Positions 1 to 64,000 of a stretch of DNA of 64,000 bases are shown here, in pieces. A model generated the notes under the pieces. The model saw only the letters and a program-made list of their open reading frames with translations. It did not search any database and was not told the DNA's origin. Source of the stretch: a virus (taxonomy: Duplodnaviria; Caudoviricetes); the IMG/VR virus record IMGVR_UViG_3300043084_000165, positions 27,704 through 91,703 of that record; one strand, written 5' to 3'. A program made the translations under genes and the position numbers. The first letter of the stretch is position 1; every line of letters begins with the position of its first letter.

Positions 1-1632
1 CTTCTTAGTCATGATGAACATACCAGGACGTGTCTTCTCAGGCAACATGCCTGCAAATACGTTCTGAAGAATGTCCAAGATATAAGAGGCCAACTGATCT
101 GAGTTCTGAGCCACCATCCAGGTGCAGAGGTTCTCAAACTCCTTCTGATCCGGATAGCTCTGTGAGTGTGCTGAAACGACCAACTGTGAAATTGGCAGTG
201 CTACCATCTGCAGGTCTTTCTTTGCGAGCTTGAAGTTCTTACCACCGTTCTTCCAAATGTCCTTGACTGCTGCATCAAAGTTACCCACCTTAGAGATAAC
301 ATCCAAGAAAGCAATGAATGAATCTACTGCCTGAGCCGGAACATACTGGTTAAGTGTGCGCTGAAGAATACGGCGTGGAATATCAAACAGGGTGAAGCCC
401 TCAAGAGCACCTGTCTCTGAATAAGTTGCAAGCTTGCGCATAGCATTAGTCCAAGAACGTGGCGTACACATTACCTTTGTTACACCAGCACCTTCCATAT
501 CCTCGTTCGGGTCCATATAGAAGTACTTACCGCCTGACATATTCTCATGCTCAGGCATTGCGAGCCACTGGAGAAGGAGTGGTGACATATAGTTTTGTGT
601 CTTAGCCCACTGCATCCAAGTCTTAACTGTTGGTTCGTAGTAAAGCTGGCTGAAGCGGTTTGACAGTGCATTACCGATATCAGACTGGCCAGCCATTTCG
701 TCCTCGGCGCGGTTGGATGCGCAAATAATCACCCAACCTGAGCCCAAGTGATAACCGTTAAAGATACCTTCATTGATAAGAGGGAGCATTACGTTGAGTA
801 CCTGTGGAGTGGCACGAGAGAGCTCATCAATAAACAACAGCCCCTTACCACATGCATCATCCAAGATCTGATCCTGGTTGCGATCTCCGGTTGGCTTATA
901 TACAGGAAGCCAAGTCTTAGGAACATCTGTTGCCTTTTCCTGACCATCAACTTCCACATACTTAGGAAGCGTAAAGTTGTCTGGGGTCTCATTAGAAAGA
1001 GTCTTTACAATGAGGTTGTACTCATTGCCGTTTGGAAGTGAGTTGAGCACTGACATCAGGATAGCGGTTTTACCAATACCTGGGGCACCCCAGATCATCA
1101 GACGAGCGAGATCCTTGTGTTTGAAGCACAAGGCAATTTCTTCCTTGAGCTCATCAGTGTCAACAACATTATATTTTGCTTCGGGGTCTTCTGTGTGCAT
1201 CTTTACCTCGTTTACATTTGCGGTTTGGTCTTCAGTAGCCTCGTTGATCTTCTGCCAGTACTGAAGTGAGTTGCCTGAACCGTACAGTTTCTTTGCTTCG
1301 GCCGGTTTGGTGCTGAGTCCTACGATGCGGCGGCCTGCACCTGACATTACCACGAGTGTAGATGCTTTGTTAATAGCCCCATCCTTGTAAGCCTGACCTG
1401 CGGTCAACGGAGAGATGGCGTTCTGAACATTACCGTTGTCATCCACTGGGCACCAGTAAGAACCTGTGAGTTTCGCAACGATACCAGTCAGGAAGCTTAC
1501 AACCTGCTTGAACTTACGCTTGAGAGTATTGAGAATGTCCTTGAGACCCTCATCAATATGCTCCTCACGCTGATCATCGATGAAGTCAACAAGACTTTGG
1601 ACCCCGAGAAGCGATTCTTGAATATCTTTCAT
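1..1632 (-). CDS. MoxR-like AAA+ ATPase (3' end runs off window)
   Basis: Not in ORF track; hand-translated from ATG at 1632 (MKDIQESLLG...), open to position 1; Walker A GAPGIGKT, Walker B LLFIDE, ICASNR, ALSNRF, TPRSW. Confidence 0.85.
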   Translation of the reverse strand, partial: MKDIQESLLGVQSLVDFIDDQREEHIDEGLKDILNTLKRKFKQVVSFLTGIVAKLTGSYWCPVDDNGNVQNAISPLTAGQAYKDGAINKASTLVVMSGAGRRIVGLSTKPAEAKKLYGSGNSLQYWQKINEATEDQTANVNEVKMHTEDPEAKYNVVDTDELKEEIALCFKHKDLARLMIWGAPGIGKTAILMSVLNSLPNGNEYNLIVKTLSNETPDNFTLPKYVEVDGQEKATDVPKTWLPVYKPTGDRNQDQILDDACGKGLLFIDELSRATPQVLNVMLPLINEGIFNGYHLGSGWVIICASNRAEDEMAGQSDIGNALSNRFSQLYYEPTVKTWMQWAKTQNYMSPLLLQWLAMPEHENMSGGKYFYMDPNEDMEGAGVTKVMCTPRSWTNAMRKLATYSETGALEGFTLFDIPRRILQRTLNQYVPAQAVDSFIAFLDVISKVGNFDAAVKDIWKNGGKNFKLAKKDLQMVALPISQLVVSAHSQSYPDQKEFENLCTWMVAQNSDQLASYILDILQNVFAGMLPEKTRPGMFIMTKK

Positions 1633-1728
1633 TTGTAGTTTATCATATATGATTTCTTCTATAATAAAAACAGTCATATCTTTGTGTGGGTAACAATACA
1701 GGATATTTCGTATATACTTACTACAAGC

Positions 1729-1835
1729 GTCACGTGACAGTGACAATAAATCTTATATATAAAGAAAAATATTGTCACTGGTGACGATAGTTATGGTGAC
1801 GAAAAAGATAACTAGTTGATTATATGTCAGTTATA
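1729..1835. repeat. Dispersed intergenic element family II, copy 1
   Basis: Perfect inverted repeat CAGTGACAATA/TATTGTCACTG, multiple GGTGAC, and spaced palindrome ATAAC-TAG-TTGAT-T-ATAT-GTCA-GTTAT; motifs shared with ~23170, ~47125, ~56633. Confidence 0.6.
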
Positions 1836-2393
1836 ATGGGTCTTGACCCTTCAATGCGGTCAACCGGCGTGACGGTGTGGGACAGTGACACCAAGTGTCA
1901 CAAGTACTATGTGGTTGCGGCACACCCCACCAAGAAATTGTTGAAGTTTGTACATCCGCAATTTTCAGTACTGCCTTATGAACCAGTTCCTGTGAAGGAT
2001 AAAACATCAATAGGCAAGGAGGATGCTATCACTTCTAATATAGAGATGGTTTGTAATCTGTGTAAGAAAATTATGTTAGCACATCAGCCTGAGTACATAG
2101 TGATCGAATCCTGTGCGTTTGGAGCGGCTGGCCGCGTGGCTGACCTTTCCGGACTAAATCACTGTTTGAGACTCACTGCGCGATCACTTAATATTCCCAT
2201 ATATGCAGTACCACCCACTACCAATAAAATGGAATTCACGGGTAACGGACAGGCCACCAAGGAAATGATGGTGGAATCCTGGAAAGCATGTGACCCGGTG
2301 GCCGTGGAGCTTTGCGGGCTGCATAAATTGGATGATATTGCCGATTCTTACGCTCTCTGTCATTTTCCTAAAAGCAGACTTGTCCTGGCCTAA
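1824..2393 (+). CDS. ruvC: RuvC-like Holliday junction resolvase
   Basis: GLDPSMRSTG, IVIE, KMEFTGNGQATKEMM, DDIADSYAL: RuvC catalytic D/E/D pattern. Confidence 0.85.
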   Translation: MSVIMGLDPSMRSTGVTVWDSDTKCHKYYVVAAHPTKKLLKFVHPQFSVLPYEPVPVKDKTSIGKEDAITSNIEMVCNLCKKIMLAHQPEYIVIESCAFGAAGRVADLSGLNHCLRLTARSLNIPIYAVPPTTNKMEFTGNGQATKEMMVESWKACDPVAVELCGLHKLDDIADSYALCHFPKSRLVLA

Positions 2394-2476
2394 AATCCGG
2401 ATCCAATCTCATTCTGAAGCTGTATTTTTAATATAGATAAATATAAATGAGAAGTCTTTCTCTAACCAATTTATAA

Positions 2477-3307
2477 ATGAATGAGATTTTACTACAGGTA
2501 TTACAGCAATGGGGAACTGCAGGAATCATAGCTCTTGCAGCTGGCTACGTATTGTATGATTCCTGGAAAAAAAGTAAAGAGATTGAAAAGTGGCTTCGTG
2601 ACCAATTCAAGATGTCGTCCGAATCCCGCCAAGACTCCACCAACTCAATCCTGAATCTCAGCACCGCCATTGAGCAGCTCCGCAAAGAAAATGAGGAGTT
2701 CCGTGCAGAGATTCGTAGTCAGGTGTCTGCAGTAGAAAACAAAATAGATGCTCATGTGCTGGACTGTGAAAAGAACAACAGTCTTCATTTGAACGCCATC
2801 TCACAACTCGCTCCAACCATTCACACCATCATCAATGATGGTCTCTCTTCTTGCGCTTGTGACCACATCGCAGTAGCGCTATTACACAATGGTTCGGTTG
2901 CATTGGGAGGAATCCCATACATCAAGTTTGGATTTATTGCTGAGAAGTACAATCCTATTGATTATCCACAAGACGTTGATCTCGTCACCAAATACAGAGA
3001 TGATGACATCACCACACACAACAGATTGCCTGTCTGCGTAGTTCAGTATCCGCAGATTGAGTTTGACCTAACAGATGATGATTGTCAGCTGGCGGAAGTT
3101 GATCCAATTATATATAACCGTTGCAAAGCGATTGGTGTGAAACATATTGCTTTTGAGGCCATCCGCGATGCTCACGGCGATACTACGGGATTTGTTGTCA
3201 TATATAAATTCAGCCAAGAATCACTGAATATGGATTCCTTGCATACTACAACAACAACTATTGAGCACTTATATCAAAATTTGATGGTTTCCCTGAATGA
3301 ATGTTGA
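2477..3307 (+). CDS. Membrane-anchored coiled-coil protein with C-terminal GAF-like domain (possible holin)
   Basis: N-terminal hydrophobic helix (WGTAGIIALAAGYVLY), coiled-coil, globular C-domain ending IRDAHGDTTGFVVI. Confidence 0.4.
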   Translation: MNEILLQVLQQWGTAGIIALAAGYVLYDSWKKSKEIEKWLRDQFKMSSESRQDSTNSILNLSTAIEQLRKENEEFRAEIRSQVSAVENKIDAHVLDCEKNNSLHLNAISQLAPTIHTIINDGLSSCACDHIAVALLHNGSVALGGIPYIKFGFIAEKYNPIDYPQDVDLVTKYRDDDITTHNRLPVCVVQYPQIEFDLTDDDCQLAEVDPIIYNRCKAIGVKHIAFEAIRDAHGDTTGFVVIYKFSQESLNMDSLHTTTTTIEHLYQNLMVSLNEC

Positions 3308-3338
3308 TATTATTAGATAAACAATCTGATTTATATCG

Positions 3339-3671
3339 ATGAACACTAAATCAACAATACAACTCGTGGCAGAAGTGCTTACTGCAAAGGAAGGGTTTGC
3401 TGAGCATCTGGCAACACTGAATGAAAAGTATAACATTCGCAATAACGTGTTTGCTTGCGATGCTCATCATAATGCTGAGGAAATCACCACAGGATACTAT
3501 GGCGAAGTATCTACTTATGATACCTTAGATGAAGCTATGAAAAACTGTAACATTCTGTTGCAGGGTATTCGTATTCATGAAGGCAAGTACTCAGTGGGTA
3601 ACTTATACGCAAAACTTTCAGATGTAAAGGAAGATCTTATCATCGACCTTTCAAATGCACAGGTACTTTGA
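3339..3671 (+). CDS. Hypothetical protein
   Basis: 110-aa ORF with AT-rich leader; TGATG coupling to next gene. Confidence 0.6.
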   Translation: MNTKSTIQLVAEVLTAKEGFAEHLATLNEKYNIRNNVFACDAHHNAEEITTGYYGEVSTYDTLDEAMKNCNILLQGIRIHEGKYSVGNLYAKLSDVKEDLIIDLSNAQVL

Positions 3672-4027
3672 TGGCAGGACTGACTCTTGCGGGTGCTAAA
3701 CCCAAGTTAGAAGCTGATCTCAAGCAGCTGCTTGAGGATGCACTATACGAAGCAGAGATGTCCATGCTCAACGAAGGAGCAGATATCGACTCAGGGATTG
3801 CTGCTCGTATCAAAAACGATATTATAATGCCAGCCAATCGCAAAAAGGCACAAAAATTTGCCGAGCAAGCATACAAACCGCTTGCTCAGGCAATATATGA
3901 TTTTGTCTCAGAGATTGGTATTACTCTCACTCCGAAAGGAACGCTTATTGCTCCTCAGGCTCCATCAGGAGCTCTACCCATCACAGGAGCAGCTTCTACC
4001 ACAACACAAGATTTTACAATAACCTAA
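3671..4027 (+). CDS. Hypothetical protein (possibly virion)
   Basis: ATG overlaps upstream stop; followed by terminator. Confidence 0.6.
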   Translation: MAGLTLAGAKPKLEADLKQLLEDALYEAEMSMLNEGADIDSGIAARIKNDIIMPANRKKAQKFAEQAYKPLAQAIYDFVSEIGITLTPKGTLIAPQAPSGALPITGAASTTTQDFTIT

Positions 4028-4028
4028 C

Positions 4029-4055
4029 AAAAAAGCCCGCATATGCGGGCTTTTT
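4029..4055. terminator. Bidirectional intrinsic terminator
   Basis: AAAAAAGCCCGC-ATAT-GCGGGCTTTTT between convergent genes. Confidence 0.85.
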
Positions 4056-4316
4056 CTATTCTCCGGTCTTTTTACCTACATTGTTATTCACCTTGAATAC
4101 GTCTGCAACAGAATTGACTCCAAGCAAGGTGGCAGAAACAATCATTGCTGTTGTGATAAGCGATTCAACAGTTTCACTTCCCCCCTCTTTTATAGTCAAA
4201 TACACGATACACCCAAAGCATCCGAATAACATCAGCGTTCCGACCGTGCTCTTCTCCAGACCATCAGAAAGCTGATCTGTAGACCATTTCAGGAACTTCT
4301 TTATGTACTCATTCAT
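4056..4316 (-). CDS. Small two-TM membrane protein (holin-like)
   Basis: Two hydrophobic segments, short charged C-terminus. Confidence 0.45.
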   Translation of the reverse strand: MNEYIKKFLKWSTDQLSDGLEKSTVGTLMLFGCFGCIVYLTIKEGGSETVESLITTAMIVSATLLGVNSVADVFKVNNNVGKKTGE

Positions 4317-4753
4317 AGCTTACTAATTGTATTTTCTGTTAATATCTTGAATTTAATATCTTTTGCCTTGCAAAATTCCAGTGCAGCTTTCCACTTACAT
4401 GAGTTGCGTGCCCATTCGCGTGCAGCCCAACAATTGTCGTTCTCAGGAGGCCTAGTCTGATTGGCTGGCTTTATCTCCACCAGCATCTTCGTACCATCTG
4501 CGAACTCTACGTAGTAGTCTGGAAAGTAGCTGTGCATCTTCCCGTCCACGAAGAGATAAGGTATCTTGACACACTCGGATCCCCAACGCAGCACGTTTTT
4601 GTTGCTTTCCAGCCATAGCATAAACTTCTTCTCATAAGACGAACGATATATCACAGGTTTTGTCGGATCAATCAACTTTTTACAAGACTGCGGATTGACA
4701 TAACCCTGTGTATATCGTGAGCGCCGTGACGGCTTGAGACTTTTTATATCCAT
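4313..4753 (-). CDS. T4 gp4-like head completion nuclease (TnsA-like fold)
   Basis: YRSSYE, WGSECVKIPY, YFPDYYV, LVEIKP, KWKAA..FKILTE. Confidence 0.85.
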   Translation of the reverse strand: MDIKSLKPSRRSRYTQGYVNPQSCKKLIDPTKPVIYRSSYEKKFMLWLESNKNVLRWGSECVKIPYLFVDGKMHSYFPDYYVEFADGTKMLVEIKPANQTRPPENDNCWAAREWARNSCKWKAALEFCKAKDIKFKILTENTISKL

Positions 4754-6813
4754 TAGTTACTTGCTGCTGCGGAGCTGTTAATTTTACGAGCTGCTACCTT
4801 TGCCTCATATGCTTCCTGATCGGCCTGAGCGGTTTCAGACGTTTCCACAGCTGCTCGCTTGAACGCGCCCTTATCAGATTCCTCAGAAGAGGTAATAGCA
4901 ATCGTTCCATCAGAGATACCAAAGTAGTACTGCCAGGTTTTAGCACTCACAGATGAGGACGATATGGCTTTTGCCGTGTTTTTTGCGGTTGCCATGCCTG
5001 ACTTGCCAGCAGCTGCAGCTATGCTCTGGGGATCTTGCCCCTGAGTATTATAGCTACTTGAAGTGGATGTCAGTGAATCTACACTATCAGCAGACATAGA
5101 GGCACTTACCTTTGAAGCATCGTAGTTCTTATTAGTTTTATAGTTCTCAGCAACCTGGTACATATCAGCCAACTTGCCTGACATGGAGTGATAGATACGG
5201 TCATTACCCGACATATACATATTCTCAATACCATACTGGTCGCGTGGCTTACCGCGGTCGAATGTGCAGGTTACCTTGAGGTTTGTTGGGAAGTCATCCA
5301 AGCCCAGCGGCCCTGAATGCTCTATCTCTGTGTTGGTGAGAATCATGTTACCCATCTGCATGATTGGGTGATGTGGGTTGCCTATGGTGATGTGCCACAG
5401 GCCCACAGGAGCATCGGAGATGAGTGAGCTTGCGAAGTAACGAGCTGGACGACCCAGCTTATTGAGCATACCTCCCATGAGCATACCCCCCACCATATTC
5501 AGCATTTGCTTTGCATATTCAACAATGCCTCCAGCCGATGTGATATTGGCTCTGAGCAGATTTACGCCGGATTTTAAGTCTTTGGATAACGCATCCATAA
5601 AATCTGTAAAGCCGCCGTTTGCCTTGAAGATGGCCATATTAGAGAATACAGAGCTCTGACGAACACCTCCTCCTCGATAACCACCCTTCCAAAATCCGCC
5701 CGTGGTATAGGTGACTGAAAGAATAGATGCTATCAGGTCCAACATAGCCTGGCGCGGGTTGATGCCATTATAAGAGCGCAGCTCATACTCAAACACCAGG
5801 GTGATCTTTTGATCAAAATCAAGACCCTCTGAAGAACGGCCATATGCTTTTTTGACGCGATCAATATCACCATAGAGCTTTGTCTTATCATATTGAGTGT
5901 CTTTATAAGTGTATGGACCTGTACTGGCGGGTACCATACCAAAGTGGTTGCTGATGAAGTTATCCAGTGCATTATTGGCGCCACCACTTGTATATAGACT
6001 ACGAGCAGTTGGATTGAACATAGCTTCCATACCATTCAATAGGCCGTTATCGCCGCCTTCCTTAGTCAAGTCCTCCCATTGTGCATTCAGTTCTTTGTAT
6101 GGCATTTTATAAGAGTACTTGAGGATCTGCTTCATGTCATTGCCTGACACCCCCAACCAGGTCACCATGGTGCCAATAGGGATGGCTAGGTTATCATCAG
6201 TACTGTTCTTGCGTCTTCGAGCGCGAGTGCCAATGGGTGCGATAGAATCAAGCACAGGGATTGGAAATCTGCGTAGAGTTATCAAATAGTTATTAGGCAC
6301 CTTGTTGAGATATTTGCAGTACATGAAGTCTGCATAGGAATAGGTAGCCACTCCAAAGTGACCTTGCTGTGAAGCCTTTACCAACTCACGAACCGTACAG
6401 CCTGAATGCTTACGCAGCTCTTCACGATTGGTGGGGGTATCCAGCAACGGCACATTATTTGATATGCGCCATTCTGATGCTCCGATAACAGCCTTTTTAA
6501 TAGCCTCTTGTGAATTAGACAAGTCTACCTCACCATCCCAGCCAGTCAGTACAGCAGAATACTTATTAAAGATGGAGCGCACACCAGGAGTACCGGGGAG
6601 ATCTGGCTTGCCATCACGCGGCTCTTTATCCTCCAGTGTAGTAGCATCCCAACCCTGCGAATGTACATCGTTGAATGTGTGGAAGATACCAAAGTTCTTA
6701 TATGTATTGAGCTCAGCGGCCACATCAGCAGATAACAAATCTACACGACCACGGCGGTGTGAAGAATGTGTGGACTGATAGGTCGCTTTGCCGAAAATTG
6801 AGTTGCTAGCCAT
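4753..6813 (-). CDS. Putative baseplate/tail structural protein
   Basis: 686-aa ORF in structural context; WHITIGNP...GPLGLDDFPT segment reminiscent of tail-tube-cap proteins. Confidence 0.45.
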   Translation of the reverse strand: MASNSIFGKATYQSTHSSHRRGRVDLLSADVAAELNTYKNFGIFHTFNDVHSQGWDATTLEDKEPRDGKPDLPGTPGVRSIFNKYSAVLTGWDGEVDLSNSQEAIKKAVIGASEWRISNNVPLLDTPTNREELRKHSGCTVRELVKASQQGHFGVATYSYADFMYCKYLNKVPNNYLITLRRFPIPVLDSIAPIGTRARRRKNSTDDNLAIPIGTMVTWLGVSGNDMKQILKYSYKMPYKELNAQWEDLTKEGGDNGLLNGMEAMFNPTARSLYTSGGANNALDNFISNHFGMVPASTGPYTYKDTQYDKTKLYGDIDRVKKAYGRSSEGLDFDQKITLVFEYELRSYNGINPRQAMLDLIASILSVTYTTGGFWKGGYRGGGVRQSSVFSNMAIFKANGGFTDFMDALSKDLKSGVNLLRANITSAGGIVEYAKQMLNMVGGMLMGGMLNKLGRPARYFASSLISDAPVGLWHITIGNPHHPIMQMGNMILTNTEIEHSGPLGLDDFPTNLKVTCTFDRGKPRDQYGIENMYMSGNDRIYHSMSGKLADMYQVAENYKTNKNYDASKVSASMSADSVDSLTSTSSSYNTQGQDPQSIAAAAGKSGMATAKNTAKAISSSSVSAKTWQYYFGISDGTIAITSSEESDKGAFKRAAVETSETAQADQEAYEAKVAARKINSSAAASN

Positions 6814-6890
6814 GTGCTAATATATTTTCTTTGATTATATAATGTCACGTCATTTCAAGCCGATATTATATAATCAAAGTAAATCGCAAT

Positions 6891-9800
6891 ATGACAGCAA
6901 CCGAATGTTTACTACAAATATCTGAGTTGACCAAACAGAATTTGCAGATCTTGCAGGTCCTGAATGACTCTTTTTATACAAAATCCAATCACCTTTCCGC
7001 AGTGGTTGGCGACACAACGTATACCATCCCCTCTTATATAGCGCTTGAGAACAAAGTCAATCACTTACAGGATGCATTTAATAATTTGGTGCATGCTGCC
7101 AAGGCGGGAGAGACCTGGTTTAACTTCGATGGCAATTCGAAGGAGGTGCTTGTTCGCGGTTATCAGCAGGCTCCAAGCCCTGTTGACCTCACACCTCAGA
7201 CAAGTTTTGAGACTGAGGCAAAGACTTTATTTAAGGACATGCTCACCCCTCAGCCATATCTCAACTTTGACATGTCTGCACTGCCTGATGACATTCACCA
7301 GGTAGTTGTGAAGAAAATTGTACCTTATTCGCTGGCGCTCAAGAATCAGTTCTATGCAAACTGCTCTGACATCTCTACTCAGGGCACTGTGCAGCTGGAC
7401 TGGACAGATGTTGTTCGCATCCTTGCTTCTGCCGATACAGGTGACTTTGTTTCAGGCACCGACTACCTGGAATATGACACTATCTATGACCTTCCAGTAC
7501 GCAACTGTGTGCGCTCAGGTTCTTATATAGTAGAAAAAGTCGTCACTGACCAGATAACAGAGAACCTTGAGAACGTCTTAACCCTTAGTATTCACGCAGA
7601 TACACCCCTCACCCGAACCTCATTTGACGGCCGCACCATTGACAACTTACAACCGGGTGACGAACTCGTTACTTATGACGGTTCTGCCAAGCTCAAAGTC
7701 CGCACTATTAACTTCAATTCAGGACTGCTGGAGGTGTTGGTAGAGTCTGGAGAATATGTGAACATCATTGGATCTTCTGATTCGTCTAACCCATCAGATT
7801 ATTCAATACTGAAATTATATAGCTCATCTGAGACAGCTCGGGAGCTTCATATTCCACTTGAAGAGGACCAGTATGTATATATAACTATTGCTCCTCTCAA
7901 TCCACGCCTGAACCTTCAGTCAAATTGGAGTACTGGTCTATACTGCAATGTGGATAATCTCACACTGAAAGATACCGACACTGGATTCAGAAAGTACTAT
8001 AATGACAATGTGCTGAACCTGGGTGATGCTCTTATCGAACTGGGTACAGTATCTTATCCGTCTATCACACGTTATACTGAAGATCAGATGGCTACCCTGA
8101 CAACTGCTCCCGCTACGGATGATATAAATCTTGATGTAGTACAAATCAATAAGCACCTGAATGATTCAGACACTGTCAAGAACATTCGTGCGCTGTATTC
8201 ACAGAAGAAACAGTACCAGGCAGACCTGTCAGAAGTGCAGTCGCGCATTGCTTCACTCACAGAGTCGCTCGCTGAGATTTCATTTGATGACATGTCGGGT
8301 ACGCGTTCGGCTTATACAGCACAGATTGCAGAGCTTCAGGATCAACAGAATGAGCTAACCACATCTATAAACAAGATCATTGATAACATCGCCACCTCAG
8401 CCAACGATGCAACGATTCCCCTTGAATCCGCCAAGTTCCGTGCACGCGGTTACCTGGATGTAGAAGCCATTGCCAAGCGCATCGCAGAAGCCATGCCGGT
8501 GATCGGTTCGTCTGAACTGGGTATTCAAGAGGTGACCACTTCTGTTGAGTCTATCCGCGAAAATATCCTAGGTATCCAGTGCCGTTACAGATATCGTAAT
8601 GCAGACATTCCACAGGCCAATGTATCAGTGATTGGTGACAAGTTCTTGTTTACCGAATGGTCCACATACAACCCACCACTCCGCGAGCGTTCTATGGTAT
8701 ATAGCGATGGCTCTTATGAAATCACGCGCGATGATGTGGATTCAAGCGGCTTTAAGTACTCAGACAATGTACCCAAGTTCAATCAGCTGGACATTCCCAT
8801 CTCTCAGGGCGAGAATGTGGAGCTGCAGGTACGTATCATTTGGGGCTTTGGATATCCGTTCGTGACTGTGGCGAGCGAGTGGTCGGATGCACTTACTGTG
8901 GAGTTCCCTGATGAACTTGCTCAGGATGTTCAAGTGACCACCATCATTGAAGAGAACAACTCAGACATTGAGACTAATCGCTTCGATACCATATTGAGTA
9001 ATAAGGGTATCACAGCCCATGCAGATGACTCCATTGACGACCAGGACATCACATACTTCCACAAGCCAGAGTCCATCAGTTCAGGCTTCTATACCTCTGA
9101 ACGTCGTATTATCCCGCTGAAGGATAAGCTTCAGGACATGTCAGCAGACATCACCGAGCTTCAGGATATGATTGAGGGCACTGGCTCTGATATACTTTCA
9201 GCCAAGTTCATTGTGGATGGGGCGGCGACAACACTACTGCCTGATGTGAACAACGTAGTTCAGCTGCCTGCCTGGATTTCTGTATCAGAATCCGAAGACT
9301 CAGTGCCAACAGGATCTTCTTATAAGAAAGATAGCTGGGTGTATAGTACAGGAAGCCTTACGCTGACAAATACAACTGAACATACTGTTTATTTATTCTC
9401 TGTATTCCCGGGTTCAAGAGATATTACTGTTGACAAACGACAGTATAAGATATTTCCATCTGATGACTTCCAAATCGACAATGACAAAAGCAAATCCGGT
9501 GTGGGAATTGTATGGACTGCGGATGATACACAAACAACCATCAAATCAGTAGCATACAAACAGCGCTGCAATCAGATCATTACATTCCGTAGAACTAATC
9601 CATATGATGGTTCGCCACTGGGGCCGCTGGGGGCTTCTGATTACCCAAACTTTAACGAGTATAACGCATCTCATGACCAAGCCACGGGAGTATGCAATAC
9701 AAATAAGCCAGCGGGTCTGTTTGTCTACCCAATGTCTCCGAACCAGTACGGACTGTGTATGGATGCGGATGCAGTAAATGCGAAATATCGTTTAGCACCA

Positions 9801-10025
9801 GGCGAAACTATTCAGTTTGATTGCATCATTGAGTATATGCTTAACAACACTAAGTCATCTGATGCATGGACGTTGGGTGTGATGGTTCGTACATCACTGT
9901 ATGCTGATCCACTTTATTATCAGATTCAGATTGTTGCGAAGTACAATCAGTCAACATCAGACTTATTGAATTCAGCCAAGACATCGGTTGATTCGTTGAC
10001 CAAATATAGTGTAACAGTACGCTAA
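6891..10025 (+). CDS. Large putative virion structural protein
   Basis: 1044 aa, beta-rich with central coiled-coil; first gene of a structural block. Confidence 0.55.
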   Translation: MTATECLLQISELTKQNLQILQVLNDSFYTKSNHLSAVVGDTTYTIPSYIALENKVNHLQDAFNNLVHAAKAGETWFNFDGNSKEVLVRGYQQAPSPVDLTPQTSFETEAKTLFKDMLTPQPYLNFDMSALPDDIHQVVVKKIVPYSLALKNQFYANCSDISTQGTVQLDWTDVVRILASADTGDFVSGTDYLEYDTIYDLPVRNCVRSGSYIVEKVVTDQITENLENVLTLSIHADTPLTRTSFDGRTIDNLQPGDELVTYDGSAKLKVRTINFNSGLLEVLVESGEYVNIIGSSDSSNPSDYSILKLYSSSETARELHIPLEEDQYVYITIAPLNPRLNLQSNWSTGLYCNVDNLTLKDTDTGFRKYYNDNVLNLGDALIELGTVSYPSITRYTEDQMATLTTAPATDDINLDVVQINKHLNDSDTVKNIRALYSQKKQYQADLSEVQSRIASLTESLAEISFDDMSGTRSAYTAQIAELQDQQNELTTSINKIIDNIATSANDATIPLESAKFRARGYLDVEAIAKRIAEAMPVIGSSELGIQEVTTSVESIRENILGIQCRYRYRNADIPQANVSVIGDKFLFTEWSTYNPPLRERSMVYSDGSYEITRDDVDSSGFKYSDNVPKFNQLDIPISQGENVELQVRIIWGFGYPFVTVASEWSDALTVEFPDELAQDVQVTTIIEENNSDIETNRFDTILSNKGITAHADDSIDDQDITYFHKPESISSGFYTSERRIIPLKDKLQDMSADITELQDMIEGTGSDILSAKFIVDGAATTLLPDVNNVVQLPAWISVSESEDSVPTGSSYKKDSWVYSTGSLTLTNTTEHTVYLFSVFPGSRDITVDKRQYKIFPSDDFQIDNDKSKSGVGIVWTADDTQTTIKSVAYKQRCNQIITFRRTNPYDGSPLGPLGASDYPNFNEYNASHDQATGVCNTNKPAGLFVYPMSPNQYGLCMDADAVNAKYRLAPGETIQFDCIIEYMLNNTKSSDAWTLGVMVRTSLYADPLYYQIQIVAKYNQSTSDLLNSAKTSVDSLTKYSVTVR

Positions 10026-10798
10026 TGGATGACGTAGTAATGAAAATACGAAAAGGAGAGCTGGACTGCAACAACCAGCAGCTCTTCTTTTCTTCTTTGA
10101 TAAAGGGCCTGATGGTGGACCTGCGATCGTTTATGAAGATCCGTGGAATCCCAGTCCCCCATATGATTATGAACACCGGCGACAGCACCATGTGGTTGCT
10201 GGAAAAGGATTATGACTTCTCCAAAGAGCCATGTGAGGTGACAAACGAACAGTATATATATAACGCAGTACCACGTTGTACCATAACAATTGGAGCCCTG
10301 GACATGGTGCCGGATCAGCTCACCAACCCATATACTCGAGGCACGTTTCAGTATGACACTGGCGATAAGCTGTATACACTGAGCGCTGAGTTTAGACGCA
10401 TGCCCGTTAAGATGCAGGTGAACCTGGACTATATGCTGGATTCGTTCACTGATGTGCTGGAGATGATGCAGCATGTCTGCACCAAACTCGCTTTTATAAG
10501 AACTTTTAGCATAGTGTACCTGGGGCAATCCATAATGTGCTCCTATACTATACCTCAAAGCATTGAGGACCAACACCTGACCGAGATTCAGGGTGACACC
10601 CAAGAATCACATAGGCGTCATGTGGAGGTGCAGCTCGAAGTGGAATCTAACATTCCAGTGTTTGAGCCGCGCACGGTTATGGAGAACATTCCTATTGCAC
10701 ATCCGGTACAGAAACTTACTACCAACGAACATGAAATTGCTTCACGCGACTTTGCGTCCCGGTCGGGTTATAGAGGTTCTCGGTTCGGGAAACGTTAA
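10025..10798 (+). CDS. T4 gp15-like tail terminator/sheath stabiliser
   Basis: VPRC..., MPVKMQVNLDYMLDSFTDVLEMMQHV resembles the gp15 PVP..L..D..QI.E pattern. Confidence 0.5.
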   Translation: MDDVVMKIRKGELDCNNQQLFFSSLIKGLMVDLRSFMKIRGIPVPHMIMNTGDSTMWLLEKDYDFSKEPCEVTNEQYIYNAVPRCTITIGALDMVPDQLTNPYTRGTFQYDTGDKLYTLSAEFRRMPVKMQVNLDYMLDSFTDVLEMMQHVCTKLAFIRTFSIVYLGQSIMCSYTIPQSIEDQHLTEIQGDTQESHRRHVEVQLEVESNIPVFEPRTVMENIPIAHPVQKLTTNEHEIASRDFASRSGYRGSRFGKR

Positions 10799-11402
10799 GG
10801 TGGAGGCGCCTGGTCTGTTCTCTGCGGAGGATCAGGAGGTGCTGCCTGCTGTCATGCCATTTTTTGGTCTGCATGCCAATACATACTCCGAACCCAAGAT
10901 TCAAGATGAGGTCTGGGTGCTCAATGTAACAGACAATCCGCTGCAACTTTTTTGGTTCCGTAAGGATGATCGCACAGGTCACAATGACAGCATCGAAGGT
11001 GAGGAGAATGTAGAGGTAATATGCAATCGTGAAGCCGGCACGGGGTATGCTACTATATACTTTTCAGATGGCACTGGCTGGATGTTCCGTAACGGAGATT
11101 CTTATATAAACATCGAAGCGGATGGTAGCATCTTGTTGAACCCAGGTATTGCGAATCGTATTGTGCATCTTTGTGGCGATTCCATATCCCTGGGCTCAGA
11201 AGGTGGTTCGGAACATTCGGCATGCTATGGCGATGAGACCCAGAAGGTGCTGAATATGATTCAATCTTGCCTGGCCACCATTAGACAAGCAGCTGCAGCA
11301 AATCCCTATACACAGCCCATCGCCGAAGCGCTGGGTTCACAACCAGACCGTATCAAATCCGCTATACCAAAGATTATATCAGAAAATGTTACGCTCGATT
11401 AA
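10731..11402 (+). CDS. gp5/VgrG-like baseplate hub/spike protein
   Basis: Likely start MKLLHATLRPGRV at 10731; OB-fold-like N-terminus (GNVKVEAPGLF...PKIQDEVWV) then short beta repeats (SYINIEADGSILL, SISLG). Confidence 0.6.
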   Translation: MKLLHATLRPGRVIEVLGSGNVKVEAPGLFSAEDQEVLPAVMPFFGLHANTYSEPKIQDEVWVLNVTDNPLQLFWFRKDDRTGHNDSIEGEENVEVICNREAGTGYATIYFSDGTGWMFRNGDSYINIEADGSILLNPGIANRIVHLCGDSISLGSEGGSEHSACYGDETQKVLNMIQSCLATIRQAAAANPYTQPIAEALGSQPDRIKSAIPKIISENVTLD

Positions 11403-11407
11403 AGAAT

Positions 11408-11650
11408 ATGGAATATAGACCAGCAGGCACACGTTACGCCGATATACATCGTTACGATCAGATAAAGCATCGTCCATATGACTATAAAACCAATGGACTG
11501 CTCAAGCAGGTGCTTCCTGAGGTGATTGTAAATACGACAAATAGCACTACTAGGATTGTTCTTGACTTCATTGAGCATGTGGCACAGTTCTTGCTATCCT
11601 ATGTGGATGAGCTCAAGAATTTTAAGAATCCTAATGCAAAACTGCACTGA
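11408..11650 (+). CDS. Hypothetical protein
   Basis: 80-aa ORF co-oriented with the structural block. Confidence 0.6.
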   Translation: MEYRPAGTRYADIHRYDQIKHRPYDYKTNGLLKQVLPEVIVNTTNSTTRIVLDFIEHVAQFLLSYVDELKNFKNPNAKLH

Positions 11651-11746
11651 CTTATTTTAATGCGTTATATGCGCAGATAAAAGCAGCCCTGAAGATTTAT
11701 ATATCCTCAGGGCTGATCTTTTGTTAGAGCGCAAATAAATGCGCTT
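11648..11746 (+). repeat. Palindromic dispersed element family I, copy A
   Basis: 11671-11746 is identical (76 bp) to the reverse complement of 41028-41103; internal hairpin CAGCCCTGA...TCAGGGCTG. Confidence 0.9.
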
Positions 11747-11759
11747 TATGAGTATTTAT

Positions 11760-11978
11760 TCAATTACGATTGACCTTGCCATTTTGATATCTGCGACGAA
11801 GCCTGTTATACCAGTCAATCATGTCGTAACCCAACTGACCTGCACCATCGAAGTCCACCAGGGCTCTGCAAACCCCAACCGGGACCCAGATCACATACAG
11901 CACCGTCATAATGATCAGACCAAGAACTGCGCGTAAGATGTTGCGCAAAATCACTTTCATATTCAAAACACTTTTCAT
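11760..11978 (-). CDS. Small membrane protein
   Basis: One hydrophobic helix; overlaps upstream stop. Confidence 0.55.
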   Translation of the reverse strand: MKSVLNMKVILRNILRAVLGLIIMTVLYVIWVPVGVCRALVDFDGAGQLGYDMIDWYNRLRRRYQNGKVNRN

Positions 11979-13069
11979 TTGTTACGTCCTCCTAATAATT
12001 GGTTAATGGGTGCAAACGGACCTGTCCATTTGTAAAGATTTCCTTCAAACTCTACTACCACACCTTCCATGCCGTAGATCTTATTTCCTGTATACTTCCA
12101 GCGCATTGAAAACTTCTCTTTCTCGGTCATCAGAACTTCGGGGTCAAACATTGCTGCATTGATGTCCTTTTCAATTAACCCAGCAGCCTGATAAGAAGTA
12201 TTGGTGGTTGCATTGAGCCCCTGCGCACCATCAAGGATCTGAGAACCGATACTGAGCACCGCGATATCCAGGAGTTTCTTCGTGTTCCATACGATGTTCT
12301 TTTCATTGTCCAGGATATCCTGAATACCCAACTTAGCGGCTTTGCGAATCTCGCGAAGGTTGATTTTCTCACTGACTCCGAAGAAACGATTGAATAACAA
12401 CCCCATGGTCTTAGGATCCGCATCTATAAATCGTTTCCATTCTTTGTTCATATATAGTGCGTACTCAGCCTTATAGTAGTCTTCAAGTGTGTTCTCATCA
12501 GTCATACCCAACTTTGCAAAGCGCTCACATGCAAGGTTATAACCAAATGTGCGAGGAATAACATTATCGGGCATTCCATCATATGAGAACGTATCCTGTG
12601 ATGCGCTGACTTTCTCAACGCACACGACCTGCCACTTGCCTGTGTTCTCCCAGGTGTATATGTTATGAGGAATCACTTCAGACTGCTCATAATACATGAT
12701 GTTAGTGACACCGCGGAGAACAATCTCTGCATTGAGGGTTGTGTGATTGACATTGAATTCCGGCACATCCTTCCAAAAACCGGCCTTTACAACCATATCC
12801 CAACCGGCAAGGAATACCTCTTTTACACGACCATTAGCAAAGCGATTTTCAATATCCGCGCGACCAAATCCACCGAACTTGAGATCCTCACCTGAGCGTG
12901 CAAAACGGAGCTCACCATTGTTGTTCAGAATGTGAATATTAAAACCATCCACTTTCTCAGCCATCGGCAACTGACCTGCAAGTGATTTGAACGCGAGGGT
13001 CTTGAACTGACCGATTGTTAACTTAAGATTGTCATGTGGATGCATCATATGTCCTGATAGTCCTCCCAT
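11975..13069 (-). CDS. RNA/DNA ligase-like nucleotidyltransferase
   Basis: Likely start MGGLSGHMMHPHD at 13069; motif I EKVDG, NAEIV, motif IV EGVVV, motif V YKWTG. Confidence 0.55.
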   Translation of the reverse strand: MGGLSGHMMHPHDNLKLTIGQFKTLAFKSLAGQLPMAEKVDGFNIHILNNNGELRFARSGEDLKFGGFGRADIENRFANGRVKEVFLAGWDMVVKAGFWKDVPEFNVNHTTLNAEIVLRGVTNIMYYEQSEVIPHNIYTWENTGKWQVVCVEKVSASQDTFSYDGMPDNVIPRTFGYNLACERFAKLGMTDENTLEDYYKAEYALYMNKEWKRFIDADPKTMGLLFNRFFGVSEKINLREIRKAAKLGIQDILDNEKNIVWNTKKLLDIAVLSIGSQILDGAQGLNATTNTSYQAAGLIEKDINAAMFDPEVLMTEKEKFSMRWKYTGNKIYGMEGVVVEFEGNLYKWTGPFAPINQLLGGRNK

Positions 13070-13108
13070 ATTGTTTATATTTTTAACTGTTACTGATTTT
13101 GTTCTGAT

Positions 13109-13142
13109 GAAGATATATAACAAAGACGCCTCAAAAATTTAG
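13109..13142 (-). promoter_or_regulatory. Phage promoter CTAAA-N18-TATATATCTTC
   Basis: Same motif and spacing recur upstream of many minus-strand genes. Confidence 0.75.
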
Positions 13143-13197
13143 AATGAAGCCAAGAAAAATAAGCTATTATATTAAAAAATTAACTTCGTACAAATAA

Positions 13198-14814
13198 ATG
13201 AACAACGAAATCGATTACTCAATATATGAGTCTGTGGATGATCTCAAGGCTGCGTTCAGCATCAACGAAGATAAACGGGACGAACCGAAGGGCTCCGAGA
13301 AACCCGACAAGGTACTCAAGGCCGACAAGTTGCCCGTGGTGTATGCTGATTTGAATATTAAGAAATATCACAATATATTCAAGCACTGGATTATCTTCAC
13401 CAATGACCGTTCTGATGAGAACAAGACGCTCAAGAACATTCATGAGGCCATTAAAGATTTTGACATGAAGCCCGAGCTACATATCTTTGTTGCCGCTGAC
13501 ATGGACGCAGAAGAGGACGAATCGCGTATCACCATCCGTGATGATGAAGAGGAGTTCACTATTGAGAAAGAGTCTAACCTGGACACCCTTGTATTTGCAC
13601 GTTTGGGAGTGCAGGGTGAAGATGAATGTGAACATGCAGTTCAGTTGTTGCAGGATCGTGGGTTCCTAGTTCTCAACCCCATCAGACCTTCACAGATTGC
13701 CTGCGATAAGTATCAGTCAGCATGTTTGTTTGAGAAGGGTAACATTCCTCAACCACGTTTCTGCCTGATGACCAAGGAAGATTTCTATGATGCTGATTCG
13801 TTTAAGGCACAGATAACTCGAGTATATCCTGACTATAACTTCAATGACCCCGACAAGAACAAAGATAAGGACTTGGTAATCAAGATCTTAGACGGCCACG
13901 GAGGTACTGGCGTCATGTTGATCGATTGCAAACGCACCACCGCGGTACTTCAAGCTATTTTTGCTATTGACCCGGAACGTAGACTTATTATACAGCGCAA
14001 AGAGGAAGGTGACGGTGGTGACATCCGTGTTCACGTACTAACTCTGCGCAACAAACAAATCATCCTGGCTGCTATGAAGCGTCAGCAACTGGGTGGCGAC
14101 TTCCGTTCTAATGTATCACTGGGTGCTGAGGCGGTGCCTATCAAGCTTACCCCTGAACAGGAACAAATTGCACTACGTACAGCCATGCTCTCCAAGTTAC
14201 CCTGGTGCGCAGTTGACATCATGCCACTGGTGAAAGGTTCTAACAAGGAGATTGGAGACAATGTAGTTCTCGAAATCAATGCGAGTCCGGGTACATTCGG
14301 AATCTCTGAGGTTATCAAGCGGAACTTTATCAATGTGATGGTGAACGAACTGAATGATCCTTCAGAGTTTATGTTGCAGGATAAGACAGCGGGATTTGTT
14401 GAGTCTATTAACATAAAGTTTGCTGATAATGTTCACGTAGATATGTTAGCGAAATTGGATACTGGCAACTCTACAACGGCTTCAACTATGGAAGTGGGTA
14501 AGTTTGCGGACAATGGTAAAGAGATTTCATTTAAGGTAGGTGGCAAGAACCTTTCCTTTAAGAAACAGAAGTCTATGATTGCCAAGGCTGGTGAAGAGCA
14601 GTATGAGCGCCCGACCATCATAGTACCTGAGATAACGGTGGGGTTGCGTAAGGTTAAGGACGTTCGCTTTGCTGTTGTAAAGTCACGTGAGAACAAGACA
14701 ACCAATGTGCTACTCAATCGAGATGTGCTGTCGCGGTTGGGTTATACCGTGCATCCAAGCACTGCGCACATTCTTACGCCAGAGATGCAGAAAATTGATG
14801 TAAGCAGATTATAA
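13198..14814 (+). CDS. RimK-family ATP-grasp ligase fused to RimB-like retropepsin protease
   Basis: CDKYQS, KILDGHGGTGV, DIRVHV, FRSNVSLG, VDIM, VLEINASPG; C-terminal AKLDTGNS and VLLNRD. Confidence 0.8.
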   Translation: MNNEIDYSIYESVDDLKAAFSINEDKRDEPKGSEKPDKVLKADKLPVVYADLNIKKYHNIFKHWIIFTNDRSDENKTLKNIHEAIKDFDMKPELHIFVAADMDAEEDESRITIRDDEEEFTIEKESNLDTLVFARLGVQGEDECEHAVQLLQDRGFLVLNPIRPSQIACDKYQSACLFEKGNIPQPRFCLMTKEDFYDADSFKAQITRVYPDYNFNDPDKNKDKDLVIKILDGHGGTGVMLIDCKRTTAVLQAIFAIDPERRLIIQRKEEGDGGDIRVHVLTLRNKQIILAAMKRQQLGGDFRSNVSLGAEAVPIKLTPEQEQIALRTAMLSKLPWCAVDIMPLVKGSNKEIGDNVVLEINASPGTFGISEVIKRNFINVMVNELNDPSEFMLQDKTAGFVESINIKFADNVHVDMLAKLDTGNSTTASTMEVGKFADNGKEISFKVGGKNLSFKKQKSMIAKAGEEQYERPTIIVPEITVGLRKVKDVRFAVVKSRENKTTNVLLNRDVLSRLGYTVHPSTAHILTPEMQKIDVSRL

Positions 14815-14819
14815 ACTAC

Positions 14820-14850
14820 AAAAGCTCGAGGTCATCCTCGAGCTTTTTTT
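14820..14850. terminator. Bidirectional terminator between convergent genes
   Basis: AAAAGCTCGAGG-TCAT-CCTCGAGCTTTTTTT. Confidence 0.8.
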
Positions 14851-16418
14851 ATCCACTTTGTAGTGCCTGCATCATATATCCTAAAGAATCCCAGTCCATC
14901 CATAACCTCGCGCTCAGTCCATTGTGACTTGTCTGTTGATGGCGCCAAGCCCTTTCTGATGATGGAGTCTTTGGTAAACGTTGACCTATGATACCTGCGG
15001 AACCGCCTATCTACATACCAATAAGAGTTTGAAATGGTACCATCTGTGCTGAATCCAAGCTTCTTATATAAATTACCATTTGATATATCATTACATGAAA
15101 ATGATGTAACGATTCCCGGGTTGTAGTGCTTCTCAAAATGCGCTAACAACTTACCCGCGCCTCCGACTATGGTTGTGTTGAGTTTGCCACAGAATCTTAT
15201 AAGCTCCCACTCACTATCTGTTGAGTTCTTACCGCCCGACAACTTTGAACGTTTATTGAAAGCCATTACTGCAACTAGTCCATTACAAAATAACCCCAGG
15301 TTCACAGCACTCTGACAACGCCCCTGGATGTGGTTTGCATCAAGAAACTCATTACAAGTTCGTCTGTCGATCTCACGAATCTCGCATTTGCGTGCATAAA
15401 CGCGTTGCTCACAGACCCCCAACTTCGAAAGTATCATAGAGCACACGATCTCGGGCTTGTTAACAATCCAATCCTCCCATATCTGTATCAGTTGGATTCC
15501 ATGATCCCCACACAACCTGAACTTATCCATGTGATAGTTATAAGGTTTCTCGCGGTCTGAATGCCAATACACTCCGTTACACTCAATGGCAACCTTCTTG
15601 TCAGGAATATATATATCAAGCTGCTGTGGTGGGATGATATCGTATGAGCCATCGATATGTTTCACACCATGCTCGTCCAGGAGTTGACGGATAAATAATT
15701 CAATAGATGAGCAATGATCACGCGATTGTTTAGGCATCAACCTAGTGCACGGGTTAGTACCATCATTGATTCTATTTATATATAAGCGCGGCTCTATGCA
15801 AAATTGTCGTTCGTCACAGCAGGACCCATCGCATTGTACTATAAAATTGCCGTCCTCAACTCCAATGATTTCTGGGTGTCCCTGTAAGAATTTGCCCCGC
15901 GCATATGTACTGGCTCCGAACTTCTGCTCACAGGCCTGCGCCACCCGATTCTTTATCTCATCTGATGATGATGCACAATCGGTCCCGTAACGCTCTTGAC
16001 ATGTTTCTTTATACTTTTGCACAAGCTCCTTTGAGGCAAACCCAGTGCCACCATAGCGCTCTTTATTAGTTTCTGCAGCCTTGTGTTGGAATTCAGGCAC
16101 CCTGGATACATGATCTCCATAACGCTTCACCATAGTTAAACGAGCCTTAGTCTTGCTGGACTCTGCCGCACCTGCACACTTTCGTCCGCAGAATCGTTGA
16201 TAGCCACGGGTGAGGTCCAGGTAAGTGGTTGGCGCGCCGCATGTCTCACAAACATGTTCCGGGCATTTGTGATAGTAGTTATATAGTTTTTCCGTGAACT
16301 TGGTGCCAGGATAAGTGCGCACCAGCTGATAAAACTCAGGCCAGTGTGTGCTTATGAACTTCTCAGTTGTGCGGTTGCGCGGACGTTCTAATATATATTC
16401 AAGTGTAGGCTGTTGCAT
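14832..16418 (-). CDS. Free-standing homing-endonuclease-like protein, paralogue 1
   Basis: Zn-finger CETC..FCGRKC, ERYG repeats, PD-(D/E)XK/Vsr-like LDIYIP..IECNGVYWHS, C-terminal ARKC..NHIQG..WELIRFC..LYKKLGF domain. Confidence 0.75.
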   Translation of the reverse strand: MQQPTLEYILERPRNRTTEKFISTHWPEFYQLVRTYPGTKFTEKLYNYYHKCPEHVCETCGAPTTYLDLTRGYQRFCGRKCAGAAESSKTKARLTMVKRYGDHVSRVPEFQHKAAETNKERYGGTGFASKELVQKYKETCQERYGTDCASSSDEIKNRVAQACEQKFGASTYARGKFLQGHPEIIGVEDGNFIVQCDGSCCDERQFCIEPRLYINRINDGTNPCTRLMPKQSRDHCSSIELFIRQLLDEHGVKHIDGSYDIIPPQQLDIYIPDKKVAIECNGVYWHSDREKPYNYHMDKFRLCGDHGIQLIQIWEDWIVNKPEIVCSMILSKLGVCEQRVYARKCEIREIDRRTCNEFLDANHIQGRCQSAVNLGLFCNGLVAVMAFNKRSKLSGGKNSTDSEWELIRFCGKLNTTIVGGAGKLLAHFEKHYNPGIVTSFSCNDISNGNLYKKLGFSTDGTISNSYWYVDRRFRRYHRSTFTKDSIIRKGLAPSTDKSQWTEREVMDGLGFFRIYDAGTTKWIKKARG

Positions 16419-16471
16419 ATCAATGAGTTATCTACATTTTAACACTATTTTAATGACCTATTAAAATAGGA

Positions 16472-17032
16472 TTAAAATACCACATGTTTAGCCTCAACCG
16501 GCTCAATGATGTTATAACCAATCCCCAACACTTCACATTGTTGCTTCATGGCTGCGATGTTCTCTGCATCATCCTCAAAGATCATCATGTTGACCTCATC
16601 CTGTTGATTCCAGTACTGAAGCTGATTGACCACTGCTGCCTTGAACTGCGCTACTGTGCTGTATTTATTTGCATCGAAAGTGTGAATGTTTTTATATAAG
16701 ATGTTGACGCCCTTCTCGCGCAACCAATCATACAACATCTCTTTCTTCTGTCGCGCGGTTACGATGTGCGCATTGGTGATGTCCGTACCCAGGTTCTTGA
16801 GAATCTCAAAGGCTGGAAGAGTGGGTTCCTTGAGGATTTGCTCGAGAGATTCAAACTCTGTAAAGTCCCAGTGCATGCCGGGAGATAAGAACTTCTCTGT
16901 GCTATCAGGCGCATTAAACACCTTCGTGCCCGCGCGGAACACCTCGCGTCCGTTGCGGTCCAGTGCACGTACGCATGCGGTGGTTGCAATCAGGGTATCA
17001 TCAACATCGAATATATATAGGGTCTTATTCAT
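16472..17032 (-). CDS. HAD-superfamily phosphatase
   Basis: FDVDDTL, VTAR, K, FEDD. Confidence 0.8.
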   Translation of the reverse strand: MNKTLYIFDVDDTLIATTACVRALDRNGREVFRAGTKVFNAPDSTEKFLSPGMHWDFTEFESLEQILKEPTLPAFEILKNLGTDITNAHIVTARQKKEMLYDWLREKGVNILYKNIHTFDANKYSTVAQFKAAVVNQLQYWNQQDEVNMMIFEDDAENIAAMKQQCEVLGIGYNIIEPVEAKHVVF

Positions 17033-17152
17033 ATCTTTTATGTTTTGGAGTTCGTTTATATATCTTTTTAGAGTCGGGTCCTCTGCTTATCATCCTGCGT
17101 CTGATGAGTTGGGCGAGCTCTCGCTCACCCCAAGACTCAGAACCAATTCGGA

Positions 17153-17884
17153 TCACTTTTCGAGGAGACTTGCCATTGCTTCGCATATGTCTTCGTTTGA
17201 TTTAATATAATCCAGTACCTTCTTGATGCGCTGAGAGATACGACCCGAGGTTACGTTCAGTTCTGCTGCGAGCTCAGTTACTTGCTTCTCCGGCACTCCA
17301 CATACTCCGAAGAATGAGTAGAAGCAGTATGCATCAGTGGCGTTGCAATGAGTATCAACCTCGGTCTTCAACAGTTCCATCGGGTCACCGTCTTCAAACT
17401 TCGCGCTCTCATACACACCGTAGCGCATCTCGCGATTCATATTCTCGTTGTCACCTGCGGGGTTCATCACTGCTGAGATGCTCACCGTGGTGAATGTGGT
17501 AGCGCCAATGCCAGGAGCCGCATTTTCGCATACCTCAGCGTCAGCAGCTACATCAGCCTGAGTCTTCTTGATCTGCTCCTGTGTATAGCTGGTCAGCTTC
17601 ACTGTGTGGAGCTCTGTGCAAGAGCAGTTGCGGATGTTGTTCAGCATTGCAAACGCAGCGAACTGAGTGAAGTTCATCTGTGAGCGTTCAGGATCGTATG
17701 TATTCATCGCGATAGTCAGACCTTCGTAAGCCATGGACTTGAGTGTGTACCAATCGGTCTTGAGACGACGGTGCCACTGCGAAACAATCTTGTTCACCAG
17801 CGGCTCGAATTGACGAGCGATCTGATTGCGAACTTCTGCAGGTGCTGCAGCAAATGACTGACGGAGATTTGTAATTGCTTCCAT
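17153..17884 (-). CDS. Sigma70-family sigma factor
   Basis: Region 2 (PLVNKIV..LKSMAYEGL..YDPER..FTQFA) and region 4 HTH (ELAAELNVTSGRISQR). Confidence 0.8.
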   Translation of the reverse strand: MEAITNLRQSFAAAPAEVRNQIARQFEPLVNKIVSQWHRRLKTDWYTLKSMAYEGLTIAMNTYDPERSQMNFTQFAAFAMLNNIRNCSCTELHTVKLTSYTQEQIKKTQADVAADAEVCENAAPGIGATTFTTVSISAVMNPAGDNENMNREMRYGVYESAKFEDGDPMELLKTEVDTHCNATDAYCFYSFFGVCGVPEKQVTELAAELNVTSGRISQRIKKVLDYIKSNEDICEAMASLLEK

Positions 17885-17921
17885 ATTTCTTGTTTAATTT
17901 AATTGTTTAATTTATTCTGAT

Positions 17922-17955
17922 GAAGATATATAACAAGAGCCCCTCAGAAATTTAG
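17922..17955 (-). promoter_or_regulatory. Phage promoter upstream of sigma gene, overlapping terminator hairpin
   Basis: CTAAA-tttctgaggggctcttgt-TATATATCTTC. Confidence 0.75.
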
Positions 17956-17976
17956 TCTGAGAGGCTCTTTTTCGCG

Positions 17977-18945
17977 CTAATTTTTTGAATATTTTTCTTG
18001 TGCCTGAATGACTGGGTCGTGCCATCCCTGTTCAATGAACTGGTCAATGATGCAGCCAGTCAGATACTTAATGTCGGGGTGTGGAGGTCCAGTGAACCCG
18101 TGGAAGCGCCAGCCAAAGTACTTAGCCCATTCATCCGGGTATGCCGATACAACCAGTTCCGTCTCAACGTCCATGGGAAGGACGCGGCGCGCCTGTTGCG
18201 GTTTCCAACCCAGCTTGAGTAGACGCAGATACGCCCATTCGGCTGCGCTGTTGGCAAATATCCAAGTATCAATCAGTCCAAACATATCATCTTTGTTGTT
18301 AGAGATAGCCGTGCACATGTATCTGAATGCATTCTCAACCCCTCCCCATTCTTGAGTGTTTGTGATGATTTCCCGATCACTAATCTCCTCGGGTGCACAT
18401 ACTGTAATGGCGCCATCATGACCATAGTTGACAAATCGCGTGCTGCGTTCAGTCGGTGAGTTGGCGCGGTGACGGTTTGACTCAGCGCTGACCCCACGAT
18501 CAGTAAACAATCGTACAGTGTATCTGCGGATGTGATTCTCAGTAGGTTCCGTCCAGTACTGCAAATCATCCTCACGTTTGTTCTCGATCAACACACGGTA
18601 GTTGGTTGTAATAAAGTACCATCGTGTGAACGGTGTGCCGCCGGTTGATGTTACCCGTGAGTATGGGTTGTCCTCATAGAAGTTAACGACCTCCTCGGTT
18701 GCGTCATCGTTTACATGAATCGCCAGATACACAGCACCGTGCTCGGCGACTGACTCATGCCGATACTGTTTGACGATTCGTGCGACAAACTCACTAGCTG
18801 TGATAGAGTTACCATTTTCATCATACTTTGTGAACCCCTCAGATCGGTAACAAGTTCGTGCAGCTGCTTCAACCTGCTCCAACATACCTTGAATACCCGG
18901 TTTCTGAGGCATTGCAATGGCTCGTGCTCTTGAATATAAAGGCAT
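17977..18945 (-). CDS. thyX: FAD-dependent thymidylate synthase
   Basis: AARTCY, HESVAEH, RHR-X7-S (RHRANSPTERSTR), ARRVLP, PHPDI. Confidence 0.9.
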   Translation of the reverse strand: MPLYSRARAIAMPQKPGIQGMLEQVEAAARTCYRSEGFTKYDENGNSITASEFVARIVKQYRHESVAEHGAVYLAIHVNDDATEEVVNFYEDNPYSRVTSTGGTPFTRWYFITTNYRVLIENKREDDLQYWTEPTENHIRRYTVRLFTDRGVSAESNRHRANSPTERSTRFVNYGHDGAITVCAPEEISDREIITNTQEWGGVENAFRYMCTAISNNKDDMFGLIDTWIFANSAAEWAYLRLLKLGWKPQQARRVLPMDVETELVVSAYPDEWAKYFGWRFHGFTGPPHPDIKYLTGCIIDQFIEQGWHDPVIQAQEKYSKN

Positions 18946-18946
18946 A

Positions 18947-19144
18947 TTATTTTCTAAATTTTCTGAATTTTATTTCTATTGATTTGAGTGACTGATAGGC
19001 GCCGTTTGGCAGCCCAGTGTCTGCGTTGCGCGAAGTTAGCAGCCAGTAGTTCATATATACCTTACAGATCAGCAAGTTATATACTTTACACCTCCAACCC
19101 CAGACAGTTAGGTCCGGCGGCTCCAGCCGCACATGATACATCAT
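18947..19144 (-). CDS. Hypothetical protein
   Basis: Fills the gap between coupled genes. Confidence 0.45.
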   Translation of the reverse strand: MMYHVRLEPPDLTVWGWRCKVYNLLICKVYMNYWLLTSRNADTGLPNGAYQSLKSIEIKFRKFRK

Positions 19145-19869
19145 GATAGTTCAAACGTTTGTATTTCGTAAGTGACCGAATAATTCTCATCCTTTAATGA
19201 TACGTTCGCAAATGTGGTTCCATTGTAGGTTGCACGTAGGTGTTGACCCGTATGCACATGACCAAAAATATTCAGTCGTGGAGCAATGACTTTGTTACTG
19301 ATAGCATCAACAAGCTCCTGTGAGCCATACTTTGCGCCATAGTTATATACATCCTGTTGCAGCACTGTGCCGAAGTTGTTCAGAGCTGGCGGACAATGAG
19401 TCAGTAGTACATCTGTGCCCTCAGGGATTTTGTTGAACTTCGCAGAGAGCTCCCCCGATGGTTTATAAAAAGCCCAGCGGCTCAGATCCGGACACCACGG
19501 GGCACCATAAAACCTATAACCTTTATACATTACCTCAGTATCCTCCAGTAGGGTCAACTTGCTCGGTGCCATGAGCTTTTGTAGGACACGCTTCGGTTTG
19601 CGATGCTGTCCATTGCGATCGGTCCCAAGGTGCTCGAAAATAAAGTCATGATTGCCTGCAACCAGGAAGACTTTCTCACAAGGCAAGCTCTCAATCCATG
19701 GGAAGAACTGTGTGCACAACCAGGCAATAGAGCTCACCATGTCACTCTGAACATCCAGTGGCATAATGTCGCCACAGATGCAATATACATCAGCAAGCGG
19801 CAGTTCAGTCTTTGGTAAGTAGCCATGAAGGTCTGACATGGCTGCGATAATTATTTTGCTTCTATTCAT
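19141..19869 (-). CDS. Calcineurin-like metallophosphoesterase
   Basis: SDLHG, CGD, GNHD, THCPP, FGHVH. Confidence 0.9.
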   Translation of the reverse strand: MNRSKIIIAAMSDLHGYLPKTELPLADVYCICGDIMPLDVQSDMVSSIAWLCTQFFPWIESLPCEKVFLVAGNHDFIFEHLGTDRNGQHRKPKRVLQKLMAPSKLTLLEDTEVMYKGYRFYGAPWCPDLSRWAFYKPSGELSAKFNKIPEGTDVLLTHCPPALNNFGTVLQQDVYNYGAKYGSQELVDAISNKVIAPRLNIFGHVHTGQHLRATYNGTTFANVSLKDENYSVTYEIQTFELS

Positions 19870-19907
19870 ATTTTATAAGTTGTTATTTCAATATAGGCAA
19901 AAAGTTT

Positions 19908-20231
19908 TCAATCATTCGCGTATGCGAGCTCTTCTTCGTACCACCATTCTATGTGCTTTTCACCCTCTACAATGCGAACCTTATACATGATTTTCGGTTC
20001 ACCATTGAGCACACCACGCATACCTATGACTACACCATGGTATCCATTTGCGAGAATAATATCACCTATCGCAAAATTGTTATTATCAGCAACCCATTGC
20101 TTCAACAGATTGTCTCTGCGACCATAGTACTCGGTTACAATGACCCGACCTCGCTGTTCGAGTCGTGCGCGGTTTGCATGAAACTTCGCTTCATTGTCCT
20201 CAAGTGCTCTGAGCAATTCTGTTTTCGTCAT
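19908..20231 (-). CDS. Hypothetical protein
   Basis: ORF in minus-strand operon. Confidence 0.6.
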   Translation of the reverse strand: MTKTELLRALEDNEAKFHANRARLEQRGRVIVTEYYGRRDNLLKQWVADNNNFAIGDIILANGYHGVVIGMRGVLNGEPKIMYKVRIVEGEKHIEWWYEEELAYAND

Positions 20232-20236
20232 ATTCT

Positions 20237-21076
20237 TTATCTTTTTTCAATGTTTATACAAATCCATTTACCCGCTATTTTGCGTAACCTCATACGAACC
20301 AGGCTGTCCATGAGGATGATGTGCTCACAATCAATTTTGTCCAAACCCATATCATACACCAGACCCTCTGCATCATACAAATCCTCTGCCTTTGGCCAGT
20401 AGCGCTGATATTTTTTATCATTGTTATATAGCGCGCGGACGTGCTTGAGGTTTGATACTTTTTTGGGACCACAGACCTGGGGTTTGACGTGGCAACCAAA
20501 GTAACTCTCAATGTCATATAGGTCAGACATCAAGAACAAAATCTCTGCTGCCTTACCACGGATGTCTATGTGTGATGGGATATCATGGAACATCAGACTT
20601 TCACAATCAAATTCACAATTATACAGCCCTCTGCGCTCGGGATCCCCAACAAACAGCCCCGTAAACACAATGTTGCGGGCTCTTATATAAGTATCCTCAA
20701 GACGGAATGTGTTGGTGTAGTTGGTGACTTTTGAGTTATAGCTCAGGTTAGGACCCCAGGGACAATCAATGCGTTTTGGAAGGGTGTGGCCATATCTAAA
20801 CAGCAAAGTGTGTGCCTGCAGTTCAGTAATACCATAACGTTCCCAGTCGATCTCGTTATATATAACTGTCCGTTTCTCAGATTCGCACCTTAGTACACCT
20901 CCATTCAGGGACCAATCATCCAGGATCAGTCGCATACCCGAGCGTTCGCAACGATTGTCACCGTCTTTAAGAACTCCCACACAAGAGTGACCCGGACCTT
21001 TGGGGTCGTATTCTTTGAAGAACTGTTGCGAAGCAACATCATCCCATACATCAATATTTTGAGTTAATATGCTCAT
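20237..21076 (-). CDS. Hypothetical protein
   Basis: 279-aa ORF behind promoter and structured leader. Confidence 0.65.
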   Translation of the reverse strand: MSILTQNIDVWDDVASQQFFKEYDPKGPGHSCVGVLKDGDNRCERSGMRLILDDWSLNGGVLRCESEKRTVIYNEIDWERYGITELQAHTLLFRYGHTLPKRIDCPWGPNLSYNSKVTNYTNTFRLEDTYIRARNIVFTGLFVGDPERRGLYNCEFDCESLMFHDIPSHIDIRGKAAEILFLMSDLYDIESYFGCHVKPQVCGPKKVSNLKHVRALYNNDKKYQRYWPKAEDLYDAEGLVYDMGLDKIDCEHIILMDSLVRMRLRKIAGKWICINIEKR

Positions 21077-21104
21077 AGTCTTTTGAATTTACTGTTCGAA
21101 GATA

Positions 21105-21149
21105 TATTGAGCGGAGCTCAACTAGATTCGAGCTATACTCGAAGATATA
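21105..21149 (-). other. Conserved structured leader element (homologous to 42541-42581)
   Basis: TCTTCGAG-TATA-GCTC-GAATCTAGTTGAGC-TCC-GCTCAATA versus TCTTCGAG-CAC-GCTC-TAATCCAGTTGAGC-AGA-GCTCAATA. Confidence 0.6.
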
Positions 21150-21177
21150 GTTCTATAGATTTGAGAGCTGAGCTCTC

Positions 21178-21211
21178 AGAGATATATAACAAAAGGAGCT
21201 CCAATATTTAA
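21178..21211 (-). promoter_or_regulatory. Phage promoter TTAAA-N18-TATAT
   Basis: Consensus match; overlaps terminator hairpin 21189-21230. Confidence 0.7.
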
Positions 21212-21231
21212 TTGAAACTCCTTTTTGTTTT

Positions 21232-21609
21232 TCAAAATTTTTTCACAAGTGCTATCCCGTGGGTGAATTGTGCAACTTCTTCGTAACCACGGCGCTTATA
21301 CCATTCAAGAATCCATAGATCAGAGTCTCGTTCGTCCCAGTCAATTTCAACAGTGTCGACACCATAGGTATTTCTGAGCATATTTTCCATTGTTTCAAGA
21401 GCCCAGGACCCATGATTGTGACCCCGCACTGATTCGTTTACATATAATGAACATATATATGCTCGAATCTTCACATCAGTGGTTGGAATAGTCATGGGTT
21501 CATTGTATACAAACGCCTGAACACTCACCCCAAACTCTGAAAGCAAGAGCAGGCGCCTATGATCGTGCCATTCCTGCTCTTGAAATAATGTTTGAAATAC
21601 GTCACACAT
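21232..21609 (-). CDS. GNAT-family acetyltransferase
   Basis: YICSLYVNESVRGHNHG (motif A), WYKRRGY (motif B). Confidence 0.8.
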   Translation of the reverse strand: MCDVFQTLFQEQEWHDHRRLLLLSEFGVSVQAFVYNEPMTIPTTDVKIRAYICSLYVNESVRGHNHGSWALETMENMLRNTYGVDTVEIDWDERDSDLWILEWYKRRGYEEVAQFTHGIALVKKF

Positions 21610-21611
21610 GA

Positions 21612-22586
21612 TTAGGTCAACTGTTCAAGTTCGCGGATCTCTGCGGAGGTTACCTCTGACGTAAACTTAGAGTCTTTAATTCCTTTGGTAATCAGGCCAA
21701 TTACCGAGCTCTGGTGTAAGCTCTCTGCGTGACACATGAGAACCTTGTAGTCGAGAATGCGTGCGTCTGTATCCAGTTCTTTGGCGAGCACACGGGTGGC
21801 GTCTTCGATGAACTTCTGATAGGTGTAATTGAGTACTGCGAACTCAGCCTCATCCTCACGCTTCACAATCGCCTGACACTCTGTAACCAACGAATTGCGG
21901 CAGTGGTCAATGATATCCTCAATCCATACCATATCCTCAAACTCAATGGTTACAGCTGCTGTGGAGCGCTGAGAATGGGGATTGGCACCAACACCACGAA
22001 CCTCACCAACATAACGCGACAGTGCGGTAGAACACTTACATGCGCTTGAGTACTGCCAATAAACAGTGAGTTTCTTTGTAAACTGACCTGCGCGATCCAG
22101 TGATGCATCCAGTACACAGTGAACAATGTAGTAACCAACATTCGGGTTGCCTGCATCATCTACAGATACCAGCGAGTTCTGAGTGACGTAATAGTCAAAC
22201 TCAAGCTTGAGGTTGGTGTTGAATGATTCCTGATCCTTCTGATACTGTTTGAGAATGGCTTCCAGGTGGTTAATGTCAAACACCTCATCCTTTGACTTAT
22301 AGAAGGTGCGGATGATGCGCGACATATTCAGACCCAGCTTGTAGGACTGCACATCGCAGAAACCATGAATAGATGCAAGAACTGTTTGAGTGCCACCATC
22401 ACGCTGAGAGATAGTCAACGGAACTCTGAAGTTGGAGATACCAACCATATCAATATAGCGACCCTCGAACTCGGAGTTCTGCATGTCCGGCATGTTATCG
22501 AGATATTCCTGGGTGGGAACAAACTTGCCATAGAACGGCACGAGATCGCTTACTTTTACTTCTGATTTACTCATATATGTTATCAA
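21612..22586 (-). CDS. folE2: GTP cyclohydrolase type IB
   Basis: MPDMQN, IDMVGI, GLNMSR, YSSACKCS, PHSQRS, VKREDE, KFIEDATR, ESLH. Confidence 0.9.
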   Translation of the reverse strand: MITYMSKSEVKVSDLVPFYGKFVPTQEYLDNMPDMQNSEFEGRYIDMVGISNFRVPLTISQRDGGTQTVLASIHGFCDVQSYKLGLNMSRIIRTFYKSKDEVFDINHLEAILKQYQKDQESFNTNLKLEFDYYVTQNSLVSVDDAGNPNVGYYIVHCVLDASLDRAGQFTKKLTVYWQYSSACKCSTALSRYVGEVRGVGANPHSQRSTAAVTIEFEDMVWIEDIIDHCRNSLVTECQAIVKREDEAEFAVLNYTYQKFIEDATRVLAKELDTDARILDYKVLMCHAESLHQSSVIGLITKGIKDSKFTSEVTSAEIRELEQLT

Positions 22587-22600
22587 TTTTTAATGCTTAA

Positions 22601-22628
22601 ATATAGTTTATTGGTGCGGTTGGTTTAA
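22601..22628 (-). promoter_or_regulatory. Phage promoter for folE2-GNAT
   Basis: TTAAA-N18-TATAT. Confidence 0.65.
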
Positions 22629-23095
22629 TCCATAATGACCAGTCCCGGCTCTTTATCTGCAAGCACTCCCCACAGTCCCACTGAGCGTAGAGTGGTAGCA
22701 ATGTCCAGCGCAAGGTGTTTCGGAAGTTCACTTTCTTTCTCAATGAACTGCTCATAGGCGGTTTTCGGTGAGGACTCTTTGGTGAATCGTGAGCACTCCC
22801 AGTCAATCACAAGTGCGAGTGCGTCAATGTCGCGGCGACGTTTATCAAGAGTTGCTTCTCTGTAGTATTCTTTGTGATGCGCGCGATGAGTTCTGTGCCA
22901 GTGCTGCACCCAGTCATAGGGCGAACTTTTTCTGAGTACATACTTTGCCCATAACAGCAAGAACGGCTTCTCTACATCGTGTAAGAGGAATCGCGGTCTC
23001 CATACTCGAAGATTGAGTGCTGTCATCTGATAGGCGCACCAATGAGCAGCTGTATATGCAAAACCTGCTCGTTCGTCTCGGGTGAATTTTCTCAT
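22625..23095 (-). CDS. HD-like phosphohydrolase (DUF5662-like)
   Basis: H...LLHDVEK...HRTHRAHHKEY...VIDWE metal-binding pattern. Confidence 0.6.
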   Translation of the reverse strand: MRKFTRDERAGFAYTAAHWCAYQMTALNLRVWRPRFLLHDVEKPFLLLWAKYVLRKSSPYDWVQHWHRTHRAHHKEYYREATLDKRRRDIDALALVIDWECSRFTKESSPKTAYEQFIEKESELPKHLALDIATTLRSVGLWGVLADKEPGLVIMD

Positions 23096-23126
23096 TGTTG
23101 TTACAATTTAGATGTTGAATGATTTA

Positions 23127-23154
23127 ATATAGAAAAAGCCCAACCATGGTTTAG
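23127..23154 (-). promoter_or_regulatory. Phage promoter within terminator hairpin
   Basis: CTAAA-ccatggttgggctttttc-TATAT. Confidence 0.65.
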
Positions 23155-23169
23155 ATAGTTGGGCTTGGG

Positions 23170-23280
23170 AAATGGGTTATGGTGATGGGTTAATTGGCTG
23201 ATTATCAGCGTTGTAGCGCTGTAACAGCGCCGTGGTGACAATATTTTGCTCTTATATAGTTTAATAATGGTGATGGTTAA
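23170..23280. repeat. Dispersed intergenic element family II, copy 2
   Basis: ATGGTGATGG x2, CTGATTATCAG palindrome, GGTGACAATA, TTTGCTCTTATATA. Confidence 0.6.
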
Positions 23281-24701
23281 CGGTCTGGGTGACGTCGTCG
23301 GTCGTCCCAAAACATTGTGATTCCGAGTTTGTTCGTGTACTTCTGCACAGACTCCTTTGAGATGTCTTGCATAAGTGGTGCGTAACAGTAGCAGTATGTA
23401 TTGAGTTGCTTGATATCCTTGTTGTTATCACATAGGTTGTGAATAGCCTTGTACATGTTCCAGTACTCAGAGTCGGGATCAGAGGTGAGCTTGTCTTTGT
23501 CTTTATCCATGAGTAAGTCAAGAACAGTAAATACTACACGATGCTTGTGCCATTTCTTATCATCCTCCTGAGCGTCTTTATATGCTTGCTCCAACCCCTC
23601 AAGATGCTTTTTGACATAACTTTCATAACCCTCCACTTTAGATTTGGTGGTAGAAGAGTCCTGATCAAGCAACTTAAAGGATCCACCGAAGCCTTTGGTT
23701 GGTTCATAATCATGCACATCATGTTCCTCGTTGAACTCTGCGAGCTTCTGTTCGCGTTCCGAGCGAGACTCGATCTTCAGGATGTCCTCAAGCTTTTCAA
23801 ATTCCTTCTTGTCATCTGCGCTGAGACAACCCTTTAGCAAGCGTCTATAACGCTCAGAGAACTCAGGAACCTGCAAAATACGCATGTGCATCAGACCCAG
23901 GTGATTGTTATATTCTTTCTTATACTTTGCAATCATCTTCTTGTCAAACTCTGGGTCGTTGACTATATGTAACCATGACTGTGCACCTTCGATATCTTTA
24001 TCATACAACATCTGTGCCCATTCCTGAGTGTAGGGGGTTTGCATAACCACAACCACATGCTTATAACCCATCTTTTTAACATAGGTTAAAAAGCGGGCCG
24101 CACAAACCCAGGTGTACTTTTTTGCGATGTCTGGTTTTTCAGCGAAGTGGTCCCATTCGTCGTAACGATATGGATAGTACTGGGAGCACTCAAGCGGTAT
24201 GATACCGGGGTTGGAAATGCAGGCGCAGTCTGTAAACGCTCTATACCTGTCCAGGAAAAGATTCTTGCGGATCTTTGAGTCAACATATGGTTTTGAGTTA
24301 GAACACTCAAACACGGTCAACACATCACGCAGACGTTTATTTTCTGATAGACAGAACTCAGTCAGCGTCCAATAGTGCGGGTGCATGAGCTGGTATTCGG
24401 TCTCACCAATCAGTCCATCCAGGTCCCACTTATCACGGGGAATGACCTCTTCTGAGGCTTTGAGAATGGGTACGCAAACGTCTTTTGCATATGCGATGAT
24501 ACCAGCACGTTTGTGGTCGCCGGTGATGTTATATTTACGTGTCAACTTTTCAAATCGTGACTTGAAATGTTTCGCCCACAGATACTTGTGCATGCCAATC
24601 TTGTAATAAATGGCATTGTCAGAGGTGGGAGAGTCTGACGATTCATTTATTGAGTCTATGGAACTCGTGTGGTTCCATAGGTATTCCGAAATGTCGTACA
24701 T
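23277..24701 (-). CDS. ArcS/DUF5591-like protein (archaeosine synthase catalytic-domain homologue)
   Basis: LTVFECSNSKPYVDS and ISNPGIIPLECSQYYPYRYD resemble ArcS PCSxxKPYSxS and TSPxGxVPxExExxYP; lies between queE and folE2. Confidence 0.6.
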   Translation of the reverse strand: MYDISEYLWNHTSSIDSINESSDSPTSDNAIYYKIGMHKYLWAKHFKSRFEKLTRKYNITGDHKRAGIIAYAKDVCVPILKASEEVIPRDKWDLDGLIGETEYQLMHPHYWTLTEFCLSENKRLRDVLTVFECSNSKPYVDSKIRKNLFLDRYRAFTDCACISNPGIIPLECSQYYPYRYDEWDHFAEKPDIAKKYTWVCAARFLTYVKKMGYKHVVVVMQTPYTQEWAQMLYDKDIEGAQSWLHIVNDPEFDKKMIAKYKKEYNNHLGLMHMRILQVPEFSERYRRLLKGCLSADDKKEFEKLEDILKIESRSEREQKLAEFNEEHDVHDYEPTKGFGGSFKLLDQDSSTTKSKVEGYESYVKKHLEGLEQAYKDAQEDDKKWHKHRVVFTVLDLLMDKDKDKLTSDPDSEYWNMYKAIHNLCDNNKDIKQLNTYCYCYAPLMQDISKESVQKYTNKLGITMFWDDRRRHPDR

Positions 24702-24724
24702 TGTTATAGATATATATACAATAA

Positions 24725-24755
24725 TAGAGCGAAGCTCCTGACGAACTTCGCTCTG
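24725..24755 (-). terminator. Hairpin downstream of queE
   Basis: TAGAGCGAAG ... CTTCGCTCTG stem. Confidence 0.5.
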
Positions 24756-24775
24756 TACTATAGATCTGATGCGGG

Positions 24776-25579
24776 TTACACCCCACGCTTGTCATTCCAT
24801 ATTCTGATGTGTAAGCGGTCGCAGAACCTCCAGCCGGTCCTGATGCATGCATTAACGGTTTCTTTGGATTTTGCTTCAAGCTGCTGGATGGTCGCACCCT
24901 CAGGCATGAGCATGATGTGTTGATCCAGATGATCAATATCCCATTCGGCACGGGTCCCATACTTGTCGGTGAGTGTATCGTTCAAACGTGCTGCGATATC
25001 ATAAATCTCACACAATGAATCTTCGCCTGAGTATACAAACTTGAGTTGATAGTCAGATTCAGCCTCGTGGATGATTGTTGCCAGAGCATCGAGGTTGATG
25101 CGCTTTGACTTATGAGCCTCCTGACGAGCTTTGGGGATATCAGTTCCCTCAAAGTGGCAACTCGTTGAGAGCTTTGGAGATACTGACCAAAAGATCCCCT
25201 CCACCATCAGCTCGGGTTTGGGTGTAATGGTGCCGTTGGTCTCAATGGTGATGAAGTTATACATACCCTGGGCTCGCATACCGGCGATCAAATCAATAAG
25301 AGAGTCCTGTTGACAAAGCGGCTCACCGCCAGTGATTACGATGTGACACATATCCGCTACTGTATCCTTTAACAACCCCTTAACCGCCTTGATGACCTCT
25401 TCAGTGGTCATGATCTTAGACTTCTCCGGGTTGATGGATGTATAAGGTGTGTCACACGTGGAGCCTCCCTGGAATGCGCAGCACAGGTTACATCCGTTCA
25501 ATCGAATAAATACTGAGGGTGCACCTGTATACTTTCCCTCACCCTGAATGGTGGGACCGAAAATTTCGTTAATATTCAT
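24776..25579 (-). CDS. queE: 7-carboxy-7-deazaguanine synthase (radical SAM)
   Basis: EIFGPTIQGEG..G.PSVFIRLNGCNL, CDT, ITGGEP, IETNG, SVSPKL, LKFV, RLHI.IW. Confidence 0.95.
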   Translation of the reverse strand: MNINEIFGPTIQGEGKYTGAPSVFIRLNGCNLCCAFQGGSTCDTPYTSINPEKSKIMTTEEVIKAVKGLLKDTVADMCHIVITGGEPLCQQDSLIDLIAGMRAQGMYNFITIETNGTITPKPELMVEGIFWSVSPKLSTSCHFEGTDIPKARQEAHKSKRINLDALATIIHEAESDYQLKFVYSGEDSLCEIYDIAARLNDTLTDKYGTRAEWDIDHLDQHIMLMPEGATIQQLEAKSKETVNACIRTGWRFCDRLHIRIWNDKRGV

Positions 25580-25581
25580 AA

Positions 25582-26190
25582 TTACTGTGCTTTGGGTAAA
25601 ACAATCTGTTGTTTAATAGTCGGGTTGGTCACATTTGCACCATCACCAAAGAACATGTTATAGAGCCCCTTCGACCAGCTCTTCAGTACTCCTGTTGAGA
25701 ATCCGATCTGCGGAATCCACAGGTCATTCCAAAGATGCTTCACATCATCCACATCGGCAGTGGCGCGACCAGTTGCAGTCTCATGAACTGTCACAGACTT
25801 AACCTTCAGATCCGGATCCTCGCCATTGGCTGTTATGGTGTGTTCCATGATGAACTGAACCATGCGCAAGAAGAAGACTGACAACATCTCCGCAGACGGG
25901 TTGAACGGAACCATCACCCAGCGATCATTATGATTTTGGAAGAACTTCACATACTCGTCCGAATCTGTTGAGCAGATCACATGACAGTGGTCAAAGGTAT
26001 CAATAAACTCCTTGATAGTGCCTTTCATCAAGCCGAAATCATACAGCATCTCTGCATTGTCCAGCTTGCGACCCTCGAACGTGAGTTCAAGCTTATATGA
26101 ATGACCATGCACACTGTGCGAACAACGATCCGAAGTACAGTTGCGCACCACATGCGAACCTTCGAAGTTGAAAATTTTTGTTATCTCCAT
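25582..26190 (-). CDS. queD: 6-carboxytetrahydropterin synthase
   Basis: FEGSH..C..HGHSY, DFG, FDH, NPSAE, VHET. Confidence 0.92.
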   Translation of the reverse strand: MEITKIFNFEGSHVVRNCTSDRCSHSVHGHSYKLELTFEGRKLDNAEMLYDFGLMKGTIKEFIDTFDHCHVICSTDSDEYVKFFQNHNDRWVMVPFNPSAEMLSVFFLRMVQFIMEHTITANGEDPDLKVKSVTVHETATGRATADVDDVKHLWNDLWIPQIGFSTGVLKSWSKGLYNMFFGDGANVTNPTIKQQIVLPKAQ

Positions 26191-26213
26191 GTCTTAAAAA
26201 TTTATATGTAAGA

Positions 26214-26241
26214 ATATATATCATTGAGCATCAGGATTTAG
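26214..26241 (-). promoter_or_regulatory. Phage promoter for queD-queE
   Basis: CTAAA-N18-TATAT overlapping the end of the upstream gene. Confidence 0.65.
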
Positions 26242-26982
26242 CATTTCTTTCAGGCTTTTAGCCTCGCTAAAGTCCATTGTTACCCCCACACCAGTTACTT
26301 TCTTTATATAACGCTCCGGAGTTGTCACCTCCTTGTTGTTCATGTCATATACCTGTACCGGCTTAGAACACTGGGTGAGCATGCAAATCGGGTTGTGGGT
26401 CACACAAAGTATAGTTTGGAACTTTTTTGCAATAGTTTCGTTCCAGGTCATCTGCATACGAATGTCCAGACCCTCATCAATCTCATCAATGATAATCAGC
26501 GGATACCAGGCCTCACCAGCGGCGATAGTCTTGTCGCGAATGTCAATAATCTTGCGGATGAAGCGCACGAACTGAATCATAGTGGATTCGCCGCGAGAGC
26601 GTCTCATGGCGATCATACCCCCACCACAGACTAAACCTCCTGCTGTTGCAGCGTTGATAAAACTTGTCGGATCATCTGCCTGTGCGTCAAAACTGAAGAT
26701 GTGAGTGAAGGGGGTGTCAGTTTCAATGGTTATATCCTTGTCGCGAATGACCCACTGACCATCTTCAATGCGGTTGTCCACCATACCTTCAAAACTCTTT
26801 TGACGATCTTTGGCAAGCGAGTCATTAGTGGCGCGGAGCGCACGAAGAATTGTTGACTTTCCACAACCATTAGTGCCGGTGACATATGTGATACCGTCCT
26901 GCACAGGAATTGTAAAGGTTTCCCCTGCTTTGAACTTGCGGTAATCCTTATTGATTTTGACTGTGATCCTGTTTTCTAACAT
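26221..26982 (-). CDS. Stand-alone ABC/SMC-type ATPase
   Basis: GTNGCGKS, signature-like SRGES, IIIDEIDEGLD, VTH. Confidence 0.8.
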   Translation of the reverse strand: MLENRITVKINKDYRKFKAGETFTIPVQDGITYVTGTNGCGKSTILRALRATNDSLAKDRQKSFEGMVDNRIEDGQWVIRDKDITIETDTPFTHIFSFDAQADDPTSFINAATAGGLVCGGGMIAMRRSRGESTMIQFVRFIRKIIDIRDKTIAAGEAWYPLIIIDEIDEGLDIRMQMTWNETIAKKFQTILCVTHNPICMLTQCSKPVQVYDMNNKEVTTPERYIKKVTGVGVTMDFSEAKSLKEMLNPDAQ

Positions 26983-26987
26983 GACGT

Positions 26988-27200
26988 TTACGAATTTGCG
27001 CGGTTAACTAATTCTTCCTGGATTCCTGAGTCTACATCGGCCCAAAATGCTGCAGCAGCACCAATCATTCCCTCGGTTCTACAAAGACTCATCCATTTGA
27101 GCCATATGTATTCTGCTCTGTCACCGAAGAGGCTCTTGCACTCGTCTTCGCTCCATGTATTCCACATGTACTTGAGGTAGTTGTCTATAATCTTTCTCAT
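26988..27200 (-). CDS. Hypothetical protein
   Basis: 70-aa ORF behind promoter. Confidence 0.6.
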   Translation of the reverse strand: MRKIIDNYLKYMWNTWSEDECKSLFGDRAEYIWLKWMSLCRTEGMIGAAAAFWADVDSGIQEELVNRANS

Positions 27201-27231
27201 AATGTTCTTGTATGCGCTTTAGTGCGCTCTC

Positions 27232-27265
27232 GAAGATATATAACAAAGGTAGACTATATATTTAG
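27232..27265 (-). promoter_or_regulatory. Phage promoter CTAAA-N18-TATATATCTTC
   Basis: Consensus match. Confidence 0.75.
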
Positions 27266-27283
27266 TGTTAGAATCAAAAATTT

Positions 27284-27377
27284 GCGCATTTATTTGCGCT
27301 ATATGCGCATCAAATAAAAAAGGTGAAGACTTATATTGTCTCCACCTAGATCGCTCGTTAGAGCGCATTAAAATATG
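27284..27377. repeat. Palindromic dispersed element family I, copy C
   Basis: GCGCATTTATTTGCGCT...GGTGAAGAC/GTCTCCACC hairpin...GTTAGAGCGCATTAAAATA; termini shared with copies A and B. Confidence 0.75.
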
Positions 27378-27386
27378 TTATGTGAA

Positions 27387-27845
27387 TTACTGCGCTGCAA
27401 GTACCTGATTGAACAACGCTGCAATCTCCCCACCCTGCGCAAGAGGAAGTTTGTTGCGAACCGCTGTCATAAGCGCCTTCATATCTCGTTTAGACAGCAC
27501 ATAGTCCGGTTTGTCTGCAAGGTACTCCTCGATAGCCTCTGTGAGAGCATCACGAACCTCCTCGGTTGTGGGTCCCTTAGGAATGAACTGCTCCAGTACC
27601 TCCAGTTCGGCGCGCTCAGCAGCGGCCAGATCTGCACGTCCTCCAGCTTCGTACTGTGTAATAGAGTCTTTGCGTTGTGCTGCCATCTTGAGCAGGATCT
27701 TATTCTTAGTCTCCTGGTTGATGGTTGCTCCTGACTTCTCTGCGTTGACAAACTCACACTTGATGAGCTTATATATCTCCAGTTCAGGTGAACGCGCTTT
27801 AGTTGCCTGAATGATCAGGTTGTCAATATCTTGTTTTAGTGCCAT
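27387..27845 (-). CDS. yqeY: GatB/YqeY-domain protein
   Basis: QRKDSITQYEAGGRADLAAAERAELEVLEQFIPK, DMKALM. Confidence 0.85.
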   Translation of the reverse strand: MALKQDIDNLIIQATKARSPELEIYKLIKCEFVNAEKSGATINQETKNKILLKMAAQRKDSITQYEAGGRADLAAAERAELEVLEQFIPKGPTTEEVRDALTEAIEEYLADKPDYVLSKRDMKALMTAVRNKLPLAQGGEIAALFNQVLAAQ

Positions 27846-28704
27846 ATTCTCTAAATTTATTTACGTTACGAATGATTAAGTCTTTGGTTTTCTGCGACAA
27901 GCGCTTAGTCATGAAGTCATCGATGATGATGTCCGGTTTGGTTGGCTCCTCTTCCAGCTCATAACCAGCAATTCCACACTTGACAGGATAACCAGTGTCG
28001 ATGGTCTTTATGTAGTTCCCATATAACTTCTTTTCCATGGGACAATGTGAGCCCAGCAAGTGCACATGATGGAACTTCTTGAGCAACAACTCAGCCTGTT
28101 TAACGAAGCGAACTCGGCCCGCTGCATAACGCATATCATCTGTACCCCAAACATGACCACCATCATCAGCCATATTATTCACAAACATCTCCATGGCATT
28201 GTTGTCGGGACACTGTTTATAGAATGAATTGTGAAATGGAATGGCTACGTATTTGAGTCTTTCATTGTAATACAACATCAGGCAATCAAACAATTCATCG
28301 GCAGTGTTGCCCTGCGCTACAGCCAAAGGCTTCGGGATGTAATGGGCACTGAATGCAAACGAATGGATAATGTCTGAGAAATAATACTGGCTCAGGAATT
28401 TGAACGTTTTATCAATTGTCTTATCCTTGTCCATGAGCACATCGGGAAGAATGAATAAGTCTGGTCGCAGGTCAATGATAGCATCCGCATATTCAGCTAA
28501 GTCCAGAGTCTCTCCTTTTACATAGAACTCATAAGCCGAGTTGTCAAAGATCATCAGGCGACCCGGATTCTCATGCCTCATCCTCTTGTAGTACTCACGG
28601 TACTTAGGATACTGCTTATATAGGTGGAAAAGAACAAAATCATATTCATTGAGCTCCATGTTCATATCGAGCATGGTAAGCGGGAGTTCTGAGTTAATCT
28701 TCAT
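27823..28704 (-). CDS. TGT-fold DNA transglycosylase-like protein (DpdA-like)
   Basis: IFDNSAYE, ILPDVL, VAQG, HVHLLG, TIDTG match the ordered TGT/DpdA barrel motifs (DSG.F, D, V.QG, H.LG, S.DS); near que genes. Confidence 0.7.
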   Translation of the reverse strand: MKINSELPLTMLDMNMELNEYDFVLFHLYKQYPKYREYYKRMRHENPGRLMIFDNSAYEFYVKGETLDLAEYADAIIDLRPDLFILPDVLMDKDKTIDKTFKFLSQYYFSDIIHSFAFSAHYIPKPLAVAQGNTADELFDCLMLYYNERLKYVAIPFHNSFYKQCPDNNAMEMFVNNMADDGGHVWGTDDMRYAAGRVRFVKQAELLLKKFHHVHLLGSHCPMEKKLYGNYIKTIDTGYPVKCGIAGYELEEEPTKPDIIIDDFMTKRLSQKTKDLIIRNVNKFREYGTKTRY

Positions 28705-29187
28705 TTACTTGCGTTGTTTATCGTTCTGAAACTGACCTTCATAGGTGTTCTCCACTGGAGCGGTCTCTGTGACAATTGCCTGAGCGATACGGGCACCCCG
28801 GTCGATGATTGTCGGACGAAGTACCTGCAAGAAACATCCTCCCTTCTCGGTCTGGAACCCTGCATCAAACTGACCTGAATGAACTAGCACTCCATTGCGT
28901 ACTAGGGAGCTGCGAGTATGAAATCTCAGTGCTGCGTTGTTAGGCACTTTAATGCCTTCCATGAGTTCCGCCTCATAGTAACCAGGATCTAACAACCAGC
29001 TGCCATCTTTGGGCTCAATCTTGCTGGTTTCAGGAAGTGAAGTCTTGCCTTGTGCAGGGACATAACCCACACCCGACAATCTATATAGCGCACTAATGCG
29101 CACATCTATACCTTGCTGCTGAACAGCATTCTCTGCATAGTTCGAAACAATTCCTGCCTCGACTATTTGTTTTCCGGTGTATTGCAT
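28705..29187 (-). CDS. Trimeric dUTPase/dCTP deaminase family
   Basis: GIDVR, TRSSLVRNG, FDAGF, RIAQ, YEGQFQ. Confidence 0.8.
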   Translation of the reverse strand: MQYTGKQIVEAGIVSNYAENAVQQQGIDVRISALYRLSGVGYVPAQGKTSLPETSKIEPKDGSWLLDPGYYEAELMEGIKVPNNAALRFHTRSSLVRNGVLVHSGQFDAGFQTEKGGCFLQVLRPTIIDRGARIAQAIVTETAPVENTYEGQFQNDKQRK

Positions 29188-29786
29188 TTGTTCAATTTTA
29201 TTGTTTTAACTTCAATATTAAGATAGTCAAGAATCTCATCAGTTATAGCTACACAACAACCGCGCCATAAAATTTTCTTGTCAGGACCGAATGTTGGCAC
29301 AAATACGACTTTGATATCATGACCATCCAGTTTTAATGTGGTTGATGTCGTTTTTTGAGATGCGCTCGCAATCTCACGACCCAATTGCCCTAGGATGTAA
29401 TTGGCTGCATGTCTGAGGTTTACAGTGGGCACTATACGCACATAGCTGTCCTCACCATCCTCAAAAAAGAAGAAGTGTTCATGTGCTACACTGTCGGTGC
29501 CCCAACCGGGTTTCTTCTTGTCATAGTCACTATATAATTCCACCAACAAGTCGTCCCAGGGTTGTGAGCGAAACTTCTCAGAGATCATCCACTCGCCTGG
29601 CCAGCCCGTTGGGTTGCGTAACACTACATCCACATCATGTCGTTGAAGATTGCCACCATTATTCCAGTCGGGTCTGTAGATGACTTTGTTTGGGAACAAT
29701 TCTTTATATAGTGCATCTGCGCGTGGCCACCAGGTGCGTTCATACTTTAATCCTTCGTTAAATGTATTCATAATCTTACATGTCAA
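29163..29786 (-). CDS. Putative PD-(D/E)XK nuclease
   Basis: QRHDVDV...SEKFR...DLLVELYS...PGW pattern. Confidence 0.4.
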   Translation of the reverse strand: MTCKIMNTFNEGLKYERTWWPRADALYKELFPNKVIYRPDWNNGGNLQRHDVDVVLRNPTGWPGEWMISEKFRSQPWDDLLVELYSDYDKKKPGWGTDSVAHEHFFFFEDGEDSYVRIVPTVNLRHAANYILGQLGREIASASQKTTSTTLKLDGHDIKVVFVPTFGPDKKILWRGCCVAITDEILDYLNIEVKTIKLNKCNTPENK

Positions 29787-30726
29787 ATAAGTTTGCTTCT
29801 ATGTGACCATCCCAGTTGAGGTCCTTCAGACCTACGTTGCTCAGGATTCGATTGATAGGGTCTAGTACACACTTTTGAAACATTGCCTTACGGTCAATGG
29901 GTACGTACTGCTCGGCCCACTTGGGGAGCGCTGAGGGTTGGAATGTGAATATCACATCATTGTCGGTCTTCTTTTTCGGAGTGTTGGGCTTTACGATGTA
30001 ATATTTCATCTTACCATTGTACAGGGGTTCGCCTGGCAGACCTTTAGTTTGCCTCAACCAATTGTAAAAAGCAAGACCGCGCACCTGGAATGGACACCCT
30101 TTCTTAACCACCACTCCCTGTAGAGGATCATCATCTGAGATTACATAGTCCATATAACCATTCACTGAAATGGCAGGTGATATATGGTCTATATCTGCTA
30201 CCTCCCAGGCACGGCGCCCCTCTTGGCAGATTGCATTGAGCTCGTGGATGAGAGTGGGCGACTCAGACATCAGCAGGTGTTTAACCAGTTTTGTCAACAA
30301 GTCGCGTGCGGGTGCTGGGAAGCTTGCCTTAACCATTTCCAAACCCTTGGTTTTAGACTTCAAGTGATCCTCATCGAAGTACTTACCATCCTTGAAGATG
30401 AGCATCTGTGAATAACGCTTCTTGACATCCAACCGAATCTCTGAGTATGAAATAGTCTCCAGCTCGAATTCATGAACCATGTCCGTGTCTACGTTGCGTA
30501 TATTTCTGCCACGATAGTACTCAGTCATGATCTCTTTATTATGACCATTCAAGAACTTCTCGCTGAGCGCTACTAATATCTTTGCCTTATCTGTAATGGA
30601 CATATTCTCAACTCCTTCAATGGTGTCCAACAAACCTTCGTAACAGAAATAAATAGAATCCGTATCCCCTGCCACCGGCTGAACCAGAATGGTTTTGTCT
30701 TTTATATATGTATTTTCAATTTCCAT
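29776..30726 (-). CDS. Family B DNA polymerase, C-terminal part (motif C, thumb)
   Basis: AGDTDSIY, FELE, KKRY, KTKGLEMVK.S.P, PFQVRG..YN. Confidence 0.9.
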   Translation of the reverse strand: MEIENTYIKDKTILVQPVAGDTDSIYFCYEGLLDTIEGVENMSITDKAKILVALSEKFLNGHNKEIMTEYYRGRNIRNVDTDMVHEFELETISYSEIRLDVKKRYSQMLIFKDGKYFDEDHLKSKTKGLEMVKASFPAPARDLLTKLVKHLLMSESPTLIHELNAICQEGRRAWEVADIDHISPAISVNGYMDYVISDDDPLQGVVVKKGCPFQVRGLAFYNWLRQTKGLPGEPLYNGKMKYYIVKPNTPKKKTDNDVIFTFQPSALPKWAEQYVPIDRKAMFQKCVLDPINRILSNVGLKDLNWDGHIEANLFDM

Positions 30727-30756
30727 ATATCAATTTTGTTGGTTAATAATGTTTTA

Positions 30757-30784
30757 ATATACCATTATTCAGGTGCATGTTTAA
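30757..30784 (-). promoter_or_regulatory. Promoter for the polymerase C-terminal gene, overlapping the endonuclease 3' end
   Basis: Exact TTAAA-N18-TATAT about 30 bp upstream of ATG 30726. Confidence 0.65.
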
Positions 30785-32384
30785 TATACAGCGTATGTTT
30801 GACATGTCCCGAATCCCATATCTTGTGATAGGGTAGTTCAGACATTATCTCAGCCTCCGTCCTGCTTATATCAAACCCCAACTGTGCCAGTCGAGTCTTG
30901 CAGAATGATGTTCTGTGATAACGCTGGTTGGTCTGTTTGTGGATGTACCAATAGGCTGGGGTTATTTTGTTATCAGTTTCAAAGCCCAACTTCTTATATA
31001 CATCACCATTACTGATATCGTTTGAACTGAACGAAACTATTTTGTCTGGGTTGTGCTGTTTTATAAACATCTTTATAAATCGTGCTGCCAGGCCCAGGAT
31101 CTGCCAGTTCAACAAAGTACAGAAGCGGGTCAGTTCCCAGCAATCATCATTCTTTCCGCCGGACAACTTAGAGCGCTTTGCAAAGCACATCACCCCCACC
31201 AGCTCGTCTTTGTAGTATGCACCCAGGTGCACAGAGGATCTTGAAGCTCCCTGTAAGTGGTTGGCATTCAAGAAGTTATTGCAGTCTCGCGATGGAATCT
31301 GTCTCAGTTTACATTGTCGTGCGCCGATGCGAACCTCATAAATGCCCAACTTGGACAGTATGACAGACTTAACTATATCAGGGTGATTTGCAAACTGATC
31401 ATCCCATATAGTCAACAACTGATACCCCACACTACGCGCCTCGATGTACTTATCCATATGATATTTATAAGGCTTGAGCGCCTCTGAGTGCCACCAGTCA
31501 CCGTTACACTCAATAGCTATTTTGTACTGAGGCAGTACAATATCCAGGCCCTTGTGGGATGGTAGAATGGAGCGATCTTCACGAAGAAGAGTTTGCACAC
31601 CATGGGTTGCGAGCAGTTCTCTGATGGAGCGCTCCGTAAATGACATTTTGTTCTTACCAACTTGCAGTGGGTGTATGGTTGTACAGGGTTCTATATTGAA
31701 TTTCTTTCGCGTATGATAGTGTTTGGGGTGGATTTTATAGGTTCGCTGCTCGCATTTGGTGCATTCGGAATGAGGGCATTTACGTATCTGATAATCACCG
31801 TCCCAGCCGATCAAATCGGGGTCTGTACTGAGATCGCGCAGTATTTTAGAGATTTTTTTTCTAAACTCCGCGGTTTTTGTATGATGATCTACTCCGTACT
31901 TCTCCAGTGAGTTAGTGCGACGCACATCCTGTACTTCTGCAGCCTGTGACGGATAATCCGTACCATAACGCTCATTATATATAGACTTCAGCTTAGACTT
32001 AACCTCCTCTGCCTGGTATGGGTTGTCTACACCATAATGCTCCTGACATGTCCTGCGTGCAGCTTTTCGATTGTTATAGTTTATATCCCCATAACGCTCC
32101 ATTTTAGTACGCTCAGCCTTACGGACACACTCTTTGTCTTTATAAGTACAGGCTGTCGAGCAATGTACATTATAACCATGTACAAAGTTGCGATAAGCCG
32201 TCGGCGCGCCACAAACAACACAGACATGAGGTTCGGGGTGTAGATATCTATACAGTTTCTCCGAAAAAGTCCCACCATCCAGGGACTCTATGTATTCATA
32301 AAACTCCGGATAGCGGGCTTTGAAGAACTTTGGACTTGGCTTAGTCAATTTGCATAAACTTTCTTTATCAGGGAAATTTGTCAT
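30765..32384 (-). CDS. Homing-endonuclease-like protein, paralogue 2 (splits DNA polymerase)
   Basis: Same architecture as 14832; ATG overlaps the stop of the polymerase N-half. Confidence 0.78.
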   Translation of the reverse strand: MTNFPDKESLCKLTKPSPKFFKARYPEFYEYIESLDGGTFSEKLYRYLHPEPHVCVVCGAPTAYRNFVHGYNVHCSTACTYKDKECVRKAERTKMERYGDINYNNRKAARRTCQEHYGVDNPYQAEEVKSKLKSIYNERYGTDYPSQAAEVQDVRRTNSLEKYGVDHHTKTAEFRKKISKILRDLSTDPDLIGWDGDYQIRKCPHSECTKCEQRTYKIHPKHYHTRKKFNIEPCTTIHPLQVGKNKMSFTERSIRELLATHGVQTLLREDRSILPSHKGLDIVLPQYKIAIECNGDWWHSEALKPYKYHMDKYIEARSVGYQLLTIWDDQFANHPDIVKSVILSKLGIYEVRIGARQCKLRQIPSRDCNNFLNANHLQGASRSSVHLGAYYKDELVGVMCFAKRSKLSGGKNDDCWELTRFCTLLNWQILGLAARFIKMFIKQHNPDKIVSFSSNDISNGDVYKKLGFETDNKITPAYWYIHKQTNQRYHRTSFCKTRLAQLGFDISRTEAEIMSELPYHKIWDSGHVKHTLYIKHAPE

Positions 32385-34219
32385 GCTCGTTTTGGTTTCA
32401 ATTTGATTCCCAGTTCCTTGTGAAGATCGGTCATTTCATACCAATGTTCTTGAAATAGGGCTGGAATGTCGCGTTCCATAATGTGAATTAGGTTACGACC
32501 CTCGCCAGTGATGTCATTAGCAAGGTGGATATTAAACCAGGCAAATGCCACATGTGAAGATCCACCGTACATAGAGTTCATAATCAGCTTGATGGCCTGT
32601 TCCTTACATGTCATGAACGTGATGTCATCTTTAAGACGTGGTTTGAGTGCTTTGAAGTTATATTGTGCCAGCTCCTCAGAATTTCTTGCATTGCAACCAA
32701 ACTCTCTAAGTTCTTCCTGCACATGTTCTGAATACTCTCTGAACGGTGCTGTACGACCCTCAATCAAGTGATCAATATCTGTCATTACTGTGGCATCCAG
32801 TTCCTTTGAGAGGTACTTTGTAACACCGCGAAGCTTTTTAAGGCCCCACTGAATGTTCTTAAACGCGTAGTCTTTGTCGTTTTTATATACACATCCGTTT
32901 ACTGAAACAAAGTAGTTTGGGTCTTTTTTATATACCTCCAGCTGTTTCTCTGTGAATTTACCATCTGCAAGCGATCCCAAATAGTTCTCAATGGAAAGAT
33001 TGCATGTGATGATGACCGATGGATAAAGTGATGCGAAATCTTGGCAGCATACAAATTGGTGCTTACCTGGTGTAGTTTTTCGCACATAAGCACCCATCAG
33101 CTCTCCACGTTCTCCAGTAAACTTATCCGGCGGAACTACTTTAATGTTGTGTTCATAAAAGTAGTTGAAGAACATGGACTCAGTGATCTTGATCTTTGAA
33201 AATGCTGTTGAGATATCATTTCGACAGATGAGTGACTGTACGTACAAAATACTCAGAGTCTTGAACTTCTTGTCAATCAGCTGCACCAACACAGAGTCAA
33301 TCATGTTATAAAAGACATATGTGGCGTAGTCTGTCTCATACAGGTGCTGCAGGTCTCCATCATACTTAATCTTACCCACACCGATACTCTCAGTGGCGAT
33401 GTAATCCAGTGCCAAACTCTCTTTAATGGGCATTACCGCCATGTCATAAGTTCCCACAATGTCCATCATATCAAGGATGAGCGTGTGGTTAGGCATGTTC
33501 AAACGCACCTTGTTGCCTTTCATATCAGTGATTTGCTTGCCCTTCATCGTCCAATCCACTGAACAACTATTGAATGAGATCTCCGGGTAGAAGTTCTTGA
33601 CACGGTTCTGAATATACTGCCAGTCAAATCCGAGTGAGTTCCATCCTGCCAGTACCGGGCATTTTGCCACGAAATTCCGAAGGAAATAGTTGAGCATGTC
33701 GCCCTCTGAGCTGAAATAAATGTATTTGGCTGACGGGGTGGGAAGATGCAGGCTCTTGAAGAACTCACACTTGTCCAGCCACTCCTCATACTGACGAGTC
33801 ATGTTCTGCAAGTCTTCAAGCGGTTTGATACCCAACACTATGGCATCCAGCTTATCATTCACAATAGAGATGGTGAGGATGGGGAAGTCTGCCTTGTCGG
33901 GCTCGGGAAATATCTTTGGATCTACCTGACACTCAATATCAAATGTGTACAGGCGGGGATTAGTCTTACCTAACAATAATCGTCTATCTGCTTCAGGGAG
34001 CTCCTCAATGAATGTCTTGTACTCAGTCCATTCGGGGCGATCTGTCATGCGAACCGTGCACTTCTTTCCGTTCCAGTTCTCATACTGACCATTGGGATCT
34101 TCGGCGTAAGTCTTGAATCGATTTACGTTATATTTAAGCAGCGCCTTGCCACCTGTCTCCGTCACATAGGAGATAGTCATCTGATGCTTCTGCTTATGGT
34201 AATTGTAATCTAATATCAT
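32381..34219 (-). CDS. Family B DNA polymerase, N-terminal part (3'-5' exo, motifs A and B)
   Basis: FDIE, GWNSLGFD, YNMID, GAYV, DFASLYPS, KLIMNSMYG, ITGEGR. Confidence 0.92.
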   Translation of the reverse strand: MILDYNYHKQKHQMTISYVTETGGKALLKYNVNRFKTYAEDPNGQYENWNGKKCTVRMTDRPEWTEYKTFIEELPEADRRLLLGKTNPRLYTFDIECQVDPKIFPEPDKADFPILTISIVNDKLDAIVLGIKPLEDLQNMTRQYEEWLDKCEFFKSLHLPTPSAKYIYFSSEGDMLNYFLRNFVAKCPVLAGWNSLGFDWQYIQNRVKNFYPEISFNSCSVDWTMKGKQITDMKGNKVRLNMPNHTLILDMMDIVGTYDMAVMPIKESLALDYIATESIGVGKIKYDGDLQHLYETDYATYVFYNMIDSVLVQLIDKKFKTLSILYVQSLICRNDISTAFSKIKITESMFFNYFYEHNIKVVPPDKFTGERGELMGAYVRKTTPGKHQFVCCQDFASLYPSVIITCNLSIENYLGSLADGKFTEKQLEVYKKDPNYFVSVNGCVYKNDKDYAFKNIQWGLKKLRGVTKYLSKELDATVMTDIDHLIEGRTAPFREYSEHVQEELREFGCNARNSEELAQYNFKALKPRLKDDITFMTCKEQAIKLIMNSMYGGSSHVAFAWFNIHLANDITGEGRNLIHIMERDIPALFQEHWYEMTDLHKELGIKLKPKRA

Positions 34220-34314
34220 ATTCTGTATGTTTATAACAATGTACGTTATAATATAGATTTTTGCCCTGTTGAGTTAAGAGGTGGACCTATTATATATTCA
34301 AAAGAAAACATTCT

Positions 34315-35094
34315 ATGAAATCCTTATACGACTATATAAATGAAGCGCGTGAGCTGCTGGGTGCTCTCCCATTCACTCGAGAACAATTCAAAGAGTACTT
34401 GATTGCCGCAAGTGACTATGATGATGAGAGCGAGATTTGGCAGTTCATGGAGCGTACTATCACAGATACTTATGGCGAAAAGGCATGGTCTGGATTTAAG
34501 GGTTGGTGTGAAGGTAATGCTTATGGCTCTGACGCAGATGAGTTATATAACATCCTCACCAAACTCCCCAAAAACCGCATTGCCCGAGTACTGGGTGCTG
34601 GATCTTTTGGAGCTGCCATAGAGATTGGTGATAATAAGGTTTGCAAGCTGTTCCATAAAAATACTCCCATGGAGTCTAAAGATATTAAATTCTATAAGTA
34701 TTGCAAAAGTCACAAATCTGATGTATTCCCTCGTGTGTTTAAGTTGGGTTCGAACTTCATAGTTATGGAGAAGCTCAACCTGAACACCGATAAGTGCAAG
34801 CTGTATAATAGCTACTTGGGTATGTCGCCAAAAATCAAATTTGATGGGATCTGCATGGAAAAATTGTTAAAAGGTATACGCAGTCCCAGCATCATTACAA
34901 AACGAGATTTTCAGAAGTATACTAAACTTGTAAATGCGCTCACCGCAGAGCAGAAAGAGGTATATCACTGGGGTTGGACGATCCTGGATGGCCTGAAAGA
35001 AGCCATTGGTAGTGATGATAGCTTGTTGGACCTGCGTTTGGCAAACATCGGCGAGCGTGTTGGTAGTGGTGAAATTATATTCTTCGATATATAA
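34315..35094 (+). CDS. Protein-kinase-like protein
   Basis: LGAGSFG, VCK, IVMEKL, DLRLANIG, FFD. Confidence 0.7.
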   Translation: MKSLYDYINEARELLGALPFTREQFKEYLIAASDYDDESEIWQFMERTITDTYGEKAWSGFKGWCEGNAYGSDADELYNILTKLPKNRIARVLGAGSFGAAIEIGDNKVCKLFHKNTPMESKDIKFYKYCKSHKSDVFPRVFKLGSNFIVMEKLNLNTDKCKLYNSYLGMSPKIKFDGICMEKLLKGIRSPSIITKRDFQKYTKLVNALTAEQKEVYHWGWTILDGLKEAIGSDDSLLDLRLANIGERVGSGEIIFFDI

Positions 35095-36191
35095 TGAAGT
35101 CTGTGTTACGAATATCTGATGGAGTGCGTAGCTATCCTTTTGTATATGAGGATGGTAAAGTGTACTGGCCTGACAATCATCCAGGCGCTTATGGTTATAA
35201 CATTTCTTATAAGTTCATAGGTGGTGCAGTTGAGTGTGTATTTGATGGTCGGGATTGTTTGGCATGCGCTCCGTTCAGATATGAAGGATGTATATACAGT
35301 CAATACGTAGAGGTAGGTGTAGTGCCTGATAATGTGCTTATTACCCTCACCCCCTGGGTTGATGGAGATGCTGATCCTGACTGGGTATCAGTACAGTCTG
35401 CACACATATCCCCATGGGATGCTGGTTTGAACCTGGTGGGAAGTTTCTCATCACAACCAGTACCTAACCTTATATATATGCTCACTCCAGGCAAAGAAGA
35501 CATAAGTGCTCAGTTTGGTGGAGGTTCTGTAGTCATAACCTATGAGGTGGCCCTGATGGATGATGACGATATATATTGGAAGGAGGATAACAATGGCATA
35601 ACTAAGTTTGCTAACTTCCCCATAAAGAACATGTTCCAGTGGAAAGAAGATATGCGCTTTGTGGGCCTGGCCCATGTCACTGTTGATAATGGTGATGGTA
35701 ATATAGTACATGTAGATGTGCGCGGCGATTCCATTCCTCTTACACAGCAGATGTGTGCATTTATCATTCAGGGTATGGTGGGTGATCCTTATGTAATTGA
35801 AAAAGAAGTTCTTGATAAAATGATAGTTCAGAAACCAAGATTGCTCAATAAAACTATTCAGACTGTGGTAGAAATGACCGCACAGACTGATTCAAAAGCA
35901 AATATAGTACAGCCGGTGTTCTTCCGCACACGCGAACTCGCACAGATCATTGTACATCCTGAGGTGACAGAAAACATCTGCATTAACCTCGATGCATACA
36001 AGTCACAGGTGAGCAGATTTTACATAAAGATCGAGGGAACTGCGTTCCCTGAGATAGGACGAGTGGAATCAGGTATTGTGTTTAAGGTTCAAGGCAGCTT
36101 GTTACCAGGCACTGTGAAATCCGGCACTTACTATATATTAAATGAAGATATGGACCTGGTGACAACGGGTAAATATAGTTACGAATCATGA
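35094..36191 (+). CDS. Hypothetical virion protein
   Basis: Coupled to baseplate genes. Confidence 0.55.
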   Translation: MKSVLRISDGVRSYPFVYEDGKVYWPDNHPGAYGYNISYKFIGGAVECVFDGRDCLACAPFRYEGCIYSQYVEVGVVPDNVLITLTPWVDGDADPDWVSVQSAHISPWDAGLNLVGSFSSQPVPNLIYMLTPGKEDISAQFGGGSVVITYEVALMDDDDIYWKEDNNGITKFANFPIKNMFQWKEDMRFVGLAHVTVDNGDGNIVHVDVRGDSIPLTQQMCAFIIQGMVGDPYVIEKEVLDKMIVQKPRLLNKTIQTVVEMTAQTDSKANIVQPVFFRTRELAQIIVHPEVTENICINLDAYKSQVSRFYIKIEGTAFPEIGRVESGIVFKVQGSLLPGTVKSGTYYILNEDMDLVTTGKYSYES

Positions 36192-36526
36192 TAGACTTTA
36201 ATCTTAGCGAAGGCGACCCTGTGATCTCCGATGATGTACAGTGTCTGATACAGCAGATCGATATCCTGTTTGGAAGTACCCCTGGGGATCTGATCGGTGA
36301 CCTGGACTATGGCACAGATTACAGATATGCTCTATATGATCAGAAGCTTGATCAGGACTCGCTGGCACAGCAGATGCTTTCTGACTTGTATTCACTGGAT
36401 CTGCTGGGATTTGAGCCATCCGTTGAGGTGTACCTAGCGCAGGGTACTGAGCGCGATATCTGTGTCATTGCAGTGACGCTCACAAGATATTCAGAAAAAT
36501 ATACAAAAACATACAAAATCTCATGA
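36188..36526 (+). CDS. gp25-like baseplate wedge protein
   Basis: QIDILFGSTPGD..GD.DYGT..ALYD. Confidence 0.75.
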   Translation: MIDFNLSEGDPVISDDVQCLIQQIDILFGSTPGDLIGDLDYGTDYRYALYDQKLDQDSLAQQMLSDLYSLDLLGFEPSVEVYLAQGTERDICVIAVTLTRYSEKYTKTYKIS

Positions 36527-38196
36527 GACTATTCAATCTTCGACATATACAGTTCCATCAGATAATGGACGATATCAGCAGCTACCTGGCTCAGTCCACC
36601 GGCTCACAGAAGTCTATCAATAAGAATACTGTGTTTGGCCAGTTGATGACTGTTGTTTCGGGTATCGCACACAACATCATGCTATATATAGAAGATTCAC
36701 TGGTGGAACAGAACAAGTACACAGCGCAGCGTAAGAAGTCTGTGTTGGGTCTGGCTGCTCAGTCCGGCTATCAACCATCCTATGGCAAAGCGGCTGGAGT
36801 ATGGGTGAGAATCGCTCACAAAGTCAATAACCGTGTGCCGCTGGATGTGATAGTTGCTGAGCATCAAAAGATCTTATGCTCACAGAATGGCCTTTATTAC
36901 AACCTGGTACTGAACAAAGCCGCTACAACCATCAAGTGCGACACTAACCTAGTATCAGAGTATATATATGCGGTGCAGGGTCAGTTTGACACACAACGCT
37001 TCACTGCAACTGGTGGGTCTTTATATGTACAGAACATGAAGTTCACAGGCTATATTGATACCGACTACATCACAGTCAAAGTCAATGATGAGGAGTGGGA
37101 GCAGGTTGCTTCGCTGTATGATATGGCTCCTGATCAGAAAGCCTATGCTATCAGATACAATCCAGTGTCGGGTATTGACATTATCTTTGGCAATGACATC
37201 AACGGCCGCATCATTGGCCAGGGGGATGTTATAGAAGTGTCTTACCTGCTGCACGATGGTGAATCGGGCAATATTGATGTGAAAGAATCAGGGTACTTCC
37301 TATTTGCAGATAAGCTGAAAGATGTGGCTGGCGAGGAAGTGGATGGCAATACTTGTTTTGATATTTCATTCGCTTCCGAAGACGCAGTTGCAGCTGGGGC
37401 CAACCCGGAAAGCATCACCAAGATCCGCCAAATGATTGGATTTAACACCCGTTCATTGGTGCTATCTGATTCAAATGCATATAAAGCATTCTTGAATAAG
37501 TTCTCATTTGTAGGTTACAACAGAACCTGGTCTGAACCCGGATCTCTTGTGGTTAACTCACTGGTGATGAGAAATTATCAGTTGGACATGCAATCGGGTG
37601 AGGATTATTTTGACCTCCGTCCTAATCAGTTCTCGCTGTCAGACATTCAGAAAGCATCCATTCAGAACGCCATTCTTGCTTCGGGTGCGCAGCTTGCGGG
37701 TACCACTTATAACATCATTGACATTGAACTGTGCAAGTATGCTTGCTATTTATATATAAAACTCAAAGACAGCTCCACCGACAAGTCGCTCATTACAACA
37801 CAGATTCGCACTCTTGTGGGTGAGTTCTTTGGCGACATTCAGTCGGATTCTTATATACCAAAATCAGACATCATCAACCTCATCAAAGACAACATTGACG
37901 AAGTGGATGGTGTGAATTGTTACTTCCTCTCAGAACGCAATGAAACCGCGCTGCAGACACGAATGTATCAAGACACACAGTATATATTTGATCCGGTGAC
38001 TGGCACATACAGAACAAAGACCTCTACAGTGCGCTTGGTATCTGGGGAGAATCCCATGTTGGGTCTGGATGCACATGGCAATATTGTTGTAGATGCTGAT
38101 AATCAGTTCCCCGTGCTCATGGGAGGCTGGGACTTCTTAAATAGTGCAGGTCAGGAGGTAGATGTTACAGATCCGTTAATCATAGTATATGAATGA
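36523..38196 (+). CDS. gp6-like baseplate wedge protein
   Basis: TAQRKKSVLGLAAQSGY, VQG, IIFGNDINGR..G..IEVSYL..GESGN, GANPESITKIR. Confidence 0.8.
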   Translation: MRLFNLRHIQFHQIMDDISSYLAQSTGSQKSINKNTVFGQLMTVVSGIAHNIMLYIEDSLVEQNKYTAQRKKSVLGLAAQSGYQPSYGKAAGVWVRIAHKVNNRVPLDVIVAEHQKILCSQNGLYYNLVLNKAATTIKCDTNLVSEYIYAVQGQFDTQRFTATGGSLYVQNMKFTGYIDTDYITVKVNDEEWEQVASLYDMAPDQKAYAIRYNPVSGIDIIFGNDINGRIIGQGDVIEVSYLLHDGESGNIDVKESGYFLFADKLKDVAGEEVDGNTCFDISFASEDAVAAGANPESITKIRQMIGFNTRSLVLSDSNAYKAFLNKFSFVGYNRTWSEPGSLVVNSLVMRNYQLDMQSGEDYFDLRPNQFSLSDIQKASIQNAILASGAQLAGTTYNIIDIELCKYACYLYIKLKDSSTDKSLITTQIRTLVGEFFGDIQSDSYIPKSDIINLIKDNIDEVDGVNCYFLSERNETALQTRMYQDTQYIFDPVTGTYRTKTSTVRLVSGENPMLGLDAHGNIVVDADNQFPVLMGGWDFLNSAGQEVDVTDPLIIVYE

Positions 38197-40730
38197 TGAT
38201 TACATTTTTTGAACCAAAGCCAAATAGTTCCGCCGAGTGTTTTGACGGATCCTATCCGTTCATCCATTGGGCAGGACCGTTCTCCACTGGTGTGATACGA
38301 TATAAATCTCTATATATACTCTCAGACCAGGCAACCCTACGAGCTCGTCTTGACAGTTGGGATGCTAATGACTGGGTGTTTGCGCTATATAACAAACAGA
38401 GCGGCGCAGACGTCACAGATTATGACCAACAAGAATGGTTAGAGGTATCGGATGTGGTGAGCGGTAGCGTTACTCTTCGCGGCACTGAGTCCGGGGTTAA
38501 CTCGTTGTATTACTATCAGTTAATTGTTGTGTGCCGCTCAGATGTTGAGGGTGAGTACATAGAAAACTTATATATAAATGAAATCCCATACAAGGTTGGG
38601 GTTGAGTTCTGGGGTGAGAATGAAAACTTGAAGATAAATCTTGCCAACATCGGTGTGGAGATCCCCGAGCTTGTTACCAAGGCCCTCTACCCGACGGATG
38701 TGTATGAAGACGATACAGACTGGGTGCTGCTGAATCGAAAGTTTCGCGAGTTGCTCATCAGTCACATGGAGCTGTTGGATAACAAGGGTTCTTATAAGTC
38801 TCTTGAAAACGCCCTGCAGTGGTTTGAGTATGGTAATTTAGCGGAGCTGCGTGAGGTGTGGAAGTATGAGACTCCGGATGGCACCAAGATGTATGATCAG
38901 CCCATTGGTAAGTTTGTGAGCACTGTTGCCAATCAGCAGATGTTCAATTCTGCCAAAACAACCTATTTTGCACTACGCTCCCTTAAACGAGTACCAGGTG
39001 AAGGTGAAGGCTTCATACCCACACTGTATGATACAGATGCACTGGAGAATCCTGATACCGAGGGCCTGATAAGCAGATGGTCCGAAGACGAGATGCGTCT
39101 GAAGATGGTGCTGCTCGGTGATTTTTTAGAGACATATTTCATGCCCATCCATACAGAACTTGTTCGTTCGGTCGTAGAAGACATAAGCTCACATATCACT
39201 TATCTGGGTTGGGGTTCCAATGATATAGTGCTGGAAGAGTGCTTCACTGAGGCTAATGACTTTGATGTAGACTGGTCTTCTGATCAGGAAGATGAGAAGT
39301 CCTCACTGGATTTGTCTGATCCTACTTATCACCTGGACGTAGTACATGTGAATGCTGGGCTACCTCGTTCTGAAGCATATGGGCAGGCGCTGGAGAACGA
39401 TGGCACTATCCTACTCTCACAGGATGCTTATAAAGATATGCAGTACGCACCCATCATTGCCTGTCATGTTGTGGATGATGCAGATGCTACCACAGACGAA
39501 GATGTTGAACAAGCCCTGGAACAATCGCTGGGTCAGATTTACAATGGTATTGGAGCTGTGATAACAGGAAATTTTGAGTTTGAAGAACCTATAATATCAG
39601 GGTCTTGTGAGGGTAATCAGTGGGGTGAGTTTGTAACCACTTCATTTTCAGAGAGTTCTCCATCAAACAAGTTCTCTATCAGTTTCTTGTTCCCACATGC
39701 AGGTGAATATAAAATGTCGTTCAGATTCAAGGGGCAGTCCGGAAAGTACTACACCAAAGTCTACACATTCACTATTAAAGACAATGTGCGTGTTAACCTG
39801 AAGTACTATGCACTGGCAGCTGCGGTAGACAGATCCTGTGAAACACCAAATCCCTTCACAGCAGATCCAGCCGCTCTGTACAACACAACGCAAACCCTTG
39901 AGACTTCTGATTATACACTGGAGGAGCTTGAAGATTCTTACAAAGTGTTCCTGACGGATCAGGCTATTGCAAACGAAGATGAGTCAGGCATTCGATATTC
40001 AGCCTATATCCCAGTGCGTTCGTCATCAGATAAGACATATCACTGGCAAGCACCTTATGCAACAGTGATGAGAACTTGCACATGGTCTGGGCGAAACTCA
40101 GCAACAGCACTATATAACTTCTGCACAGCAAACAAGAGCAAGCTGAACAACTGCTGGTTTTCATGGAATCAGGGACTGATGTCTTCTTATATACGAATTG
40201 TGCCGCGTTATCGTGACCAGCCGCTACCAACATTCGATACTAGAACCGCGAACTTGCTCACCGGAGTTACTTACAGCACATATGATAAAGACGTATTCTT
40301 ACCTGAGGTTCATAAGCTTGTCCCGGTGCCTTCTGATGTGTGCCGCGACATTCCGGTCGTGTGCCAACCCACAGCCATTATAGAGCTATCTCAGAACGGA
40401 ACACAGGTAGAAAAGCGCGTGCCATATTCTTATATATGTGATAGCGACCCGGCATGGGAGTTCTATTCATGCTCACGTGTGCGTAATATACAGGCACTTA
40501 GTGATAATATATGCGATCCGTTTATTGCCTGGCCATACAACGAACCCCTGCCACTGGGCTTTTATAAGATCACGTTCAGATATAAAGTTGGTGATGAAGT
40601 AAAAACTATTAAAGACACTCCGTCGTGGAGGTTGGTTGATAAATATACTCCTCTGAGCTATGAGCAGTATGTACCAACCACAACTGAAACACAGGAGTTC
40701 CCGAAGAGTAGCACTATTACAATAGTATAA
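38193..40730 (+). CDS. Putative baseplate wedge (gp7-like) protein
   Basis: KGSYKSLENALQWF motif; follows the gp6-like gene. Confidence 0.5.
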   Translation: MMITFFEPKPNSSAECFDGSYPFIHWAGPFSTGVIRYKSLYILSDQATLRARLDSWDANDWVFALYNKQSGADVTDYDQQEWLEVSDVVSGSVTLRGTESGVNSLYYYQLIVVCRSDVEGEYIENLYINEIPYKVGVEFWGENENLKINLANIGVEIPELVTKALYPTDVYEDDTDWVLLNRKFRELLISHMELLDNKGSYKSLENALQWFEYGNLAELREVWKYETPDGTKMYDQPIGKFVSTVANQQMFNSAKTTYFALRSLKRVPGEGEGFIPTLYDTDALENPDTEGLISRWSEDEMRLKMVLLGDFLETYFMPIHTELVRSVVEDISSHITYLGWGSNDIVLEECFTEANDFDVDWSSDQEDEKSSLDLSDPTYHLDVVHVNAGLPRSEAYGQALENDGTILLSQDAYKDMQYAPIIACHVVDDADATTDEDVEQALEQSLGQIYNGIGAVITGNFEFEEPIISGSCEGNQWGEFVTTSFSESSPSNKFSISFLFPHAGEYKMSFRFKGQSGKYYTKVYTFTIKDNVRVNLKYYALAAAVDRSCETPNPFTADPAALYNTTQTLETSDYTLEELEDSYKVFLTDQAIANEDESGIRYSAYIPVRSSSDKTYHWQAPYATVMRTCTWSGRNSATALYNFCTANKSKLNNCWFSWNQGLMSSYIRIVPRYRDQPLPTFDTRTANLLTGVTYSTYDKDVFLPEVHKLVPVPSDVCRDIPVVCQPTAIIELSQNGTQVEKRVPYSYICDSDPAWEFYSCSRVRNIQALSDNICDPFIAWPYNEPLPLGFYKITFRYKVGDEVKTIKDTPSWRLVDKYTPLSYEQYVPTTTETQEFPKSSTITIV

Positions 40731-40732
40731 AA

Positions 40733-41017
40733 ATGTTTGCAGTGAATATTTGTGTGGCCACAGCAGGCCATGACCGTTATGACAAAGTTGCTATCAACAA
40801 GTATCCGATTGTTATCACTTCAGGTGAACTGACCGCAGTGCTTGCCAGCGACTCTATAAAAACTCTCATCAGCACAGTCATCAAGACACGTGATGTATAT
40901 AACAGCGCAGAGTTTTATGTGATGGCTATTGATAATGATAAACTGGTGTACAAAAAGGAGATTCCAGTGCGAGATTTGATAGCACTAGAATTTACCGAAG
41001 AGAACCAAAACTCATAA
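40733..41017 (+). CDS. Hypothetical protein
   Basis: Last gene of the plus-strand block. Confidence 0.6.
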   Translation: MFAVNICVATAGHDRYDKVAINKYPIVITSGELTAVLASDSIKTLISTVIKTRDVYNSAEFYVMAIDNDKLVYKKEIPVRDLIALEFTEENQNS

Positions 41018-41027
41018 CTTCGCAAAT

Positions 41028-41126
41028 AAGCGCATTTATTTGCGCTCTAACAAAAGATCAGCCCTGAGGATATATAAATCTTCAGGGCTGCTTTTATCTG
41101 CGCGTAGAGCGCGTTATTTTAAGTCA
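41028..41126 (-). repeat. Palindromic dispersed element family I, copy B
   Basis: Inverted near-identical copy of 11648-11746. Confidence 0.9.
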
Positions 41127-41291
41127 GAAGGTTTTGAGCACCTTCCCACAGGTCGGACAAACATATATCTTGCGATAAGAATGTCTGTCAATCATCATAG
41201 CCGGCTGATCATGAATGTCAAGCCATGCACATCGAAGCCGCAATAATTTGTTGCTCAGTGTGGTAATCTTTTGTTCTATAAAAAACCTCAT
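41124..41291 (-). CDS. Small possible zinc-ribbon protein
   Basis: Hand-translated 55 aa ending YVCPTCGKVLKTF; start uncertain. Confidence 0.35.
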   Translation of the reverse strand: MRFFIEQKITTLSNKLLRLRCAWLDIHDQPAMMIDRHSYRKIYVCPTCGKVLKTF

Positions 41292-41397
41292 ACTGCTCAT
41301 CTTTATAAACTATAGATAATACAACTACACTAGTACCCCATGTATTGAGCCAACTTACGACTGATGTGCGTTTTGAGAATGTTATAACGCTTGTCAT
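41218..41397 (-). CDS. Small hypothetical protein (59 aa)
   Basis: Hand-translated MTSVITFSKR...; ATGA coupling with the upstream gene. Confidence 0.4.
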   Translation of the reverse strand: MTSVITFSKRTSVVSWLNTWGTSVVVLSIVYKDEQYEVFYRTKDYHTEQQIIAASMCMA

Positions 41398-41738
41398 AGG
41401 AACAACCAGTTAATGATATAACAAAGCACCATCAGACCCATCATAGTGAGCACGCGCCCCAAAACCAGCGAACAACCTTTCATTCCATCCACAGTTTCTT
41501 GCGGCTTGGTTCCCTTCAGTTCATATCGTATCACAAAGAGCAGCGCCACAATGCCCACCCATCGGTGATAGTCGATGTTCACTGGTGTGTAGCCATATGA
41601 CTGAGCGATTGGGACAAACAACCGTTCATAACCCACGCTGCAAAACCAGGCGTCAAAAAATATGCACATCAGTGCAAGTGTTGCGAATGCTGGGATAGCT
41701 GTCACCAGCTGCGCTAATTTTTCTGTTAATTCTTTCAT
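41394..41738 (-). CDS. Membrane protein (3 TM)
   Basis: Three hydrophobic segments. Confidence 0.65.
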   Translation of the reverse strand: MKELTEKLAQLVTAIPAFATLALMCIFFDAWFCSVGYERLFVPIAQSYGYTPVNIDYHRWVGIVALLFVIRYELKGTKPQETVDGMKGCSLVLGRVLTMMGLMVLCYIINWLFL

Positions 41739-42103
41739 CTTCCAAAAATTTCTGTAAAATATTCTATAACATCCGCCATGTCATCATAAAAGACATTGAC
41801 AGTAATTTCATTCTGCTGTTTCTGATTATCACAGGATATATCAATTCCAAAACGAACCAGTTCGAATGGCTCTTCTCGATCCCCGGTGATAACTGCGCCA
41901 TCCCCCAACATTTCAATGGTCTGAAGAATATCAAAGATGCGTGGTGGCTGAGCTCGTTTTACACCGTTGATGACGATCCAACCCATGTCCTGGACCTGTT
42001 GGCCGCGGCGGATAAATTTATCACCGTCCCGGGTGAACCCTGGTGTGTTCTGCGCGATATATTCTCGCAACTCATCTCGTAAACTCTGCAATGATTGATT
42101 CAT
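41735..42103 (-). CDS. Hypothetical protein
   Basis: Coupled ORF. Confidence 0.6.
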   Translation of the reverse strand: MNQSLQSLRDELREYIAQNTPGFTRDGDKFIRRGQQVQDMGWIVINGVKRAQPPRIFDILQTIEMLGDGAVITGDREEPFELVRFGIDISCDNQKQQNEITVNVFYDDMADVIEYFTEIFGR

Positions 42104-42512
42104 ATTGATCTGGTGTTATATATTCTCCTAAAAGTTCGTTAGCTACCTCTTTCCAATCAACAGCCAGCATGAATTTACCGCGAGTGTTTGTGATTGCTTT
42201 CATAGGGCAACCCAACGCTGCATCATCTATATATAAGTCTGCGTGCTGCTTCGGTGAACCTGTTCCCCAGCCTGATGATGACTTGTTGATTGCGTCAAAT
42301 TCAATACCCACACGCTTGCAAAAATCCACAGCCTCCTGTAAGACATTGTGACCCTTAACTGGCTCTTCAGATCGCATAGTCCACAGGAAAACCTTGTGTC
42401 CATTAGCACGCAGGGCTTGAATAGTCTTTACCGCTCCGGGAAGCAGCTTGCCAATCTTCGGGAACTCATGTGTGACAATAGTTCCATCAAAATCAATTGC
42501 TATATTACTCAT
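42072..42512 (-). CDS. Capless HAD hydrolase (BT0820-like)
   Basis: IAIDFDGTIV.HEFPKIG, LWTMR, K..ADLYIDD. Confidence 0.85.
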   Translation of the reverse strand: MSNIAIDFDGTIVTHEFPKIGKLLPGAVKTIQALRANGHKVFLWTMRSEEPVKGHNVLQEAVDFCKRVGIEFDAINKSSSGWGTGSPKQHADLYIDDAALGCPMKAITNTRGKFMLAVDWKEVANELLGEYITPDQYESIIAEFTR

Positions 42513-42540
42513 ATTGCTTCGTATTTATTGTATTCAAATC

Positions 42541-42609
42541 TATTGAGCTCTGCTCAACTGGATTAGAGCGTGCTCGAAGATATATAACAAATTCCGTTCA
42601 AATATTTAG
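42541..42609 (-). promoter_or_regulatory. Phage promoter (42576-42609) plus structured leader (42541-42581)
   Basis: CTAAA-N18-TATATATCTTC followed by double hairpin homologous to 21105-21149. Confidence 0.7.
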
Positions 42610-42612
42610 AAA

Positions 42613-42648
42613 CAAAAAGCCCAATCTGCGTTGCAAACTGGGCTTTGG
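42613..42648 (-). terminator. Intrinsic terminator
   Basis: AAAGCCCAGTTTGC-AAC-GCAGATTGGGCTTTTT. Confidence 0.75.
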
Positions 42649-42665
42649 TGTTAAAAATAAGCGGA

Positions 42666-43070
42666 TTATTCCTCAACAGGATCAACTGAAGGAGCCTCTG
42701 TTGCAGTGGTGCTCTTCTTTGTGGTAGTTGCTTCCTCAACAATCTCCTCAGCAACCGCATCTTCTGCCTCAGCGGTTACTTCATCAGCAATAGACTGAGC
42801 TTCGGGGGTTGCTTCCTCAGATGCTGGCACTTCATCCTGCGTTGGAGTGAGTTCAATCTCACCGTCATTGGTGTCTTCAGGATCCTTCGGTTCCTTGATC
42901 TCAGGAATGTCAGTTGGAACTGCGTCGGCAGCTACTTCCTCGGCAGTCTCTGCCTGGGTGATATACTTATCAGCAACTTCCTGCGCTGAGAGCTTCTCAC
43001 ATTCGTCAAGCACACCCACTTGAGTGATCGCGCCCTTGGTCACAAGAGCTTCTAACTGTTGTCTATTCAT
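42666..43070 (-). CDS. Acidic low-complexity protein
   Basis: E/A/T/P-rich 134 aa. Confidence 0.65.
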   Translation of the reverse strand: MNRQQLEALVTKGAITQVGVLDECEKLSAQEVADKYITQAETAEEVAADAVPTDIPEIKEPKDPEDTNDGEIELTPTQDEVPASEEATPEAQSIADEVTAEAEDAVAEEIVEEATTTKKSTTATEAPSVDPVEE

Positions 43071-43094
43071 ATTTGTATAACGTTATATTCTAAT

Positions 43095-44780
43095 CTATAT
43101 AATAATATTCAGCACCCATTTAGTCATACCTGAGTCTTGTATGCGATAATAAGCAGAGTGCCCCATAGCTTCACGTTCGGTCCAATTCTCTTTATCCGGA
43201 GCCAGGCCTAATTCTTTGATGCGTTTTTTCGTAAATGCGGATCTATGAAATCTCTGATATGTAAATTTATTCACATACCAATAAGAACAGCTGCACGAAC
43301 CCTGCTTGAATCCAAGTTTCTTATAAAGATTTCCATCACTGATGTCATTCAGGCTAAAGGATGTGATGAGCTGCGGATGGTATTTGTTTATAAAATATTT
43401 GAGCAGCTTACCTGCCGCACCAACAACTGATGTATTGAGTTTATTACAGAACCTTATAAGTTCCCATTCACCATCATTGACAGTTTTGCTTCCTGACAGT
43501 TTTGATCGTTTATTAAAGCACATCACAGATACAAGCTCACCGTTATATGTAAGGCCTAACTTAATAGCTGCTGGCGTTTGTCCTTGTATATGGTTTTTAT
43601 TCAAAAACTCAGTCGTAGACTTTAATTCGATAACCCCACACTTGCGCGCCCATATACGCTCACTGAATCCTAGCTTATTAAGGATCATAGATCGAACAAT
43701 TTCGGGTTTGGTCTTTATCCAATCTTCCCATATTTGTATCAGTTGTATGTGCTGGGACTGACAGTTTTTGAATTTGTCGAAATGATAGTTTGCAGTTTTT
43801 ACCACATCTGAATGCCACCAGCAGCCATTAACCTCAATGGCAAGATTGTGATCAGGTATATAAAAATCAAGCTCATAACCATTTAGTATAGACCTGTCCG
43901 ATTTTGGTTCTATACCCACCCCTTTTAATATGCTTGCGATAAATATTTCACAAGTGTTCAATCTCGTATATTTACCCACGGGAAGGATCCAAGTGCATGG
44001 TTCGGTTTGATTTTTCGCACGCGACTGGTATATATAATTTTGTACTATGTAAAATTTTTCACTACACTGGTTACAGTCGGGGTGTGGGCATTTGCAAATC
44101 CAGTCCCCGTTCTCATCATATCCCAGCAACCAGGGTAAAGATTCCACCCAATGTTTGCGTTGTTCTTTAGATGAACGAACCTTACTCCGCTCACGCACCT
44201 CAGCTGAGCTCATGGGGTTTGGTCCGCCATATCGTTCCAAACATGTGGCCCTGAACTTATCTTTAACAATTTCTGTCTGAGCTGGATTCGCCGTACCATA
44301 TCGCTCCAAACTGGTCTTTACATATTTTTCTCTGTGTTCTTCTGTCTGAGCTGGATTCTCTACACCATATCGCTCCAGACATGTAGCTTTAACCTTGTTT
44401 CGAATATCCCGCTTGGTGCTCTCATCGTATCTTAACTTTGTCTCTGATATCTTTTGAGCAACATCTTTATTACCAGTCGCAGTCTTTGTACCATATCGTT
44501 CCAAACATGTAGCCTCGCGTTTGGATTGGTTAGCATTAGCGGCACATTTGCAGCTACAATATTCAGAATATCCTTTAATGAGATTTATAAAAGATACTTG
44601 TTTGCCACAGTAACACAATGGCGCCTGCTGAAGTCCGTGATACTCTTGATATATTTTCTCTGAAAATTTTGCACAGTTATGTGCTTCTATTTTCTTGTAA
44701 AGATCAGGCCAGTGATGTCTAAAGACGCGCGGCACGATCTTGTACTTATTTTGTATTATCCATTCCCAGGTTGGTTCCAT
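43095..44780 (-). CDS. Homing-endonuclease-like protein, paralogue 3
   Basis: Four LERYG repeats, CPHPDCNQC, ELDFYIP..IEVNGCWWHS, NHIQG..WELIRFC..LYKKLGF. Confidence 0.78.
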   Translation of the reverse strand: MEPTWEWIIQNKYKIVPRVFRHHWPDLYKKIEAHNCAKFSEKIYQEYHGLQQAPLCYCGKQVSFINLIKGYSEYCSCKCAANANQSKREATCLERYGTKTATGNKDVAQKISETKLRYDESTKRDIRNKVKATCLERYGVENPAQTEEHREKYVKTSLERYGTANPAQTEIVKDKFRATCLERYGGPNPMSSAEVRERSKVRSSKEQRKHWVESLPWLLGYDENGDWICKCPHPDCNQCSEKFYIVQNYIYQSRAKNQTEPCTWILPVGKYTRLNTCEIFIASILKGVGIEPKSDRSILNGYELDFYIPDHNLAIEVNGCWWHSDVVKTANYHFDKFKNCQSQHIQLIQIWEDWIKTKPEIVRSMILNKLGFSERIWARKCGVIELKSTTEFLNKNHIQGQTPAAIKLGLTYNGELVSVMCFNKRSKLSGSKTVNDGEWELIRFCNKLNTSVVGAAGKLLKYFINKYHPQLITSFSLNDISDGNLYKKLGFKQGSCSCSYWYVNKFTYQRFHRSAFTKKRIKELGLAPDKENWTEREAMGHSAYYRIQDSGMTKWVLNIII

Positions 44781-44820
44781 GTGTTAATATATTAGTTACC
44801 GGTGAAATATATAGAGGCAT

Positions 44821-44850
44821 AAAAAAAGACCGCGGAGCGGCCTTTTTTTT
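44821..44850 (-). terminator. Intrinsic terminator
   Basis: GGCCGC-TCC-GCGGTC flanked by A/T tracts. Confidence 0.75.
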
Positions 44851-44863
44851 GTTGTATTGGTTT

Positions 44864-46375
44864 TTAATATTTTTTACCACCTCGAGCGAACTGAAGTCGC
44901 ATCTGTTCGTTGATCATTCGCTTGACCGAACGCTCAGGTGCATCTGAGTCATAAAGACCTGCACAAAGCGTAAATGAGCGAATGGAGAGTTCAACAGGCG
45001 CCTTCTTGTCTGCAAGTTCCTGAAGGTAATCTAGTGCCTTTGATTTAGCTTCCTCTGAGATAACGCCAGCCATAATCTTTGGCGCAAGACCACGAATAAG
45101 ATCCAGGATCTCATTAGTGGTGAAGCTTAAATCGCAGATAAGTGCACGGTTACGAACAGCGGTATCAATCTGTCCCGCGTTATAATTGGTTATCACGAGC
45201 CCACCTGCTTCATACAAGAACTCTTTTGGGTAGTACCATTTACCCTTAACCTCATCCCAAACTGCGTCATCACACATCTCGGCGATTTCAGTAGGCATAG
45301 GAATTGGTGTGGAGATACCCCAGGTTACCCAGCGCTCATCAGAAGAGTCAAATGCGGCCTTGAGGAGGTTGATTGCATCCGGATCCTTGAATACTGAGTC
45401 ACAATCATCCATGATGATGAGCTGACCCTTGTTCTTAAAGTCATGCAGTGCCATGTAAAGAGCGGCTGGTGTACACTTACCCTTGAGCAGCTTGTAGTCG
45501 CGGTTCTGTTCAAGACCCGAACCCTTCACCGCCTGCATTACGCGATAGGTCTTACCAACACCAGGTGCACCACAAAGCAGTGCCAGTGGACGGATACCCT
45601 TGATGACGTTGTAGATATAGTTCTTCATGTCATCAAAACGCTCTTCCGGAGTGGCGCGTTCCTCGTCCTCAAACATAGTATTGATACTTTCTACATCCTT
45701 GTCAGTTGCTGCCTGAACTGTTACTGAACCGCGAACTGAGATGCGTGCCTCTGCAAGCTCTGCAACCAACTGATCATATTCTGCCTGAAGACCTGCGGTG
45801 TCCTTACCCTTCTTCTTAGCATCGCGAAGGCGCTGATAGAGGTTGCCCTTCTTACGCTCCAGCTCTGCCAAGTGTGGATCCTTGTCTTCGTTAACACGAA
45901 TGCTGTTCTCAGTAAAGATAACAGACTCAAACAACTGCGCATCTTTGATATGGGCGCTGACTGCTGCTGTAGTCATTGCAATCTTACCAGTGAGGACCGC
46001 CTCTACAAGCTTCATCATCTGAACTGTGTTGGCACCCTTAGCTTCAGCATATACATCATAGGTATGCTTCTGAGAATCAGGATAGAACGAGGTTGCAAAT
46101 GCATTGTTAAAGTCCTTAGTAAAGAGAACTGCTTCTACCTGCGCAGTAGCTGCAAGATCCCAAATGAACAGCGCTCCTTCAGACTTTTCATTAAACATGT
46201 ACACAGCGAGCTTGTTCTTATTATCCACACTCACCGCATAGGTCTGAGGAACTGTATAGATTTTTCGCTTGCTGAGATAAGATGACATCAGTTTGATTAC
46301 CTTGTCAATATCGCGCGAGCGGACACCCTCAAAAAGTGGGCGACAATTTTCTTTAATAAATGAACTTAAGTCCAT
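44864..46375 (-). CDS. AAA+ ATPase with N-terminal extension
   Basis: GAPGVGKT, IIMDDCD, VITN, AVRNR, LSIRS. Confidence 0.85.
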   Translation of the reverse strand: MDLSSFIKENCRPLFEGVRSRDIDKVIKLMSSYLSKRKIYTVPQTYAVSVDNKNKLAVYMFNEKSEGALFIWDLAATAQVEAVLFTKDFNNAFATSFYPDSQKHTYDVYAEAKGANTVQMMKLVEAVLTGKIAMTTAAVSAHIKDAQLFESVIFTENSIRVNEDKDPHLAELERKKGNLYQRLRDAKKKGKDTAGLQAEYDQLVAELAEARISVRGSVTVQAATDKDVESINTMFEDEERATPEERFDDMKNYIYNVIKGIRPLALLCGAPGVGKTYRVMQAVKGSGLEQNRDYKLLKGKCTPAALYMALHDFKNKGQLIIMDDCDSVFKDPDAINLLKAAFDSSDERWVTWGISTPIPMPTEIAEMCDDAVWDEVKGKWYYPKEFLYEAGGLVITNYNAGQIDTAVRNRALICDLSFTTNEILDLIRGLAPKIMAGVISEEAKSKALDYLQELADKKAPVELSIRSFTLCAGLYDSDAPERSVKRMINEQMRLQFARGGKKY

Positions 46376-46399
46376 GAATTGTATTTATACGTATAATTC

Positions 46400-47083
46400 T
46401 CAACATTTCTTTCCATGGACGACTACCTTGAACTCATCACCTTCATGCAAGATGTCTAGTACAGCCATTGCTGTGCGCTTGAGCATCATATACCCGTCAT
46501 GAGTGCCCTTGAATTGATATTCAATAGTTTTCTCAACGACGTATCCAGTATTCAGTTCGCTGACTTCACCACGCTCCAGACCCAAATCATCAAAGAACTG
46601 TTGCATCTTGGTGATAATCTTATGGTCAAGATCGGGACGTTCAGTCCATGAAATATTTATTTTATAATATCCAATTTCTGACTGTACCGATGATGGTTGA
46701 GCATCTTCCACAGGTGCCTGTTTGGGAATGGGCTTCACCTTTGGCTCCTCTTTCGGGCGCGGTGCGATGACTTTCTTTCGAGGCTGCATGGATGTGTTTT
46801 GTCTTTTTCTAATAATATTAAAGTCATCATCGGTGCCTTTGACGGGTGCCTTGTTTTCAGATTGTTTTGACCATCGTTCAGGATCTTTCCAATTGTCGGG
46901 ATTGCAATACTCCGGAGTCTCTGGTCTACCACCTATCTTATATAGTTCTACACATATATCAGCATAGGGTTTGAGCAGCGGGCGACCATCATACTGTTTT
47001 ATATAGCATCGCTGAAGAGCTTCGCGTATAAGACCGCGCTTACGGTCCAGCTCTTTTCTGTCTTCTCTTGTATATTCTTTCAT
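46400..47083 (-). CDS. Hypothetical protein
   Basis: 227-aa ORF with promoter CTAAA-N18-TATTT at 47090-47117. Confidence 0.65.
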   Translation of the reverse strand: MKEYTREDRKELDRKRGLIREALQRCYIKQYDGRPLLKPYADICVELYKIGGRPETPEYCNPDNWKDPERWSKQSENKAPVKGTDDDFNIIRKRQNTSMQPRKKVIAPRPKEEPKVKPIPKQAPVEDAQPSSVQSEIGYYKINISWTERPDLDHKIITKMQQFFDDLGLERGEVSELNTGYVVEKTIEYQFKGTHDGYMMLKRTAMAVLDILHEGDEFKVVVHGKKC

Positions 47084-47124
47084 GTGATAAAATAACTAAC
47101 CCAACGCTTCACTTTAGCACTTAA

Positions 47125-47240
47125 ATCATATATAAGAGCAAACCATCACCCAATCATCGCGCACGTATTACAGTATTGATAATCAACGAGGTAAATCCCA
47201 ACCATCACCATCAGCACACACAAACTATTGTCACCTGACG
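47125..47240. repeat. Dispersed intergenic element family II, copy 3
   Basis: TTAC-AGTA-TTGAT-A-ATCAA-CGAG-GTAA then ACCATCACCATC, TATTGTCACC, TATATAAGAGCAAA. Confidence 0.62.
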
Positions 47241-47266
47241 ATTATATATAAAAACACACTTACAAC

Positions 47267-47887
47267 ATGAGTTTGTCACTGTCCCCACGATATGACCTGG
47301 TGCGATTTGCGTTTGATAAGGACTTCCTTCCTGAACCTGTCACCAAAAAGTGGCACAAGTTCCTGTTAAAGAACCCGGGAGTCATATCTACACCCATAGA
47401 TTACCTCAACGAATCCATTCGTGGTATTACATTCCCGGGCATTTCAGACCTAACCATCACACAGAGCCAACACTCTTCTAACTCTATCACTCGAACAGGC
47501 AACCGTATCAATGTAGAACCCAAACAGGACAATGCCACAGGCACTCCTGCCAATCCGCTGGACCGCATAGAGCGCAACATTACAGTTAAGTTCAGACTGA
47601 ACCAAGGTTTATATAACTATTGGATGTTGTATGAGACCATCTTTTATAGAATCTGTAAGCCGTGGTTGTATGACAAGGGTGATGATATGTTCATAGATGT
47701 ACTGAACGAAACAGGTAACCCGGTGTGTCGGGTGAAACTGTATCAGTGCCATATAACCGGACTGGATGGTTTGGAATTTGCCTTTGACAAGGTGGAACGC
47801 CAGTCTGATGAGTTTAGTCTGACTTTCACATTCAACAACATAGACTGCGATTTTGCTGATGAGCTGGTTGCAGATAGTGAAGACTAA
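47267..47887 (+). CDS. Tail-tube-fold protein (T4 gp3/gp19/gp54-like)
   Basis: ITFPGIS, ITVKFRL...NYW, LNETGNP..VKLY..ITGLDGLEF..FSLTF. Confidence 0.6.
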   Translation: MSLSLSPRYDLVRFAFDKDFLPEPVTKKWHKFLLKNPGVISTPIDYLNESIRGITFPGISDLTITQSQHSSNSITRTGNRINVEPKQDNATGTPANPLDRIERNITVKFRLNQGLYNYWMLYETIFYRICKPWLYDKGDDMFIDVLNETGNPVCRVKLYQCHITGLDGLEFAFDKVERQSDEFSLTFTFNNIDCDFADELVADSED

Positions 47888-48090
47888 AGTTTTTCAATCG
47901 TCAAGTGAGGATGGTTCAATCCAATCTTGACGATTTTTTGTTGCACCTGAACATGTAGTATGAGTTCCTGACCCGACATAGACCAGTCAATAACCTCCCC
48001 CTCCACATCCAGGGCGATCAGGCAGTCACACTTAAAGTGATATTTTGAGCCGATCATCAGGCTTGCAATGTATTCGTATATAGGTTTCAT
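47884..48090 (-). CDS. Small hypothetical protein
   Basis: Likely start MKPIYEYI at 48090. Confidence 0.55.
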   Translation of the reverse strand: MKPIYEYIASLMIGSKYHFKCDCLIALDVEGEVIDWSMSGQELILHVQVQQKIVKIGLNHPHLTIEKL

Positions 48091-48182
48091 ATGTATATAA
48101 AATAAAAACAACCACCCAATCTCACGATCAAATGGTTGTCAACAAAAGAACATTTACAGAGAAAAATCACCGGTGTGTTGGT

Positions 48183-48374
48183 TTAGCGTACGCTGTCAAC
48201 CGATACACTATCTACAGCGATAGAATCAACTGCAATTGAATCACTGGCCAGAGAGTCAACTGCTACAACGGTTGAATCTGCGTTAGCCTCAGTGGCGCTT
48301 GAAGAGCCGTTGCCACATGCGCTGAAGAGCGACATGCAAAATACTGCGGCTACTGCTAAAAGAATTTTCTTCAT
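48183..48374 (-). CDS. Small lipoprotein with repeated D-S-x sequons
   Basis: Signal peptide and lipobox LFSAC; DST, DSL, DSI, DSI, DSV, DSV; own promoter 48411-48438 and downstream terminator. Confidence 0.8.
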   Translation of the reverse strand: MKKILLAVAAVFCMSLFSACGNGSSSATEANADSTVVAVDSLASDSIAVDSIAVDSVSVDSVR

Positions 48375-48449
48375 GATGATTGAAATTTTATATTGTTTAT
48401 AACCTTAGAAATATAATATACCACTGCGCAATGTTTAGCTCATGTGCTG

Positions 48450-48485
48450 AAAAAAAATGCTCCGAACCTCACGGCCCAGAGCATC
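48450..48485 (-). terminator. Intrinsic terminator with GUGA loop
   Basis: ATGCTCTGGGCC-GTGA-GGTTCGGAGCAT-TTTTTT. Confidence 0.75.
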
Positions 48486-48519
48486 TCAAAACTATGATAA
48501 GTGTGTATTGTGTTCTTGT

Positions 48520-49782
48520 TTATGCTACTTCGAAGATCGGTTTGACATTGACACGCTTGATAGCACCGTCTACGATCTCAAACGGAACTGCGTGCTGCAT
48601 CTGGCCCACTGCATCGTTGTAGATGAGGTCTTCCTCAAGGGTCTTGTACTTCACTGAGATCTCCTCACCGGCCTTGTAGTTAACCAGTTCTTCAGCCGGA
48701 ACCTGAATCATACCAGTGATATTGTGCTCGGGAATCTCAACGAATACACCACATTTCTTTGCGGAATTGAGCACTCCAGTGATAACTCCCTTGTAGGATG
48801 TGCTACTGAGATCGTTCCATTCCTCACCGGCGTCACACCACATCTCATGAATCTCCTTGAGAATCAGATTGCCCTTATGGCGCAAGTAGTTCTTTGCGGA
48901 GCATACCAGGCTCATGCCTCGGCCGTTGGGCTTCAGCGCCCAGCTGGTGACAAATGTATCCACATCCTGACCAACAAATGACTCAAAGTCCTCAGTAGCG
49001 TTCAGTACAATTTGTGAACCTGGCACAAAGGCATCGATTACGAAGTCCTCACCCACGAACTCTGAAATGTTCGGAATGACTGCCTGACCGATGTAACCAC
49101 CGCGTACCAATCGTAAGTTCTTGACCTTCACTGGAATAGCTCCAACCAATTTGTTCTGAGTCCAGGGTGCCTGTGCACGAGGAACTAGGAAGGAATCAAT
49201 CATCGGACTGAATACATCCACCATGGTTGTCTTCGGGGTGATCTCAATCACGCGAGCCTGAACTGCATCCAGTGGACGGAAATGCTCGAACTTTGAATAG
49301 CGCGCCAGGTTGTTGCGAGTTGCAAAGTTCTCCTTGTAAGAACCCGGATCGAACACCACACCACCCTTCTTTGAGATAGATGCAATGTGCAGGGCAATCA
49401 CATCACCAACCGAGAGCTCCGTTGGAACATCATTACCAATCTCCACATCCTTGAGCTTGAGATTGTAGTTTTTTGCGAACGCTTCAGCAACCGAAAGATC
49501 TGCGAAGTTGAATGTGTTGAACTTGATTCGCTCGCGGTCAGTCTTGAACGGTTGGTTCAGTGGATCACCCTCGCGCGCAGCAGCAGCAATAGCCTGTTTA
49601 CGCTTGAGTTGGTCAATTAAGATACGAGCCGACACATCGACCTTCATTAAGGCACGATTTTTTGCGCGTTCTCTTTCCTCCGGGGTGGGTTCCTTAGAAC
49701 GTTTCTGATCACCGATGCGTGGGCGCTTTGTTTTGCGAGTGGCTGCTTTGGCATCCTCAACTCGCTGAGTTTGATTTTTCAA
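48520..49782 (-). CDS. Multi-S1-domain RNA-binding protein (bS1-like)
   Basis: VGDVI..I..I.KKGGV; AFVPGSQI...LVCSAK; YKGVITGV...GVFVEI...ITGMI...GEEISV; TTG start. Confidence 0.65.
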   Translation of the reverse strand: MKNQTQRVEDAKAATRKTKRPRIGDQKRSKEPTPEERERAKNRALMKVDVSARILIDQLKRKQAIAAAAREGDPLNQPFKTDRERIKFNTFNFADLSVAEAFAKNYNLKLKDVEIGNDVPTELSVGDVIALHIASISKKGGVVFDPGSYKENFATRNNLARYSKFEHFRPLDAVQARVIEITPKTTMVDVFSPMIDSFLVPRAQAPWTQNKLVGAIPVKVKNLRLVRGGYIGQAVIPNISEFVGEDFVIDAFVPGSQIVLNATEDFESFVGQDVDTFVTSWALKPNGRGMSLVCSAKNYLRHKGNLILKEIHEMWCDAGEEWNDLSSTSYKGVITGVLNSAKKCGVFVEIPEHNITGMIQVPAEELVNYKAGEEISVKYKTLEEDLIYNDAVGQMQHAVPFEIVDGAIKRVNVKPIFEVA

Positions 49783-49868
49783 ATTTGTAATGTATTAAAA
49801 AGTGAAACAATATCTGAAAGCTTTTTTCTTATGCTCTCAACATTCATAATATATTTGTGAGCGTGCTC

Positions 49869-50669
49869 TTATTTAGAGGCTCTCGCAGATTTTTCTGCAT
49901 TTTGTTTTTCAAGACAGTACGCACGAACCTTCTTGAGAGTATATGAGCTGAACAGGTTCTGAGCTGCCCACTTCATGTAGTTAGCATCATCCTTCATTAC
50001 TTCATATACATCACGGTCACGATACTTACCCTGTGAAAATACGATCAGCACAGGTTCACCTGCATTGGCAGCATTGCGTACAGTACCGTCCGGGGTGAAC
50101 AGCTCGTTCTCAGGCCACTGATCAATGGTATCATAGTCAAGATACTCCATCTGATACTTAAACACCTCCAGGGTTGCTTTTACATCTGACAAGGAGTTAT
50201 GCGCATCCAGGCCAGCCTGTTCCATGGTCTTACCGGTGTAACGCTCAAAGACCGCACCCAGATTGTTGGGGTGAATCTTACGCTCCATGGCGAGCACATC
50301 ATAGAACTTGATACCATCAATCGGGAAATCCAGACCCGCATGAGTAAAGTCCTTATATATACGAAGGATATCAAACTGATTACTGTTGTAACCCATGATG
50401 TCAGAACCTTCGATAAACTTCAAGAATGCTGGACCGATCTCGGCCAGGGTCTTACCATTTTTCTCAATAAATTCCTTCGAAAGACCATGTACAGCCTCGG
50501 CCTGTGGGTTCATTTCCCAGTTTGCCATGGGCTTCACATAGGTATCAAAAGTGTCTACTATTTCAAAAGTCTCTTTATCAAACTTAACTGCAGACAGCTG
50601 AACAATCCAGTCAAACTGAGCGGAAAGGCCCGATGTCTCAGTATCAAGAACCACTATGCGCTGTTTCAT
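49869..50669 (-). CDS. DEDDh 3'-5' exonuclease (DnaQ-like)
   Basis: LDTETSG, GYNSNQFD, AHNSLSDV; C-terminal FSQGKY..YMKW. Confidence 0.9.
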   Translation of the reverse strand: MKQRIVVLDTETSGLSAQFDWIVQLSAVKFDKETFEIVDTFDTYVKPMANWEMNPQAEAVHGLSKEFIEKNGKTLAEIGPAFLKFIEGSDIMGYNSNQFDILRIYKDFTHAGLDFPIDGIKFYDVLAMERKIHPNNLGAVFERYTGKTMEQAGLDAHNSLSDVKATLEVFKYQMEYLDYDTIDQWPENELFTPDGTVRNAANAGEPVLIVFSQGKYRDRDVYEVMKDDANYMKWAAQNLFSSYTLKKVRAYCLEKQNAEKSARASK

Positions 50670-51082
50670 ACTAAATAAAGAATTTGGCGTTTAACATTAG
50701 AAGCATCATAAGACACATGAACCCAATCCGGCCCGGTCTTACGGTTTCCTTTTTCAAAAATCAGCTGACAGAACGGAAGGTTTAGGCTTTGGATCAACTT
50801 AAACAGCTTCATATTTTCTGTACGTGAATCAACTGTGATGTCTGCAGCCTGACCATTACGGTGCTGGCTTGTCTTGACCCCACCCACCGCTGAGTTGAGC
50901 GCCGGACAACGATAACCCGAGCTCACGCGAATGGCTTTACCATAAGCTGTACGGAGCGGATCAAGAATATTTTCAATGAGAGCGGTCAAATTGGCTTCTA
51001 CTTCGGCTGTTGGGGTATTGTCAATTCCCTTCGCCTTGGCTGTTGCACTGTTGCACAGCTCTTTAATAGTGAAATACTTCAT
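50666..51082 (-). CDS. Peptidase M15A (probable endolysin)
   Basis: SSGYRC..LN..VGG..SQH..GQAADI, WVHVS. Confidence 0.88.
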   Translation of the reverse strand: MKYFTIKELCNSATAKAKGIDNTPTAEVEANLTALIENILDPLRTAYGKAIRVSSGYRCPALNSAVGGVKTSQHRNGQAADITVDSRTENMKLFKLIQSLNLPFCQLIFEKGNRKTGPDWVHVSYDASNVKRQILYLV

Positions 51083-51161
51083 ATTTTTGAGTTATATATG
51101 ATTTGTATGTATATAAATACCAAATTGGGTTTGAATATTTAGGTGTAGAACATTAAATTTG

Positions 51162-51257
51162 CTCATTTTCCCGCGCTCTATGCGCTTCAAATATCTTTTA
51201 TATAGATTTCCTTAGGTGCAGATGAGATCGCGCAGTAGAGCGCAGGAAAATGAGTCA
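51162..51257. repeat. Palindromic dispersed element family I, copy D
   Basis: Terminal inverted repeats CTCATTTTCCCGCGCTCTA / TAGAGCGCAGGAAAATGAG. Confidence 0.7.
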
Positions 51258-52985
51258 TGGGTTGTGGGGGTCCAGCTCTACAAAGTCCGTGGTACTATCA
51301 ATCACCCCATAACGGTGCCCCTCTGATTTATATATACGAATCTTTTCGAGCGCCTGGTTGTGGAGTTTCTTCGTGGGGAACTCATCAATGATGTCATATA
51401 AATAGAACTCGGACTTTTCCGCAGTACGCAACATGAGTCGACCGAGCGATTGGCGGGTGATAGTATCTGCTTTGAACGACTGTGCAAATATACCATAGTC
51501 CACATTGCGGAAAGTGATACCTGTGCCTACTACTGCGAAACTGCCTATTAAGATACAGTTATCCGATTCCAACATCTTGTCTACTGTCTGCTGACGCTTC
51601 TTCAGCGTTGTGGCGCCTGTAATCTTGTATACCTGTTTGTCAGGACAGATGCGCTTGTAGTGTGCCTCCAGGAACTTTATATATTCCACATTGTGCGCAA
51701 ATATGATCACGTTTTTATTGAGGTGAGTGACAATACTGTCCATTAGGTCCAGTCGGGGCTTAGAGAACATGGCGCACAGTTGTTCCAGGTTGAGGGTCTT
51801 CGAAGAAGCGGCGCACATAGTGGTGAGGTGCTGAACATATTCGTGTGGTTCAAATAATGGTTTTGAATCCCTGAGTGACGTAGGTAACTGCTTCATATTC
51901 ACCATTGTAAACTGTCGTTGAGCCTCTGGTAACAGTTGGGGAGTGCCGGTTTTGCTCTTTATATAGTTTGATAATAGGTATTCGGCACACTTTATGGTGA
52001 TGGTTTGGAGTGACGCTGGGTTGTACTTAATGCGGAACTGTTTGATAATTGGGTCTGCCAAATAACCTTCCTCAATCAGTTCACGGGCACGGATCTCCTG
52101 AATCTTCGGACCCAGCACCGCCTGACAGGCCAGCCATTCGATAGTGTTGGGCTTGGGTAGGGTGCCTGTGAACCCAAAACGAAGCTTGAGGTTCTTAAAA
52201 GCAGGCAGCGCCAAAATAGTTTTAATGGATTTACATGGAGCCTTGTGTGCCTCGTCCACGCATACTACATCAAACTTATCGAAGAACCCGGGGTCATACT
52301 TTTTGTAGCGCGGATCTGCCTTGCGAATGAGTGATTGGAATGTGCCAATGGTAAGATCTGCCATGGACACCTGTTCACCATCTGCCCATATCTGTTCGCA
52401 GTTGAAGTATTCTTTATATTCCTGCAGATCCTTCACGCCCTGTTTTACTAGGTGAATAGAAGGCACAATCATAAGCACATTAGTGGCGCCTAACACTTCT
52501 TTAGCAGCACGTGCAACTATATAAAAGATTAGTGTTTTACCGGCGCGCGTAGCCAGCTCAGATAACGACAAGTTGTATTTAAGTATTAACCATGCTGCAT
52601 CCAGCTGATAGTCATGTGGAGCAAGGTTGAGCTCCCAACTCGCAACCAGCTGTTTGAACTGCTCTTTTGAAAGATTGAACGGAGTATACTTAAAAGCACT
52701 ATCAATAGCGGAAATATCCACAGGGATATGCTCGGCGGTGCAGAAATCACACACTTCTTTCCAAAGCCCAGCAGCACAATGATATATATACTGTCCTGAT
52801 TTGCCCTTAAATTTATCCAAAAACACCTCAGCCTCAGGCACACCTGAATAAGTAGGCAGTAACATGTACTGAGGTATCTTATTCATATGTTTTTCAAGCG
52901 ATTCAATGCACAGTTTGTCCGTCTCATTCTCGGGTACTATGAATATATATCGCTTATCGTTTGGGTTGATCAATATTTTTAACAT
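51255..52985 (-). CDS. uvsW: UvsW-like SF2 DNA helicase
   Basis: PHDYQ, ATRAGKT, IVP, TFQS, DEAH, GFTGT, TGI, QSLGR.MR; promoter 53010-53037. Confidence 0.85.
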   Translation of the reverse strand: MLKILINPNDKRYIFIVPENETDKLCIESLEKHMNKIPQYMLLPTYSGVPEAEVFLDKFKGKSGQYIYHCAAGLWKEVCDFCTAEHIPVDISAIDSAFKYTPFNLSKEQFKQLVASWELNLAPHDYQLDAAWLILKYNLSLSELATRAGKTLIFYIVARAAKEVLGATNVLMIVPSIHLVKQGVKDLQEYKEYFNCEQIWADGEQVSMADLTIGTFQSLIRKADPRYKKYDPGFFDKFDVVCVDEAHKAPCKSIKTILALPAFKNLKLRFGFTGTLPKPNTIEWLACQAVLGPKIQEIRARELIEEGYLADPIIKQFRIKYNPASLQTITIKCAEYLLSNYIKSKTGTPQLLPEAQRQFTMVNMKQLPTSLRDSKPLFEPHEYVQHLTTMCAASSKTLNLEQLCAMFSKPRLDLMDSIVTHLNKNVIIFAHNVEYIKFLEAHYKRICPDKQVYKITGATTLKKRQQTVDKMLESDNCILIGSFAVVGTGITFRNVDYGIFAQSFKADTITRQSLGRLMLRTAEKSEFYLYDIIDEFPTKKLHNQALEKIRIYKSEGHRYGVIDSTTDFVELDPHNP

Positions 52986-53016
52986 AACTATATAAATGTT
53001 TATATGTTAATATATG

Positions 53017-54702
53017 TCATTGCACATAACAATTTAGAATCCACTTAGTCTGCCCCGCATCACATATCTTCAAAAACCCATGTTCAGCCATGACCTGAGA
53101 CTCAGTCCAACCTTCTTTGTTGGGCTTCCATCCCAACTGCACAATCTTATCTTTTGTGAATGACATTCTGTGATAACGTTGCATAGTGATGGGATTTATA
53201 TACCAGTATGAGCTTGTCACCTTACCATCACTCATGAAGCCTAATTTCTTATATAAGTTTCCTGAACTGATGTCACGCGACGCAAAAGAGTATATTGAGC
53301 TTGGTAAATGATTGATAATGAAATGTTTAAGCAACTTACCAGCACCCCCAACCACACGGGTATTGAGTGACGAACAGAACCGCACGAGCTCCCAACCTCT
53401 GTCGCCGCGCATAGCTATATTTCTGCGGCCAAATGACATTAAAGAAACCAGTTCACCGTTGTAGTACAAGCCATATGCAACAGTACACCCAGCCTCACCT
53501 TGAATGTGATTAGTGTTTAAGAACTGTGCACAAGTGTACTTGTCTACTTGCTTGATCATGCATTTTCGTGCATATATGGTTCGCTCTGTACATCCCACCC
53601 AGTTCTTTATCATAGAACTGATGATGTCTGGCTTGCTGACAATCCAATCCTCCCATACATGATACAGTGTTATATCATTCTGTGCAGCTGTATCCGTCTT
53701 GTTTGAATGATAAGATGGAGATTTGTGAAGTGTGCTGTGCCAAAAATCGCCATTACACTCAATGCCAATCTTTAGCTCAGGACAGTATATATCAATCTCT
53801 TGTCGGCCAATTAGGCCACGAACATTAGTGAGATAGTTCACCCCACACCCATCCAACACATTTCGAATAAATAGTTCAATAGTAGTGCCTGATGGTGAAG
53901 AAGCTACAGGCCTGAGCACCGTGCAGGGCTCTGTGTTGTCTTTTACACGGTCACGATATCTGTTACCTGATATTATATATGATTTTTCGGTGCACTTGTT
54001 GCAGTTGGGGTGGGGGCAAGCACAGACCCAGTCACCATTACTATTAACACCTAGCACATTTTCATATTTATTCACCACATAGCGAGCACGGCCCTTGGAT
54101 ATGGATTTTTTAATGTCGTCTGATGACTGAGCATGTTCAAAACCATACCGTTCCAGGCAAGTTAGCTTGCATTTATCTCTGTTATTAAAACTGGACGTCC
54201 CGTATCTTAACACAAGCGTCTGAGTTTGTTTTGAGCGTATAGAGTCTGCCGCATTGCCAACTCCCCCATAAACAGTAGTGATAATGTTCATAACCTTTTG
54301 TTTGATGGGTTCGGATTTCATGGCGTTATCCACACCATATCGTTTCAGGCAAGTGCTTTTCATTTTTTGCATCACACCGGCTGAGGAGGCCGGAGCAGAA
54401 CCTCCATAGCGCTGAACACAAGTCGACTTGACAGTTTCTTTCTTGTCCGGATCAGAATTCATGCAGGCTCGCGAGCAGTATTTGCGATAGCCTTTACCAA
54501 ATCCCTCGAACACCACATCTGCACCACATCTACATTTGGGAGCGCAGCTCAGATTATGTACATACCAATAGAGTCGCTCTTGAAATGATTGCACCTCAGG
54601 ATAGCGAGTATTTATATAGGACAAGAACTCAGGATAATGAAATTTGAAATGTTTTTCAGTAAACTGAGGTCCTTTGAGTTTTGTAAAGTCGGGTATATTC
54701 AT
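53017..54702 (-). CDS. Homing-endonuclease-like protein, paralogue 4
   Basis: RYG repeats, CPHPNCNKC, EIDIYCP..IECNGDFWHS, NHIQG..WELVRFC..LYKKLGF. Confidence 0.78.
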   Translation of the reverse strand: MNIPDFTKLKGPQFTEKHFKFHYPEFLSYINTRYPEVQSFQERLYWYVHNLSCAPKCRCGADVVFEGFGKGYRKYCSRACMNSDPDKKETVKSTCVQRYGGSAPASSAGVMQKMKSTCLKRYGVDNAMKSEPIKQKVMNIITTVYGGVGNAADSIRSKQTQTLVLRYGTSSFNNRDKCKLTCLERYGFEHAQSSDDIKKSISKGRARYVVNKYENVLGVNSNGDWVCACPHPNCNKCTEKSYIISGNRYRDRVKDNTEPCTVLRPVASSPSGTTIELFIRNVLDGCGVNYLTNVRGLIGRQEIDIYCPELKIGIECNGDFWHSTLHKSPSYHSNKTDTAAQNDITLYHVWEDWIVSKPDIISSMIKNWVGCTERTIYARKCMIKQVDKYTCAQFLNTNHIQGEAGCTVAYGLYYNGELVSLMSFGRRNIAMRGDRGWELVRFCSSLNTRVVGGAGKLLKHFIINHLPSSIYSFASRDISSGNLYKKLGFMSDGKVTSSYWYINPITMQRYHRMSFTKDKIVQLGWKPNKEGWTESQVMAEHGFLKICDAGQTKWILNCYVQ

Positions 54703-54746
54703 GTGATAAAATATAGTAATGCACTGCGTTGGTTTAGAGTTGTGAG

Positions 54747-54781
54747 CAAAAAAAATCCTGCCGCTTTCGCAACAGGATTTT
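54747..54781 (-). terminator. Terminator after major capsid gene
   Basis: AAAATCCTGTTGC-GAAA-GCGGCAGGATTTTTTT. Confidence 0.8.
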
Positions 54782-54807
54782 GTTATAGAGAGCTAATAAT
54801 CAAGTTA

Positions 54808-56565
54808 TTAGAGAATCATCTGCTCGTCTGCATCAACCAAGAAGGTGAGATATGACTGCTCTGGGTGGAAACCAGCATCAACGAGTGCGAAGCGGCTGTT
54901 TACCAGCAACTTAGGAGCCATTGTGCCTTCAACGATTGTTTGAACGGTATCGCATAAGATCCACGGAGAGAATACAACACCAGGGGTTTTGCCATCACCC
55001 TTGCGACCCACTAGTACTCGAGTGTCATCCCAAGTCATGTAAGGATCAACATAGATGTTCATACCTGCAAGGCTACCTGCGAAATAGAGACTGTTTGAAC
55101 CGTCCTGAGTCAAGCTGTTAGCCATAGGAGCTACAACGAAGCCGGCTGCATCCTGAAGAGCTGTTACGATCTGAGTGTTGGTTACAACGAAGTTACCACG
55201 ACCGAAACGTGAAACGTTTGCGATTACGTTAGTAGCTGCGAGAACGCGGCTCATGATACGGCGCTGATGAGTATATACATTCTCAGCTGCTGTGTTCTTA
55301 GTAGCGTTCTTGATTGCACCCCAGTTCTGAGCTGCGTTCTGGTTGTCAATACCAATGAACTTAGAAGCGGCAGAGAAGTCCTTCAAGTCCTTAGAAACGG
55401 CAGTTGAACCAGCACCGGCAAGATAGAGGTTCAAGTCAACACCCTGGATGTTCTTCTGATTTACAGCATTAGTTACACCGAGCTTGAAGAGGCGATCCAA
55501 AATGCGGTTGTTGATAGCCTGAGAGAGCTCATTCTGCATAGCCTCGAGAACCTTACCTACTACGTCAATACCGTAGAGCGGCATATCCTGAAGCTGCTGA
55601 CGAGTAACTGTACCGGTCACTTCGTAAGAACCCATCTGAACCATCTTAGTGAAGAAGCGGGCGCCAATAGTGTTACCAACACCAGTCTCATTCTGAGCGC
55701 GAGTCATAGGCTCATCAGAACCGTTACCCTTACCATCGCCGAAGAAGTTAGAGAACTCCTGTACGTGATCAGCAGCACCGGAAACGAGGTCTGCATGAGG
55801 AACGCTCAAAGTAGCAACATCAGCTGTAGCATCAGCAACAGTGACTGCCTGAGACATTACGTCTGCGATTGAGTACTTGTCAGTTTCAGTACCATCAACA
55901 GAAACGTGAAGAACCTTCACGATGATACCATTGTCGATACGAGACTTACCAATGTACTTACCGTGCAACTTAACAACCTTGCCATCAACAGTTGCGCCGA
56001 ATGTGATATCAGAATTGATAGTGAACTTACCTGAGCTGTGAACAGCCTTCAATTCAGCTGCGGTAGAAACAATCTTAACGTAGATAGGCTTGTTAGAATT
56101 GCCAAGACCCTTACCATCAAGAGAAGTTTCGTTGATACGACCCAACTTACCACCAGCATAAGGGAAGTCCATATACTGAAGCATCAACCAAGGACCATTT
56201 GCAGGAATAACAGGAACAAGTTCCAAACCGATTGTCATAGCAGCAACTTCAAGAGACATAGTCAAAGTAGACATAGGAATGTCACCTGAACCAACCTTGT
56301 AGTTATGTGCATGGAAGTCAGCACCAGCGTTGCCAATACCACCACCATCAGTAGGGTTGTAACCTACACCAGCAGGCATTGCAGGGTTACCAATACCCAG
56401 CGTGTTAAGCGGAGTTGCATAAATACCACCATCAACAGGGGCGGCACCGTTCTGCAATCCTTCGTAAATCTCGTGGTTACGAGCGTATTCAGACATCCAG
56501 TTGACCTTCTGTGCATTCTCTACACCGAGCTCTTCCTTGATGATCTGTGACCACTTACTATTCAT
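54808..56565 (-). CDS. Major capsid protein (T4 gp23-like)
   Basis: LVPVIPANGP, QQLQD, NELSQAIN, RFGRGNFVV, FAGSLAGMNIYVDP, VGRKG, FSPW, MAPK...SRFAL; strong codon bias. Confidence 0.88.
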   Translation of the reverse strand: MNSKWSQIIKEELGVENAQKVNWMSEYARNHEIYEGLQNGAAPVDGGIYATPLNTLGIGNPAMPAGVGYNPTDGGGIGNAGADFHAHNYKVGSGDIPMSTLTMSLEVAAMTIGLELVPVIPANGPWLMLQYMDFPYAGGKLGRINETSLDGKGLGNSNKPIYVKIVSTAAELKAVHSSGKFTINSDITFGATVDGKVVKLHGKYIGKSRIDNGIIVKVLHVSVDGTETDKYSIADVMSQAVTVADATADVATLSVPHADLVSGAADHVQEFSNFFGDGKGNGSDEPMTRAQNETGVGNTIGARFFTKMVQMGSYEVTGTVTRQQLQDMPLYGIDVVGKVLEAMQNELSQAINNRILDRLFKLGVTNAVNQKNIQGVDLNLYLAGAGSTAVSKDLKDFSAASKFIGIDNQNAAQNWGAIKNATKNTAAENVYTHQRRIMSRVLAATNVIANVSRFGRGNFVVTNTQIVTALQDAAGFVVAPMANSLTQDGSNSLYFAGSLAGMNIYVDPYMTWDDTRVLVGRKGDGKTPGVVFSPWILCDTVQTIVEGTMAPKLLVNSRFALVDAGFHPEQSYLTFLVDADEQMIL

Positions 56566-56632
56566 TGTTATTAAAAGTTATTTTTTGCGTAATTGTTTTA
56601 TACATCTATAATAAAAATGCGAGTTCCGCAAG

Positions 56633-56757
56633 TTAATTCATTGATTATCAATTAAATAATAATCACACCATCACCATCGTCACTCAACTGGTGTGCATAT
56701 TTCTTTATATATAGAGATCCAGTACTGTCACAGTGACGGATGGTGACGACAATGACA
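56633..56757. repeat. Dispersed intergenic element family II, copy 4
   Basis: TTAA-TTCA-TTGAT-T-ATCAA-TTAA-ATAA then ACCATCACCATCGTCAC, TTTCTTTATATATA, GTCACAGTGAC, ATGGTGAC. Confidence 0.62.
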
Positions 56758-56785
56758 TTATAATATAAATATAAAGACAGTTATT

Positions 56786-57268
56786 ATGGCAACAAGTGAC
56801 AGTGCAGGGGCTCTTGAAAAGGCTAAAACCATAGCAGAAAAGGCCAACAATTGGATATCAGACATCAGAACTCGTGTAGATGAGTTTCAGGCGCGTATGC
56901 AAGAATATGTAGACGAGGCAAATGCTGTTATCAACAATGCAGCCAATAACAGTCAGAAATATATAAATGCACAGCTTACAAAAATTCAGACCAAGCTCAA
57001 TGCCTATTATGACTCAGCCATGAAGTGGATAACTGATCAGCTGGCAAAACTAAAAGACTGGATAAATAAGCAGGTGCAGAAGATTCAGAAGCAGATTAAA
57101 GAGACTACTGGGCGTCTGGCCGCGTCCACTCAAGAAGCTGCGACTGGTGTTGAGGTGCCGGATAGCGTAGTGGAAAAGCTCAGTGCCGCTGTGCCTGATG
57201 TGGTGATTCCTGTGCCAGACATTCCTGAGATAACACTTAAAAAATTAGAAATAAATCAATTAACATGA
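56786..57268 (+). CDS. Coiled-coil hypothetical protein
   Basis: Helical, Q/K-rich. Confidence 0.6.
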   Translation: MATSDSAGALEKAKTIAEKANNWISDIRTRVDEFQARMQEYVDEANAVINNAANNSQKYINAQLTKIQTKLNAYYDSAMKWITDQLAKLKDWINKQVQKIQKQIKETTGRLAASTQEAATGVEVPDSVVEKLSAAVPDVVIPVPDIPEITLKKLEINQLT

Positions 57269-58212
57269 ATATTATCAAATTCAAAGACCAGCTGCGTCCT
57301 GGAGATGCTCTGTTTAATACATATCTAAAGGGTAAGTATGCTTACTGGATTCAGATGCGCTATGTGGTCCCATTTGATTTCATCAGCACTGCTCAGTATG
57401 TTCAGTACGAGAATGATTCTTCTATTCTCACCAACTGGCAGGCGCGTGGCTGTTCAGAGCCTGATCCGAGATTTTGGGATCTCCAGGGTAAGCATGCAGG
57501 TTACGGTGCCTGGGTGGATGTAGAGGCCACTGAGTCCGCAAACAACATCATCCCATTCACTCGTTCAAATAAGTACACCACTGATGAGGACCTTACGGTA
57601 GATGATGTGAAGAAGTTCAGACAGTGGCTAGCAGACTCTATTCTTGAGTTCGACCGCAACGAAGGTGGTGAACAGAAGATCTCATTCTTTGACGAGACCA
57701 CTACTGAGATGCTGCTGTACTATAAGAACAATTTATACAACACAGTGGTTAAGAGCCTGAACAACATCCCATCAGAGCTATCAGTGACAAGTTCAAACGT
57801 TACAAAATGCTCTTGTGGCTCGGGTACAGATGTATCTAATTTATATAACAGTGTGCTGGGTTGTGACGCACTTGCTATATATAGACAGTATATATATAAG
57901 GTAATGTGTGACAAGTTCAGTGATATTGATTTTTGGGCCGACTTCCCTGTGATATTTATTTGGGAGTTCAAGAAATATATAGACAATATCATCACTCTCA
58001 ATCTCACACTCACCCAGTCACCTTATAAATCAGTATTCACAGACTGTTCTTGCTCGTTTAATCTGCAGTCCACGCAGCTGGAGATATTAAACAGACTGAG
58101 CACGGCGCTTGAGTACATTGGCTCAGAAGAGATCTCAGGCAACAGAAACTTCATCAGCAAGGCGCTGAGCGACTGGGCTCAGAATCTCTATGAAAACATG
58201 TACTGGGCTTGA
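57265..58212 (+). CDS. Hypothetical protein
   Basis: 315-aa coupled ORF with two CSC motifs. Confidence 0.65.
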   Translation: MNIIKFKDQLRPGDALFNTYLKGKYAYWIQMRYVVPFDFISTAQYVQYENDSSILTNWQARGCSEPDPRFWDLQGKHAGYGAWVDVEATESANNIIPFTRSNKYTTDEDLTVDDVKKFRQWLADSILEFDRNEGGEQKISFFDETTTEMLLYYKNNLYNTVVKSLNNIPSELSVTSSNVTKCSCGSGTDVSNLYNSVLGCDALAIYRQYIYKVMCDKFSDIDFWADFPVIFIWEFKKYIDNIITLNLTLTQSPYKSVFTDCSCSFNLQSTQLEILNRLSTALEYIGSEEISGNRNFISKALSDWAQNLYENMYWA

Positions 58213-58273
58213 TAATATCATTTGCACACCGCAAAATATTAAGTGATTATTGAGATAAATATAACCTAATAAA

Positions 58274-59428
58274 ATGGCAAGTAATCTTTTGGAACACGCC
58301 CGCACGAACGCTGCGTTCAGCTCTATAAAAGCAGCTCTGCATGAGATAGGTGTAGATGTATCCTCTGTCGATGACTTAGAGGATGCAGCTAAAGCCATTC
58401 GCTCTGAGTGTGTTACAGGTCCAAACGCTGTGGTAAACGCTACCATATCTGGAGGAACTGGTATACGAGTTGTTCCAGTGGATCGCAAGGGATATAAAAT
58501 ATCTTCTACTGCTGATGGTTTGCTCACTGCTGACATTGACAACAATCTCAAGCGTGGCAGCTCAGTGCAGAAGGCTCTCACTTATATCATCCGCGACAAG
58601 ATTCCTGCTGCTATCTCAGAGGCTATCGCTACACCAGCCATTGTGTCTATAGAGACATTCAAGGCTGAGTCAGATGGGGTAGATTTCTATGAGAACCGTG
58701 CTTATGGTGCAAAAGGCAAAGGGCGTAAGTCAGGCCTACATCCTTATGAATGGTATCTCAAGATTTATACTATCTCTTCTGTGGAGCCGCTGTATGTGGG
58801 CTTAGGTAATATGCTTGAAGACGTCAAACACGACATCTTCTGCGACCTGGCGCACATGGTGGATAGACAGATTCAGGAGGCTATCAAGCAGCACATTAAC
58901 AAATCGCATGGTGGATTTGTGAAGCGCCCCCGCCCAGTTCGTCCTGCACCTCTTCATCCAACACTTGACGAGAGTTATGGTGGTAACGCCGATGATGATG
59001 TCTTCACAGTAGATACAGAGCTCCCGGATGACACCTTCGCAGGATTTGATCCGGATACGGACTTCTCTGTGGATGGCAGCAACAACTGCGATGTCTGCAA
59101 TCCTGATAGAGGCGACACGGATGTAAATACTGATGGTGAAAACTGCGACATCTGCTCTAAAGACACTTCATACGGTGGCAATGACAGCGACAGCGACACA
59201 GACTTCTCTGTGGATCACGACCCTCTGGATGAGAGCTTTGGCGGCAATGACGGAGATGATAGCTACGGCATAGATGGCGAAGATGAGGACGAAGGTAACC
59301 TTTCTGAGGACTTAGGTCTTGATTCAGACTCTGATGCTGAGTTTGATTTGGATGATGATGAGAACAAGAAAGATGAGGAGGGTGATGGTGAAACCTTAGA
59401 TGATTTTATCGAAAATTTGAACGCATAA
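58274..59428 (+). CDS. Hypothetical protein with very acidic repetitive C-terminus
   Basis: Repeats S[YF]GGN x3, DTDFSVD x2, NCD[VI]C x2. Confidence 0.65.
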   Translation: MASNLLEHARTNAAFSSIKAALHEIGVDVSSVDDLEDAAKAIRSECVTGPNAVVNATISGGTGIRVVPVDRKGYKISSTADGLLTADIDNNLKRGSSVQKALTYIIRDKIPAAISEAIATPAIVSIETFKAESDGVDFYENRAYGAKGKGRKSGLHPYEWYLKIYTISSVEPLYVGLGNMLEDVKHDIFCDLAHMVDRQIQEAIKQHINKSHGGFVKRPRPVRPAPLHPTLDESYGGNADDDVFTVDTELPDDTFAGFDPDTDFSVDGSNNCDVCNPDRGDTDVNTDGENCDICSKDTSYGGNDSDSDTDFSVDHDPLDESFGGNDGDDSYGIDGEDEDEGNLSEDLGLDSDSDAEFDLDDDENKKDEEGDGETLDDFIENLNA

Positions 59429-59438
59429 AATATAAATT

Positions 59439-60317
59439 ATGATTAACGATAGATTTCCTCATGGCCCATCAGAGCTTGACAAGAACATTGTTGCGAAGCT
59501 CTGGGATAAAATCTGTGCTAACTTTGCATCCAATGAGGCTGTGAGTAAGCTTGCAGCTGACTTGCAGCGCATAGAATATGGCCGTCAGATACAGTCCGCT
59601 CAGGTGGCTAATGCAGCTGCTGCGGTGGTTATCAAAGACATACAAAAGGATCTTGAAACTGTCAAGAACGACGTATATGATTATGTCAACAGCATTGATA
59701 AGTTCTGTGTAGAGATCTGCACCATCGCAGATAAATACAACAGACCAGCTATCAAGGCACCGAAGTATAATACTATATATCTCGTTCCATCAGAACTGAC
59801 TGATCAGGATGATTCATGGGATGAATGGATTGCTATTCCACGCCGCATTGGTAACAAGGAGAGCTTCAAGTGGGAGCGCTTGGGGGCTAAAAAGATTGAT
59901 TTGAGTTGGGTTAAGTCTGATTTCGATTCAGTCAATGCAGCTATTGCAGATCTTCAGAAGAAGCTTCGTAAGTTCTCTAAACTGACTGCTCAGGCGATTC
60001 TTGACAAGGCCACAACCCCGATCGAGGAGCTGAAGGCTTATATCAACTCACCCGAGTTCATTTCTTATGTGTATGAACAGCTTCCTCGCGCAACAATCGG
60101 ACAGGATGGTTTGATGACAGCCAATTCAGTAGCCATGTTGCAGGGCCTGGCGCTCTGGGCTAACAACGATCAGAAAATCCTGGGTGGTGGTGCAATGAGC
60201 GCAGATTATGTGATCCGCGCTATGGAGTATTACGGTATCTCTTGTGATGATCTCAAAACCGAGGATGAGTGTGGACACAGTGCTATATATCCTGAGTTTA
60301 ATTTTCCACGCAACTAA
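59439..60317 (+). CDS. Hypothetical virion protein
   Basis: NTIYLVP...WDEW...WERLG and LPRAT..DGLMT motifs typical of fibre-associated proteins. Confidence 0.5.
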   Translation: MINDRFPHGPSELDKNIVAKLWDKICANFASNEAVSKLAADLQRIEYGRQIQSAQVANAAAAVVIKDIQKDLETVKNDVYDYVNSIDKFCVEICTIADKYNRPAIKAPKYNTIYLVPSELTDQDDSWDEWIAIPRRIGNKESFKWERLGAKKIDLSWVKSDFDSVNAAIADLQKKLRKFSKLTAQAILDKATTPIEELKAYINSPEFISYVYEQLPRATIGQDGLMTANSVAMLQGLALWANNDQKILGGGAMSADYVIRAMEYYGISCDDLKTEDECGHSAIYPEFNFPRN

Positions 60318-60377
60318 GCGAGTTTAACAGTAGACGTTTTTTTTTTTGATTATAAAAATATACAAACTGAAATCAAT

Positions 60378-61544
60378 ATGGCAAATTTGGCATCAAACAA
60401 GTTGTTTCTTGACCAGGTCGGTTTACAGGCCTTGATTAAGAAAATTGCTCTCATCAAACAGGAGCTTGCAGAAGGCGCTCAGGGCATCGCTGACGATGTG
60501 GTAGCTCTTACTGAACTTGTAAATACTATCATCATTAAGGGTGATGACGGTTCTACTGAAGCTCAGGGCATCCTGGCTGACGTGATCGCATCTGCAGCAG
60601 CACTTCGTGAGGAGCTTGGTGAGACTCCTGCCGATGCTGATAGCACAGTATATGACCGTCTTGTAGCTCTTGAGGATGCTGTGAAGGCTCTCCAGGATCT
60701 TACTTCTGATTACGAGGAGCTCAAGGCAAAGGCTTTTGCTGATGTAAAAGCAACTTATAAGGCAGGCGACCAAAAGGTCATTTTGTCTTATTCTAATAAG
60801 GCAGGTGAAGAGGTTGCAACCGCGGAAATCAGCACTGCTGACTTCATCGTTCACGGTCTCGTTCAGGACGTCAACACTGTAACTGTAGAGGGTTCTAAAG
60901 TAACTCTTCCTTCAGGTGAGGAAATTGATGTTCCTGCTGATATTCTTGATCACAAGGGTGACAAGTACTTGGTATTCAGATTCTGCGTGGCTCACGAGAA
61001 TACTGATAGCGAGATTGCTCATGACGAACTCAAAACTATTTGGGTGAACGTAAACGACTTGTTCAACGACTACGACTTCGAAGGAGCTACTGATGATGCA
61101 GACTACTTGAAGGTAGAGGCTACTGAGGTAGTATCAGGAGTTGCTGGCACTCAGAACAAGGTAACTGTAAAGGTATCACTCGGTGATGCACAGAAAGCAG
61201 TAAATGACCTCGTTGAGGGTAAGACTGTTTCTGCATCTGATGCAAACAAGAACTACCGCGGTATCATTGCATTGAACGATGACTTGGACGCAGAGATCGC
61301 TGCACGCGAAGCTTCAGACAAGGCTGCCGAAGAGCTGAAGGGGAAAGTTGACAAGCTCGTTGATGAGGTTGAGACTGAAACTACAGGCTTACTCGATCGT
61401 GCTGACGTGGCTGAAGGTAAGATTGATGACCTGGAAGACTGGGTTAACAACTCAGCAATTCCTGCAGCATACATCTCTGACTATCTTGACTGGACCATTG
61501 AAGGATCCACTACTACTGAACCAAATATAGGATCATATAAATAA
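60378..61544 (+). CDS. Fibre-like structural protein
   Basis: N-terminal FLDQVGL motif, coiled-coils, ADFI.HG. Confidence 0.55.
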   Translation: MANLASNKLFLDQVGLQALIKKIALIKQELAEGAQGIADDVVALTELVNTIIIKGDDGSTEAQGILADVIASAAALREELGETPADADSTVYDRLVALEDAVKALQDLTSDYEELKAKAFADVKATYKAGDQKVILSYSNKAGEEVATAEISTADFIVHGLVQDVNTVTVEGSKVTLPSGEEIDVPADILDHKGDKYLVFRFCVAHENTDSEIAHDELKTIWVNVNDLFNDYDFEGATDDADYLKVEATEVVSGVAGTQNKVTVKVSLGDAQKAVNDLVEGKTVSASDANKNYRGIIALNDDLDAEIAAREASDKAAEELKGKVDKLVDEVETETTGLLDRADVAEGKIDDLEDWVNNSAIPAAYISDYLDWTIEGSTTTEPNIGSYK

Positions 61545-61549
61545 AATTT

Positions 61550-62242
61550 ATGGCACTGACAAGCAAACAGTACCTTGACATCGAAGGCTTGAAGGCCTTT
61601 TGGGCAAAGGCAAAGACTTATATTGAGGCTAACTCAGCCGATAGTGGTGAGGTGCAGACTGCGATTAACACCGTAGCTCTCGCATATGACAGCACAACTA
61701 AAAAGATCAACTTGACCAATGGTAGCACCTCACTCGGCTCCGTTGACTGCACCGATTTCATTAAGGATGCATTTGTAAAGAGCGGTAAAGTTGTAACTGG
61801 CACTGATGGTAAGACAAAACTTCAGTTGACTCTTATCACTGTTGAGCGTCCGGGTGAGACTGGCACTGAGAGCACTGTTGATATTGATGTAACCGACCTC
61901 GTGAAGGTTGATGCATCTAACATCACTCTTTCTGATGGCACAACTGTAGAGAAAGCCGTATCAGACCTGAAGAGTGCAGATACTACTAACTCAAATGCTA
62001 TTACTCAGGAGATTGCGGATCGCAAGACAGCTGACACTAACCTTGAGTCATCTCTCACTACTGCATACAAGGCAGCTGATACAACTCTTAGCAGCGACCT
62101 CACCACTGCATACAAGGCAGCTGACAAGGTGATCGCTGATAACCTCACTCAGGAGATCGCAGATCGCAAGTCTGGTGACAGTGAGGTATATGCAGCCATC
62201 ACTGCTATCTCAACAACTGACGTTGAGGCATTGTTCTCATAA
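61550..62242 (+). CDS. Fibre-like structural protein with coiled-coil repeats
   Basis: YLDIEGL; DFIKD; repeats TQEIADRK x2, LTTAYKAAD x2. Confidence 0.55.
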   Translation: MALTSKQYLDIEGLKAFWAKAKTYIEANSADSGEVQTAINTVALAYDSTTKKINLTNGSTSLGSVDCTDFIKDAFVKSGKVVTGTDGKTKLQLTLITVERPGETGTESTVDIDVTDLVKVDASNITLSDGTTVEKAVSDLKSADTTNSNAITQEIADRKTADTNLESSLTTAYKAADTTLSSDLTTAYKAADKVIADNLTQEIADRKSGDSEVYAAITAISTTDVEALFS

Positions 62243-62264
62243 GTAACACATTTCTGAACATTAT

Positions 62265-62295
62265 AGAGCCTGGTGCACTGCATCGGGCTCTTTTT
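62265..62295 (+). terminator. Intrinsic terminator
   Basis: AGAGCCTGGTGC-ACT-GCATCGGGCTCT-TTTT. Confidence 0.75.
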
Positions 62296-62345
62296 GTATA
62301 CAGGTTTTGATATATTATTTAGATATAAATACAATTGCGTTAATT

Positions 62346-64000
62346 ATGACGGAAAAACAATTCCTTGACAAAAGCGGTGTGCAAATCATTGCTGACAAGA
62401 TTAACACGCTGGCAGCTGTCACAGATAAGCTTATGGACCTCGATCATGCCATGATTGTATCTGCGGGTGAGTTTGCAGAGATCACTCCAGACGCTGATAC
62501 TGTGTATGGTATCTATGGTGAAGGTGAGGGAACAACGCTGGGTGATGTGCTGCTCTATAATACAAAAAAGTCATCATACGAATATTATTCCGCTGATGAT
62601 CTTTCTAAACTGGGATCTGAGTATGAGCCTATTGGTATCGTGGTGATTCCGGCTACTCATAATGTGTATGGTGACGGAACGCCCGGTATCATGGCACTCA
62701 AGGCTGCTCGCACAGACACTCCGGACACCGGTGGCGCGGAACAGGGAATCTCTTGGGGTACTTATGGAACGGAGAACATCTCTGAGCTCCCGGACTATAC
62801 AACAGTGGGTTTGGTGGATTATACCATCAACATACTTGCTAATACTAATACTGCACTGGCTTCTTCAGATGTTGCATATCTTGCTACTGACTTTGGCACA
62901 ACTGTGGTAGGTGAGTTCAACAGCAAATATGGATGGACTACTAAACAAGCAGTTCATATTGCGCCAATCTTCGCAGAGGATGGCTCTATCTCAGGTTGTA
63001 CTATGCGAGATGCACTGGTTATTGCTTCGGGTGCTACCAAAACAACTACATATCTCAATCTTGATGATGATACTGAGTATCCATTATTTGCGGGTATCAG
63101 AGCTATTGGGGGTGATTGGTACTTGCCAACAGTTTACGAGCTGGCTTGTGCTATCTCTAATCGCAATGCACTTAATGAGATTTTGACAGCGGCTGGTGTA
63201 CAGAAGATCGAGTCACAAGACTACTGGACTGTGGATTCTTATTCTTCTACAGAAGCTCGTTATATCTCTGCTAACACTGGTTATGTATCTCATGCAGCAG
63301 CCACAAACTCAAAACTAGTACGCGCTTTCAAGACCGTCAGTGCAGCGTCTGTGGTGGGTCAGTTCTATAACGGTTCTGCCTTTGTGGATAGCTATGACAG
63401 CAGCTGCATAGGTATCTCTGTGCGCTGTGAGGGAACTACTTCTCTTATTATGTCACTACAGCATGTGACTACAACAGGTTTTGGCACAGCTACTGGTGTG
63501 AAGTTCTCCACACTCAGCTCGTTCTCTAAAACAAGCAACACCGGAAACATCTATGGTTGTGATGATCTGCCTACTGTAACAAATGATGTTATCTCTACGT
63601 CATCCTGGGGTCGTATGCCATCTGATAACTTCAACGGCGCCCTGTCACCTGATGGTGTTTCTAAGTATTATCCCATTATAGGACCTTACATTCCGTCATC
63701 ATACAATGCTGATGGTACTAAAAACAAGAATTGGTCGAAGTATTGCTGCTCTGATTATAATGGATATACCAACACTGCTGCCATCTTGTCACATGTGACA
63801 CTAGAGAATTGGCAAACGCTGGATAGTATTCCTGATACATATACTACGTCACGTCCTGCTGGCGAGTACCCAGCCGCTTGTGCTTGTTGGCGCTACAGCA
63901 CTGTAGGAACAGAACAGGGTGATTGGTACCTTCCTGCCTGTGGTGAGTTCGGATATGTATGTGCTCGTATGAAGGCTATCAATACAGCCATATCCAAAAT
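62346..64000 (+). CDS. Putative adhesin/receptor-binding protein with tandem C-type-lectin-like (DUF1566/Lcl-type) domains; runs off window
   Basis: Not in ORF track; hand-translated MTEKQFLDKSGV..., YEPIGIVVIP, GDWYLPTVYEL...YWT...VRAF, second GDWYLPACGE in the same frame. Confidence 0.7.
   Translation, partial: MTEKQFLDKSGVQIIADKINTLAAVTDKLMDLDHAMIVSAGEFAEITPDADTVYGIYGEGEGTTLGDVLLYNTKKSSYEYYSADDLSKLGSEYEPIGIVVIPATHNVYGDGTPGIMALKAARTDTPDTGGAEQGISWGTYGTENISELPDYTTVGLVDYTINILANTNTALASSDVAYLATDFGTTVVGEFNSKYGWTTKQAVHIAPIFAEDGSISGCTMRDALVIASGATKTTTYLNLDDDTEYPLFAGIRAIGGDWYLPTVYELACAISNRNALNEILTAAGVQKIESQDYWTVDSYSSTEARYISANTGYVSHAAATNSKLVRAFKTVSAASVVGQFYNGSAFVDSYDSSCIGISVRCEGTTSLIMSLQHVTTTGFGTATGVKFSTLSSFSKTSNTGNIYGCDDLPTVTNDVISTSSWGRMPSDNFNGALSPDGVSKYYPIIGPYIPSSYNADGTKNKNWSKYCCSDYNGYTNTAAILSHVTLENWQTLDSIPDTYTTSRPAGEYPAACACWRYSTVGTEQGDWYLPACGEFGYVCARMKAINTAISK

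Follow-up and report, generated by a model that had tools for sequence, protein, structure and literature searches.

Given a cluster of genes resembling folE2, queD, queE, a DpdA-type transglycosylase and an archaeosine synthase (ArcS), with no queC in sight, we questioned which base this phage locus would place in DNA and by what route. The window analysed (64,000 nucleotides) is part of a 91.7-kb viral record that is 56% complete (IMGVR_UViG_3300043084_000165), and all named genes of the locus are on the minus strand, where a sequence-only reading had positioned them (Table 1). That reading had interpreted the locus as one for 7-deazaguanine modification of phage DNA, comprising a DpdA with a TGT fold and an ArcS-type enzyme, and gene identities, homology and folds bore this out. 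On balance, we favour the view that an uncultured, T4-like gut or rumen phage (~160 kb) uses these genes to modify its DNA with a 7-deazaguanine base, by the full pathway proposed below. The host of the phage is probably a member of the Bacteroidales.

Table 1. Features of the locus (positions within the window) and the evidence for each.
Feature	Position	Strand	Evidence or context
Terminator-like hairpin	21191..21225	-	closes DUF5662-folE2-GNAT unit
GNAT-like acetyltransferase, small (125 aa)	21232..21609	-	Pfam Acetyltransf_1 23.4 bits (cut-off 20.7)
FolE2 (GTP cyclohydrolase IB)	21612..22586	-	Pfam GCHY-1 188 bits; NCBIfam FolE2 212 bits vs cut-off 215
DUF5662-like (156 aa)	22625..23095	-	L033 homologue matches DUF5662 (E 0.0019); atlas score 0.96 to DUF5662 clusters
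Terminator-like hairpin	23136..23166	-	after ArcS-type gene
Long ArcS2-type enzyme (474 aa)	23277..24701	-	DUF5591 profile; AF0587 fold; nt-1 ArcS2 hhalign
Terminator-like hairpin	24726..24754	-	between queE and ArcS-type gene
QueE (7-carboxy-7-deazaguanine synthase, radical SAM, 267 aa)	24776..25579	-	PHROG QueE-like 176 bits; five NCBIfam QueE models
QueD (6-carboxytetrahydropterin synthase, 202 aa)	25582..26190	-	Pfam PTPS 78 bits; TIGR03367 QueD 67 bits; PHROG QueD-like
Stand-alone ABC/SMC-type P-loop ATPase (253 aa)	26221..26982	-	Pfam SMC_N and AAA_21
Small ORF (70 aa)	26988..27200	-	conserved in L033, L068
Terminator-like hairpin	27321..27347	-	ends dut-dpdA3-yqeY unit
YqeY/GatB-C-like (152 aa)	27387..27845	-	Pfam YqeY 77 bits; overlaps dpdA3 end
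DpdA3-family DNA 7-deazaguanine transglycosylase (293 aa)	27823..28704	-	tblastn; AlphaFold model and Foldseek
dUTPase/dCTP-deaminase-like (160 aa)	28705..29187	-	Pfam DCD 49 bits; NCBIfam dUTPase 99 bits

Judging by family membership, FolE2, QueD and QueE would together convert GTP to 7-carboxy-7-deazaguanine (CDG). The true start of folE2 is probably an ATG five codons into the TTG-started open reading frame (translation residue 5, about position 22574). The use of a type IB cyclohydrolase had been singled out as unusual, and it does stand out: FolE2 is nearly absent from 50,697 GenBank phage records, and in the present clade it was detected in 8 of 15 records, including all three complete ones, as the only cyclohydrolase seen (FolE, 0 of 15). 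In the C-x4-HGH motif of QueD, the spacer exceeds that of the canonical C-x3-HGH by one residue; assignment to the DpdL type was rejected, with both the cysteine and HGH retained. The QueD-QueE-DpdA3-ArcS-FolE2 block forms a tight same-strand cluster in two relatives (L017 and L024) and a looser one in five others (G001, G002, L033, L034 and L068).

The genes interspersed with this block differ in their distribution. The dUTPase-like gene travels with the adjacent DNA-polymerase module, not with the que genes; its homologue in G001 and G002 is found beside the polymerase and far from DpdA3. The YqeY-like gene is conserved next to DpdA3 only in L033 and L068, the same two relatives in which the DUF5662-like gene is kept at the same position. 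The ABC/SMC-type ATPase belongs to a generic viral family (its atlas clusters are AAA_21 viral families), with a homologue in L068; at E ≤ 1e-4, neither G001 nor G002 gave a match. The GNAT gene begins 2 bp past the folE2 stop, as had been described, and is co-transcribed with folE2 here; its proposed role as a component of the system did not hold, as no homologue was found in G001, G002, G004 or G005, or in L017, L024, L033, L034 or L068 (the colinear closest relative included), and the gene is not conserved as part of the system. We count GNAT, like the ATPase, YqeY and DUF5662 genes, among the passengers or lineage-specific accessories, outside the core.

The putative transglycosylase had no Pfam match. 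By tblastn it matched DpdA3 of Campylobacter phages CP220/CP21 and Flavobacterium phage immuto (25–29% identity over 84–100% of the query), and its AlphaFold model (pLDDT 86.5) gave 186 Foldseek matches at E ≤ 1e-3; among the matches listed, all were tRNA-guanine transglycosylases or DpdA (e.g., TGT 2ash, E 1.4e-6; DpdA 7ui4, E 8.3e-6). Invariant motifs are DNSAYE, PFH, LGSH and DTGYPVK. Model and Foldseek matches thus confirm the TGT fold that had been suspected, and the subfamily is DpdA3. Known DpdA3 phages make different bases (dADG in Campylobacter CP220/CP21, dDG in Cellulophaga phiST and fdPreQ1 in Flavobacterium vB_FspM_immuto) and, besides the transglycosylase subfamily, share with the present phage large myovirus-type genomes (~160–180 kb). 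Complete replacement of G, as described for the DpdA3 phages tested so far (PMC10516641), would be expected here by analogy. In the main text of that paper, however, DpdA3 is paired with QueC*, DpdL or QueF plus DpdN and in no case with ArcS2, and FolE2 is a feature of the present clade.

The ArcS2-type protein comprises a disordered, CTS-like leader (residues 1–25), a helical N-domain, a DUF5591 core (~111–340) and a winged-helix-like C-domain (~352–446; structure matches at Z 5–6.5, mostly to winged-helix domains). It scored 24.5 bits against Pfam DUF5591, just below the cut-off of 26, and tblastn with this protein did not find Vibrio phage nt-1 at E ≤ 1e-3. The predicted structure (pLDDT 90.3 overall, low over residues 1–25) matched the fold of AF0587 (PDB 2q07; Z 11.2, rmsd 2.5 over 151 residues), its best match in a viral structure library was nt-1 ArcS2 (BFVD, TMt 0.68), and hhalign related it to nt-1 ArcS2 at 97.5% probability (E 4.9e-12), such that the proposed ArcS similarity was upheld. 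The protein has an EC-x3-KPY motif in which C133, K137, P138 and Y139 are invariant; the ArcS C1 motif is partly kept, with E in place of P and conservation lost at the final S and H.

As described in PMC10516641 and PMC6884629, nt-1 uses DpdA2, FolE/QueD/QueE/QueC and ArcS2 to make dG+ in DNA. The two systems share a homologous ArcS2 core and would share a logic, whereby preQ0 is made, inserted by DpdA and converted by a DUF5591 enzyme, but they differ in transglycosylase (DpdA2 there, DpdA3 here), in cyclohydrolase (FolE versus FolE2) and in the ArcS protein (226 versus 474 aa), which here is extended by a head-targeting-like leader, an N-domain and a C-domain resembling a winged helix. With the archaeal ArcS-RaSEA archaeosine synthase (Thermococcus kodakarensis; AF0587 is a split C-terminal form), the protein shares the DUF5591 catalytic fold and the C-x3-KPY core motif, and would share preQ0 already in a polynucleotide as its substrate; in archaea, ArcS uses preQ0 that is part of a polynucleotide or nucleotide and does not act on the free base (PMC11298593). 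Unlike the archaeal enzyme, it has neither a TGT-like N-domain nor a PUA domain (a winged-helix-like domain is present instead), relatives of the phage have no RaSEA partner, and the target would be DNA.

In the pathway that we propose, QueC would convert CDG to preQ0, its gene most likely being carried by the phage itself, as it is by relatives, in the 44% of the genome that remains unsequenced. The DpdA3-family enzyme, by homology, would then replace guanines of the phage DNA with the deazaguanine base. Once preQ0 is in DNA, the long ArcS2-type enzyme would convert its nitrile, yielding archaeosine (dG+), an amidine base, or a near relative. The winged-helix-like domain would occupy the place of the archaeal RNA-binding PUA and may hold the enzyme on DNA. 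According to PMC10516641, nt-1 ArcS2 with DpdA2 yields dG+ in E. coli; in what the same paper describes, activity of a DpdA3 has so far been reported neither in vitro nor in E. coli, which counts against the proposed pathway.

Whether the phage makes its own preQ0 depends on QueC. The observation that neither QueC nor QueF is visible stands for the record (PF06508 and PF14489, 0 matches anywhere in 91.7 kb), but not as a property of the phage, because the contig is about half a genome and ArcS-bearing relatives encode QueC elsewhere. All three such relatives that are at least 62% complete have QueC away from the cluster: G001 (97% complete) and G002 (100%) carry the same cluster and an intein-containing QueC 30–40 kb from it, and in G004 (62%) QueC is uninterrupted. 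QueC was also found in 8 of 12 further DpdA3-clade records, and pathway genes are dispersed in the clade (in G005, FolE2 is ~90 kb from DpdA3/QueC). The G002 region encoding QueC and prohead protease (180–197 kb) had 0 of 17 ORFs matched in the present record, from which the prohead protease of relatives is also missing. QueC is therefore expected in the unsequenced part, and its absence most likely reflects the sequencing of only half the genome. We consider it unlikely that the phage truly lacks QueC and that host QueC converts phage-made CDG to preQ0 before DpdA3 and the ArcS-type enzyme act as proposed. QueC is also unseen in a 62-kb colinear relative (L068/C4; the two records together cover ~120 kb of the expected 160 kb), a bacterial contig of the Bacteroidales MAG into which this relative was binned carries a queE-queC pair of its own, and host participation in phage deazaguanine modification was discussed in a 2019 study (PMC6884629); however, every sufficiently complete relative has its own QueC, both records of this sub-lineage are fragments without the head module, and binning is weak host evidence. 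Far less probable is the earlier suggestion that CDG, not preQ0, is inserted or processed, with the ArcS-type enzyme and GNAT building a new acylated or amino-acid-linked derivative. Although QueC is unseen in the record, GNAT directly follows folE2, and dCDG and dDG phages without QueC are described in PMC10516641, GNAT is missing from all related clusters and genomes, ArcS chemistry requires a nitrile (and ArcS-bearing relatives have QueC), the retained cysteine means that QueD is not a DpdL-type decarboxylase, and no adenylating enzyme for carboxylate activation was found, the ATPase being of a generic ABC type.

The end product and site of action of the ArcS-type enzyme raise related questions. 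Complete relatives encode no RaSEA-type radical-SAM partner, and radical SAM searches of G001, G002 and G004 returned only QueE and one weak match read as NrdG (G001); the product could therefore stop at an amine adduct. This is the sole pointer to the novel amino-acid-linked or acylated base of the sequence-only reading, and nothing else found supports such a base. A possible but less favoured outcome is a nitrile bearing an amine or amino-acid adduct (preQ0-lysine-like) or hydrated to the amide (dADG): archaeal ArcS transfers lysine and requires RaSEA to complete G+ (PMC11298593), the ArcS2-type family is twice the length of nt-1 ArcS2 with a diverged motif, the 2019 authors raised an amidohydrolase role for phage ArcS (PMC6884629), and the closest DpdA3 relatives come from dADG phages (Campylobacter). 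Against this, nt-1 ArcS2 yields dG+ in E. coli without RaSEA, as described in PMC10516641, and the sequences give no evidence for a different amine donor. The N-terminal leader (M-x-x-hydrophobic-x-x-aromatic-I/L-x-E), present in 61 of 83 ArcS2-type family members, and its low pLDDT suggest another alternative, which we regard as doubtful, namely that the enzyme is mainly virion-delivered (leader-loaded, cleaved by the prohead protease and ejected with DNA) and acts on packaged or incoming DNA or a host target, not in cytoplasmic biosynthesis. In G001, 13 of 163 N-termini have the strict 10-mer, versus 3 of 968 internal Met positions; it is present in the ArcS homologues of both G001 and G002, and relatives encode a T4 gp21-type protease. 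T4 capsid-targeting proteins (IPI-III and Alt, cleaved by gp21) similarly have a ~10-residue N-terminal leader ending in I/L-x-E, borne by a minority of proteins alongside an encoded gp21-type protease; unlike in T4, the cargo here would be a DNA-base-modifying enzyme. Hairpins on both sides bracket the ArcS-type gene as its own unit here, and in G001 and L033 it and the que genes are on opposite strands, but in L017 and L024 it is tightly within the same-strand que cluster, and an amine donor, required by the enzyme, would be lacking in a capsid.

What is new in this locus is the clade-wide use of FolE2 in place of FolE, the pairing of DpdA3 with ArcS2, and the long ArcS2 itself, which has twice the known length, a C-domain resembling a winged helix and a putative head-targeting leader in the style of T4, shared across its family. 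Both the long ArcS-type enzyme and the FolE2 cyclohydrolase vary a known theme in new ways.

The interval 21232-29187 holds a real DNA-modification module of the phage deazaguanine type; the kind is known, the configuration new. Phages are known to escape restriction by placing 7-deazaguanines in their DNA, and eight such bases have been described. All sizeable open reading frames in the interval lie on the minus strand, and terminator-like hairpins on the coding strand set off four units: dut-dpdA-yqeY, orf70-ATPase-queD-queE, the ArcS-type gene alone, and DUF5662-folE2-GNAT. No convincing late-promoter motif was recognisable upstream of the ArcS-type gene. The sequence-only reading was correct in the genes it named, because our ORF survey and profile searches recovered them, all on the minus strand.

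Genes of the deazaguanine locus, in window coordinates
Feature	Position	Strand	Basis or remark
dUTPase/DCD-like protein	28705-29187	-	profile search
293-aa protein (putative DpdA3)	27823-28704	-	no Pfam match
YqeY	27387-27845	-	profile search
70-aa ORF (orf70)	between YqeY and ATPase	-	
ABC/SMC-type ATPase	26221-26982	-	profile search
QueD	25582-26190	-	profile search
QueE	24776-25579	-	profile search
ArcS-type protein, 474 aa	23277-24701	-	sub-threshold DUF5591 match
156-aa DUF5662-like protein	22625-23095	-	
FolE2	21612-22586	-	profile search
GNAT, weak match	21232-21609	-	ATG 2 bp past the folE2 stop

On its sequence matches and predicted fold, the 293-aa protein appears to be a transglycosylase of the DpdA3 subfamily. 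In PMC10516641, this subfamily is defined by the CP220/CP21, immuto and phiST phages, in which G is wholly replaced, and published attempts with DpdA3 in E. coli gave no activity. Among 50,697 GenBank phage records, tblastn matches of the protein were limited to the Campylobacter CP220/CP21-group and Flavobacterium immuto phages (E 1e-12 to 2e-9, 25-29% identity, 84-100% of the query), with Cellulophaga phage phiST falling outside them. When the DpdA3 alignment was run as a sequence profile against the PDB, only chance matches came up, and a fold search was necessary. The model, built from seven homologues (pLDDT 86.5), had 186 Foldseek matches at E<=1e-3 consistent with a TGT-type (beta/alpha)8 barrel; all the matches listed were TGT or DpdA proteins, and the DNA preQ0 insertase 7ui4 was among them. 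The TGT fold proposed from the sequence is thereby borne out, and tblastn places the subfamily. The invariant residues D54 (in DNSAYE) and D236 (in DTGYPVK) stand in motifs that resemble those around the two catalytic Asp of TGT, a likeness at motif level.

FolE2 scored 188 bits against Pfam PF02649 (cut-off 25) and 212.4 bits against the NCBIfam equivalog NF010200, just below its cut-off of 215. It was present in 8 of 15 clade records (the window's own and 7 of 14 relatives, all three complete ones included) and FolE in none of the 15; the clade as a whole uses FolE2 as its cyclohydrolase. It gave three weak matches only among the 50,697 GenBank phage records and goes unmentioned in the main text of PMC10516641 and PMC6884629. 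FolE2 was thus rightly singled out as unusual, as a variation in parts and not in principle. QueD (Pfam PTPS, 78 bits) carries the motif C-x4-HGH across the clade, a one-residue insertion relative to the canonical C-x3-HGH, and retains the Cys, unlike DpdL; in G001, a near-complete relative, QueD has a second Cys immediately before HGH. QueE belongs to the radical-SAM CDG synthase family (PHROG 2076, 176 bits) and matched five NCBIfam QueE models, each under its equivalog cut-off.

We assessed where the preQ0 step might be encoded, QueC being absent from the 91.7-kb record. Family-alignment scans led to G001 (158.6 kb, 97% complete) and G002 (197.5 kb with terminal repeats, 100% complete), near-complete relatives that both have QueD, QueE, DpdA3 and FolE2 together with the ArcS-type gene. 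Both also encode QueC, 30-40 kb off the cluster, as an intein-interrupted ORF of 652-703 aa (L011:6618-8576, on a piece of G001, and 192021-194132 in G002); the intein of ~390 aa lies between profile positions 124 and 125. Pfam detects a LAGLIDADG domain in the G001 intein, and the two proteins are 51% identical over their whole length. QueC was found in 8 of 12 further IMG/VR records of the DpdA3 clade, including the only complete one; completeness is 10-47% for the four that lack it. The single record of these 12 with an ArcS-type gene (G004, 62% complete) has QueC, which is uninterrupted there and in the other clade members. Pathway genes are scattered across the clade, FolE2 lying ~90 kb from DpdA3 and QueC in the relative G005.

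The window's source record, an IMG/VR virus entry of which the window spans bases 27704-91703, is only 56% complete (CheckV). It also lacks a gp21-type prohead protease, which is present in G001, G002 and G004, and none of the 17 ORFs in the 180-197 kb block of G002, which holds the protease and QueC, has a counterpart in it. We therefore think it probable that a phage QueC lies in the unsequenced part of this genome. One caveat comes from the nearest colinear relative (L068, the 62-kb contig JAAVFJ010000004.1, whose ArcS-type protein is 67% identical), which adds ~28 kb beyond the window's record and has no QueC either. The bacterial part of the metagenome-assembled genome (MAG) in which it was binned contains a queE-queC pair, as would fit a host QueC supplying the preQ0 step, an explanation we regard as rather unlikely given the QueC genes of the phage relatives. 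The route without QueC suggested by the sequence-only reading is not supported, since all of G001, G002 and G004 have QueC and the window's record is incomplete; a QueC-independent route is very improbable. No QueF was detected in the relatives. A phage QueC outside the sequenced part remains our preferred reading. Pathway gaps are thus easily misread from half-complete viral contigs, the pathway genes of this clade being tens of kilobases apart.

The GNAT, previously proposed to be part of the system and to decorate the base, had no homologue in G001, G002, G004 or G005, nor in seven related clusters, the colinear L068 included. It therefore seems to be a passenger, and the co-occurrence check lends no support to a GNAT-decorated base. 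Conservation of YqeY, orf70, the ATPase and the 156-aa gene at these positions is confined to the sub-lineage formed by the window's record, L068 and the related locus L033, and none of the four showed features fitting a pathway step. Their presence throughout a sub-lineage with no visible QueC led us to consider the ATPase, YqeY and DUF5662 proteins as possible stand-ins for it; they were rejected as generic or unknown viral families without adenylating or PP-loop features. In G001 a gene for a calcineurin-like metallophosphoesterase (L013:6984-7925) sits between dpdA3 and folE2, and the L068 contig has a homologue at another place.

The part of the system that remains of interest is a long, DNA-type ArcS2, possibly loaded into the virion, that may work with DpdA3. 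A search of 5.8 billion proteins gave 82 relatives of the ArcS-type protein, mainly 440-495 aa and all metagenomic. Viral contigs searched with this protein as a single query gave no match; loci with the gene were recovered by alignment-based scans. Its score against Pfam PF17884 (24.5 bits) is below the gathering cut-off of 26, and many family members carry a precomputed PF17884 mark. The central residues of the ArcS C1 motif (C133, K137, P138 and Y139) are invariant in 26 aligned sequences; the published motif PC-x3-KPY-x2-S-x2-H reads EC-SNS-KPY-VD-S-KI-R here, and the flanking P, S and H are unconserved among the 26. The AlphaFold model (pLDDT 90.3, pTM 0.88, with residues 1-25 as a low-confidence exception) has the DUF5591 fold (Foldseek probability 1.00), residues 111-340 superposing on AF0587 of Archaeoglobus (2q07_A; Z 11.2, rmsd 2.5 Å over 151 residues). 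Its top match in a viral structure library was the DUF5591 protein R9TEI9 of Vibrio phage nt-1 (TMt 0.68), and hhalign aligned it with the 226-aa nt-1 ArcS2 (probability 97.5%, E 4.9e-12, 133 columns). The similarity to ArcS noted from the sequence is thus upheld by fold and profile homology, with a Pfam score just under threshold.

According to PMC10516641, nt-1 ArcS2 is the sole phage enzyme of its kind shown to make dG+ (archaeosine in DNA) from dPreQ0. Canonical archaeal ArcS has a TGT-like N-domain and a C-terminal PUA domain, and works with the radical-SAM partner RaSEA. Neither domain is seen in the model of the ArcS-type protein, whose N-domain is helical and whose C-domain is winged-helix-like; the latter (residues 352-446, Z 5-6.5 mainly to winged-helix domains, a middling yet consistent score) stands where archaeal ArcS has its RNA-binding PUA. 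In G001, G002 and G004, a search for a further radical-SAM gene resembling RaSEA gave none. Because archaeal ArcS uses preQ0 in a polynucleotide or nucleotide and not the free base (PMC11298593), a DNA-bound substrate would naturally be expected.

An N-terminal leader, M-x-S/T-L-x-x-Y/F-I/L-x-E or a slightly longer form also ending I/L-x-E, immediately precedes the first conserved block in 61 of 83 members of the ArcS-type family, and resembles the T4 capsid-targeting sequence and the site at which gp21 cuts it. The leader in its strict 10-mer form, which the G001 and G002 ArcS homologues carry, was commoner at N-termini than at internal Met in G001 (13/163 versus 3/968), the window's record (4/95 versus 0/627) and G002 (7/221 versus 7/1306). 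A speculative and on balance doubtful proposal is that the enzyme would be loaded into the head via this T4-style leader, freed by the prohead protease and carried with the DNA, to finish or maintain the modification of DNA that is packaged or has just been injected. Since there is no RaSEA partner, it might leave an amidine adduct other than archaeosine. If true, no DNA-base-modifying enzyme would have been known as virion cargo before this one, and the phage would be the first of the DpdA3 kind with G completely replaced by an archaeosine-type base.

Other leader-bearing genes were also observed. G001 has paralogues of ~230-255 aa with the leader and an acidic stretch (…EYINESLFD.EDDLLDK…) at 16708-17406, 47084-47800, 56726-57496, 98347-99096 and 110917-111672, reminiscent of a diversified internal-protein family, and a 75-aa ORF (92939-93166) with the same start. 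The tightest clusters have a 180-200 aa gene with a head-targeting-like leader and no Pfam match between queE and dpdA3 (L017:8474-9016, L024:8369-8974).

Elsewhere in the window, a 539-aa gene (30765-32384) divides DNA polymerase into two ORFs (29776-34219). Polymerase is a single intact ORF in L068 (C4 42995-45796), G001 (7195-9912) and G002 (110959-113901), which makes the interruption here a recent insertion. The inserted gene belongs to a family that looks like a mobile, homing-type one, with six copies in the window's record (paralogues at record positions of about 20.3-22.0, 25.7-27.3, 42.5-44.1, 70.8-72.4 and 80.7-82.4 kb) and at least seven in G001, where one of them directly follows QueC; the G001 copy matches DUF7487. 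Membership of this multi-copy family is why the neighbour of QueC in G001 was dropped as a synteny anchor in the window's record. That L068 was binned in a Bacteroidales MAG hints weakly at the host.

The enzyme set of this abundant, uncultured clade of T4-like phages of gut and rumen, in which FolE2 and DpdA3 occur with a long DNA-type ArcS2, is unreported in the literature considered. It leads to the prediction that an archaeosine-type base takes the place of G throughout the genome. The clade offers a concrete test of what ArcS2 enzymes make without RaSEA, and of whether modification in DpdA3 systems finishes after replication, perhaps in or from the capsid.
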